Below are positions 1 through 64,000 of a stretch of 64,000 nucleotides of DNA, one piece after another. A model generated the notes under the pieces. It was given only the letters and a program-made list of their open reading frames with translations, was not told where the DNA came from and ran no database searches. The position numbers were made by a program, and so were the translations under genes. Source of the DNA: Rhina ancylostomus (lineage: Eukaryota); contig JARFYF010000029.1 in the NCBI GenBank assembly GCA_030265395.1, positions 13,980,943 to 14,044,942 of the forward strand. Reading direction: 5' to 3'. How positions within the stretch are numbered: the first letter of the stretch is position 1; each line of letters begins with the position of its first letter.

Positions 1-270
1 ACCACTAACTGACCTATAATTTCCTTTCTTTTGACTCCCTCCCTTCTTACAGAGTGGAGTGACATTTGCGATTTTCCAGTCCTCTGGAACCATTCCTGAA
101 TCTAGTGATTCTTGAAAGATCACCACTAATGCCTCCACAATCTCTTCAGCTACCTCTTTCAGAACCCAGGGGTGTAGTCCATCCAGTCTGGGTGACCTAT
201 CTACCTTCAGACCTTTCAGCTTCCCAAGCACCTTCTCCTTTGTAATAGTGAGTACACTCACTTCTGCCCC
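1..270 (-). mobile_element. CR1-clade LINE ORF2 fragment
   Basis: Reverse strand reads roughly KVLGKLKGLKVDRSPRLDGLHPWVLKEVAEEIVEALVVIFQESLDSGMVPEDWKIANVTPL, typical of the CR1 region just before the RT domain. Confidence 0.85.
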
Positions 271-765
271 CAATTTGGTTCATATTAAATCAAAGATTTT
301 CATTTTTAAGTGGAGTTGAATCACACCCCGGGTCTGTAATAATTGCAGAATAAATTAAAATGATTGGGGAAGCTATTATGTCTGAAATTGCTTATCGTTT
401 TCTCTGTCAGTCCTCCCCTCTTTTATTAGCTGATGTCATCGATTGACCTGACGATATAATGTTATCTATCATTTTGATTTTTCACACAGATAGGCAGTTA
501 ACAATCTTTCCTGGGTCGATACAATTCTTTGCATGTCATCCTCAATACAATCGATCCTTTCTTCTCTATCACCAATAACACCCAATATCACCCCTGCCAT
601 CCCCTCAAATTCAACCAACTCAGTGAGTGCAAAGCAAGTGAAAGCTAATCAGAGCTGTAACTAGTAGGTGGCATGATGGAGTTAAGCTTCACAAAAACTC
701 AGATTTCCTTCACTAGTAGGTTTTGACAACATAACAGTGGACCATTTTCTTTCCTCAAAACAAAG

Positions 766-853
766 GTGATGAAGAAGTCTCATGAGGCCCGTGAGCGGTT
801 GCTTCGGCTGGGAATTTTCAGAAACGTTGAAGTCCTCATTGACACCACCCAAG
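766..853 (+). CDS. SAMM50: SAMM50 exon 4 ([34 protein letters not shown] region)
   Basis: aag|GTG acceptor, CAAG|gtaact donor, 88 bp. Confidence 0.95.
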
Positions 854-3800
854 GTAACTTTCAAAATGTTCTTATTCTTGCCTTCTGTTAACTTGAGATG
901 ATCTATCAAGATTCTCCGGGTACTTGGATGTCTGCACAAATGAATCACCAGCAGGGTGATTCTCTTGTGCATTCTGTCATGGAGCAATAAGGCATATTTT
1001 TTTTTCCATACATGGTAGGCTCATCCTTGATTGGGGGGGGGGGGATTTTTGATTGGAAGGGAAATTTGAAGATGTGAGACATCCTAGGTCATCCACTTAG
1101 ACATCGCAGTCTAGCACAGAGGCTTGGTAGCAGAACACTCATTCACTTCCATGGCTTGGTCGTGGGAAATGATGCAGGCAAACAAGTGAGGCATGAGATT
1201 AACACTGTTGAGAAAGGTTGTTGAATGTGTACATTTTGTCATGGTTTTAAAAGTAACTCCACACTTGGCCAATTTAAATTTTAAAAAAGTATAGTATTAA
1301 CTTTAACCATTTATAGAAGTGAAATGGCTAGCCATTGTTACCTAACATTTTATAGTGCAGGATTGAAATTTGTTAGGTACACTTGTAACAATGAAGGTCA
1401 CTTCTCTGTTTTGCACACAGGAAGCCAAGTAATGTGTGTGACATACTCCCTTATGTGCTCTTTCAATTTAACTTCACTCACTTTTGTTAAAAGAGGGACT
1501 TTCGATTTTCTCAAGATGTTTTGTAGCCAATAAATTGCTTTTAAAATGACTTTCTTTTGTGAAGACACAGTAGCTAGATGCAACATAACTGTGGATGCTG
1601 ATAATCTGAAATAAAAACAGAAAATGCCCTGAGGGGCAGGCAGTGCCTCTGGAGAGAGAAACAAAGACGACATTTAAGGTAGTAATCTTCTGTAGGACAT
1701 GGTAACCTCTTGGGTCCCAACAAGAGACATAAGCAGCAATAAGATAAACACTCAGTCAGTGTATTTTAGATGTAGTTTGATTGGCATGGTAGTGTAGCCG
1801 TTAGAATAACGCTTTACAGCTCCGGTGATCCAGGTTCAATTCCGGCCACTGTCTGTAAGGAGTTTGTCCCTGTGTCTGCATGGGTTTCCTCCGGGTGCTC
1901 TGATTTCCTCCCACATTCCAAAAGTCGTACAGGTTAGGAAGTTGTGGGCATGCTATGTTGGCGCTGGAAGCGTGGCGGCCCTTGCAGACTGCCCCCAGAA
2001 CACTATGCAAAAAGATGCATTTCACTTATCTTGATAAATCTTTGTCAGGATGCCAAGGTAATTCCCAATCAGGTCCATTTGTCAACCAGCAGTTGAACAA
2101 GAACATACATAGGTTCATAGAGTTGTACACGCATGGAAACAGGCCCTTCATCCCATCTCATCCGTGCCAACCAAGATGTCTATCTAAGCTAATCCCATCT
2201 GCCTATCCTTCCAAACCTTTCTGGTCTATGTACCTGCCTAAATGTTTTTTAAACATTGTTATTATACCTGACCCTACCACCTTCAGTGGCAGCTCGTTCC
2301 CTGTACCACCACCCTTTGTGTGAAAAAGGTTGCCCTCCTATTCCCTTTAAACATTTCCCCTCTCCGCTCAAGCTTATGCCCTCCAGTTTTAGACTCCCCT
2401 ACCCTGAGAAAAATAACCTGTGACCATCTACCCTATCTATGCCCCTCATAATTTTATAAACCTCCATTATGTACTTACTTATCGGTCATGTAGGATTTTT
2501 GTGCTTCTTTCTTTTATTTCATTATCTTCTCAGCTGAGAGGGAGACGTATGCCAGAAAATGGCAGGCTCCTTAATTTTTTATCAATTTCCCCTGTTTGTG
2601 TCCCTCTCTGCCATCTGAATACTACATTAGATGTGTTCTCAAAAGCATAGAAATATCACCATCTGTGCAGCAATTTGAGGATGATGAAATATCAGTAAAA
2701 GTTAGAGGGCACCTGCTGTAGATTTTCTTAATTTTAATCTGTACCTGGTAGTATTCAGCAGCAAGTCTGGAATAAAAGATAATATTTTATGGTAAGTTTG
2801 TTTGGGGCAGGGGGACTGCACAGAGGCTTGGAAGCACAATGCCCATTCACTTCCTTGGCTGGGTCATGGGAAATGATGCAGACAAACAAGTTAAAGTGAG
2901 GCAAGAGATTAACACTGTTGAGAAAGGTTGATGAATGTGTACATTTTGTCATGGTTTTAAAAGTAACTCCACACTTGGCCAATTTAAATTTAAAAAAAAC
3001 TATGGTATTAACTTTAACCATTTACAGAAGTGAAATGGCTAGCCATTGTAACCTAACATTTTGTAGTGCAGGATTGAAATTTGTTAGGTACACTTGTAAC
3101 AATGAAGGTCATTTCTCTGTTTTGCACACAGGAAGCCAAGTAATGTGTGTGACATACTCCCTTATGTGCTCTTTCAATTTAATTTCACTCACTTTTGTTA
3201 AAAGAGGGACTTTCGATTATCTCAAGGTGTTTTATAGCCAATAAGTTGCTTTGAAAGTGCCTTTCTTTTGTGAAGACACAGTAGCTAGATGCAACATAAC
3301 TGCAGATGCTGGTAATCTGAAATAAAAACAGAAAATGCCCTGAGGGGCAGGCAGTGTCTCTGGAGAGAGAAACAAAGATGACAGTTAAGGTAGTAATCTT
3401 CTGTCGGACATGGTAACCTGTTGGGTCCCGACAAGAGCCATAAGCAGCAATAAGATAAACAGTCAATATATTTTTGAAGATGTAGTTTGATTGATAAATC
3501 TTTGTCAGGATGCAAGGGTAATTTCTAATCAGGACCATTTGTCAACCAGCAGTTTATCAAGAACACATATATATTCATAGAGTTATAAGCATGGAGACAG
3601 GCCCTTCAGCCCAACTCATTCATGCCGACCTAAATTTTAAAAAAAGTGAATGCTCCACCCACTCTAGTTTCATTTCTTGATGGATTCTGTTGGTTCTAAA
3701 GGTGAGGAGGCATTGGCTGATGGACTGGATGTGATCTTTGAGGTGAAGGAAATGAGACGCTTAACTGGAAGCTACAACACTATGGTTGGGAACAATGAAG

Positions 3801-6800
3801 GAAGCATGGTAAGGTGATCTCCAATTAAAAAGTTTTAAGCATGGCAAGGGCAACTGCAATTGTCCCCAAAGGATTTGTTCACAGAATTATTTTTTTCCTA
3901 TAGGTTTTGGGTTTGAAGCTGCCTAATCTGTTTGGTCGAGCAGAAAAGATTACCTTCCAGTTTTCATATGGAACAAAGGAGACCTCCTATGGCATTTCGT
4001 ACTTTAAACCAGAGCCCGGCAACTTTGACAGGAAGTAATGCAGTTATACATTCCTTTCCTGCTTGTAAAAAAAAATCCCTGAAAATTATCATCTTGCTGC
4101 TTTCACAGGTGTCTGATTCATGTTGAGTGTTTGGGGGGGGGGGTGGGGGTCAGGANNNNNNNNNNTGGGCTTTTTGTTTAAGTTTGACATGTGACGGGAA
4201 ATGACTCGCTGTGAACAGCCACTTTTTTCAGGCAAAATATTATTTGTTGAGAGAGTGTAGAGAATAGAACCTAAATCAATTCTTTTCCAATAAAAGCAGG
4301 GCAATTTCTCCAGAAAATGCAGTGAGTGTTGGATAATTACATCAAATGACATGCATAAAATCATGCTCAGTCTTTTGTAGCACTGTGGTCATCAAACTTC
4401 ATTGACAGGGGAATTACCTAATCATATTCGATCTACCTGGCCATAGCAGTGCCACTACACCAAACTGCCATATTGCATCCATGTTTTACTAGACTAGGTA
4501 CAGTGGTTGATTTGTTTACACAGTGTTTTTTATCAGCAGTGTGCACACTTGCAAACCTTCCCCAATTTCAATTTGAAAAGAATTGGGGAATTATAGAATG
4601 TAAGTTATATAAGTATTGCAATTTGTATTGCAATTTTTAGGGCAATACTTCTATCAATTGCACTTAATTAATGGTGCTTGCTGATGAAATGCAAAAGCAA
4701 CAGCAAATTCCGGGTGAGAGCAGATGTGCAATTAAAGAGAGAAGTGAAGAAGTTGCTGTTGGAAAGGTGCAGCCCATTGTTTTGCAAAGAAGTGATCTGA
4801 CTTCTTCCCCTTTTCATTCAAATCATTAAGCAGCAAGAAGTTCCTGTCTTGGACTGTAGATGTGAAATAAATTTGCATAAGAAAGTTAAGTTGGGTCAAA
4901 GTAATTTTATGTAACAGCAGGTTTGTTAATTACTGCCAATTAATCTCTCCATTGCTGAAAATTATTTAAAACAAATGTTGTGTGTCATTCCTTCAGAATT
5001 AAATTATTGATGATATAGAACACAGTACATGCACCCATTGCCTGACCAAGAAAGTAACTCACCACTGACTGGCACAGGAATCTGGGGTCATCTTGGCTTA
5101 GATGACTCAGTTACTTATCAATTGGAGCCACTGAGCTTTCAGGGCTTCTTTTAATGAAAAGGACGTCAAACTGGACTTTGTGCAGTTGTGTGCCTATATC
5201 ATCTTATTGTTAATCCAGTGTGACTCTGAAGTGGCATAAGCTTTTATTTGTACCTTTGTTACTAAGTTGGGCAGTACACCTTTTTCATGTAGAATTTGTC
5301 TGCTGGGTATTAAATTTTATTTACAGTGTGGTAATAGGCCCTTCCAGCCCAACGAGTCTGCGCTGCCCATTTTTAAACCCCAGATTAACCTACACGTATG
5401 TCTTTAGAATGTGGGAGGAAACCAGAGCACCCAGACGAAACCCACGCAGACATGGGAGAATGCACAAACTCCTTACAGACAGTGACGGGAATCGAACCCC
5501 GATCGCTGGCGCTGTAATAGCATTGCGCTAACCGCTACGCTATTGTACCGCCCCTCTATGCTATTGTGACTACAAAGAAGAAAGTAATATTTTCTTTTTA
5601 CATAATTGGGCTTAAAATAAAATTACTTTTAGGTAGTATTGGTAGTAATGTTTAGCTGCTAACATCTCTGCATTTATGTCCATGGATCTACATGAGTAGA
5701 GTTTATTTTTAATTGTAGTTACTTAAAAAAAAAATGTGAGCAAATAGTTCATGATGTAAATGAAAAGCAGATCATCGATTGAAATGTACACTTCTTCTTC
5801 AGTTATTCTGTTAACTTGTATAAGGTGACTGGGCAGTTTCCCTGGAGTTCACTTCGTGAGACTGATAGAGGGATCTCAACAGAATACAACGTAAGTTTGA
5901 AACACTATTCTGTTAATCCATTTTAATTGATAATCTTAGCAAAGTTACTTGATATTGAATGACAACACTACTGTGTATTTGTAAGGAAGCATGTTTAATA
6001 TTACCAGCACATAAAATAGTCCAATAAGCTTCAAGTGATATTTGAAAAAGTAATGGTGTGATTGAATCATCAGAGATATGAATATCCTCATTGAAACCGT
6101 TAAGAATATGTACCTTAAATTTGCTTGTAACTGCACACTTTTGCTTTGTTGTGGAGGCTTCTTTAAAGAGATACATTTTACTGCAGGGATTTGAAACTGG
6201 GATAGTATTTCTGCAATGTATCATCCATAAGGGGATTATAATTTTGAGCTATGGGAAGATTTGAGTCCACTTTCTAAACATACTAGCTGATCCTCTACTT
6301 TGGGCCTGGCTTTGAAAAAATAATTTATTACTCCAGTCACATCAAACTCCACTCTTAAACGTCATAATTTGGGAGATAGTTCAGACCATTATGTGGGCAA
6401 ACGGAGAGGATTTTGATAACCAGTGCAATGCAGAATAATTGTTCCGCTAGAGTTGTAATATGATGCTGTTGATATATTTATGTAAGCAATTTCCACTTCC
6501 TTACAGTTTCCACTATGGAAGACCCATCATACTCTGAAATGGGAAGGAGTGTGGAGGGAGCTGGGCTCTCTGTCTCGCACAGCATCGTTTTGCGTTCGGG
6601 AAGAAAGTGGTCATTCTCTCAAATCATCAATTTCGGTAAATCTTCAATTACATTTACTTTTAATGCTTTTATTTTTAGCAGCCAGATGCAGTTGCACGGT
6701 TTAATCTCCTCCATTAACAGATATAAGTTTTTTGCACTTTAATCCAGCTGCTAAATGGGTTTTCATTTCCTGATGTTAATAGTTCTACTTATTATATTAG

Positions 6801-9800
6801 AAACTATCTAACAATTGGAGATTGAATATGCATTATTTAGAATTTGTTTCTGCAGAGAAATTTCAACAATGATTCTGCTGTTGCATAAGAAGATTTTTCA
6901 ATTAAAGCATGAAGTCATTTTCATTACAGTCTTTTTAGAATTGGCTCACCTTGTCACAGTGGGAGCTGGAACACATTAAAAATGACCAAATCAACTTGTG
7001 TCTTTAACTATTTGCTTAAAAAAATATTAAGTACTTTTCCATAAAACACCTTGTGTTATCAAAGCATTTCAAACCACTCCACGCTGAGTTACTTCTGTAG
7101 TGATTCTCAGGTAAATACAACAGCCATTTCTGTTCAAACACTGTAAAGTAGGTGGTATTGAAGTCTATGGCATGTCCATCCAATCATTTCTGACTAATTT
7201 GGTTTTGAGGAATATAGTTCCCATGTTTATGGCAACATTAATGTTCTGTACATTAATGTTGTATTACTTGTATTTTATAACCAATTTGTGTTATTCCTTC
7301 ACAGCACTCGATGACCGTTGACACCAGGAACTCAGCAATCATTCCCAAACGTGGAGCTTTACTTAAGATAAACCAGGTAAAACATAAGTGAATTTGAGAA
7401 TGACTGTGTACTTCTCAAGGAATGAATAGTTTTAGCTTTGGTTAATTTGAAACTGGTCATTTGAAAAATATGACTTCCATTTTTAATTGTGAAATCTATG
7501 ACAATTAGATTGCCATTCAAACATCAGCCTGTCCTGTTTGATTATTAACAGCATTGACAACAACTTCCAATTATATTGCAATTTAATATTGTGACAAAGT
7601 GACCCAAGGGTATTTTGCAGGTGTGTTGACAAATAATACTTGATTCTGAGGCACTAAAGGGGATACCAGTGCACAGACCAAAAGCCTGAGTGAAGAAATA
7701 AGGTTTAAAGAGCATCTTAAAGGATGCAGGAGAGGTGGAGAAGTTTATGGAGGGCTGGTTTCATGTCTTGGCATTGTCAAAGTTAGATCAGTTAAAATCA
7801 TGGATGAGGAAGAGGCCAGAATTTGATGAACACAACTACCTTGGTGGACTTACAGGACTGAAGATAATTATAGAGAAAGGGGTGGGCAAAACCAAAGTGA
7901 GATTTGAATACAAAATGCAAATTTTAAAATGGGGACATTGATTCTCTTGGAGCCAGAGTAAATCAGCAACCGCAGGAATGATGCACGTAGGGTGTGGGTA
8001 TAGGGTGTTGGATGATCTCTGAGGTACAGAGAACGGAATAGGGAAGGCTGGTCGAGTGTGTATTGTAATATTGTGAAAACATGGATGAAGGTTTTGTTAG
8101 ATGTATTTCTCAATGCCAAAGGGATCAAAGGATCTGGGGAGAAGGCAGGAAAAGGGTCGTAAAGTGGATGTTCAGCAATGAACGTCATTGAATAGTGAAG
8201 GGCTTCCTGAGCTTTAGGCTCTGAAATAGCAAATCGTCATGTGACCCTTTAAGACAATTAAATCAATGACATCATAAAGTTACTTGAGTAGTTTGTTTGA
8301 AAAATAATTCCCTCTTTTTGTTCTTGGAGTGTAACATTTACAGAATGAAGCTTGTTTTTAATCAAAAAAATTCTTGTGCTTGTGGAAGTGCTTCTGAAGA
8401 TACTAGTAACGTCTCTGTCATGTATCTGAATTGAAAGCCATATTAATTTTGCCTGACTAAAATAAGTTGGTTGTCATGACTGATCATTTGTTTATTTTGA
8501 ACAGGAACTGGCAGGTTACACTGGAGGCGATGTGAGATTTTTGAAGGAGGACTTTGAACTGCAATTCAACAGGAGCCTTTTATGGGATTGTGTGAGAGTT
8601 CTTTTCAGTTAAATCATTTGTGCATTACAACAAGTAACCCATTTGTCTCACATTGTTAAACCTGGGTCAGGATTTATGTATATTGCAGGTGGGATTAATC
8701 TATACTTTCCAATCTAGAGTTAATCAAGGAGGAGACAGTATTGGTAGGTTATGAATAGCTTTGCTGAATGAGGCTTTGCTAAAAGGCAAACGGCGAGTGT
8801 GAGGAGGTTAAAATAATTATTCACTGAACAAGTCCATTTCAATGCAATGCAATTTTAAAACTGATTTCATACTATGTTCATGTTGCTGCACTTGGTAAGA
8901 ATCAATGCATTATAAGTATGGACATCAACAGCATACTGTTACTGGTTGCAACTGAACAATAATAATTATTTTTGGCTCAGATTTCTGAACATGTTGATTA
9001 ATAACAGATAAACAAAATAGGGATGCCCAATAAAAACATTTATGAACAATGTCAGTCTAAATTCTCCCACTTTACCTACCCTTGGAAATCGAGCAGTTTC
9101 TTCATTTCAATTTGAATGAGTGAAGGAACACCAAACATAACTATTTTGCTGCTATATTCATTAATAATGCACACATAACAGTGTAGACTCATTATATAAT
9201 AAGGTAGTATTTTCCTTCTTTTCTGATTAGGTTTTCTCAGCTTCCCTGTGGGGTGGCCTTCTAGTACCAATTGGAGACAAGCCATCCTCTATTGCTGATA
9301 GGTGAGTGTTTGAAAAGAGAATTTGTGGAAGAAATTAACTTAGCAGTGTCAACGGACAGAATTTAGTACAAGTATTTTGTTTTCATTCTTTAATGTTCCA
9401 ATGTTCCTCTTTGTGGAGAGTCTAGATTTAAGATGCTTCATTGTACTTTTGATTGCTAGCCCATTCTGATTATGAAATTTGTGTTTAGAAATTCACCCCT
9501 GGTTGATGGCATTAATGGTATCAGTGTACTCTTTCTTAAAAATGCATTACTTGAAATCGGTGGAATGAATTTTGGAGGCAAGAGTGCAGGTGCCTAAAAC
9601 TATTAGTGTATTTAATTGTATTGATCAAGGATAAATTGGTAAATTGGTTTATTATTGTCACATGTAATGAGGTACAGCTAAAAAGTTGTCTTACATACCA
9701 TTCGTACAGATCAATTCATTACAACAGTACATTGAGGTAGTACAAGGTAAAACAATAAAAGAGTGCAGAATAAAGTGTTACAGAGAAAGTGCAGTGCAGG

Positions 9801-12800
9801 TAGATGATAAGGTGCAAGGTCATAACAAGGTAGACCTCCAGGCATTGGATTTCATCTGGGATGCAGCAAGGGTTGAGTATCAGCTCATTTTCTTCCTAAA
9901 CACTTCTTTATGATTCATGTAAATATGCATGAATCATAATTTGGGTTAATGACAGAATTGTTCACCTTTCACAATGTGTGATAATCATGTACAAGTCAAA
10001 ACAGTATACTATAGCTTACTGGTCAACGAAGAACCAGTGATGCATCTTTTAATGGTGGAGTATCAGAGTAACCTGAAAGTGATTCTATTGGTTTGCTTTT
10101 GCATAAAGGTAGTGTAGCATCCACACAATTCACTGAAGTTCCCAACCTAAGTCAGCCATTATCTGAGGCAGAGAGTAAAAATTAACCATATCCTTCAAGA
10201 AAATGGTTAGTAAAAAAAAATATTGCATCAGCAGAGGGCATGAAGGGAGTGTTTTCTATTCACTGTAATCAATGAGTGAGGGAAAAAAGATTAAATCCAA
10301 GTCTTTTTTTAAAATACATTGGACTGATGTTGATGAACAAACATTTGCTTTATCCATATCCACAGTAAAACAGAAGAATTGTGGTAAGATAGTTAAATAG
10401 ATCTACTGACTGTATGAAATCATTATTTTGTATTCAGATTTTACCTTGGGGGACCAACAACTGTCCGCGGCTTTAGCATGTATAGTATTGGACCACAGAG
10501 TGAAGGTATGTGTAACGTTATGTGTGCAGCAAATGTAAATTTATCTGGGGATGCAAACAAATGTTTGGTTCAAGACTCGTTCCAAAGATCATTCCCAGAA
10601 TCTTCTATTGGCTTTATGCCCTATATTTCCTCTGCAGCTTAAAGATAAGATCATGCTTTAACAATCCATGTATATTCCAGGTTTATGTAGACTTTAATGG
10701 CAAGTGGCAAGATCCATTAAGATTAAGGAGTTGAATTAGCCGAATGAGTCAATGAGTATACACCATACAAATCGCCCATTTCCTCTTTCTCCCTTCTTTC
10801 TTAGCATTTCTTTATTCCCTTTCCTTCTCATATACTCAGCTTGCTTTGCTTTGAAAGCACGTGAGCTGGTTACCTAATCACATAACTGTCCCAATTGATT
10901 CCTTATCCTTACCAATCTGAGCAGTTTCTCCATATTTCCATACTGAGTTCATTAATTGCTCTCATGTGGTTATGAACCTTGGTCTTGGATTTTCCCTTAA
11001 GTGAAAGCACATCTGCCCTGCCTGGCACATTCTTTCTTTTGAACTCCTTCACGAATTCTCTGCAGGACTTGTCCTGTGTTGGGGGGTGGGGGGGGAGGTG
11101 GAGCTTGTTTTGTTTTAAATTGCTGTAATCTCTCTTTTCTAATACTTGCACTGTGTAAATTTTTTTTTGCATTTGCCATGTCCTTTATTTATGGTACATA
11201 GATCAGACTGTTCACTGTATTCCAAGCACAATCTGCATGGGATCCTTTGCATTTCAGTTCTATTATCCAAACAGCTTCTTAAATTCTAAAATTCAATTGA
11301 TGTTCTGTATTTACAATAAAGTGCATCATTTCACTCTGATTAAACTGTCTGCTCTTTAAGACAGTGTCTCTTTACAATTTGTTGCTTTTATCCCCACAGT
11401 ACTGATAATACTGTAATGTCAACTACAGAATTTGTTGTTCAATTACATCGTTCAAATTATTAATGTAAAGTTTGAACGACTGATCTTGTGGATTACAACT
11501 TTGTACATTTCTCTAATCAGAAAGGCTATTCTGTACTGCTTTCCTTTGGGTTATTCCATTCAATGGGTTATCCATTCAGCTGCATGCTTCCTGACTTCAC
11601 GCACCTGAATCCTATCATAAACCCATTGTGTAGTAGTTTAGCAAATTACATTTAAATTTTCAAATCTGATTTTTCTTTTCCAAAAAACTAAATATTTAAA
11701 ACAAAAGTGATAACCAGCAAGAGTGTCACTGTTCAATGAGTCATTGCAAATCCACCATCTGCAAAATGAATCTTCTGAAGAGAAGGAAAAGGTAAAATAA
11801 TCTTATGAATTTTTAAATCAGTTGAAAACAGTTTCATGGAGTGTCTCTACCTTTTTATAATCCAAAAAGTTGTCATGCAAAAACAGTTAAGCTATTGGAG
11901 TTCAGGATGTTTTATTAAAATTCAGCACATAGAGGGATAAACGGTAGTGATTTAAAAACTGTGTAAAATATTAGTGGTACCCTTGAAATGAAATAATAAT
12001 TAGTATAGTAATAAAGCAATGTGTTCAAACTGCGATGGAAAAATTGAATAGAAGTACAAAGTTAGTGTTGCCCATATGTCTTCTTTATCACAAGTGATAA
12101 CTTGTGAGAGGCGTTGGTAATGGAAAATTTTAAAAATTATTTAATGTATAAACAATAAAGTAAAACTTAGTGATTATGCTTTTACAAAAGGAAACATGTA
12201 TATTCCAGGTTTATGTAGACTTTAATGGCAAGTGGCAAGATCTGTTAAGATTAAGGAGTTGAATTAGACTTAATTGTATTAAAATGTACATCATTTAATG
12301 AGTGGTTTTCTCTTTGCTTTTTGCCTCTGCTCCCTCTCTCCATTTCATAAGGGGACTACCTTGGTGGCGAAACGTACTGGGCTGGAGGCCTGCACTTGTA
12401 CACACCTCTGCCTTTCCGTCCAGGCCAAGGAGGATTTGGAGACCTCTTCAGAACGCACTTCTTTTTGAATGCTGGCAATCTTTGTAACCTGAACTATGGT
12501 AAGGCAGACAAATTTGTTCCACAGGTGCCTTCTCCTGTTTAGTTAAACAGTGATTGATACAACCTGATTAGGCTGAATTGACAAGAAATTGGTTCCCCCT
12601 CTCTCTTTATGCTGTGGCATAGAGCAACAAGAGAAACATACAGTTGTATTTGTTTCTAAGGAAGAAAATGCCCAAGTATCACAAATATAAAACCAGTTTT
12701 AAAAAAGTACTGTATTGGAATGTAGATTTCTATTCTTACTGGGAAAGATTACAGATGAGTTGTATTCTAATTTCTACATAAAATGTCAGGATTTAAGTCT

Positions 12801-14311
12801 ACGTTGCTTTGAGGAACATTGCTCATGATCAAGATTTATAACTTTCGCGCAGTGCCCCAAAATAAAAGTTATAGCTGCGATTTCTATGGCTTTCAAGAAC
12901 ATATTTCATACATAGGAATTATACTTAGCAATACCAAATTACTGAGTGTTTGCATTGTTTTGAAAAAGAGACAATTGAAAACACTTATTTGTTTCTTTGT
13001 ATATATTTTGCAGGTGATGGTCCCAATGCACATCTGCAGAAACTGGCAGAATCTATTCGATGGTCATATGGAGCAGGGATTGTTCTGAGACTGGGAAACA
13101 TCGCTAGACTGGAACTCAACTATTGTATTCCCATGGGAGTGCAGAGTGGAGATAGGCAAGTACTGCTTGCATTCTATCAGTCCTGCAGGTCAACTATTTT
13201 GTAAAAAGCTAGTTTCTCGTTAGTGGTAAATTATTTGTGTTCTATTTGTATTTGGTTGAACTGTGACAAAGTTTATTAGTTGCATATGTTTTAGTCCATA
13301 TGGGGGAGAAAATCAATCACACAGGGTATAAGCATATAAAGCTATTGATGTCTGCAGATTTCAAATATATGTATAGAAAATCTATTTGGTACGCTTATGG
13401 TTAAGTAGGTCTCTGAGGTAATCATGACCCTCTTAATTGTGTGTTTTTTCTATAGCATTCAATGTATTAAAAAAAAGTTATTTCTCAAAATATAAATGTT
13501 GTGTTGCAGAATAATCCTTTCAGTTCTTCAAGAAGCATAGAAGAGGTTTTCTCTTGTATGTGTTGAAATAGGAAGGCCATATTAAGAATGGAGTTATGAT
13601 TTTATGTTGCTAAAATAGAGCTCTTGGCCTTGAATTTCCTTCTTTCTTGAATTGGCTGATGTTAAATGAATGGGTATTGAAAGTTGTGCAGCAAATTGAC
13701 TTAAAGGGTTTGTTTTAAAAGAGGAATTTGGAGAAGATGGTCCACAGGTTTGTTTAAAGGCAAGAATTTGGAGGAGGTAGTTGTCTCCATTATGTTAGAA
13801 TTTATTTTAGCATGACTATAAATCCACAGAAACATGCTGAAAATTTCCTTTAAAAATGTGTTCTATATACTTTGAAGCTTTCACACAATGTGTAAATTGA
13901 GAAAAGTCAGCAATTTTTGTTAAAATCTGTTCAAAATCATCATGTAGAATAAGTAAGGGTGTTATTCATTTCTTTTCTGAAGGAATTTCACTGAACTTAG
14001 AGGTATCATTATGGCAGCCGGAATGACAGCTCATATCTTGGACAATCTATTGTGCTCTTTTCCATGTTTTGAGATACAGAAACAAGATAAAGAATGTATG
14101 CTGATATATAAAATTAAAAGTTTAAAAAAAACACAGTAGGTTTCATCAGAATCCAAAAGATGATTTCACATTGGTTATGACTTTTCATTTTCCATAGTTT
14201 TATGATGGGCACAACTGGGATGAAATTTCAAATGTAACAATCTTATTTTTTCCTACCCTGTGCAGGATATGCGATGGAGTCCAGTTTGGAGCAGGAATAA
14301 GGTTTCTGTGA
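766..14311 (+). CDS. SAMM50: SAMM50 (mitochondrial SAM complex beta-barrel, Omp85 family), coding exons 4-15, 5' partial: join(766..853,3702..3808,3904..4034,5803..5890,6507..6635,7305..7376,8505..8591,9231..9301,10438..10505,12352..12498,13014..13155,14266..14311)
   Basis: Twelve exons with compatible phases translate continuously from [18 protein letters not shown] to [15 protein letters not shown]. The translation matches human SAMM50 as recalled, including the (V/I)RGF motif and the C-terminal beta-signal. Confidence 0.97.
1783..2030 (+). mobile_element. tRNA-derived SINE (V-SINE/HE1-like)
   Basis: A-box-like TAGTGTAGCCGTTAG, B box GGTTCAATTCC (1833-1843) and V-domain-like GGGTTTCCTCCGGGTGCTCTGATTTCCTCCCACA. 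Absent from the second copy of the duplication. Confidence 0.88.
2110..2465 (-). mobile_element. CR1 LINE 3' end fragment
   Basis: Reverse-complemented CR1 tail (catagagttgtacac...aggcccttc), shared with other copies in the window. Confidence 0.7.
3702..3808 (+). CDS. SAMM50: SAMM50 exon 5 ([36 protein letters not shown])
   Basis: aag|GT acceptor, ATG|gtaagg donor, 107 bp. Confidence 0.96.
3904..4034 (+). CDS. SAMM50: SAMM50 exon 6 ([43 protein letters not shown])
   Basis: tag|GTT acceptor, AA|gtaatg donor, 131 bp. Confidence 0.96.
5330..5560 (-). mobile_element. tRNA-derived SINE (V-SINE-like)
   Basis: Reverse strand has B box GGTTCGATTCC and a V-domain-like GGGTTTC...TTTCCTCCCACATTC; related to 1783-2030. 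Confidence 0.82.
5803..5890 (+). CDS. SAMM50: SAMM50 exon 7 ([30 protein letters not shown])
   Basis: cag|T acceptor, AAC|gtaagt donor, 88 bp. Confidence 0.96.
6507..6635 (+). CDS. SAMM50: SAMM50 exon 8 ([43 protein letters not shown])
   Basis: cag|TTT acceptor, TCG|gtaaat donor, 129 bp. Confidence 0.96.
7305..7376 (+). CDS. SAMM50: SAMM50 exon 9 ([24 protein letters not shown])
   Basis: cag|CAC acceptor, CAG|gtaaaa donor, 72 bp. Confidence 0.95.
8505..8591 (+). CDS. SAMM50: SAMM50 exon 10 ([29 protein letters not shown])
   Basis: cag|GAA acceptor, TGT|gtgaga donor, 87 bp. Confidence 0.95.
9231..9301 (+). CDS. SAMM50: SAMM50 exon 11 ([24 protein letters not shown])
   Basis: tag|GTT acceptor, AG|gtgagt donor, 71 bp. 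Confidence 0.96.
9633..9835 (-). mobile_element. Rex1/Babar-like LINE 3' UTR fragment
   Basis: Same ttggtttattattgtcac...gaggtacag...aattcattacaacag sequence as the Rex1-like copies at 48401, 52975 and 54378. Confidence 0.7.
10438..10505 (+). CDS. SAMM50: SAMM50 exon 12 ([22 protein letters not shown])
   Basis: cag|A acceptor, AAG|gtatgt donor, 68 bp; contains the Omp85 VRGF motif. Confidence 0.96.
10667..12267 (+). repeat. 73-bp direct repeat pair (10667-10739 and 12195-12267)
   Basis: catgtatattccaggtttatgtagactttaatggcaagtggcaagatc(ca/tg)ttaagattaaggagttgaattag occurs twice with 2 mismatches. Confidence 0.93.
12352..12498 (+). CDS. SAMM50: SAMM50 exon 13 ([49 protein letters not shown])
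   Basis: aag|GG acceptor, TATG|gtaagg donor, 147 bp. Confidence 0.96.
13014..13155 (+). CDS. SAMM50: SAMM50 exon 14 ([48 protein letters not shown])
   Basis: cag|GT acceptor, non-canonical AG|gcaagt donor, 142 bp; visible inside ORF 12950..13204. Confidence 0.94.
14266..14311 (+). CDS. SAMM50: SAMM50 last coding exon ([14 protein letters not shown])
   Basis: cag|G acceptor, TGA at 14309-14311. Confidence 0.96.
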
Positions 14312-14381
14312 TGCCTTTTGAGAAGCTGTATTGTGCAGGTGTTCCACTGTTAAAGTCAAATCAGTACTTAATCCAAATTAT

Positions 14382-14387
14382 AATAAA
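14382..14387 (+). terminator. Candidate SAMM50 polyadenylation signal AATAAA
   Basis: AATAAA about 70 nt after the stop codon, followed by GT/T-rich sequence. Confidence 0.6.
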
Positions 14388-15609
14388 GTTGTTTGTAATT
14401 TGACACTGGTTTTACATTTTTGCACTGTAAACATTCACAAGCGAAACCACTGGGGACAAAATGAATAGGGGACATAAGAGGCCTTTCAGCTCATCAAGCT
14501 ATTCCTTTATTCACTGAGATAGATCCTTACTGATGTGCACTTTAATTCCATCTTCCTGTCCTGCCGTTGATAACTTTTATGTCTTTGTCTTACAAAAATA
14601 AATTAATCTTGGATTTAGGATTTACCTAATGTTTTTGGTAGGAGGAAGTTACACATTGTCACTCTTTTTATGATGAAACATTTCATCTCACCACTCTGTC
14701 CCCACCACTCACCTCAGTAGTCTGGCTCTGATTTTTAAGGTTATGTCTCTTTGTTGTACTCACCACCAGTGAATAAAGTCCTAGCCTCCTTAACCTTATT
14801 TAGTCCAGACAATATTATGAAAGCATAATACTTGGAATTTACAGTTAAGAAGCAGGCTATTCAGACCAACTAATAAGTTAACACTACACATACTTTCCAA
14901 TTGTAATCTCATACTATTAATTCTGTCTTGCATTCCTTCCATGGGGAAAATATCCTTTCTCAACTGTGATGCCTGGAATTGTGCACAGTATTCCAGATAT
15001 AAATTTTGTTGTGCATATTTGTTTGACATCTTGCACGTCATTAATGAATGGTGCAGACATTTTAGTTCCAGAAACTACAGCGTAGCATTTTCTTTTAATG
15101 ACTGCCTTTGATATGAAAAGGAGAGACGTGTCTATAATGATTTCTGATACACTGATTTTTCAGTCTTACAGTCTTTTAAAATTACCATTTATGACTGTGA
15201 TTGAATTACCCTGAACTTTTAGAGGGAGATTTCTAGTTTTCTTTGCCAGAATCAAACAAAAAGCTTAATAGGACTGGCCAGTTTTTAATTGAATACACTG
15301 AAAATTCAGATAATGGATGCTTGATGTTTGTAGTTGCATTATTCTCTTTGATAAATAATAGTTAAGGAGTTTGCTGAAGAAATCCTCCATCATCCCTGTG
15401 AAATTCACATTGGGGCAAGTTTGCAGAGATAAATACTAGTTTTGCACCCTCTGAGTGAGTAGCAAATAAAAATTTCAATGTACATCATAAATTTAATGCA
15501 AAATTTGTTTTCTGTCAAACATCAAGGTGAGTTTGTTTAAATAAAATGTTCCATTTGATCCAGAATCCAACATCTCACATTAAATATTCAAGTTCATTGT
15601 AAAAGCTTA

Positions 15610-15695
15610 TGTCTATATCTCTCGCTGCCTTGGTGAAGCAGCCAGCATAATCAAAGGCCCCACCCACCCGGGTCATTCTCTCTTCTCTCCTCTCC
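15610..15695 (+). mobile_element. Rex1/Babar-like LINE fragment running into a gap
   Basis: Encodes [23 protein letters not shown], matching the Rex1-like C-terminus at 48401-49016. Confidence 0.75.
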
Positions 15696-16686
15696 NNNNN
15701 NNNNNNNNNNNNNNNNNNNNNNNNNNNNNNNNNNNNNNNNNNNNNNNNNNNNNNNNNNNNNNNNNNNNNNNNNNNNNNNNNNNNNNNNNNNNNNNNNNNN
15801 NNNNNNNNNNNNNNNNNNNNNNNNNNNNNNNNNNNNNNNNNNNNNNNNNNNNNNNNNNNNNNNNNNNNNNNNNNNNNNNNNNNNNNNNNNNNNNNNNNNN
15901 NNNNNNNNNNNNNNNNNNNNNNNNNNNNNNNNNNNNNNNNNNNNNNNNNNNNNNNNNNNNNNNNNNNNNNNNNNNNNNNNNNNNNNNNNNNNNNNNNNNN
16001 NNNNNNNNNNNNNNNNNNNNNNNNNNNNNNNNNNNNNNNNNNNNNNNNNNNNNNNNNNNNNNNNNNNNNNNNNNNNNNNNNNNNNNNNNNNNNNNNNNNN
16101 NNNNNNNNNNNNNNNNNNNNNNNNNNNNNNNNNNNNNNNAGAACAATTGTGGTGGTGGGGGGAGGGGTGGTGGTCGTAGGTGAAGAACAACCAAAAGCAA
16201 CTTGCTTTTCAAATGAGATGTGATCTTTTGAATAGAAATAAAAGAGAGAAAAGGGTGAAATCATGTAATAACAAGCTATAGTCTCTTAGTTCTGTCTTAT
16301 TTAATAAAAGTTAGTGGCCTCCTAATGGAAAATAAGATCCCTATGCATGTGAATGCATTATGAATACACACAGTAGTGTACTGGTTCATTGCCCTTTCTT
16401 TCCCAAGACATGTTCTAGTCAAACTGTTGGGATAAAAAATTCTGACAGCTGGCTGAGTTTTAGATTAGCACATGGAACTAGCAAATTGATCTGTTTTAGA
16501 ACAAAATAGATCGTCTAAATTCCACAAGATAGTAGGTTTTACTAGTGTTAAATAATCACTAAAAATAGTGTTAATTTTTTTTGGAGTTTATCAAATGATG
16601 ACCTTAATATAACTGGAGTATCTTTACATTTCAGAGAACACTAATGTTTCTCAGTGAGAAAACCTATGTCCCAGTACACACTTCTA

Positions 16687-16894
16687 TTGCCCTAATTAAC
16701 AAGTTAAAATATTTTTATGCATCAATAATCCACCCTTGCACATCAAATACAAGTACCTTTGCTAAATGCCCACGGAGTAATCCACTGGAATTGCCTTAAT
16801 TAACAAGTTAAAATATTTTTATGCAACAATAATCCACCCTTGCACATCACATACAAGTACCTTTGCTAAATGCCCACGGAGTAATCCACAGGAA
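16687..16894 (+). repeat. Tandem duplication, 2 x 104 bp
   Basis: ttgcc(c/t)taattaacaagttaaaatatttttatgc...ggagtaatccac(t/a)ggaa repeated head to tail with about 4 mismatches. Confidence 0.93.
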
Positions 16895-17249
16895 TTTTTT
16901 CAAGTGGGGTCAAAACCCAAACCATCTAACATTGAAATTGGAACATTTATCTCTCAGCCAGTGGTCAGCTGTATTGAGAGCTGATTATATTGCAATGTTT
17001 ATGATTGTCAATGCAATATTCTCTAATTTTCACTTGCTGGAGCTGGTGTTCACCATCTATTGACAAGTGGGAATATTAATCTCAAAATGCCAATTTTTAA
17101 AAATCAAGATTCATGCTCCTGAGCTGAAGTACATGTCTCCAAGTTTGCTGGATTTTTTTTTGCCTCATACCTGCTTCTGCATACTTCCTGGATTTTCATT
17201 CTAAGAGTATTCTTGGATAAGGTATCCTTCAAACAGCATCTGAGATCAC

Positions 17250-19420
17250 TTTGTAATCCCATTCATTTTAGGACCTAGCTACACTTCATGCTGTCTCCAT
17301 GTTATCCACAGCAACTTTATCTAACCACAGACCCTCTAACTTTTAACTCTGAATTCTTTGTTAAAGTTTCTCTCCCATTTACTGCGAGATATGTGTACCC
17401 AACAGTGATGACATACTGGAGATTGCCACTTCCATTTATACATTTTATTTTACTGCTTTTTACAACTTCTGAACTGCTCTGACCTGTTCCAATACTCCTT
17501 CATTTTTTCTTAGATCCAGTGCCTTCCCATATTCCCTATCCCAACTCTTCAACACTCCTTGACCAACATCTCACTGTTACCTGCTTGAGCTTAATTCCTT
17601 ATCAGACTTCAGTTTTCATTTATGACTCTTCAAAGGGTTCATGCAGGCATTTGTCAATACTTATTTGTGAACAGCGAATCTAAATGTCACATCCAATGTT
17701 GCCATTGATTTACTCACCCAGCTTGCTTGTTGGACGTTAATCTCTCCAAACTGCTTCCTGTCAACTCATCTACCCAGCAGTGACAGTGGTTCTCTGCCAC
17801 TAAATCAGCTAACACTGTGCCTTTCCCCATTCCTCTTCAGAATGTACTCACCTGCACCCACAAGACCCTTGCAATCCATTTTGCTCTCCTCTGCCTAATC
17901 TATTTACTTATGGAGTCATCCTGGAATCCAAAGATCAACATCACAACAGAACACTTCTGTAATGCAAAACTCTTTAAACCCTTTTTACCCCTACTCAGTC
18001 TACCTGCTTCTGAAACCTACTGAACTGTTGCCAATGCAACTTTCCTTCCTGACCTATGTGTTAGCTGATAAAGTTCTAAATTGGCACTGATTTCCCCCAA
18101 TCTCCTTCAAATTAGCCACCATAATTCCCCCTAGTCAATGAAAAAATCCTTGATCTCTCCACCCTTCCAAACTCTCTCTCCCTTTTCCTCTCCTGATCGT
18201 TTTTTCAAACTTTGTTTCCAGTCCATTATTTGGCCTATTGACTGCTACAGCGATGAACCAGCTCTTAATTAGATGTGATTTGTATTCTTGTTAGGATTTG
18301 CAGACAGAAGATATCTCCACCTTCACCAACCTTTTCGGCCTGTCTGTAACCCATCAGGGTTTACCACACCATCTTTCTCCAGCTCATCCCTACTATCACT
18401 CACTTAATCCAATTCTTATCTATTCAATCATAGCCAGATTATTGCTTGCAAAAGGTTTTATTCCTGCTCTATACCATTATTAATGGTGTCCCCAAGAATC
18501 TGTCCTTGATGTCCTCCTATTTTGCTTCCATATACTGCCCCTCAGTGACAGCATGTGTTTCCATGTGCACACTGATACTCCCCTGTTCCTCACCACGGTA
18601 CCTCTTGATTATTCTATTGTCTCTAACTTGTTGAACTAGAACTTACTTCCAACTAAGTACAGCTAAACAATGTTAACTTGGCATGCTGGTTTTCTGAACT
18701 ATTGGATGTTATTTCTACTTATACCCCCAAAACATTTTAATTCACTTTTTATATGTTACACCATAGAATAATGTAGTAGAATAGGGAGTGCAGGAACTAG
18801 GGCCCCCGCTGAGTTTCAAGGCAGTGCATGAACCACAGCTCCAGTGAATTTCAGGGGATTGTGGGAACTGAGACCCAGATGCGCCAGAGAGACGGCGGGA
18901 ATCAACACTCGGTGAGTTCAATCCCAAATTATTGGGATTTATGAATGGTGAGATAGCAGATGATGGGGAAGAATGAATCCCCATTGTCTTTGGCCTCTCA
19001 TAAAATCTATTCCTGAAGCATCAATTCCATTCTTACTCTTACCGAACACCTGAGAGAGAACCAGACTTTTTTGCATCTTCAATATTAGTTACCTAGAATA
19101 AGCTGCTGAGTACACATCTGCTCCAACACTGAGAATGGCTCTTTCTCCTACTCCAACATTGCCTCACCTGCTGCCGAAGCTCTCATCTGAGAAGCTTTTG
19201 TTACCTGTGGAGTATTCCGAAGTACTCTTGGCTGAGCTCCAATTTAAAATTATTGGAAAGTCTGGTTGTTCTAATTTACAACAAGACCTATGATCATCTA
19301 TGCTTTTGATGATTAGTGTTGACTACTGGTTAAGGAAAGCCTTGTTCTTTCATCATTCTTGTTTATAATTCCCTTCTCCCTTTTCCTGTAATCTCTTGCA
19401 GCCCTCTGTCCCCCCTTCAA
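17250..19420 (+). mobile_element. Old, degenerate L2-like LINE remnants
   Basis: Pyrimidine-rich. Decayed RT motifs near 18485-18585 (ggtgtcccc...tctgtccttgatgtcctcctattt resembles GVPQGSVLGPLLF; ttccatgtgcacactgatact resembles FHxYADDT). Confidence 0.55.
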
Positions 19421-19629
19421 TTCCAGCCTCTTAATCATTCCCAATGTAATTGAACCATCGTTAGATTTACAACAGAAAGGGGGTTACAAGGGGTCTAATG
19501 GAATCATTAAGGCTTCAAAATAGATAGACCTTTAGAGAAACGACAGCCGAGTGATATCAACTGAATTGCACTGAATCATAAAATAGGTACACAATCAATG
19601 GGCTCAAGTCTTCCACAATGCGGTAATGA

Positions 19630-20210
19630 GCAGCAGCGGGAGGTTCACCGCATCCTGTTCTGCGGGCGGCGCTGCTGCGGGAGGGGGGCCCCGCCGGGTC
19701 CGGTTCCTGGAGCCGCAGATCGCAGTGAGAGGCAATGGCCACCACACCGGTGAGGCCCTCGGGCATCCAGCAGACGAGCAGGATGAGGAAGGACGAATCG
19801 TTCCTGGGGAAGCTGGGAGGGACGCTGGCGAGAAAGAAGAAGGCCCGAGAAGGTGAGTTGTGCGGGGAGCCGCTCTGCCCCGCCGCCGGCTGAGGGGGGG
19901 GGGGTGTGGGGGTGGGGGTGGGCTCAACCTCCTGCCTCCCTCCGTCCTCCTGCACCTTTTTCGGGGAGTCCGCAGGGCAGAAGCGGCCGGGATGTCACCC
20001 CTGTGCGTGGAGCCCTGAACGAGGGCTCANNNNNNNNNNNNNNNNNNNNNNNNNNNNNNNNNNNNNNNNNNNNNNNNNNNNNNNNNNNNNNNNNNNNNNN
20101 NNNNNNNNNNNNNNNNNNNNNNNNNNNNNGGGGAGTCCGCAGGGCAGACGCGGCCGGGATGTCACCCCGGTGCGTGGAGCCCTGAACGAGGGCTCACTGC
20201 CTCACTGAGG
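19630..20210. promoter_or_regulatory. CpG island over the PARVB promoter and exon 1
   Basis: Abrupt GC- and CpG-rich block in CpG-poor DNA, overlapping the first coding exon, with GC-box-like motifs. Confidence 0.8.
19735..19852 (+). CDS. PARVB: PARVB exon 1 ([39 protein letters not shown])
   Basis: gcaATGg Kozak context, AAG|gtgagt donor, phase 1. Confidence 0.94.
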
Positions 20211-23200
20211 ATGAGGTGGGGTGGGGTGAACGAGCTGCTGCAGGAACTCAGGCGGCATCTATGGAGGGAAATGGTTAATGTTTCCGGTCGAGACCCTTCA
20301 TCTGGACTGAAAGATAGAGGGGAGGTGGCCAGTATGGGAGGAGGTGAAGCAAGAGCTAGCAAGCAACAGGTGGATCCAGGTGAGGAGGGGTCAGTGACAC
20401 ATGGCGCAGGGAAGAGTGGAACTGGCTCCTGGTTGCAAGCAATTTTAATTCCCCCTCCCCCCCTTTCCAGGACCTGTTTGCCCTCGACCTCCTCCACTGC
20501 TAGGGAGAGGCCAACCGCAACTAGAGGAACAGCAACTCATTTTTCACATGGGTAGGTTACAACTCAACAGTTTAAACATTGAATTGGCCAATTTCAGGTA
20601 GCCTGTTCCCACTCTATCCCGTTCCTCTAACCTGATCTATCCAGTTTCTCCCACACTCACCCAACTATGTCTTCTGATCATCTTGTTTCATTTTCCTCCT
20701 GCATGCACTCCATCAGCTCACCATCCACACTCTGCTCCCAATGGGATCCCTCCCCTCCACTGTTCCCATCTGCCCTCCCTTATTTGGTTCCATGCTTCAC
20801 CTTCCTTTCCTGACAGATTCCATCATCTTTGTTGCCCCCACCTATCACCTCCTGGCCTCTGTTACTATTTCCACTCTTCCCTCCTCCATCTGCCCATCAC
20901 CATTCCTCAGCTGGATCTACCTATTGCTTGCCAGCTCTTGCTCCACCCCTTCCCTAACCTCTTTATTCTGGCCATCTCCCCTCTTTCAGTCCAGGTGTAG
21001 GGTCTCTACCTGAAACGTGGACTGTCCAGTTCCCTCTACTGATAATGCCCCGACCTGCTGAGTTCCTCTAGGATTTTACTATGCCAGATTTCAGTATTTG
21101 CAGTCCGTTGTGTCTACAGGATGAGGAGAAATGTCATCACATACAGGCTGGTGTGTCTTTCGAAAATTTCTTCCCCAGACAGCTGTGGAGGCTCCGTCAT
21201 TGATTGTATTCAAAGTAGAGATTAATAGATCTCTGGATATTAAAGGGATATGGGAATACAGCAGGACAATGGTTTTAAGATTGAATGTCAGCTGTGCTCT
21301 TGAGTGGAGAAGCGGGCTTGGCCTTCTCCAATTTCTTATGTTCAGTTCCAAAGCAATCTTGTCTCCTTTAATATGGTCTTTGCTCTTTTTTCAGCTTTAA
21401 ACTATGATTTTCTTTATAAAGTCAGATTTATTGGTTTTGAAATGCCCACTTTAAAGTCTGCATTTGAAGAGCTTCTCAATTTCTTGAAGAAAATGCTTTG
21501 GTTCTTTTCAGTTTGAGACATATTTGTGAAATTTTCATGTTTCAGTCTTTCATTTTGATGCTGGATAGGCTAAGTTTAACCAAGTCCAAGTTGTTTTAAG
21601 TGCCAGGATCCATTCAGATTGTAATTCGTATTCGACTGCTGAAAAATATTTTTATTAGCTGCTTTTTGAGAGAGGATTTGGCACTCTCCTGTGGAAAAGG
21701 AACGTTTATCATGTAACTAAAATGGAAAATGCTGGAAATATTCTGCAAGTCAGGCGGTATCTATGGCCGTAGAAACAATGCGATTGCTTAAGGTCAGTGG
21801 CCTTTAATTAGAATTGATATGTGTATGAACTGTCAGGATTAGGGGTAACATTAGTGCTCTCGGTCTTGTTGGAACGCAAAAGATTTAATCATTCTTGCAG
21901 CAAATGGGAAGTCTGTGTTTCACTTCATCTGAAACTCCTTAGTTGATATGCCAAGTTACTAAATTCTTCTTTAAATCCTACATATGTAGTTTTCTATAAT
22001 TTCTATGTATTTTTAATATGTTCAGTAATTATGAGTCACAGTTTGGGGAAGAACTGAATTCTAATATCTAGTTCATCATTTTACATCCCAAACTTCTGCG
22101 TTTAGTAGAGGAACCATACACGCCTTTTAACCAAGAACAATTCAAAATAGACTACTGTAGTGACTAATGTCATTTGTTTTTTGTGGAACTTTGCATTGTG
22201 CAAGTTGGTTCTTGTCTTTTGAAACTCAACAATGATTTTTCATTTCTAACTAATTCATTAGTTAAATTCTTCGAGATGCCTTGAGGATATGTAAGGCTTT
22301 TTTATATATGTAAAATTTGTCAATTTTATTTGATACAATCTTACACGTTTTAAGTTTGTGTGACCATGTGATTGTTCTTTTGTGCAGCAGGCTACTGTTG
22401 GTAGGTGACCCTCGCCTCCGCTCTGCAGCACAGTGGCACAGCCAGTGGAGCTGCTGCCTCACAACTCGATGTCTCAGGTTCAAACCTCGATCTGGTGCTG
22501 AGTTTGTGGAGGTTGCAGGCTCTCTCTGACTGTGTGGGTTTCCGCCAGCTTTCCCAAATACATATGAGTTGGTAGGTTAATTGGTGACTCTTAATGTGGG
22601 GGTGACTAGAGTCTGGGAGGAGTTGATGGGAACGTGGAGAGAATAAAGTAGGAATAGTGTAAGATTAGCATTAATGGTGCTTGATGTTGGTACGGACTTG
22701 GTGGGCTGAAGGGCCTGTTTCCTGCTGTACTGCTCTGAGTATAATTCCTGAATTTGAACTGAACTAGTAGGAGTGGGATTAAACTGGTCAAGGCTCATGA
22801 GGCGCAGCAACTCTTTTAAAATAGATTATTGTACTTAGAAATGCCAAATGCTCATCTGCTGTTTCTTTAAACAGAGTTTACTTAAAATGCTGCTCATGTG
22901 TACAGTTTTCTTTAACTCCAGATGATATTTGAACTTGACTCACCCGAGTGATCATTCAGAGGTGTCTGTTCCCACATGTACTGCTTTATTCTCCAAAATA
23001 TTACTTTATTCATATAATTTGCAAATTCAGTACATGTATTTGTCACTATTCTCAGAACAAACCACGTTATTCCATTTGCATACATTCATCAAATGGGTTC
23101 CAACCCCTCGAGTTCATTGGCAGGAGGGCCTTAAACTGTAGCTTGTCCTCACATAACCTTAACAGCAACAGCTCTGGGCTTTGTTGCCTTCCTCAGAAAG

Positions 23201-26200
23201 TACTGGCTGACCATGGAATGTGCCAATCTTAATATTTGGTCATTGCACCAGGAGACTGATTTTGGGAAGATTACCAGTGTGTCTTTTGCCACACTGGTAA
23301 TCTTCCAGCAGTAGTTGGTGTTTGTTTTGTACTCTTGGACTAAGCTGTATAGTGCAGCTTCTTGGGTAAACATGGACAAAGACCATAGTTTTTCTTGCCT
23401 GTCCTTCTTGGCAAGCAGACATTCCTAAAATAGATGGATCTCAGCTCCATTGCAGCCACTTTGAGAACAGTTGGTGGGATTGAGAGGACTGCTGTGGATT
23501 CAGGCTGGTGAAGAAGGATCCAATCAGGGCTCTTCTCAACACCAGCCAAAGCAAGGTTATAGTACTCCTGAAAATTCTGGTGATGAAACATTCAGCCAGT
23601 CGATCATGAAGCTTGCCCAAGGAACTATAGAACGTAGAGTAGAACAGTACAGCACAGGAACAGGCCCTTCGGCCCACAGTGTTGTGCCAAATCAATTACA
23701 TTAGTAATAAAATGCCCAACTGAACTAATTCCTTCTGCCTACACAACATCCATATCCTACCATTTCCCTCACATTCATGTGCCTATCCAAGAGCTCCTTG
23801 AACGCCCCTATTGTATTTGCCTCCACCACCACCCCTGGCAGCACGTTCCAGGCACCCACCAATTTTGTGTTTTTAAAAAAACAAAAGACATCCCCGCACA
23901 TCTCCTTTGAACTAACGCCCTTTTATCTTCAATGCATGCCCTCTGATATTAGACATTTCAACCCTGAAGAAAAGATACTGGCTGTCTACTCTATCTATGC
24001 CTCTTATAAACCTCTATCAGATCTCCCCTCAGCCTCCTCCACTCCAGAGAAAACAACCCAAGTTTGTCCAACCTATCCTCATAGCACATGCCCTCTAATC
24101 CAAGCAGCATCTTGGTAAACCTCTTCTGCACGCTCTCCAAAGCCTCGACATCCTTCCTGTAATGGAGTAACCAGAACTGAATGCAGTACTGCAGATGCAG
24201 CCTAACTGAAGTTTTATAAAGCTGCAGCATAACTTCCTGACTCTTGAACTCAGTGCCCGGACTAATGAAGGCAAGCATGCCGTATGCCGCCTTTACCGCT
24301 CTATCAACCTATGTAGTCACTTCCAGGTAGCAATGAACTTGGACTCCAAGATGCCTCTGCTCATCACCGCTGTTGAGATCCGACAGAATATAATCAACAG
24401 AATCTATCATCCCCTTTTCCTGCATGCCTTGAGGGCTTTCTATGCAGACCTGACTGACCTGTGGTTGAAGGTGTCCTTCTGCAAAATAGCTGCAAGGAGC
24501 AGATGGTACAGTACACTCCAGCTGAAGGGAATGTTTGGAGACAAGAGACTGCAAATACAAAAGGTTCAAGGAGTTTTATTGAAAGGAACATTCAGTGGCA
24601 ACATGGCCAAACTTATCCTTTGCAACACCAGAGGCAGATAGAACCTATGTATGTAGTGGCTTTTAGCATTTGGATGCTGAAATTTCACAACATAAGTCGG
24701 TGCTAATAAATCTGATTCTGAATGCCCAGGGCCTACACATAGAATGATGCAGCAACACCTAAAGGTATCCATCAGGTGACATCCCCATTGGTACATTTTA
24801 ACCCTGTTTGTATATTGCACCTCGTATGGAGATGGTCCACCTCGGATCTACAGATAAATTGGATAATGGCTTGGGTGACTGCCACAGTGCAGCAGTGGGT
24901 TGTGAGTCGCATCTTATGTTGTACAGCAACGTGAAAGAGCACCTTACACTCAAACGACAAACTGTCCATCCAGGAGTTTTATTTGTCTCCGATGGATAGA
25001 GCTTGTCAACTCATCCAGACTCTGCTCGCTGTCATCTAAAATCTTCAAGGTCAAGGACAGTAAGTTCTGTAAGGCTGTTTGATTCTTTTAATTCACTTTA
25101 TAAGTATGTTTAAAGGGAATGCAACCAACAGAAACAGCTGAGATTAAAGAGACATGGCCAACAGAACCAGGTTACTTTAAGGGGAGCCCCATGGAACTGG
25201 GGAGCCTGGGAATTGGGGTCCCAGTGAGTAGAAATGGCAAACATCACCTGGTGTCCTAGGTGCCAAGCTATCAGGATTTCCAAATGGTTAAACAGCGGAT
25301 TATCAGAGTTTTGCTGTTATTTGTCTCCGTGGTCTTGCTGGACCTAAATCTTTACTTTCGATGTCTTAAGAGCACAACATACAATATGCTGTTGCATTGT
25401 TTTTTTCATAATAAGGTATATTAACTCAAATTTCCCAAATTCTTCATTTGCTACTACCTTATCCATTCATTTATCCTGTCTTTTTTTTCTACTGCAGATT
25501 CTGAGTTCTCCTCATAGCTTATTTTCCCACTAGTTTTGTATAATAATCAAACCTGAATAAGGTTTACTCTTTCTATCTAACATTAATACTTATTGTGAAT
25601 AGCTGTGGTTTCAGTACTAATCCATGTGGTATCCCAACTGTGAGGCAACCTGAAAACAGCCAATTTATTTCAAGTATTAATATGCTACCTTTTTGCAAAG
25701 CCATGAGTCCTTATTTAATGTGGTACCTTCTCAAATGTCTTCTCAAAAGCTGGATATTCTGTATTGCCTATCCTGTTCATAGCTTTCTCAAAACAAATTT
25801 GCTGTTTCTTAGCTACCATTTGGCATTAAATGTGTACGAAGGGTGTGAAGGGAAGTTTACTGGGTGTAGATAGGAGTTGAGGTTGCCATTGATGCTCTTG
25901 AAGTATGCTTTTAGCTATTTCCATACATGAAGATAACGCTGTTTTTAGATTTTCTTTTAGAAGTGTTATAGAATGATGTTCATATTATTAAAGATGATCT
26001 GTTTCCTCAGTGGCCTTTTAAGGCAAATTTCAGTTTCTATCACCACAGCAGTCTTCCTTGTTTTATGCAGTTTCATTTATCTTACTGCTGAGTTTTGGTA
26101 AACTTCCTGTGTTTGTCCAGATATGCAAAGAATATTTTTTTCCCCACGGCAGTTATGGAACGCCTGACAGCAATGTGTACTTTTATTAATTGTACTACAG

Positions 26201-29200
26201 CAAAAAGGGGAAGCAGGAGCTTGTTACTCTCCTACCATTGATCAGCTCCACTTTAAACTGTTGACACTGTTGAAGACGGACTCTTAAACAAAAGTGAGTA
26301 AGCCAGTGATCAAAGTGATCAGCTTCAGCAGCTTGTCTGGAATAATTTAGATATTTTTGTTTGTAATATGGTACTATGTGGGATAAACATTGAACTACTT
26401 TTATGAGTTGGATGAGGATAGATCTGCTGGATTTATTTTTTCTGCTTGTGGTGCTGAGCTACTTTTAATGTTTTTGTTCAAGCAGTGAGCGTGATGGAAT
26501 CGTGCAAGTTTACTGGGTGCAGATAGGAGTCGAGGTTGCCATGTCAGCCAAGATCTTACTGAATGTTGGAGCAGGATCAAGGGGCCAAACAGTTTATTCC
26601 TGATTCATATACTTTATGTATAAGGAAGTGTTCTGGCCTTAATCTCTAGTAGAATGCGGCAGAAAGAGGGAATGCAGATTTAAATTTGTTCAATATATTG
26701 AAAGATTTGTACTAACTCACCATTATTATTTGGTTGATTGAGTGAATTCAGTGTTTATTTTACTGCGGATACTTTGTGGAGGAATTTGATAGACTGGGTT
26801 GAATGACATTTCTAATCTCAACTTTCATGACACTTTGAACTAAAATTGAAATATTGCATTTTGAAAAAGGGAAGCATGTTTAATCCTTCACTTTCTTCTT
26901 TGTTCATTGACTTTTTTAACTGCTTGAATTATAACAGAGCAGAAATATATATGGTTTATGGTTTAAAAATCAAGCTGTCATTGTAGCATTTTCCTGCAAC
27001 TAGTTGTCCTTGGGCATCTTGCTTTACAGATAGGAATGGAGTTTCTTGTCACACTATGAACACCATTGCTCAATATAGCAACTTGCATTTTGTCACAATC
27101 TGCAATGGTCAGTGTTTTCTTGGAAACTAATTCTATAATATTGGATAAAATAAATTTCTGTTTCCTAAAGTTTGGGAAGTGCAGTTTTTTTCACCTTATA
27201 GGCCACTTACACCAGAGGACATTTGGGTTAATGGATTCCTGCTTTTGTTTAAGCCCCTCACAAGCCTCCCCCCTTCTATTTTCTCTCTTACGTGCCTGTT
27301 TGCATCAACTNNNNNNNNNNNNNNNNNNNNNNNNNNNNNNNNNNNNNNNNNNNNNNNNNNNNNNNNNNNNNNNNNNNNNNNNNNNNNNNNNNNNNNNNNN
27401 NNNNATGCCTGAATTTCTGATGGAATTTATTAGTTACTGCCTTCTATTCGGAGCCAAAAGTAAAATGGGTCGATGCTGGAAATCTGAAATGAAAATAGAA
27501 AGGAATATTCAGTAGGCATTCACTAGTACCCACTCCTCTTCCCAAGGAATTTTTCTATGGAGAGATGAAATACCTGCACTATTGCTTCTTTCCCCTTCCC
27601 CACCCCCCCAACTTCTATTGTCTGGGGTCTCAAACACGGTTCCACCAAAAGCAGTAATTTGTTTGTATTTTGTATTGAGTAAACCCTGTTCACTCATGTG
27701 GTCTGCACAAGGGAGATGAAGTGTCGATTGGGTGCTGCGTTGCAGATTGCCTTCATTCAGTGTCCAAGCATGATCCTGAGTTTCCAGTTGCATGTCATTT
27801 TAATTCTCTGTCCCGTCCCCACTCGACCAATGACTTCAGCTTTCTGCACTGTTCTGATGCAGTTTAAGGTTAGCTTATGGAATACTGCATTATCAGGCCT
27901 CTGTCCCACACAATTCACAAAGTTAAGAAAATGAGCATGCTCAGTTTTTATTTTGTTATTTTTGTTTTCCAACATCCACAGTATTTTTCTTTAGTAATTT
28001 CAGATAATGAATTTTCATATTTTATTTACTTATCCTCCTGACTTTTTGTTTCCTGTCCTTTCGTGATTTACTTTTCTCCTTTGTTAATTTCCTACTTGTT
28101 ATTTAATTTCTCCCTTTTTCCTACCAATATCCTTAAAACCTCTTTACATCTAACTGTTCCCAGTTATGATGAAAGATGATCAACCTGAAAACTGAACCTA
28201 TGCTTGAAAATGTTATACACGCCCAAAATATGGTTTCAAAGTACAAAAAAAATACAGGATAGCAATTAAAATCTGAAGAGAGTTTTATAAATAGATCCAT
28301 TATCAAAGATGGAGATTAGGCAAACCCTAAACGTATACACCTAAAATATTTTTGTTTAGGTTGTCACAGATCCACTGTTTGATCCCAGCTCTGCTCGGTA
28401 TTTCCAATATTCTCTGTTTTTGTATTACATTTATTGCCCCAAATTCTGTTATAATGGGAACATTGTTTCAATGCCTGCATCATTAAAGTCTTGCAATATT
28501 GACATGTCACGTTTTACCTTCTCAACCTACCGCAGAGGGTATAATATCATAACCTGTGCTAATCACAGTAAAATCTTTTCTGAACCATCCTAAATTCTAT
28601 TTAAATCTTTTTTAAATGCTTTTTCCTGTCAAGCCAATCTTGTGATCATGGTTAGAATTAGATGCTGCAGGGCGAAGGTGTATTGTTCCAATTTAGGACA
28701 TCTTTTAACTGCTCTGATTAATTGTTTAATACTGTAGTTGAGATAAGATATCTTTATTAGTCATATGTACNNNNNNNNNNNNNNNNNNNNNNNNNNNNNN
28801 NNNNNNNNNNNNNNNNNNNNNNNNNNNNNNNNNNNNNNNNNNNNNNNNNNNNNNNNNNNNNNNNNNNNNNTTGAGATAAGATATCTTTATTAGTCATATG
28901 TACATTGAAACACACAGTGAAATGCATCTTTTGCGTAGAGTGTCCTGGGGGCAGCCTGCAGGTGTAACTGTAAGGGATAGAATCTTCCATTAAATTGCAA
29001 TTTTGTCACTAAGTCCTGGATTGCACCTCAGAGTCAAAGCTTAATGCAATTTCTTTATTCATGAAAGACAGCAAATGGGAGAGTTTTGAAACCTGAATCA
29101 TCGATACCAGTAAAACGTAGGAGAAAAGATCAGGATGTAATGAAATGCAAATGCATTAAATAAAGCCATGTATTCCTTTTATATATTTACAAGGGCATGG

Positions 29201-32200
29201 TGCCTGAAAATATTCATATTCTAGTTGTAGTTTTTCATCTGTCACCATGCAAAATCCACTTAAGAGTTTGGTATCCATTGATGTTGTCATGATTGTCCAG
29301 TAGATGGCAGTGAACTATGGAAAATTAAATCGGTACTTGAACAAACTATTACAAATGCTCTACTCGAAAATATAGCTAGGAAATACAAGTAACACAAGAT
29401 GACAGTTAACATTGGAAAAGAGAATTTCAAAAGTAGATCCATTGTCAAAAATGGAAGGTAGTCAAACCCCTAGTGAGTGCAGCTGAGGCACCTTTATCCA
29501 TGATATCACAGATCTACCTTTTCGTCCCAGCAAGTGGTTTTAATATACGACGTCTGATATACATGTGTTCGTGTGTTACAGTTGGGCAATTTGGAGGTCT
29601 GATGCTAAATTTTTGTGTCCAGTTTGACCTTGAGTTCTGACTACTAATTGCAATAAATATGTCTACTTTCACCTCTATATCATTGCCCATTTCTGATTGT
29701 GAGATTCATGTGCTTCCTGAAGTTTTGTGATCAGAAATGGACATAGTACTCTATCTGTGGACAGGTTGAACAAAATTTCCTTGCTTTGATACTCTGGGCC
29801 TCCCTGAATCCCAGGATCCCAAATGCTTTAAATAGCTGTTCTAAACCAGCAGCATGATGACGTACAATCCTAACTAGTACATCCGCCACAGACTGAATCC
29901 CAGTGTTGATCAGATTAAGTAAGGCAGTGCCATCACATAGATCCTCTTCTCAGTCTTCCTTACTGCTCTACTGTACTACGCCTTCTATTGGAGTGGAGTT
30001 GATTTACAAGATGAATGTTAATTTGTTTTATCCGATGATTCCACAAGATTCAAGCTCATTTTGTTACAGTATGGAGGTGATGCTTTTATATGTGCAATTC
30101 AGAGACTGATTTCCAAGTCATTATTGATTCTTCTGAAACATAGGAAAGTGTGGGCCTTGCACTTGACATCTGAAAGACAATAATCTTCAAGCAATGTGCT
30201 ATGTAACATTGCCACTGACAATGGAGGTCCAAGGCAGGGCTCTGGAAAATCAGTAATTTCCATTCTTAGTGAATGGAGATATCAAGACAAAATTTACCAC
30301 TGTTTTATTTTTATTCCAAAATAAACTTTACTCATCATAACAAAAACAAACTATATACAACAATAAAACAGTGCAAACCTTTACATTCATGTACAGATCA
30401 ATCATTAGTGTTACCTTATTTAAAAAAAACACAGCACTGATGCCACACTGTGTGGTTCCCTTGGGTGCTACCCCAGTCCCATATTTACAATATTTAAGGG
30501 GCTTTCTCACCTGACCCCACCCCTCCCTCTCCAGTGGCAGAAGAACCCTAAACTGTAGTCCTTCCCCACCGAGCCCTTGTGTTGGCTGCACCCAGCTTCA
30601 GTCCGTCCCTCAGCACGTAANNNNNNNNNNNNNNNNNNNNNNNNNNNNNNNNNNNNNNNNNNNNNNNNNNNNNNNNNNNNNNNNNNNNNNNNNNNNNNNN
30701 NNNNNNNNNNNNNNNNNNNNCCGTAGATCAGAGAATCCTCTGTTACGCAGCTGCTGGGGATGAACCGGGACAAGGACCCCTGCATCTTTCGCCACACAAA
30801 GTTCTTGGCTGCCTGAATGTGTATCTCAATGCACAGAGGTACCGCCAATTCTTCCTGTGCTATGTCTTGTGCACCACCTTTCAGTGAAGAAAGAAATTGA
30901 TGCTAGCACAGATTTTGGCTGCCTGAGGGGAAAGAGAAAATCAGGGCTGCAAACCTGGCCTGCCTACTTTTTATCCTTTGTGTACAAATTTAGATAATCA
31001 ATTTCAAAATATTGATAAATGCTCCATTACTATCTGAATTAATGAGCCTATTAATGAACCAATCACAAACAGCGACCAATTCCTTGAATAGGTATGGCCC
31101 TTCGGGACCTTTTGCTTTATTCAAATTGTCTTTATGTGTCCTGTTTTCGATAATGTTATACTAAATCCACTCTGAAGGCATCAGGTTAATTAAGTCCAAT
31201 CTAATCTGTCTAAAGATATTGACAGTAAGGTCTTTCTCTTATCTATATCCCATTGAGTTTGATGTACTTATTTTAATTTCTAAAGAAAATTGTTAACTGG
31301 TCTTACCTGAATACCAGAAGGATAAACTCATGCTGTTTAGAGCTCTTTTTAAACGAAAATCTTTGGAAGTTTTTATGTTAAAGAATGCATCTCAACATTC
31401 TTCTGTTCTTTCCTTACACAGTTTCCTCTCTGATCACAATAACTTGACCACTATTACTATATAGATAATATTTGCATGCAATGAATATATCAATGATTCT
31501 AACACTTCTCCTGCCTATTCATCTATAATTTTTCCAACATAGCTAGTTTCTTTATTTAAAACTGATCCTTGATTTTTGTATCCTCAGACTTATTTGTTCT
31601 GATGTATCAAGAAAAATATGGAATGGCAAGGAAATAAACTGGAAACTTTTTGGATTTCTTCAGCCACCAATCTATCATATATAATCATGAGAAAATGCCT
31701 TCCTAGAAGGCAGTTGAATTAGACTTGTCCGAGACAAATTCAAAACAAATTTAATGCATTAACAGAAACATAATTATGTAAATTGTATGACAGCATCTTA
31801 TTTATAGAAGGAAATAATATTTACCAAGTTCTATATCTTTAGCTTAATTTATGTTATTACTTTCTTACAAATCATTGAAGTTTTCAAGTATATTTATTCT
31901 GTATTGTATTATATTTCTAATCGGAGAAGATCTTTGAAGACTTCAAAATGCAGAAGATCTTGACAGGGTTTCCGCAATGGTTATGCGATTGCTATGTTCC
32001 TAAGCAACCTCATGTTATAGAAAGTTGTGTTGAAGCAGAACAGGCTGCAGTTACCTTAAAAGCACAGATTTAAACAGGTTTTCCTGATCATAATCACACT
32101 ATAACCAATACAGCCCCTGTAATGGAAATAGAGTTCCCTATTCCATCAATTGCATTATAACCAATTTGAGTTATGGAAATGTGTTATAGCCAAGCTACCT

Positions 32201-35200
32201 GTATATTTAATTCAAAATCTTGTAATCAGATACAAATCTGAATTAATTGTATGAGCAAGTTATTGGACCCTCCTTCATGAAGACTTCTTGTATGTTGTTT
32301 AACATTAGTGGTTCCCATTGTGAAAAGTAAATAAATAAAAGATGAGATGTTTTAATTGGGCAAAGATTAGCTTTCTGGCATTACAGAGGTGAAAGTTAAC
32401 AAAAATTCTTCATTTGTATTTTGGGTGCAGTCAACATCACAAGAATGACCCATAACTAGAATCCGCCATTACTATTTTTACCTCTTGTTTGGTAGCTCCC
32501 GTGCTCAATCCCATATTGCTTGTGTCCTATTTGCCAAAAGAACTTGACTACAATGCATCAGTAGGTATCCAATTCAATATGTTGAACTAGAACACATTGT
32601 ACTGTATGTACTGTAAACAAAGATGCTTCACTGTTCTGGCATGAGGTGGAATTAGTATTCCCCCAATTCTTATTACAGGCCTAGACAAAGCCTTTTCACA
32701 TCACTGCCAGTGTACTTACTCTTTTATGTGTTATAGGAATTAAAAATAGTGTTTCCTTCCATACCACCCCTTATGTCTATGCCATACAAAATCTGTACTC
32801 AAAACACAGTTTGATCATTTCTGAACACATCTCGATAAAACACTTGCCTATATTGCACAGCTGGGTGTTAATTTTGTTGGTGGTACTCCTGTGAATTGTG
32901 CTACTTTCAAGTGTTGAATGTGTAACTTTGTTTCAGAACCCATTACAGACATAATTTAAAACTAACATCTGCAATGTACATAAATTTTAATGGATTGCTG
33001 AGGCATTTCATCCTCCATCGTGGATAATGGATCCATGTGCAACACGTGTTATTCATTACACAATATCCTCATTGTTTCAAGCTTCAGCTTTTAAGAGAGG
33101 GGAGAACTTCATATGAGGAGTTTCAACTTAGCTGCAGTTTGAAAGCAAACCATATTGTGGTAAGCTATGAGGTTAGAGGTACTCTTTAGACCCCCTCTTC
33201 CCTCCACCACCAACCTCTTCCCTCGCAAGAAAAATAGCACAGTATGAACATGATTTTGATGTCCTGTTTACCATTTTGATTGAGGGAAGTGGGTTGTTGA
33301 CTCTCAATATTCTGACGTTGATGTTTTTTATGGGGCTCAGAAGAAAGGAAAATTGAGACTGGTTTTAACTCAACTTGCTTTGTGCACTTCATTGAAAGTT
33401 TTTTTTCCCCTCCACATCTTGTTAATTTAAGATCTTGCTCTTCTATAGACTCGGGCAGTTTTCTATTCTGCTGCTGTGGAATGTTTGCCAGTTCAAAAAT
33501 GCTGGCATGTATTTTGTGTGCAGTCATTCGTCATTTTCTTTCAACACCGAAAGCACAAACAAGACCAAAAATAAAAAAGGATGAGACATTGTTCTTCTGA
33601 CACCGTGGCCTGAAGTGCATCACCCTAGCTGATGTCAAGATGCGCCTGACCTGAATTCCTGTAAAACTAAATTTAATGTACAACTGGCTGCCAATCATGT
33701 TTTCCCCCTGTCTCCACATGATACCAGTTCATTTTCTGCTATTACTGCTGCTGACCCTTGCAGTGTTGGAGAGATTCTGTTGGTGCAGACTTTGTGGCAT
33801 GCCGTATTCTGCATACTGTAATTGAGAATGTTAAACAGCTCAGTATCTTGGAACATATTGCTAGTGGGTATCTCACATTTGGAGTTGAATGAGTTCCAAC
33901 TCTACCTTCAGTGCCATTTACTGTTTAAAAAGAAATGACTAACTCTATTGTGCAAGTTGTATAGTGCAGATTAAAAACATTAATATAATTTTCTTGTTCC
34001 ACCTTCTAAATTCTGATTATTGCTCTGTTTTTCACTGCAGTGGAGTTGTGGTTCACCTAAGTGCCATATTTTAAGTGCCTCCTTGTTGATCTATTTTCAT
34101 GGAAGGACAACAACCTTGTTTTTTGCCTTTTAATGTTATTGTTCAGTTGCCCAGGAGTGTATGGATAGTTCTGAGATGATTCATCATGTACTTTTTTGAC
34201 CCCTGCGAGTGCCTAACTGTTTCCAAGTTACTTGCATTAGGATTCTGGAGCATTGTTGCCATTTGTAACTAGTTATATAAGAAGGCTATCTGGCAACTTG
34301 CTTCCGGGGGAAATGCTTTGTAATTAATGTTTGTTATTTGAGGAGCTACAGTATNNNNNNNNNNAATGCCTACATTTTGCACATGCTCAGCACCTGAGCT
34401 CCAAGATATTGTTCACTGATGTGAACAGGAGGATGGGCCTTGCACTCAACATCTGCGAGGCCAAGGTCCTCCATCAATTTTCTCCAACAGCACTGGACAG
34501 CCCTCTGACAATAAAGGTTTATGATGAGTCCGTGAAAATATGGACTTCCCATATCTCAGGAACCACCACTTGGCAAAGGCAGACATGGTGCCTCCAATGC
34601 ACCAAGTGCAGCCTTAGGTCAACTGAGGAAAAAGATATGTGAAGATCAAGACCCTGGGCCTGGCGGAAAACTCATGGTCTAGCATGTAGCAATGATCTCT
34701 GCCGTCATTATGTGTTTCTCAGAACTGGAATACCAATAGCAGGCAACTCAACGTGCTGGAAAAATACCCACCAACACTGTCTCCACAAAATCCTATACAT
34801 TCACTAGAAGGACCATGGTCAATATCCTTTCTCAGGCCCCAACACCAAGGACCTAGTTACTCTCAGTTAACTGCATTTGGCAGGTCATGTTGCTCGTGTG
34901 ATTGGCACCAGGCTCTTGAGACAGTCTATTCCAAGCTCTTTTAAGCAAAGATATTACCTAGCAGACGGAAAAAGACTCAAGGATCTGCTTAAAGCTTCCT
35001 TGAAAGAATGCACCATCCCCATTGATGCTTGGCCCATGACTGCTAAAAGTGGAGAAGGAGCACTCAAGAATGGTATTGAGCACACAGAAGCCCTGTTTAA
35101 GCAGTGGAAGGATTGCACCAGCTCACAACCTACTCATTCATCTGCCCCATAAGCTACCATCAGTGGAACAGTCTGCAATTCCCACATTGGCTCATTAGCC

Positions 35201-38200
35201 ACCAAAGAACCAACATAACCAAAATGGATGTAAATCGTCCTTGATATAGATGAAGAGGAAGAAGACTAATGCAAAGCTGTATATATTTACATTGCCAGTA
35301 CTTCATGATCTAGACTGCTACAGATAGTTTTCTTAGAACTAATGCTCTAATTATATCTAAAGGGCAGCAGAGCTATAGAGCATGGAAAACAAAATTATAC
35401 CTAAGCAGATGCTGATTATCCAGTTTGATATGAATGTAGTTTCGGAACTGTAACTACCTGGAATGAATCCTTTGTCCCTTTTTGGCGCAACATAAGAGAT
35501 TTCCATTTTGGATATTTAATTCTGTTTCAAAGATTCAAATTCTTCTTATAAAAAATGTTCAGAAATTGCGGTTGTGTTAATTTTAGTTTAGGTTTGGCAA
35601 TGTTTAACTTTTGTTTAATAAAGCAAGTTGAACTTTTCAGTCATGTTGCTGATAAATTTGGACTTTTCCATTTGTTGTAGAAAATGCATATTCCCATTTA
35701 TCAGCTCAACACCCTCCCCGTCCACAAGAAAACACGATCAAAGTAGAATGAGAATCATTTGGTACTTGAGGTAGTGCGCAGTAAACTATTCTCTAAATTA
35801 GGATTAATTTCCACATTAAGTGCCATCAAATATACCAACAAAATCCTACAAAATACAATTAAAGCATATCAACACAGCATTGTAAACAGACATTAACTGC
35901 AATCACTACATATACTAGAGGAGTCTGTTGGTTTTAGAAATGATGAATAGTGCAAAATTATCGAACCATATTCCATCAATAATTATTTTTCCATTCAGAA
36001 TATCTTTATTTCATCTATTAAACCCATTTAAACAATGTGCCCTGTATCTGCAAATTGCTGCTTCACTATTCATTCCATAGGGGTAAAAGGAAATGAGAAG
36101 GCCAGGAAGAAGCCTCTGTTTGAGATTGCTATTATAGGATTACTTAGAAAACCATTAATCAGTGCATGTGTCTCATCCTACTACCTTACTGCTTTCATTC
36201 CTGTCAAAATGACAGAAACGACATGTGGTGCCTGGTTACGCATCTCATGCTTGGCCCAGTTGTACCTCTTCCCCCTTGCAGCTGGGCTGGCACGCTACAT
36301 TGCTCAGTTGTGTGACAGTCTGTTAATGAAAACATGGCAGGGCTCTTGTGTGGAACAAAAAAGAGTAGAAGCAAAGGTAAGTCTGCAACTTCAGTTTATT
36401 TATTGGTTGTGATTCTGTGCCTGGAAGTGAAATAACAAATAAAAGAAAGACGTTATTGCTGTTAATGGGTAAAAGCACTCTGATTCTGGTGCATTTCTAC
36501 CTTTTGCACTATAGCTAAGGTTGAGACTTCATATTCATGTCATTAGATGCTATAGTTAGCAGCCACAGTTGTAATTTCTTGATAAAATTCCAGCTAAAGT
36601 TTTAAGTAAAACGAGCCTAATAAATTTCAATTATCAACATCACTGCTTTAATCATCTCGTATGTATTACATATTTGATCCCTGAAGTTGTGATTGAGTTT
36701 CAAAAAAATTAAGTGATAAGCTGGGCCATACCATTAAATCACAGATTTTTTAAAAAACTTTAAATCCATCAACATTGCATGTATTATTCTGATGCTTAAT
36801 GATATCCTGAGGGAAGAAGAGTCTACTCATAGAATTAAATCTCTAGGACTAGACAGGTTGTTCAGTAATAATAGCCTTTGTCCAATTTAACTATGAAAAC
36901 AGAAAAGGCTGTCAACACACAGCAGGTTCGGCAGCATCTGTGGAGAGAGGAATTGAGTTAACTTTTCATCAAAGTAAGAAACTGACAAGACAAGGATATT
37001 TGAAGTTGCAGAGGGGATGGGTGGAGAAAATAAAGGGAATGTATGTATTGGGGCAAAAACTGAGAGAAGCCAGGTGATAGAACTGCTGTTGGCACCATCT
37101 AAAGAAGAGTAGTGAAGTCTTGCTAATTATAGCTGGTCTTTTTCACTGAGCAGTAAATAAAGGGAGTTAAATAGAGACTGGAGAAAAAAAAACAATGTTG
37201 GAACTGTGCAATGCATTATTGCTTCACCTGAAAGGACTGTTTGGGTCCCTGAAATAAAAGAAAATGCTGGAAAATTCGGCGCGTCATGTGGCATCTCTGG
37301 AAAAAGAAAGGTAGGTTTCATTTTAGAGGTTGATGACCTTGCATCAGAGCTGGCCACTTCTGATCCAGCAGGAATTCTCTACCCTGGTGTTTTGTGGAAG
37401 TGAGGTCATTGGAGGTATTTGAGGAGGAGTTGGATACAGTTTTGAAAGATAGCTAAGTGAGGCCTATGTCGAGCTGGCACAGGAGAGGAGACAAGGCAGA
37501 TCGACCATGATGATGTAGAGTGCTGAGACAGGCTTGGAGTACTTCTGCTCCCACTTTGTTCTAATGAAAGAAACAAAATTCAGCCATTTTCTGTGTTCGG
37601 CATTTTTGTAGACTTTCTACTGACTTTAGCAATTCATTTCTTCAAATCATTGAGGGGGGAATATTTCATGGTGAGAAACTAGCTAAGGTGTGTGGTATGC
37701 CCTCACAGAAATATTTGCCTGCAAAGGTTTTATGGTCTATTTTTTGCACAAACACGAGAGTCATCAATGACTGTGAATTTCATAAAATAAGCCAGATACT
37801 ATAATGAATTTACAGGAGGCAAATAGATAATTAAACAAAATATCAGTTTGTAGTTAGAGCTAAAGTAATTGTAGGGCAATAGTGGGAGCTAAGTATTCTT
37901 TTGCACAATTATTTTTAAAATAACTCCTCATTAATACCTACTCTTTATAACTATTGTATTGTCTGAGTTAATTGACTGCTGGAAACATTTCATCTCAATG
38001 GACACTTTTTTACTTCCTCCTCTTTAGTGAGTGACCTACAAGAAGAAGGTAAAAATGCCATCAATGCTCCACTGTCTCCAACACCCACAGACATTCATCC
38101 AGAGGACACCATGCTAGGTATTTAAGAAAACATTTTCCTTAATCTTTTTATATTTTCACTGTTTACAATTAAAGTTCTTGAAGAAATTTCTTATGTCTGA

Positions 38201-41200
38201 TGGGCTTCAATAGCTTTCATCCTTATAATGCTAGTGTCATTTGCGTTAACATTTATGATAACTTAAAAGCTTAGGTTTCTTTCACATTGTTGCCTTCTCT
38301 TTGGCTCTGAGCATTAATCCATAATGAAAACTGTAACTACTGACTTACCATTTGTCTGACGAACACACCTGCCTCTTTTACTTGCTACTGCTTATTTATA
38401 TTCAACTGACTTCAATTATAGAGGAGAATGAAGAACGCACTATGATTGAGCCATATTCCAAGGAAGAACCAAAGTTTAAAGAACTAGTAAAGGTAAAGTA
38501 CCAGAATGAAATGTGATCTTCAATAAGTTACTATCAAACACTGCATTGTCTTGTTTTTACTTTATTATACAACCAATTCTGTAATGACTTGCAAAGCTAA
38601 AATACGTGACAAAATGTACAGCACTGCAAATTCTGTGAGGATTTTCTGTAATATGGCATGATGATTTCTCTTCACGTGACTGACTTCATCCATATGTTGT
38701 TACAAAAGGTTATCATTGTCATTTGATAGACTATCAGTTCTAATCATCAGTATCATCAGCTTATCCTGATCAATCATTAAATTTCTTGTTTATATTAGAA
38801 AATTGGTAATGAATGTAAACTACATCTGGAAAAGGCCATGTCACATCACATTGTTTAAATTTTTGAGTTTTGCAGATGCGGTTTAAGGAAGTTGTATACT
38901 TAAATTTTCAAATTATATACCTCTGTACAATTTGTGGATAGATCTTGGGCTGGGATTTTTTTTAGGCAGAGAGTAATTGATGGTTTTGGAGGCGTGAATT
39001 ATCAATGGGGATCGATCACTACGGGAGTCCAGTGAAATTGATTTTGTAATTGTTTTCTTCAGTCTTTACCAGTAATTTGAATGAAAGCATCAAGAAGTTT
39101 GCAGTTGTCATAAAATGGTGATGGAGCAATCAATCTTGATGAGAGTAAGAAACCACCATGGTGGAGTGTATGTGCAAGGCTTCAAAGTAATGTTTAAATG
39201 GGAGAGATGCATAGAAGTGAAACTGCACATAGTTACTGGTCCACAATCAGTAATTTGATGCTGTAATGAATGCCAACAAATATTAGGGTTTATTTCTAAG
39301 TTGATCCCATGTATGACAAAAATAATGACGTGGTCGTTCTTTTATCAAGAATGCTGTTGTTACCTTTGGTAACTTCACGGAAGTATGATTATAGTAATGC
39401 TAGGAAGAGCTCAAGGTAAGGCTGCCTAGCTGAGGCAGAGTTTAAAAGCCCTTAATTGTGACAGGCTGACAGTGTTTCTGTTTATTAACTTGTATGTTGT
39501 TTAATTTATGAAATAATTATTTAAACACTCTTTAGGTTCTAATCGACTGGATTAATGATGTCCTTGTTGAAGAAAGAATAATAGTGAAGTCACTTGAAGA
39601 AGATCTATATGATGGTCAGGTTCTGCAGAAATTGCTAGGTGAGAACAGTAACCTTAACACCTTAGTGCCTGAAGAGATGGGCATTAAATTAACTGAGCCT
39701 GTTGGTTTTTGGTCAGTTTACTTCTTGCTTATCATCTTGATCTTCCCTTTAAATGATTTTCTTTCCAGATAGGCAATAATTAGCTGTTTGACACTCCTGC
39801 ACAATATACATCATAGCCTATCTTTGTATATTGAAGATGCAACCTGAATTTCTATTTCTAAGCATGTGTTGTCGAGTTTTTCTAGCCTTTCACCACAGTA
39901 AACCGTATAACTGTTCAGGTTTTTACTGAAGATTTCCTGAGGTAATTGTCCAATTTCATAAGATCATAGCAACATAGCACCGATGAAGACCATTTAACCA
40001 GATATACCTGTGCTGGTTCATAAAGACTAATTATTCCTGGATCCATGTTTCTTCATTTTTCTGCAACTTTAAGTTCCTCCATATTGAAGTAGCTGCCAAC
40101 TCCTTTTTAAAACTTAGTTGTGAAAACCACCATTTCTTGAGAATAATTATTTCTCTGAGAAGGGAAGCAGTTTGCATCTGTGTCATTTGCCATTGATTTT
40201 ACATCCATTACCTATGTTATTAATCCGTGTTAGAGGGAATGGTTCTTCTCTACTCCATCTGAACTTCATGAAAAATACAAGATCACCTCTTGATCTTCAC
40301 CATTCCAAAGAAAACAGTCTTGCCTTTTCCTGAGATCTGAAATCCTTTGTCCTTGATCAACTCCTGGTAAATTTGGATCTTTGTATCCTTTCCAGGTTCC
40401 TGAAGTGTGATGACAAGAATTGTTTAACTGAAATGAATTGATTAACTTGTAAATGGATGAGGTGGACCAAAAGGGTTAGGACAATATGATTCTGTGATAA
40501 AATGTTAACCTTTGAAGACAGAATATAAGTATATATAAACCCAAGTAATCTTTGTGATTTGTTCATCATTTTATCATCTTGACCTGGGTAAGTGGATCAA
40601 CAGCTCTGGCTCAGCTGGACTTTTCAGATTTCAACACTTCTTAAGTGTACTGTCCTTCCATTTATATTTCTTTTCACCCCTATCCCCTCCTCCACAAAAC
40701 ACATGATACNNNNNNNNNNGACAGACTTCTCTTCACTGTACTATCATGCATCATCATCATTACAGCAATCTTCATTGGTGTCAATAGCATTGCCAAATTT
40801 TATGTTATTGGTAAATTTCATAATCTTGGTGTAATGAGTATTATACAAATTGTACAGATCTAAATGGGTAATGAAACACTGCCCTTGGTGAACATAAGTT
40901 TAAACCAATTCCCAATTTTAAAAATATCCATCCTCTATCACCTTTGGATACCATCCCTGAAACAGTTCTGAATCCACATCAATACTTTTCCCTTAACTCC
41001 ACAGACTTCAATTAATCTTTTTTGACATTTCCTCATTCTCTAAATACTGAATACCTGGTAGCATCTTTTCACTGTTTCAGATGGTGATCATAACTGCACT
41101 GTTCCAGTGGAATAAGGTCAAATGCAGCATTTTGACTTCTTTAATATTTTATAATTGCAAATACATGGATTACTTGACCATATTCTTGAAAGGTTTTTGA

Positions 41201-44200
41201 GGTGGCTACCCCCGATCCAAAACTTAAGGCACCATTTCTGAGTGATAGGTAAGAAATGGCTCTAAAACTTGGTTAAACGTTAATAACAGATCATTTCCAG
41301 AAGCCTTTAAGGGCTNNNNNNNNNNNNNNNNNNNNNNNNNNNNNNNNNNNNNNNNNNNNNNNNNNNNNNNNNNNNNNNNNNNNNNNNNNNNNNNNNNNNN
41401 NNNNNNNNNNNNNNNNNNNNNNNNNNNNNNNNNNNNNNNNNNNNNNNNNNNNNNNNNNNNNNNNNNNNNNNNNNNNNNNNNNNNNNNNNNNNNNNNNNNN
41501 NNNNNNNNNNNNNNNNNNNNNNNNNNNNNNNNNNNNNNNNNNNNNNNNNNNNNNNNNNNNNNNNNNNNNNNNNNNNNNNNNNNNNNNNNNNNNNNNNNNN
41601 NNNNNNNNNNNNNNNNNNNNNNNNNNNNNNNNNNNNNNNNNNNNNNNNNNNNNNNNNNNNNNNNNNNNNNNNNNNNNNNNNNNNNNNNNNNNNNNNNNNN
41701 NNNNNNNNNNNNNNNNNNNNNNNNNNNNNNNNNNNNNNNNNNNNNNNNNNNNNNNNNNNNNNNNNNNNNNNNNNNNNNNNNNNNNNNNNNNNNNNNNNNN
41801 NNNNNNNNNNNNNNNNNNNNNNNNNNNNNNNNNNNNNNNNNNNNNNNNNNNNNNNNNNNNNNNNNNNNNNNNNNNNNNNNNNNNNNNNNNNNNNNNNNNN
41901 NNNNNNNNNNNNNNNNNNNNNNNNNNNNNNNNNNNNNNNNNNNNNNNNNNNNNNNNNNNNNNNNNNNNNNNNNNNNNNNNNNNNNNNNNNNNNNNNNNNN
42001 NNNNNNNNNNNNNNNNNNNNNNNNNNNNNNNNNNNNNNNNNNNNNNNNNNNNNNNNNNNNNNNNNNNNNNNNNNNNNNNNNNNNNNNNNNNNNNNNNNNN
42101 NNNNNNNNNNNNNNNNNNNNNNNNNNNNNNNNNNNNNNNNNNNNNNNNNNNNNNNNNNNNNNNNNNNNNNNNNNNNNNNNNNNNNNNNNNNNNNNNNNNN
42201 NNNNNNNNNNNNNNNNNNNNNNNNNNNNNNNNNNNNNNNNNNNNNNNNNNNNNNNNNNNNNNNNNNNNNNNNNNNNNNNAATTTATTTTCGGGTATTCCG
42301 AAGCTTTACTTTTATTTCTTTCTTCATTTATGCAGAGAAACTTGCGAGTCGTAAACTGAATGTTGCTGAAGTGACACAGTCTGAAATAGGGCAGAAACAG
42401 AAACTGCAGACAGTGTTGGAATCTGTAAACAATCTACTTCGACCTCAAGGATGGGCAATCAAATGGAGTGTTGATTGTGAGTATTAAGTTGCTAAATTTG
42501 GCTTTGCTGTCTGTACACAACTTGTAAACTCTTGGTCACTGAGGTAGTTTTGGACTAGTGCAAATTTTACACTTTGGCTTGTTTGTTTTGTTTTAGGGTG
42601 GATGAACTTTGAGATTAAAATGGAATACTGTACATTTTATATTTCTTGCATATTGTAGCTTAAGTTGGATTTCAGTGAAAACAAAAGGGAAATTGTAAAT
42701 ATCATTTATGCTCACAAAGTACTGTCCCTTATAACAATTAGTGGTATTTTGATGTATTGAAATAAGCAGGAGGAACATTATTAAATGCAAAATTGACATT
42801 AGTTTTTCAAAGTCATTGTATAATTTGGCCATTAGCATTATAGTTACATCTTTGTAGTAAGTCAATTAGAAGTATTGTTCCATTTTAAGGAGAAACTTCT
42901 ATTTTTACTTTTACTGAGGTTTCCTGATGAATGTGTGTAAATATTTCATTTTAAGATGCTATATATGCTATGACTATATGCAGTTTAGAATGATCACAAT
43001 AAGGTATGTACTAATCAGAAGAAGTTTCAAAACATTATGGATATATAGATTATAGTCATGTTCACTCTCAGTTACTGTTGTCATTCTTCAAATCATAATG
43101 ATCCATTCCTTTGGTGTAGCAGGTGTGAACTTGCTGTGAGGCCTCTGCCAGTTTTGCTTCTTAGTTTACAGACTGACCAAACATCAGGAGATATCTGATC
43201 TACATGCACAATCTGTTTTCCTGTTTCTTAGTGGCAAGTTTCTGATCTCTGTTTAGCACAGCTTCCTGAGAATTGAAAATGATCTTTGTACGATTCTTAC
43301 AGAATGTGCTAGTGCATCTTTTAGCCTTGCCATACCATGTAGTTAATTTGTTGCAGAACATTAACTGTCCATTGTTTTAGGGTTTCAGCAAGTAACATTT
43401 GCATTTGCTTACACAAGGGATTGGTAGCGTTGACTTGAAGAAAATATTTCTATTTATAATGAAAGTCAGAACAAGGGACATATAAATAAGATGGTCAGCA
43501 ATAACTTCAAGAAGAAAATTTCTTTACCCTAAGAGTGATAGGAATGTAGAATGCCCTACCACAAGGAGCATTAAGTAGCTTCATAGGGTAGATTAATTAG
43601 AGTGGATTGGAGCAGCATTGGTAGCATACACAATTGAGCCAAGTGACCCATTTCTCTTCCATAACAATGTGGCACAGTTAAAATAATTGAGTGGGAGCTC
43701 TTGAAAATTGTAAGTTTGGTGATATTTTAATAAATTTATCTTTTTTTTTTAGCAATCCACACAAAAAAAACAGTGGCTATTCTTCACCTTCTTGTGGCTT
43801 TGGCAATGCATTTTCGAGCCCCTGTTAGATTGCCAGAACATGTCTCCGTTCAGTTGGTGGTTGTGCGGGTAAGTGAATCTTCAACTATGAGAAATTATTA
43901 GTTAAGTATAGATTCTATGTTATTTGGGTGCTTGATTTGACTTAGAAATTTTTAGTATCAAACAGTTGTGAAGAAAAGAGAAGAAACTGCTTCTCAAAAC
44001 CTTTTGAAAACAATGCTGGCTTCTTCACTCGGTATTTAAGGGATGAAAATTTTACGGCAACTTATGAGCATATAATAAGAAAAATAAGCATGCAAGTAGC
44101 TCTTTGAAAATTGTTCCCAAGGTAAAACTAAGGGAAGTGTGGTTAGCTTTATTCAGTGGAGACCTGAATTTTGCAACATCTGTTTGATTCCTGCCATGCA

Positions 44201-47200
44201 TCTCACTTGCATGAAAAACTGAAAGAATTTTGTGCCAACTTTCTAACCAGAAAGCTAAATGTACTTTGCTAACAGCCTTTTTGCTAAGGGGGAGCCTTGA
44301 AACTACCCCACCTAAATCAACTTACTAAATTCATATCACATCTACTATTGTATCCTCATTTCCACTCGCCTAGCTTTGATGCATCTTGGAAAAAGAAGTA
44401 AATATTTTATCGCCTAGTGTGTCTTTAATTCACCTTCACTGCTTCAGAGCTTTAGTTCTTTTTGCATCTATTTCATTATGATCTACTGCAGCCTTCCTTC
44501 CACCTTACACTTCCATTGATTTTTACAGTAATTCCCCCAGTTATTTTTCCCAGATCAGACCGTCAAAGGCTTCAGAGGGCGGGCAGACAATCACGCTGAA
44601 GCAGACCATTTTTATTTACAGTCTTCTGGTCAGGTAGTAAGCAATCTGATAACAATGAATGAGTTGGTTGTTCCTGTGGGAAATGTCGTTTAAGGAATTG
44701 GACTCTACTTAGCATTCAGGACTAGGAATGAAGCATTAGAAATTCCTTTAGATCAAANNNNNNNNNNNNNNNNNNNNNNNNNNNNNNNNNNNNNNNNNNN
44801 NNNNNNNNNNNNNNNNNNNNNNNNNNNNNNNNNATTTTTGTACTCTGTTAAACTCTAGTAAGTAGAAATTCAGGGAATGTTTACATGTTTAATACAAATG
44901 GCTCTCAAATAGAGGGTTAATAGAAACTGATAAATGGTTTTTGAAAACGTAGGTAATATAAAAGTTAGTCTCTCTCCTCTCTCTTTTTCTCTCTCCCCTT
45001 ATTTTCCTGTCCTTGCCCTTTCCCGCGCTCTCTTTAGTACACTCTCCTCACACACTTTCTCTCTTGTGTGTTGTCTCTCACATTTTGTACCATTCTCCCC
45101 CTCACCTTTGCTCATTTTCTCTATTGCTTTCTTGCTCACTTGAGCTCTGAGTTGATAAAGATATCATTAATAATTTCAATGAACAGCCAACCAAAGATCT
45201 CGGTGTAGGTGTGTCATCACCATACTTGTATCCTGGAGCCAAAGGCTTCAAAATTTTTGGAGAGTGTGGGGGGAAAAAAGAATCAAACCAAATAAGCAGT
45301 GGTGAATTTGACATGCCAACAAGTTCAAGTTAAGATGAACGGGACAACAGAAACTGAGTATCAGTACTATTTACGGACCAATTCCATCATCTGTTCTCAC
45401 TTTGCACGTTTTACAGGATTTTACCCCCACAAAGCCACTCACTAATGTAAATGGGAATGGTTTGGTGAAAAAAGAAGCAAGCTGATTGTTCAAAGTTTTA
45501 TGAAGGGCTAATATATCTGAGGCATTTTTAAATATCCAAAGTTGAGCTTCATGAAAGTAAGCGTGGAGAACTGGCAGAAATGCTCTTAGTAGATTCATCT
45601 TATCAAGATTTGAGTTAGTTGGCTAACATCGTATCAGGATAAGGTTAGAACATTAGTTCCCAGAATAGGATAGTAATTCCTGGGTTTATTTATACTGTAG
45701 CGACTTACCTTTCACGAACCGGCTCCCACAATCGCAAGCGTCGTCGGAGGCCTCGATACAAGATGGCTCGGGGCACTCCTCCTTCATTGGGCTAGGGGAG
45801 CCCACGTGTGGGAAGGTCATGTGACCCGCGCGCGAAGTCAGCACGGGAACTGTGATTATTAAGGGGGCAGCACACCCTGGTCGTTCATTCAACTCTTTGA
45901 CTTCAAGCAAATGTCTTGTGTCTTTATTCAGCGCAGCTAGCCGCTACAATACAAAGTCCTCTGGCAGGGGTTAATTCCAATCAGTGGCTCCCACTTCTTT
46001 TTCTGCAATTTCTTTATTCTAAATTTTTAGCTGTTTGTCAGCATGCAGTTCTCACCGGTATTTTGCTTCATATCATCAAGCAAATCAAACTTGTTAGGTT
46101 AAATGTGGCTTTTCCCAATATTCCCTGCAGAAGTTTTCTTACTTAATTTCAGAAAGTGGTAGTTGCTGCTGAGGCAGTCATTTATTGCCTATCATTTTAC
46201 TGTTTCTGAGAAGTTGGAGAAGAGCTGATGNNNNNNNNNNNNNNNNNNNNNNNNNNNNNNNNNNNNNNNNNNNNNNNNNNNNNNNNNNNNNNNNNNNNNN
46301 NNNNNNNNNNNNNNNNNNNNNNNNNNNNNNGAGAAGAGCTGATGACTTGAGCCACTGCAATTCTTTTGGTAAAGATGTTCCCACAATGTTTCCAGAATTT
46401 GGAGACAATGACGGCAGGATGATGTGATTTAAGGGGTCCTATAGGTGGAAGCATTCATAGGAACTTGTTGCCTGTGTTCTCTTTGATGGAGATGTTCATG
46501 GGTTTTGGAGGTACTGTTTGGGAGAGCTGTAGTGAGTTACCGCAGTACCATTTTATAGATGTTACAAACTGTGATCATGATATGCTGATGGTAGTGAGAA
46601 TGAACATTTAGTTGTTGGATAATGACCAAGAATAGGTTCTTTGGCTTGATTTTCTCCTGCCCTTGCCTTCAAACCTAGTATGCTAAGGCTAATGGTAGTT
46701 CTCCTAATCCCTCACCCAGTCCCTTGGCTGTGATTATCCAATTTAGTATGGACTGAATTTGATAATTCATTTGTTAGCACACCTGAAAGATCTCTTAGTT
46801 AGAGGGGAAACTGGAGACGTGTAGCACCACTCAATATTTTTAATTTACATTGGAAAATATCTTTTCACCATTTGTAGTGATGTTGTTTAATTGTGTTGTC
46901 CTCTTACGTAAAATTAAAACCCAAGCCAAACCCAACTGACAACAGTCAACTCCAACCTGACCCAAGCCTAAGGACTCAATAGTTTTGATGTACTTGACCT
47001 GATCTAAACTTGACACATATAGTTGGGTCCTTTCTGGCTTGGGTTAGGTACTCTGGCTCTAAACTGAAACTACATTGAGAAATAGAACTTTTTTTTTGTG
47101 CTATCTGCTCCCTCCTGGATACTTGCAGATGGTCAGCCCTATCACAGCCCATAGTACTGACACTTCATACATTTATTTATAACGAACTAGTCTTTTCTGA

Positions 47201-50200
47201 CTCAAGAGCAAGGACAAGATGTTTTTCATTCCTGGCCTGAATTTGACATAGTCATGACCCATCAGGCTCAAGCTGTGAAACCAGACTCCAATTGTTTTCA
47301 TTCCATAATTATCCATCTGCACATAGGAAACTTCGTTGATTATATTATAGACATATGGTGCAAATCTAAATAGTTAAGTTGCTTTTTCTTCTGATCAGTT
47401 GAATTTTTGTATGATTGCAGAAGAGAGAAGGAATACTTCAAACGTCACATGTTACAGAGGAATTTACCAGCACTACAGAGTAAGTTGGAATCTGATTCCA
47501 TTTATTTCAAATATGAGTCAAATATACTGTACAGTTGAAGAGAAATACACCGATTTGCGCTATTTCCAGACGTTTTTGAAACAGGTTTATTTTGTAATAT
47601 TAGTGAAAACTTCCTAGGCCTGAATAAGTCATATTTTGGAATGTTTGGTTTTCTGTTTCACTTCTAATGAATTTATCATTTCCAGAAAATAGCCCACTCT
47701 GTGTAACCCAAATGTGATCTAAAACAAAAAGTAAAAAGACCATAAGACGTAGAAGCAGAATTAGGCAATTCGGCCCATGGAGTCTGCTCCACCATTCGAT
47801 CACGGCTGATTTATTTTTCCCTCTCAACACCATTCTCCCGCCTTCTCCCCTTATCCTTTGATGCCCTCACTAATCAAGAACCTATTCATCTCCGCTTTTT
47901 AAAGTGACTTGGCCTCCACAGCCGTCTGTGGCAATGAATTCCCAGATTCACCACCCTCTGGCTAAAGGAATTCCTCACATCTGTTCTAAAGGGATGTCCT
48001 TCTATCCTGAAGCTGTGTCCTCTGGTCCTAGACTCTCCCACCACTGGAAACGTCCTCTCCATGTCCACCCTCTCCAGGCCTTTCAATATTCAGTAGGTTT
48101 CATTGCAAATCCACCCCCCCACCCCCCATTCTTCTAGTCTCAGGAAGTTACAAGCCCAGAGCCATCAAACTCTCCCCATGCACTAACTTTCTTATAATCA
48201 TTATTGTAAACCTTCTCTGGACCCTCTCCAATGCCAGCACATCTTTCCTTAGATATGAGGTCCAAAACTGCTCACAGTACTCCAAATGTGGTCTGACCAA
48301 TGCCTTATAAAGCCTGGACTTTATACATTACATCCTTGCTTTTATATTCTAGTTTAACATTCTAACATTGCATTTGCCTTCCTTACTACTGACTCAACCT
48401 TGGTATTGGTTTATTATTGNNNNNNNNNNNNNNNNNNNNNNNNNNNNNNNNNNNNNNNNNNNNNNNNNNNNNNNNNNNNNNNNNNNNNNNNNNNNNNNNN
48501 NNNNNNNNNNNNNNNNNNNNNNNNNNNNNNNNNNNNNNNNNNNNNNNNNNNNNNNNNNNNNNNNNNNNNNNNNNNNNNNNNNNNNNNNNNNNNNNNNNNN
48601 NNNNNNNNNNNNNNNNNNNNNNNNNNNNNNNNNNNNNNNNNNNNNNNNNNNNNNNNNNNNNNNNNNNNNNNNNNNNNNNNNNNNNNNNNNATAACAGTAC
48701 AGAGTAAAGTGTCACAGCTACAGAGAAAGTGCAGTGCAATAATGTGCAAGGTCACAACAAGGTAGATCGTGAGGTCATAGCCCATCTCATTGTAAAAGGA
48801 ACTGTTCAATAGTCTTACCACAGTGGGGTAGAAGCTGTCCCTAAGTCTGGTGGTACGTGCCCTCAGGCACCTGTATCTTCTACCCGACGGAAGAGGAGAG
48901 AAGAGAGAATGTCCCACGTCAGTGGGGTCTTTGATTATGCTGGCTGTTTCACCAAGACAATGAGAGGTAAAGACAGAGTACAAGAAGGGGAGGCTGCTGT
49001 CCGTGATGCACTGGAGCCTGCAAGTTAACCTTTAGGAAATCCTGCACTAGGACTCCCAAGTCCCTTTGCACCTCCGATTTCTAAATTCACTCCCTGTTTG
49101 GAAAATATTCTATGCCTTTATTCCTTCCACCAAAGTGCATGACCATACACCTTCCCTATGCTGCATTCCATCTGCCACTTCACCATTTTCCCAACCTGTC
49201 CAAGTTCTTCTGCAGACTTCCTGTTCCTCAAAACTACCTGCCCCTCCACCCATCTTTATATCATCTGCAAACTTGGCCACAAAGCCTTCAATTCCATCAT
49301 TCCAGATCATTAACATATAATGTGAAAAGTAGCAGACCCAACATCAAGCCCTGCGGAACACCACCAGTCACTGCAGCCAATTAGAAAAGGCCCCCTTGAT
49401 TCCCACTTTGCCTTCTGCCAGTCAACCAATCTTTTATCCATGCTATAGTACCTTTCCTGTAATACCATGGACTCCTATCTTGTTTAGCAACCTCAGGTGC
49501 GGCACCTTGTCAAAGGCCTTCTGAAAATCCAAGTAAACAACATCCACTGACTCTCCTTTGTCTATCCTGCCTGTTACCTCCTCAAAGAATTCCAACAGAT
49601 TTGTCAGGCAAGATTTCCCCTTAAGGAAACTGTGCTGACTTCAGCCTTTTTATCATGAGCTTCAAAGTACCCTGAAACCTCATCCTTAATAATTGACTCT
49701 TAACATCTTACTGAAGTCAGGCTAACTGGCCTATGATCCTGCATCTTCCAAATTACTCCCAGAAACTCCTGCCATTGCGGCTCTACCATCATCCCTGCTG
49801 GGGTGCCCTTCCAATCAACTTTGGCCAGCTCCTCTCTCATGCCTCTGTAGTTACCTTTACTCAACTGTAATACAGATACATCCAATTTTAGCTCTCCCTC
49901 TCAAACTGCAGGGTGAATTTTATCATACTACACTGTCTCCTAAGGGCTCCTTTACCTTAAGCTCGCTAATCAAATCTGGATCATTGCACAACACCAAATC
50001 CAGAATTGCTTTTTCCCCAGTAGGCTCGACCACAGACTGCTCTAAAAAGACATCTTGTAGGCATTCTGCAAATTCCTTCTCTTGGGATCCAGTACCAACC
50101 TGCTTTTTCCAAGCTACCTGCATATTGAAATCCTCCATGACCACTGTAACATTGCCCTTTTTACATGCCTTTTCTATCTCCTGTTGTAATTTGTACCCCG

Positions 50201-53200
50201 CATCCTGGCCACTATTCAGAGGCCTGCATACAACTCCCATCAGGGTCGTTTTAACCTTGCAGTTTCTCAACTCTACCCACAAGGATTCTACATCTTCTGA
50301 TCCTATGTCACTTCTTGCTAAGGATTTGATTTCATTTTTTACTAACAGAGCCAGCACCCCACCCCCACCCACTAATCTGGGAGGCAACATGCTTTCAGTG
50401 TGTAAGCTGCTGAAATATATATTGTAAGTAACAAACGTCATATACCTTGTCCATAAGACATTTAAAATTCCCTTGCCCAGACTCTGTGTGGTTTCTTCCA
50501 GCGAGAATCCCAGCTGGTTCTCAGATGTGACCAGGGCTTGTTAGGAATTGAAATAATTACACTTGATGCCTTTGCAGCAAGAAAATATGCCATCAGTCTG
50601 GCTGCATTCTGGAAGAGATGGTGACAGCTGTATTGTAAAACTTCACCATTAGATTTTTGCTAAAATCAGAATTCACTTTCCTCCCGGGTTTAATTTTCAC
50701 AGGATAAACACTTGCGGTAACTCTGGTGCACTATCATTTGTCTCACACCCATCCACTTGATTTAACCATGTCTTTTAAAAAAAGATCAAATTATTTGTAA
50801 GAAAGATGCTTACCATTACTATAAAATCCATTTCTGATTTGCTAGGCCACGTATGCAATTCTTTCATTTTGAGAATAAACTGATCTAACCTCCTTTGCTT
50901 AATACTGCACCATATAGCAAAAAATGATAAATGGTTCCAATTGTAAAGGATTATATAAAAAAAAATTTATCAGTTTTCTGTGTGGTGCAGTATTAAGCAA
51001 ATTCTAAGGTATTTCAAAAGTTGGCCTTACTTTTGCTAATGAAAGCTGTTAAAACAGTTGGTTTGTTGTGTTTAATTCTTAATTGTTTTGTTGTATTTTT
51101 TATTGCAGGATGATGATGGGGAGGTTTGGTAAGTAAATAGTTAACAACCAATTATTGTTGTACAATAATTTTAAAAAATGTATAGTTCTTATTTAGTTTT
51201 TTTTAGTACATAATGATGTTGTACCTTTTGGTAAGACTTTCTTTTCGTATATTGTTGAAGTTTAACATGGGGTGTACAACACCACCCAAATCAAAGGAGT
51301 ATATGAGGAATCCTTTAGTTTGATGGGTGGAATTCCTTAAATCATTTTGCATACCTTGCTGTTGGAGCAAGCCTGACCAAACTGGTATCATGATCCTAGT
51401 TTAAACAGATATAGATTATGCATAAAAATGCATCATAAACTGAATGCAAGCTAGACCACAATGATGTCTGGGGATTTTGCCCTTTGGCCCTTTCCAATAT
51501 GTATGAAATTTCACAGGAAACTCTGGTAATCTGACATCCAGTTTTTCATCCATGAGACCATAAGACATTGGAGCAGAATTGGGAAATTCAGTCCATTGAT
51601 TCTGCTCTGCCATTTGATCATGGCTGATTTATTTATCCCTCTCAACTCCTCCTGCCTTCTCCCCAGAAATTTTGGTGCCCTTACTAATCAAGAACCCATC
51701 AAACTCTGCTAATATACCCGATGATTTGGTTGCCATAGCCGTTATTCTACAGATTCACCACCCTCTGGCTAAAAATAATTTCTCCTCATCCCTGTTCTAA
51801 AGGGATGTCCTTCTATTCTGTGCCCTCTGGTCCTATACTCTCCCACTACTGGAAACATTCTATCCAGGCCTTTCATTATTTGGTAGATTTCAATGAGATT
51901 TCCCCCCCCCATCTTTCTAGACTCCGGGGAGTACAGGCCCAGAGCCATTAAACGCTCCTCGTACATTAACCCTGTCATTCCAGGGGTCATTCTTGTAAGC
52001 CTCCTATGGACCCTTTCCAATGCCAGCACATCTTTCCTTAGTTAGAGGGCCAAAAACTGCTCTCAATACTCCAAATGTGGTCTAACCAATGCTTTATAAA
52101 GCCTCAGCATTACATTCTTGCTTTTATATTCTAGTCCTCTCGAACCGAATGCTAACGTTGCATTTGCCTTCCTTACTACTGACTCAATCTGCAAGTTAAC
52201 TTTTTGGGAATCCTGCACTGGGACTCCCAAGACCCTTTGCACCTCTGATGTTTGAATTTGCTCCCCATTTAAAAATTCGTATATGCCTTTATTCCTTCTA
52301 CCAAAGTGCATGACCAAACATTTCCCCATGCTGTATTCCATCTGCCACTTCTTTGCCCGTTCTCCCAACCTGTCCAAGTCCTTCTGCAGACTCCCTGCTT
52401 CCTCAACATTACCTGCCCCTCCACCTATTTTTGTATCATCCGCAATCTTGGCCACAAAGCCATCAATTCCGTCCTGAGAGTTCACTGGCTAACTTATTAG
52501 TTTTAAGTGTGAGCGTGGGGTTTAGACCATGGTGTGCAGCTGGAGCCAGGGTTGGGATTCCAAACACCAGAGGCCAGGAAAGTGGGTAGGTTTGCTGCCG
52601 GACCCAATGTCCGGAGTGCTAGAATATTTCCTGTTCCCTTTAAATTCACTGGAAAATGTATCATACTACTGTATAATTTATATTTTTGTTTAGAAGGTGA
52701 GCTGAAGGATTGGGGTTTTATTAGGAGTCACAACCAATAGACTTGAAAATCTCCTAGATCTGCACCACCAAAGTCCTAAGGGTGCTGGGTTATCCGAGTT
52801 TTGCTGTAACTTTTTTTTAACATTCAAGAATTTTTATACATTTTTAAATTTCCTTTTACCATTTCAAATCTGCTTAATAAAGGAACTCTCTCCTTATAAT
52901 AGAGGGGAAATGCAATGTGTATTGGTCAGGGCGACCTCTATTTCCCACACTGCTGAATTTGTTGACCTCCTTTGGTATTGGTATTGGTTTATTATTGTCA
53001 CTTGTACCGAGGTACAGTGAAAAGTTTGTCTTACAAACCGATCATGCAGGTCAATTCATTACACAGTGCAGTTACATTGAGCTAGTACAGAGTGCATTGA
53101 TGTAGTACAGGTAAAAAAAACAATAANNNNNNNNNNNNNNNNNNNNNNNNNNNNNNNNNNNNNNNNNNNNNNNNNNNNNNNNNNNNNNNNNNNNNNNNNN

Positions 53201-56200
53201 NNNNNNNNNNNNNNNNNNNNNNNNNNCTCATGCTCATTCCCACATTTCATTGTATTACCACTGGTGGCCTTGCCATCAGCTCCTGCGATCGCCAGGATTC
53301 CCTCCTCGAACACTGGCTCGCGGCAAAGGCAACCAAAAGCCCATGTGACAGGTCCTCAGGTGCTGCACAGATCTCTGACGTGGCAGCAGAGGTTAGGTGG
53401 AGAGTGGCATCACTGGACAAGGAGCAGCTGTACTAACACAGAACAAGACAGCACAGGCCCTTCGGCCCACCACATCTGTGCCAACACCATGACAATCTGA
53501 CTAATCCCACCTGCCTGCACACAGTCCATATCCCTCCAGTCCCTGTCTGCTCATGGGGCTGGCAAAAACCCCTGAAACGTTGCTATTGTATCAGTGGGGA
53601 TACGGTCAGTGACACGGGGCGCTGGGGGAGAGGGGTCACTGAGGGACGGTGCGAAGGAGGGGGATTAACGTCAGTGGGAATACGGTCAGTGATGGTGCTG
53701 GGTTCACAGACCCAGGAATGTTCTCAATTTGTTTTGCAGCATCTGCAACTGGTTGGAGGGTAGGAGAGACAATATTCTGGAAGTTCAGTGGCCTCCAGTG
53801 GTCTGTCAGGTAAATGGAATCATTTGTGTACAAGTCTGAGTGCTTGGACAGGCAAAGGCTGCTCTTGGGGTCGATATACAACATATATCAATAAATCTCG
53901 GGACTGGTGCACAGTGCGTGACTCCAGATCAATTGCTGAATGCTGAACGCTGAACAAATTAGTAGAACAACATCAGCAGAAAGTGTAAATATTCAAAGTT
54001 GTGAGAAGCAAATGGCAGAGTTTGAGGAGGGTCTGGAACTGAAATACCTGGATATTGAGTGGGGAGTGTGGTAGAACAGAGAGAACTGGGGATATGGTAC
54101 ATCCCTAAGAGTGGTAACACAGAAGGTGTTCAGCACACTTTGCTTCATCGGTCGGGGCACTGACTACAGGAGTTGGGACGTCTTGTTGTTGCCATGCAAG
54201 GCATTGGTTAGACCACGTGGAGTACAGCAGGCAGTTCTGTTTGCTGCACTATAGCAAGGATGTGATTCAGCATGAGAGGGTGCGGAGGAGGGCTGGAGTT
54301 CTAAGGAGAGACTGGGTAGGCTGCGGCTGTCTCCCTGGAGTCAGAGGCTGAGGGGTGACCTTACAGAGGTATATGACATTGATATTGGTTTATTACTGTC
54401 ACTGTGAAAAACTTGTCCTGCACACAGATCGTACAGATCAATTCATTACACGGTGCACTGAGGTAGTACAGGGTAAAACAAGAACAGAATTCCCAGTGCG
54501 ACAGTGGTTAACACGAGGGGACGTGATTTTAAGGTGATTGGAGGAAGGTATAAGGGAGATGTCAGGGGTAAGTTTTTACACAGAGAGTGGTGGGTGTGTG
54601 GAACGCACTGCCGGCAGAGGTTGTGGGGGCAGATACATTAGGGACATTTAAGAGACTTTTAGATAAACACATGAATGATAGAGAAATAGAGGGCTATGTG
54701 GGAGGGAAGGGTTAGATAGATCTGAGAGCAGGATAAAATGTCAGCACAACATTGTGGGCGGAAGGGCCTGTACTCTGCTGTAGTGTTCTGTGTTCTATGT
54801 TAATACAGGGCAAAGTGTCACAGCTACAGGGAAATGCAGTGCAGGTAGACAATAAGATGCAAAGTCATAACAAGGTAGGTTGTGAGGTCAAGAGTCCATC
54901 TCATCATACAAGGGAACCATTCAATAGTCTTATCACAGCAGGATAGAAGCTGTCCTTGAGCCTGGTGGTACATGCTCTTAGGCTCCTATCTTCTGCCTGA
55001 TGGGAGAGGGGAGAAGAGAGAATGACCTGGGTGGGTGGGGTCTTTGATTACATTGGCTGCTTCACCCAAGACAGTGAGGGGTAAAGACAGAGTCTGTGGA
55101 GGGGAAGGACGGTTTCCATGACACACTGGGCTGTGTCCACAACTCTCTGCAGTTTCTTGCAGTCCTGGGCAGAGCAGTTGCCGTGATACATCCAGATAGA
55201 ATGCTTTCTATGGTGCATCGGTAAAAGTTGGTGAGAGTCAAAGGGGACAAACCTGGAGCAGTTGTGATTGCCATATTTGGCCAAAGCAGCCTCTATGACC
55301 AAATGACTATTGGTGACCCCCACTGGGAACTGCAGGTACAAAGACCCGGGTGATTACAAGATCCGACCTGGTTGTGATTCTCTCTTCTTTCTTGCTTTTT
55401 GTGGCCATGCAGTTTGCCAGTATACTGAAAGATATATCTGAGTAAATACTTAGAGGCTCATTAGTACTTGTGCACACAACACCAGGCTATGAGTTGTCAA
55501 CTCAAAAACAAAAGGGAGAAGATAGTCGTCATATTGATTTAAAGTTCTTCATGGCTGCCCATCGAGAGCAATTTTCTTTACCTTATTACAGCACAGGGAT
55601 ATGTTTTCCTTGTTATTTTGACATTTCGTGGGTACTTTAGAGACAACTGAGACAATGTTTATGGAAGTATATTTTCAGTCTTTATAAATGTAATTTTGTA
55701 TTTTACATAACATGGAAGGAGACCATTTAGCCGGTCAAGTCTATGGCAACTCAAGGAGAAATCCAATCTATTCCATTCCCCTCTTATTTCACAATAACCA
55801 GTTCTCATTCTTAACCTACCCCCAAATCTCCACCCATCGACACTATTTACAGTGGCCATTTAACCTATTAACCAGCACATCTATGGGACGTGAGAGGAAA
55901 CCAGAGCACATGGGGGAAATACATGCACCGCAGGGCGAACGTGTAAAGTCTATGGGCAGTGTTCGAGGTTAGGATCAAAAATGCATCCTCTTTACCCCCA
56001 ACACCCTTATTTGTGAAGGCAAAATAGTAGAGGAGGTTTTTTAAAGTTTCAGCTCTCTGATNNNNNNNNNNACAAGAACCTTTAATTAAAAAAGCACACT
56101 TGAACAAGGTACCAGAGGGTGCCATTCTGGATCTACACCCCACTGAGGAACTTGCATTAGGTGTGTGAGTTATTGTGAAAATATCTGAATTGCATTCTCA

Positions 56201-59200
56201 TTTGTTATTCCAGAACGGGATGCTTTTGATACACTGTTTGACCATGCACCTGATAAACTCAGTGTTGTTAAGAAGGTAAATTTCAAATCAAGTTTCGAAA
56301 TGTTATTTCTGAAATAACTTTTTTCAACAACAACAATATGAATAAAATGTAATGATGCATGATTTCTGAAATTAAAACATATCACTCAAGGTCAAATATA
56401 TTATGCACAGAAGGGCACTATTAAATGTGGTGCCAGTACTGGAGGTATTCAACTGGCACCAGCCACTATTAATCCTTCTAACTTTTCATTTCTGCATCAT
56501 GTTATATTTTTCCTTCTCAAATACCTGCCTCATTCCCTTTTTGCAGCTGATTGCTCGTGCTTCATGTTCTGAGAGCCCATAGTGTGGATAGTAATGTTAG
56601 TACTGTTCTTTGTTTTTGTACTAATCTTTGCTTCCTTACCAATTCACTACTCCTTAATAATTTTTAACATTTTTGAGTTGATCACAAATAAATAGTTAAG
56701 CTGTGAGATCTAAACAAAAACATCTGTGTCGCTGATCCAGTATCAAAGCCACCTACTTTACATAATTTACTGGAAGCAAATTATTACATTATAAGATTTT
56801 TGTGATTGTTATCTTACATTTAGCCTAATAATGTTAATTTTTATTAGAAGCAAAACCTGGTGCTATTGAGTTATTCTACAGCTTATTATACTGCTTGCCC
56901 AATTTCCTTACCATTGATAGGTACGTCGTCACTAACGATGAGCAATGACTTGATGCACATTGAGTATTCTTTGCTGTTTCAGTGTTGTATCTCTGTCCAT
57001 GGCTCATTTTCTGCCCTTTTGCTCTCACTCCCTCTTCTCTGTTCCCACTTTCCACACTACCAACCTCCTGCATTCAACAGATCATCCTCTGTAATTTCTG
57101 ATACCTCCTGTATGATACTGATATTAGCATATCTTTTCTGCTTTCATTGTTTCAAAGATGCTATTCCCTTTGGTTCACTTCCTCCAATCCACACTCCCCT
57201 TCGTCCTGCACCTTCTCCTGCAACCATATAAATGCAGTGCCTTCTCATTGCCAGGAGCCGACCCCTGCTTTTGACCTCCTGTTCTAACAAAGCTGAACGT
57301 GAGCTTGAGGAACATCACCACTTATTCTGACCAGGCACATTGCAACCTTCTGGACCGAACACTGATTTCACAACTTCAGATTATTGCCCATTCTAGCATT
57401 GTACCACACATTTTCAGTGTTCTACTATGTATGGTTGTTATTCCTTCTGGTAATATCAGATTGCACTCGTCTTCTCCTATTTACACCTCTCCAGAGACCT
57501 GGTTCCATCATCACCTTTGTCATTTAATCTGTCCAGTTCCCTACTCTGTTGCACATCATCTCTTTTGCTCTCTCAGCAACTTCCCCTGCTCGACCCCGAC
57601 CCCACCCCTACCACTTTCTATGCAACTTAAAACAAGTTTTACTTCTATCTTTTCCCAGTTCTGATGAAAGGGCATCAATTTGAAATATTAATTCTGTCTC
57701 TTTCTCCATATGTGCTTCCCAGCATTGAGTATTTCCAGAATTTTCTATTTTCTGCAAGTTATCTTGATTTAAAAATGAATAAGAGCTATGATTTTGTTTT
57801 TATTTTATTTTCCCAGTCACTTATCACCTTTGTGAATAAACATCTAAACAAACTCAACTTGGAGGTGACAGAACTGGAGACACAGGTAGAAAAGTTATTT
57901 TTCAGAAAGCTATACAAAGGAAGCAATTGATTACTTGTTAAAATATTCGGAACACCCTTACCTCTGAATTATACATAATTCCTTCAATAAAAGAAAATGT
58001 TTCTATTTATGCTTCATATCTATTTGTGCTCCAGCTTCTCAGCTGATGAATCCGTACTCCTCCACATTGAATGTTACTGGAGGAAGCACTGGAACTTGCA
58101 TGGGTGCAGAATATTCTCTTGGTGGGGAATGTCAGTATCCATCACTAAGAGTGACTTAGTTGCACCACCACAGGCTGGACAAATCCTGAAGGCCGTAAGC
58201 TGCCAGACTGGGTCTATGGCAAAGACTGAGTGAACCAACACCAGAGAGAAACCTATCTGATCTCATCCTCGGTAATCTGTCTGTGGAAGATGCGCCTGTC
58301 TGTGATAGCATTTGTAGAAGTGATCACAGCACTGTCTTAATGGAACAAAGCCCACCTTCACAATGAGGACACCCTCCATTATGTTGTGTGGCACAGATCT
58401 GGCAGCTCAAACTGGGCACATGGACCATTAACAGCAGTGGAACTGTACACTATCACAATCTATCCTGTCACATCCCTCATCATTGGCGTCAAGCCAAGGG
58501 CTCAACCCTGGTTCAATGAGGAGTGCAGAAGGACATGCAGGACCTAAAAGTGATGAAGTCCTATACGATGTAATGCAGGGCTACTGCAATGTACCATAGG
58601 GCTACATGCTCTCACAACTAACAGATCAGATCGAGGTTTGCCATCCAATGACATGTAGCTGTGAATGGTGATGGGTGGTTAAATGGCTAAAGGAAGAAAG
58701 AGGCTCCAGGAACATAGTGATTCTCAGTGATGGCAGGGCCTACCAACACGAGCGTTCACTAACACGTTCAGCCGGAAGTATTGAGTGGATAACCTATCTC
58801 AGCTTGCTCCTGAGATCCCCACCATTACTTAAACCAGTCTCCGGCAAATTTTATTTTCCTTCAAGTGATACCAAGAAATGACTGAGAAGAAATACTGCAA
58901 AAACTGAGATCAGATAACATCCAGTTATAATACTGAAGATACGTGCTAGTTGTGTCCTTAGCCTTCCAATGCAGTTATATTACTGCCTTCTACCCATGAT
59001 TGTGGAAGGCTTCATGATCTGTTCAGAAGAAGCAGGACAAATCCAATCCAGCTAATTACCACCCAGCCAGTCTACTCTCAATCAACAGCAAAGTGATAGA
59101 AATTCTCATTAACAGGTCTAGCAAGCACCACTTCATCATGAATAACCTACTCTCTGAGTATGTTTTCAATGATGAAATTTCAGTTTCACCAGGACCAGTT

Positions 59201-62200
59201 GGCTCCAGACCTTATCATCTTGGTTGAAACGCAGATCAAAGAGCCAACTTCTTGAGGTGAGGTGCGAGTGATCACCCTTGACATCAAGGCAGCATTTGTC
59301 TATGTGTAGCAGAGGACAATGGGCATCAAAGGAAAAGTGCTCCAGTGATTGGAATCGTGCCTCTTGTAGGAGGAGGATTGAGGTCAGAGAATGTCACTGC
59401 AGGAGTTCCGCAGAGTGGTGGTCCAGCTCACCGTCACCTGCTTCATTAATGACTTTTGTACCATCATAAAATCAAATGCTAATGTTTGATGATGATTCTA
59501 CGATGTTCAATTCCATTTGCAACTCTTCAGCAAATGAAACCACCCATGGCTGCATACAGCAAGACCAAGACAACATTCAGGCATGAACTGATAAGCGGGA
59601 AGTAACATTTGTGCTGCAGAAGTGCCTGGCAATGACCATCTCCAACAGGAAAATCTAGCTGCCTACCCTTCAGTGGCATTACCATCACTGAGCCTTTGAC
59701 CATGGGGGGGGGGTTGCCACTGACAAAAATAACTCATCTGGACCAACTGCATAAATAGTTGTGGCTACAAGAGCAGGTCAGAGGCCAGGTATCCTGCAAT
59801 GAATGAATCACCCCCAACATCCCAAATACTCTCCACTTGTTTGGATGAGTCCAGCATGTTCAACACCATTCCCCACTAGATTGGCATGCTAGATTGGCAC
59901 CCCATTCATCACCCTAAACACTCATTCACATGTGAAAGTTGACCTACACTGTAATAAAGCAAACAACAGCAGAACCAAGGAGCATACAGAGAGTTCTTTA
60001 TTGTTTAACACTAGTGGGGGTAGGGGAGTAGGAGCACTCAGTCAGTTCTGCTCTTCTCTGCACATGGCCCGACTCAAGGAATATAGGGTGCTAACAAACT
60101 TACATACATTGTTCTCTGGTCGGTGTCCATCTACTGCACAGGCTTACCCATATTTGGGTATGCTTGACCAGCTCATGCTACCATTGGTCAAGCCGGGGCT
60201 GCTGTATGCAGCCAGACAGGTTAACACATCTTTCACAGTTAGTCAAAAACAACCCTGTTTCCTTGTGTCCTTGAAGCTCAGCAACTCCTTATCGGCCTTA
60301 CATGAGCAGGTGGCTCAAGCTGTTTACCAGTAAAGAGAGAGAGAGAGAGAGAGTAACCCTTTGTTCACCAGCTCTCCATTCCCATTATCTTCTACACATA
60401 TTGGAATAGTGTGCAGCATCTACAAAATGCACTAGAATTACATGCCTCAGCTATTCCAAAAGCACCTCTGCCACCAAGAAGGCCAAGGGCAGCAGGTGCA
60501 TGGGCACATAATCACCTGCAAGTTTCACATGCCACCCTCACTTGGAAATATATTGTCGTCCTTTATTGTCACAGGGTCAAAATCCTGGGACTCTTTACGA
60601 AACGGCACTGTGGATGTACTTTGGAAGAACTGCAGCAATTCAAACGGATGGCTTATCATCACCTGCTTAAAGGCAATTAGATATTGAGATCTTTGCTAGC
60701 AATACCTAGATCCCAAAAATGAATTTTAAAAAAATATTTAATCTATAAGAATCACTTGAGAGGAACTTCACAAAATAAATATACAGAATCAAATATAAAC
60801 TTGCACCTCATTTTATGTTCCTCTGGTGATTGTGTTGTTGAAGTAGAATAAATTACTAATATTCAGTTGTAAGTAGTATGGATTGAGTTTGATTAATTGC
60901 TTGCTTTATAGATTAAAAACACTGTTATTCTAAAATCCCTACCTGATGTCAGTTTGCAGATGGTGTGTACCTGGTGTTGCTTATGGGACTTTTAGAAGAT
61001 TATTTTGTTCCTCTCTACAACTTTTATCTGACACCAGAAAGTTTTGAACAGAAGGTTAGTATTACAAGTGTAATGAAGCTTAATTGTCAAAACGCCTTGG
61101 AATTTCTGAGACTACTGATTTAATATGGCATTGACGGTAACAAGCATTTATGTACTATGATCTTCTATCTCATTTATAGTTCTTCCTGTTGTGCTGTACT
61201 TAATTGGAGAGGTGAACATGAGTGTATTTTCCAGAATTTAAAATAACCTATTTTTTTTTAACGTTGTAGTAAATAAGATCCAGTGGTGCTGATTGTAGAA
61301 TTGTGTAAGGATTATTTTACAGATGCTGCACAAAAATGTAAAAATTGTTAAATATGCTAATTAGAAATGGGACCTACTCTATAATTTTACACATTAAATC
61401 GTTCTAGTTCCTGAAAAATATTATTTCTTATTCACTTGACCTTTATGAGAACTATTAATATAATCTGTCATAAGTCAGTGATGCAGCTGCACTTGTTCCA
61501 CATTTCTCAAGGTTAAATTTAAAATTCAGATGTTCATCTGGCTGCCAGACAACTTGGACAACATAAACACCAACAGTTTAGAGTTGGCGTACAATGTCTT
61601 CGGTTCTCTGACATTGCTCGATTTGTATGGTGTAGATTGATCTCAAGCCCTGAATTGACACCAAAATAAATTCCAACTTCCAAGGAATTTGCTTTTTATT
61701 CCTCTGGAGTGAAGCCAAGTTGTGATATTTGAATTGGATATGCTGGCGACACCAGTGAACTCCAAATCTCTTTGCTTTTACATTTCTGTGACACAGATGT
61801 GTCCTTGCAGTGGTTGACAATACAGCTTTATAACTCAACAGTGTTCAACTTCTTGAGCAGGGTTGTCCCATTGATGGGACAAAATTGATAATGACAACTT
61901 AATCCTGTTCCATGGCAGTCATCTAAGGCTGACGCAAGGATGAACTGATGACCACATAGTATCTTAAAGACTACATACTTCGTGCCCCCCAGCATTGGCT
62001 ATCCCGCCCCTCCCGCAGCTCCTCCACTGAAACCTCATGCCTGCCTTTTATTAGTTCTGGCCTGTTTTTCCAATACCCTTTGCCTTTCCATTCTTCTTAA
62101 AGAAGCTCATCATAAAATTCGTCTACATCCTGTCTTGCACAAAGTTTGTTCATCCATCATTGCTAAGTGATGCGCACGTGCACAACCTTAAAATTTTCAT

Positions 62201-63182
62201 CCCAACTCACATTTGTTTTAATTTTCTTCTGTGACTGCTCCTTCCGGGCCCAGTTCTGGCCTCGTGTACAGTCGTGATTTTAATAATTCCACCATTAAGA
62301 ACTAAGCCCTCAACACCCAAGGCTCAAGTTTGGTGGAATTCTTGCCCTAAACCTTTGTGACATGACCCTGCCTGGGCCTTTTGTTACTTTTCCTGGAGCC
62401 TGATGAAGCACCTTGAGAATTGTTACTGTAATTGCCACTGTGGACGTTCTCATTTTGAAAGCAGGGTCTTAAAATTGGCTGTCTTTGTGGGAGATGATTA
62501 AATTAAGAGAGTGTTATATTTTTGGAGCACTTTGTTGTTCTTGACTCTAAATTTTACATTACTGAATTAAAATATTCGGTATTGCATCTGGGACAAGAAA
62601 TCAAAATTCTTTCAATTATATATCTTGTTGTAGCACCTGTGGTTAAAACCTTTCATTTTAAATGTTGAGTATGCAAAGTGGTGGTTGTTATTTTTATCTA
62701 TTTAAATGTTAGTTCTGCCATACCATCTTATATGACAGTTGCACTGACTTATGCTGGTTAACGTGGGTTGAGTTTCACACTTGACTCCGGATGTGAGCCA
62801 TGTGACATGATATTTTGTTTTGCTGGTCTCAGTCCAACGGTTTGAATTGACTTTCTACCTACGATTAGAACAGTGTTGCCACTGTAGCAGATAATAGACA
62901 AAATTGAGAGAGATTGCTACACAGCTGTGAGTTGACACTGTGTCTGTGACCTTCATCACAGGCTGTGGCTAGGACGATGTAAAGTACAGACTAGGTTGAG
63001 CTATGAATTATGCAAGAATAATGAATTAACTTTTTTTCTTGGAGAAGAGTTTTGTTTTACTTGAAGTAATAAAATAATTGGACTAATAAAACTTATTTGT
63101 TTTGTTTAGGTCCATAATGTATCATTTTCCTTTGAGCTTATGCAGGACGGGGGACTTAAGAAACCAAAAGCTCGGCCAGAAG
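19735..63182 (+). CDS. PARVB: PARVB beta-parvin (affixin), coding exons 1-12, 3' partial: join(19735..19852,38028..38117,38422..38492,39536..39638,42336..42476,43753..43868,47421..47479,51109..51128,56214..56275,57817..57885,60953..61054,63110..63182)
   Basis: Exons join in frame into a two-CH-domain parvin. Beta-type segments ([34 protein letters not shown] micro-exon, [21 protein letters not shown]) and its position after SAMM50 identify PARVB rather than PARVA or PARVG. Confidence 0.95.
20230..20440 (-). mobile_element. Penelope-like element terminal repeat (inverted copy)
   Basis: Reverse strand reads cagtccagatgaagggtctcgaccggaaac...gatgccgcctgagttcctgcagcag, homologous to 20980-21075. 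Confidence 0.7.
20480..21115 (+). mobile_element. Penelope-like element 3' part (GIY-YIG C-terminal remnant plus terminal repeat)
   Basis: Decayed [31 protein letters not shown], then a pyrimidine-rich UTR and a hammerhead-like terminus. Confidence 0.75.
22425..22745 (+). mobile_element. HE1-like SINE with CR1-derived tail
   Basis: tRNA-like head (agtggcacagccagtgg, ggttcaaacc), V-domain remnant and tail gggctgaagggcctgtttcctgctgtac. Confidence 0.78.
22900..25070 (-). mobile_element. Very old RTE-like LINE RT remnant interrupted by a CR1
   Basis: Minus-strand peptides [25 protein letters not shown] and [11 protein letters not shown]...SIPP loosely resemble the RT motifs YRxISLL, ESQxGFR...DxIF and FVDxEKAFD...GIP. 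Confidence 0.4.
23625..24362 (-). mobile_element. CR1 LINE 3' fragment
   Basis: ORF 23991..24278 ([19 protein letters not shown]...[12 protein letters not shown]...[18 protein letters not shown]) is the classic CR1 ORF2 C-terminus; CR1 tail at about 23625. Confidence 0.9.
27470..28430 (+). mobile_element. Degenerate Penelope-like element with a short inverted terminus at its 5' side
   Basis: Remnant resembling CRLG...[12 protein letters not shown]...LHC at 27720-27860 and a hammerhead-like terminus at 28161-28198. Confidence 0.6.
28871..28965 (-). mobile_element. 5'-truncated SINE tail (same family as 1783-2030)
   Basis: Reverse complement reads gctgcccccaggacactctacgcaaaagatgcatttcactg...aataaagatatcttatc. 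Confidence 0.75.
29294..29312 (+). promoter_or_regulatory. Candidate CTCF binding site
   Basis: TGTCCAGTAGATGGCAGTG fits the CTCF core CCASYAGRKGGCRS at every position. Confidence 0.55.
30300..30850 (-). mobile_element. L1/Tx1-clade LINE 3' end
   Basis: Minus strand encodes [30 protein letters not shown]...[23 protein letters not shown], followed by an A-rich 3' end. Confidence 0.72.
34365..35270 (+). mobile_element. RTE-clade LINE 3' portion
   Basis: [20 protein letters not shown] and AGHVARV...[15 protein letters not shown] resemble the RTE RT C-terminus; the element ends in a GAA-rich tail. Confidence 0.8.
36334..36376 (+). CDS. PARVB: Candidate alternative first coding exon of PARVB ([14 protein letters not shown])
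   Basis: aacATGg Kozak, consensus donor AAG|gtaagt, 14 codons + 1 nt (phase 1, same as exon 1). Joins exon 2 in frame as ...[13 protein letters not shown]. Confidence 0.7.
38028..38117 (+). CDS. PARVB: PARVB exon 2 ([30 protein letters not shown])
   Basis: tag|TG acceptor, TAG|gtattt donor, 90 bp. Confidence 0.95.
38422..38492 (+). CDS. PARVB: PARVB exon 3 ([24 protein letters not shown])
   Basis: tag|AG acceptor, AAG|gtaaag donor, 71 bp. Confidence 0.95.
39536..39638 (+). CDS. PARVB: PARVB exon 4 ([36 protein letters not shown]1)
   Basis: tag|GTT acceptor, TAG|gtgaga donor, 103 bp. Confidence 0.96.
42336..42476 (+). CDS. PARVB: PARVB exon 5 ([47 protein letters not shown])
   Basis: cag|AG acceptor, ATT|gtgagt donor, 141 bp. 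Confidence 0.96.
43753..43868 (+). CDS. PARVB: PARVB exon 6 ([39 protein letters not shown])
   Basis: tag|CA acceptor, CGG|gtaagt donor, 116 bp. Confidence 0.96.
45696..45948. mobile_element. Solo LTR (Gypsy-like), 253 bp
   Basis: TGTAGCG...CGCTACA inverted termini, ATAC target-site duplication on both sides (45692-45695 and 45949-45952), CpG-rich interior. Confidence 0.85.
47421..47479 (+). CDS. PARVB: PARVB exon 7 ([20 protein letters not shown])
   Basis: cag|AAG acceptor, AGA|gtaagt donor, 59 bp. Confidence 0.95.
47737..50355 (-). mobile_element. CR1 LINE with an internal deletion (APE endonuclease and RT remnants), interrupted by a Rex1-like insertion
   Basis: ORFs 49923..50441 ([29 protein letters not shown]: endonuclease), 49110..49316 ([10 protein letters not shown]: RT) and 47886..48086 (CR1 C-terminus). 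Confidence 0.9.
48401..49016 (-). mobile_element. Rex1/Babar-like LINE 3' end nested in CR1
   Basis: ORF 48414..48983 encodes [37 protein letters not shown], the Rex1-type C-terminus. Confidence 0.85.
51109..51128 (+). CDS. PARVB: PARVB exon 8, 20-bp micro-exon (MMMGRF)
   Basis: T-rich tract, cag|G ATG ATG ATG GGG AGG TTT G|gtaagt; bridges the phases of exons 7 and 9. Confidence 0.93.
51550..52475 (-). mobile_element. CR1 LINE 3' portion
   Basis: ORFs 52063..52485 ([10 protein letters not shown]...LQKDLDRL...[12 protein letters not shown]) and 51769..52029. Confidence 0.9.
52975..53126 (-). mobile_element. Rex1-like LINE 3' UTR fragment
   Basis: (ggtatt)n tail followed by ggtttattattgtcacttgtaccgaggtacag; runs into a gap. 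Confidence 0.72.
54095..55255. mobile_element. Retroelement cluster: CR1(+) about 54095-54375, Rex1-like(-) about 54378-55255, CR1 3' end(+) about 54491-54800 inside the Rex1
   Basis: CR1 motif gaggctgaggggtgacctt, Rex1 ORF 55062..55274 ([18 protein letters not shown]), CR1 tail gttctgtgttctatg at about 54790. Confidence 0.75.
55700..55980 (-). mobile_element. HE1-like SINE, degenerate
   Basis: Reverse V-domain (gaggaaaccagagcacatgggggaaat) and CR1-like tail. Confidence 0.6.
56214..56275 (+). CDS. PARVB: PARVB exon 9 ([21 protein letters not shown])
   Basis: cag|AA acceptor, AAG|gtaaat donor, 62 bp. Confidence 0.96.
57000..57760 (+). mobile_element. Degenerate Penelope-like element with hammerhead-like terminus
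   Basis: cgtgagcttgaggaacatcaccacttattc resembles RKLEEQHLIF; terminus cagttCTGATGA...GAAAtatt...gagtatttccag. Confidence 0.65.
57817..57885 (+). CDS. PARVB: PARVB exon 10 ([25 protein letters not shown]2)
   Basis: cag|TCA acceptor, CAG|gtagaa donor, 69 bp. Confidence 0.96.
58030..60725 (+). mobile_element. Long degenerate CR1/L2-group LINE
   Basis: RT motif [21 protein letters not shown] at about 59035-59100, decayed FDDDS near 59485, and a ...cacctgcttaaaggcaattag...gaat tail. Confidence 0.75.
60334..60353 (+). repeat. (AG)n microsatellite
   Basis: About 10 AG units read directly. Confidence 0.9.
60953..61054 (+). CDS. PARVB: PARVB exon 11 ([34 protein letters not shown])
   Basis: cag|TTT acceptor, AAG|gttagt donor, 102 bp. 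Confidence 0.95.
63110..63182 (+). CDS. PARVB: PARVB exon 12 ([24 protein letters not shown])
   Basis: tag|GTC acceptor, AAG|gtacaa donor, 73 bp. Confidence 0.96.
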
Positions 63183-63719
63183 GTACAACAGACACAGACT
63201 TCCTGATATATGTATGGCCTGATATAATTGAGATAGAATGTATAATCTCTTCCTTTTGTAACGTTATGAAGTTTAAGCTACACATTCCTCTCCAGGTCAC
63301 TCACTATCGTGACTTGCAAATATTTCATCACTCTTTCATGCTCACCAAAGTCTCAATCCTTAAACTCATGATCCAAGAGTATTTCATCCAGAGGGACTCT
63401 GGTGATCCACGAAGGTGGCTCAGCCATTCCTCAAGTGGATTTAGGATGGTTTAAAAAAAAATTTGCCTTGCTAATGATAAATCCAGAAAAAGCTCCATTT
63501 TGAGTTGTGTGTGCAACCTGGCATTTTTAATTTGCTAATTACATCGTAGCATTACAGATTACCAGCTAGTCTGATGTAGAGTCTTCTGCAAACACCGCTC
63601 ATTCTCTGGTGAAGGAAAAAAATTTGACAATGTTGGCTTTATTCCCTGTAAAGTTTGTTTCCTGTTGAGACCATAGGAATTTAATACCACATGGCAGTAA
63701 CTTCTCAAATTCTATCTTC

Positions 63720-64000
63720 AGATACTAGAGGACATGCATTTAAGGTGTGAGGAGGGAAATTTAAAGGAGATAAGCAGGGCAGTTTTGTTTTACACAGAGT
63801 GGTAGATGCCTGGAATGGCCTGCCAGGGGTAGTGGTGAAAGCAGATACAATCATGTTCTTTAACGGACTTTTGGATAGACACATGAATTTACAGGGAATG
63901 GAGGGACATGGATCATGTAAAGGCAGAAGAGATTTAGTTTAATTTGGCATTGTGTTCGGCACAGACATCATAAGCTGAAGGACCTGTTCCTGTGCTGTAC
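63720..64000 (+). mobile_element. CR1 LINE 3' end
   Basis: actagaggacatgcatttaaggtg...tttacacagagtggtagatgcctggaat...gaaggacctgttcctgtgctgtac. Confidence 0.8.

Follow-up and report, generated by a model that had tools for sequence, protein, structure and literature searches.

An alternative N-terminal exon of beta-parvin, shared from cartilaginous fish to birds, encodes a candidate membrane-anchoring peptide

Analysis of a 64,000-nucleotide stretch of DNA from Rhina ancylostomus (the window) reveals an alternative N-terminal coding exon, almost certainly real, within intron 1 of the beta-parvin gene (PARVB). It encodes a 14-residue peptide that would take the place of the 39 codons of canonical exon 1. 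From the conserved features of this peptide and by analogy with Cav-beta2a, we propose that it is a membrane anchor that would dock on acidic lipids through its basic residues and then undergo S-acylation at Cys6, a reading to which we assign a probability of roughly 60%.

Results

An alternative coding exon in intron 1 of PARVB

The gene in the window encodes a two-CH-domain parvin closest to PARVB. At least 10 exons align in order, at 77-100% identity, to ray PARVB models (P0125 and P0124) in tblastn searches, and a protein search with exon 2 returned beta-parvins. All parts of the gene lie on the forward strand. The coding part of canonical exon 1 (19735..19852), the segment that would be replaced, comprises 39 codons and a G in GC-rich DNA and ends in phase 1 at a GTGAGT donor. 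Common exon 2 (38028..38117), which begins VSDLQEEGK, follows the acceptor tttag/TG. The shared downstream exons encoding CH1, the linker and CH2 span approximately 38422..63202 as located by tblastn, and the last PARVB exon lies just beyond the window end.

A sequence of ~68 nt occurs at 19961-20029 and again, with 2 differences, at 20130-20200, on either side of a 100-N gap, and is probably an assembly overlap. Weaker parvin-like exons on the same strand of contig C29 (14061998-14082034), downstream of the window, are likely gamma-parvin in tandem behind PARVB. A further parvin gene, likely alpha-parvin, has its exons divided between C22 (2244457-2260409) and C17 (21335960-21340657), with two CH2 exons on C17; this division is possibly a scaffolding error. 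A counterpart of the alternative exon was sought in the paralogue on C22, likely PARVA, in a stretch of 49,800 bases of which 23,136 are N; exons 1-2 of the paralogue were not located in it.

The coding part of the alternative exon (36334..36376, forward strand) consists of 14 codons and 1 base, and so ends, like exon 1, in phase 1. Its ATG stands in the context aaacATGg, its Cys6 codon occupies 36349-36351, and it is followed by a GTAAGT donor (36377..36382) whose sixth base is G instead of T in a related organism (organism B). The intron to exon 2 measures 1651 nt. Because exon 1 and the alternative exon are both in phase 1, either can join the opening TG of exon 2 in frame; for the alternative exon, G plus TG gives Val, and the protein continues Val-Ser-Asp-Leu-Gln. 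Translation in this frame can begin no earlier than 36334, because a stop codon lies in frame at 36313 and excludes a longer upstream frame. A second, out-of-frame ATG (36326..36376, forward strand) lies in the weak context ttaATGa and opens 17 codons to the donor; its frame runs into a stop at once in exon 2, whose first three bases are TGA. An ATG, an open frame and a donor whose phase matches exon 2 are all present, and the original prediction was accurate in every detail examined: the strong Kozak ATG, the 14 codons, the donor and its phase, the distance of ~1.65 kb to exon 2, and the stop awaiting the frame of the upstream ATG.

In Rhina ancylostomus this exon is likely spliced to exon 2, as it is in the gene models of annotated relatives. 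A RefSeq model of Mobula hypostoma, isoform X2 (XP_062914181.1; P0125), is identical at 14 of 14 residues and joins the peptide to exon 2, which supports the proposed substitution for the N terminus of exon 1. The same model shows that the exon is not hidden, as had been supposed, since its peptide is already annotated.

The peptide is conserved from chimaera to birds

We collected 415 beta-parvin proteins or fragments through the exon-2 search and cluster listings, and assigned them by hand to taxonomic groups from their source names. In 89 of these the protein begins, exactly or nearly so, with the motif M[AS][GAR][LF]LC and continues into exon 2. By group, the carrier proteins number 5 from cartilaginous fish (Callorhinchus, Scyliorhinus, Chiloscyllium, Mobula and Narcine), 1 from coelacanth, 13 from amphibians, 6 from squamates, 4 from turtles and 60 from birds. 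All 89 are automated gene models, none listed with a Logan source, and they span several annotation sources (RefSeq XP_; GenBank KAG, KAJ, CAI and OPJ; UniRef). The suggestion that the isoform may be annotated in other non-mammalian vertebrates therefore holds, and in these relatives the peptide is both conserved and joined to exon 2. Judged from the distribution of these models, the alternative exon is older than the split between cartilaginous and bony fish. Exon 1 is probably the older of the two starts, since the canonical exon-1 motif reaches divergent, probably invertebrate, parvins.

Conservation within the peptide is uneven. M1, L5 and C6 are each present in 89 of 89 carriers, as are Ala or Ser at position 2 and Leu or Phe at position 4. 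Positions 7-14 contain 3-6 Lys or Arg residues, and Asp and Glu are absent from positions 1-11 in 88 of 88 proteins. Positions 7-8 vary freely among GT, GA, GG, GK, RK, KR, RR and KK, a pattern that looks like selection on charge and a single Cys, and not on a folded binding epitope. Peptide length ranges from 12 to 21 residues with the frame kept. Among proteins P0008, P0137 and P0138, those of ranoid frogs have the peptide lengthened to 21 residues with Phe at position 4, and that of Narcine resembles tetrapods in carrying RK in place of the G found at position 7 in the remaining cartilaginous fish. The similarity of the Narcine model extends to the leader in front of the ATG.

Other comparisons were uninformative or negative within their scope. 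In an alignment with organism B, 34 of the 37 contig substitutions over 35476-36820 are listed and none falls in 36220-36381; this substitution-free stretch is not significant (chance p 0.29-0.38), and the 3 unlisted changes could fall inside it. A metagenome scan for the bird-type exon gave 0 matches, and the motif occurred in 0 of 147 new proteins among 50%-identity representatives.

The motif was absent from mammals in our set: 0 of 116 named proteins carry it, including 0 of the 99 with an exon-2 start (unnamed Logan rows excluded). A search with the coelacanth peptide joined to exon 2 returned no mammalian carrier among the best 120 of 223 matches; within these, all carriers ranked above most canonical forms, and canonical mammalian proteins were reached. 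The exon is likely lost in mammals or, alternatively, unannotated there. Loss is likely rather than established because cluster listings were partial, with large clusters sampled in part (the human cluster, for one, through 15 of its 248 members). The motif was likewise found in 0 of 6 proteins from ray-finned fish, an undersampled group, and in 0 of 6 from crocodilians, too few to judge.

A proposed membrane anchor

In the mechanism we propose, an alternative promoter within intron 1 would give rise to a transcript without exon 1, and ribosomes would scan past the weak ATG at 36326 to initiate at 36334 by leaky scanning. The initiator Met would then be removed and Ala2 or Ser2 probably N-acetylated. 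Leu4-Leu5, together with the 3-6 Lys or Arg residues, would confer weak, reversible binding to membranes containing acidic lipids, after which a zDHHC enzyme would acylate Cys6. An order of this kind has been described for SNAP25/23, in which the membrane is first contacted through basic residues close to the cysteines and palmitoylation follows (PMC5362264).

The features of the peptide are those expected from the Cav-beta2a type of anchor, with an N-terminal Cys between hydrophobic and basic flanks and with L5 and C6 conserved in 89 of 89 carriers. An invariant Leu5-Cys6 pair followed by a variable basic cluster plausibly fits S-palmitoylation or membrane targeting, as first suggested. N-myristoylation calls for Gly at position 2, where the carriers have Ala (76 of 89) or Ser (13 of 89), so the prediction was right to set this modification aside. 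With a single Cys, no myristate and no transmembrane helix, the anchor would be weak unless acylated. A structure model gave pLDDT <50 for residues 1-58, in a model that is poor as a whole (mean 47, CH2 unresolved), and a search of the ESM Atlas with residues 1-30 returned no usable match.

The N-terminal swap would leave the ILK-binding CH domains unaffected. The CH domains bind ILK (PMC8799556), and an isoform that retains both would still join ILK and PINCH. What would be exchanged for a lipid tether is the exon-1 segment, with its putative NLS, the first half of the syndecan-4 site and a PxxP/Ser-Pro region. According to a study of rat beta-parvin, the replaced segment overlaps the putative NLS and the syndecan-4 binding site, and loss of syndecan-4 lowers membrane-bound beta-parvin (PMC12447578).

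A first coding exon that may be an internal cassette

The alternative exon had been described as a first exon. This stands for the first coding exon; whether it is also the first to be transcribed is uncertain, given an acceptor-like site in front of it. A pyrimidine tract ending in CAG (36259..36281, forward strand) places an AG at 36280-81, 52 nt before the ATG. We scored splice sites with a rough weight matrix; by this measure the site ranks 5th among the 1069 AG sites of intron 1, and the true exon-2 acceptor ranks 9th under the same scoring. Use of the site would yield an internal exon of 95 nt (36282-36376). The strength of this site suggests that the alternative exon may not be a true first exon but the first to carry coding sequence, preceded by a non-coding leader. 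The region is not GC-rich.

A cassette of this kind, which we rate at somewhat short of even odds and which is compatible with a membrane anchor, would also bear on a third N terminus. Because the first two bases of exon 2 are TG, a split start codon is created by any leader with A as its last base. Inclusion of the cassette would produce the MAGLLC isoform; were it skipped, a leader of this type would join A to TG and produce a 327-aa isoform that begins MSDLQ. Models of this 327-aa form number 44 of the 415 proteins, 14 of them mammalian, and span chimaera to primates; they are often isoform X3 beside a MAGLLC isoform X2 (Mobula, Chiloscyllium, Pleurodeles and Lissotriton). One promoter and an optional anchor exon would account for both isoforms. 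A pigeon model (P0214) reads CCLSFSIQ, 16 codons and MAGLLC, which fits a pyrimidine tract and CAG 48 nt before the ATG, as read from the codons of the protein model and not from pigeon DNA. Against the cassette, acceptor-like tracts are common, with 4 better ones in the same intron, and a pyrimidine-rich tract can also act as an initiator. Moreover, no leader exon was located: candidate A/GT donors in intron 1, the best of which are at 26294, 25224, 29473 and 25060, are weak and many.

Splicing of the 95-nt exon to exon 1 would shift the frame to a stop at the first TGA of exon 2, in which case it could act as a poison exon. As another source of the MSDLQ form we considered and rejected a donor 4 nt downstream (GTAA/GT), which is weak and is destroyed in organism B by the T-to-G change at 36382. 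A sigma-70 promoter scan found nothing, under a model irrelevant to vertebrate DNA.

Other functions and origins for the peptide

The exon could be real and its peptide serve instead as a protein-binding or nuclear-import variant, in which the NLS or syndecan-4 function of the exon 1 end passes to the basic cluster, the phosphorylation/PxxP region is dropped, and Cys6 serves redox chemistry, a disulfide or partner binding in place of a lipid. Both exons end in a basic cluster directly before exon 2, and the canonical region is described as a putative NLS that binds syndecan-4 on peptide arrays (PMC12447578; PMC2792345). We consider this rather unlikely, as it leaves unexplained both the invariant Leu5-Cys6 by a free N terminus in 89 of 89 carriers and the free exchange of residues 7-8.

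As to origin, the exon might be a partial tandem duplicate of the 3' end of exon 1, in which a Gly-to-Cys change made the acylation site. The two exons share a phase, and an ungapped alignment pairs the catshark peptide with GKLGGT...RKK of exon 1 (shuffle p 0.015), with p of 0.02-0.03 for frog and newt. The remaining 5 of 8 pairs gave p of 0.10-0.53, and the alignment registers differ between pairs. With the basic block held fixed, the similarity to the 3' end of exon 1 is not significant in any of the 8 pairs (p 0.06-0.92), and we regard duplication as improbable.

The exon stands out from the background of intron 1. Its donor at 36377 ranks 2nd of 973 GT sites by the rough matrix, and among 100 simulated introns the combination of a Kozak ATG, an open frame and a comparably strong phase-1 donor came up once at a donor score threshold of 7.5 and 7 times at the looser threshold of 6. 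Real intron 1 holds one other such signal (20271-20385), with ATGs at 20271 and 20334 and a common donor at 20380, which lies within a high-copy repeat (2300 candidates); the DNA of the alternative exon is single-copy. The decoy peptide (20271-20380) matched 0 of 562 fetched proteins, and the 36334 peptide gave 84 blastp-short matches against the same 562. A chance signal or a propagated annotation artefact, for which the similar ATG and donor in that repeat speak, is hardly credible in view of a peptide kept from chimaera to birds in 34 distinct versions of 12-21 aa, with lineage-specific substitutions and length changes that preserve the frame, and of a decoy that matches no protein.

Between the alternative exon and exon 2 lie high-copy repeat fragments (36860-37480) with very high contig depth. 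The two sequence runs that align here are genomic-like contigs reading through the intron, with joints in the repeat at ~36900-37480.

Discussion

The isoform described here is almost certainly real, deeply conserved, already annotated by automated pipelines, apparently never studied and probably absent from mammals. Among the titles and abstracts returned by a search of the open literature, none dealt with a MAGLLC isoform or with parvin acylation. The closest counterparts are orthologous: XP_062914181.1 of Mobula hypostoma has the same exon, the same junction to exon 2 and all 14 peptide residues, and the isoform X2 models of chimaera, sharks, coelacanth, amphibians, reptiles and birds, all automated, contain the same exon with no difference in kind.

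Human PARVB also varies its N terminus on a constant two-CH-domain core, in the forms PARVB-l, PARVB-s, PARVB-ss and CLINT (PMC2792345). CLINT, like the isoform described here, splices an alternative 5' exon onto the same exon 2 (P0320). It differs in adding 70 unrelated residues, and the -s and -ss forms, unlike the alternative exon, derive from internal starts; none of the four forms has a Leu-Cys-basic peptide (PMC2792345).

The likeness to Cav-beta2a concerns a proposed way of working, and no homology is claimed. CACNB2 has, beyond its long first exon, a short N-terminal exon used in a mutually exclusive manner, which gives a soluble scaffold a peptide with palmitoylated cysteines that promote membrane association (PMC3972191). 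Cav-beta2a has two adjacent cysteines and proven palmitoylation, whereas the beta-parvin peptide has one Cys and its acylation is predicted (PMC3972191 for Cav-beta2a).

This type of switch is well known, and the exon itself is already in automated annotation. PSD-95/SAP97 alpha, GRIP1b and PDE10A2 have palmitoylated N-terminal isoforms in which an alternative 5' exon turns a lipid anchor on; these proteins are unrelated to parvin, mostly neuronal, and retained in mammals. Parvins, for their part, are described as reaching adhesions via protein partners: ILK, paxillin, alpha-actinin and syndecan-4. A broader picture, which we offer tentatively and regard as unlikely in its entirety, is that jawed vertebrates possess a lipid-anchored beta-parvin that would tether the ILK-PINCH-parvin complex directly to the membrane, its anchor being encoded by a cassette exon under an intronic promoter, and that in mammals the anchor exon disappeared whereas the promoter and its truncated MSDLQ product were kept. 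On this view, a lipid-anchored beta-parvin would have escaped any study in mouse or human, since the exon would be missing there. In chick and Xenopus studies of adhesion and muscle, antibodies or morpholinos directed at exon 1 would miss the alternative isoform. A self-anchoring isoform in sharks, frogs, reptiles and birds, if confirmed, would provide a direct membrane tether for the ILK-PINCH-parvin complex and would exemplify a conserved isoform that has been lost in a particular lineage.
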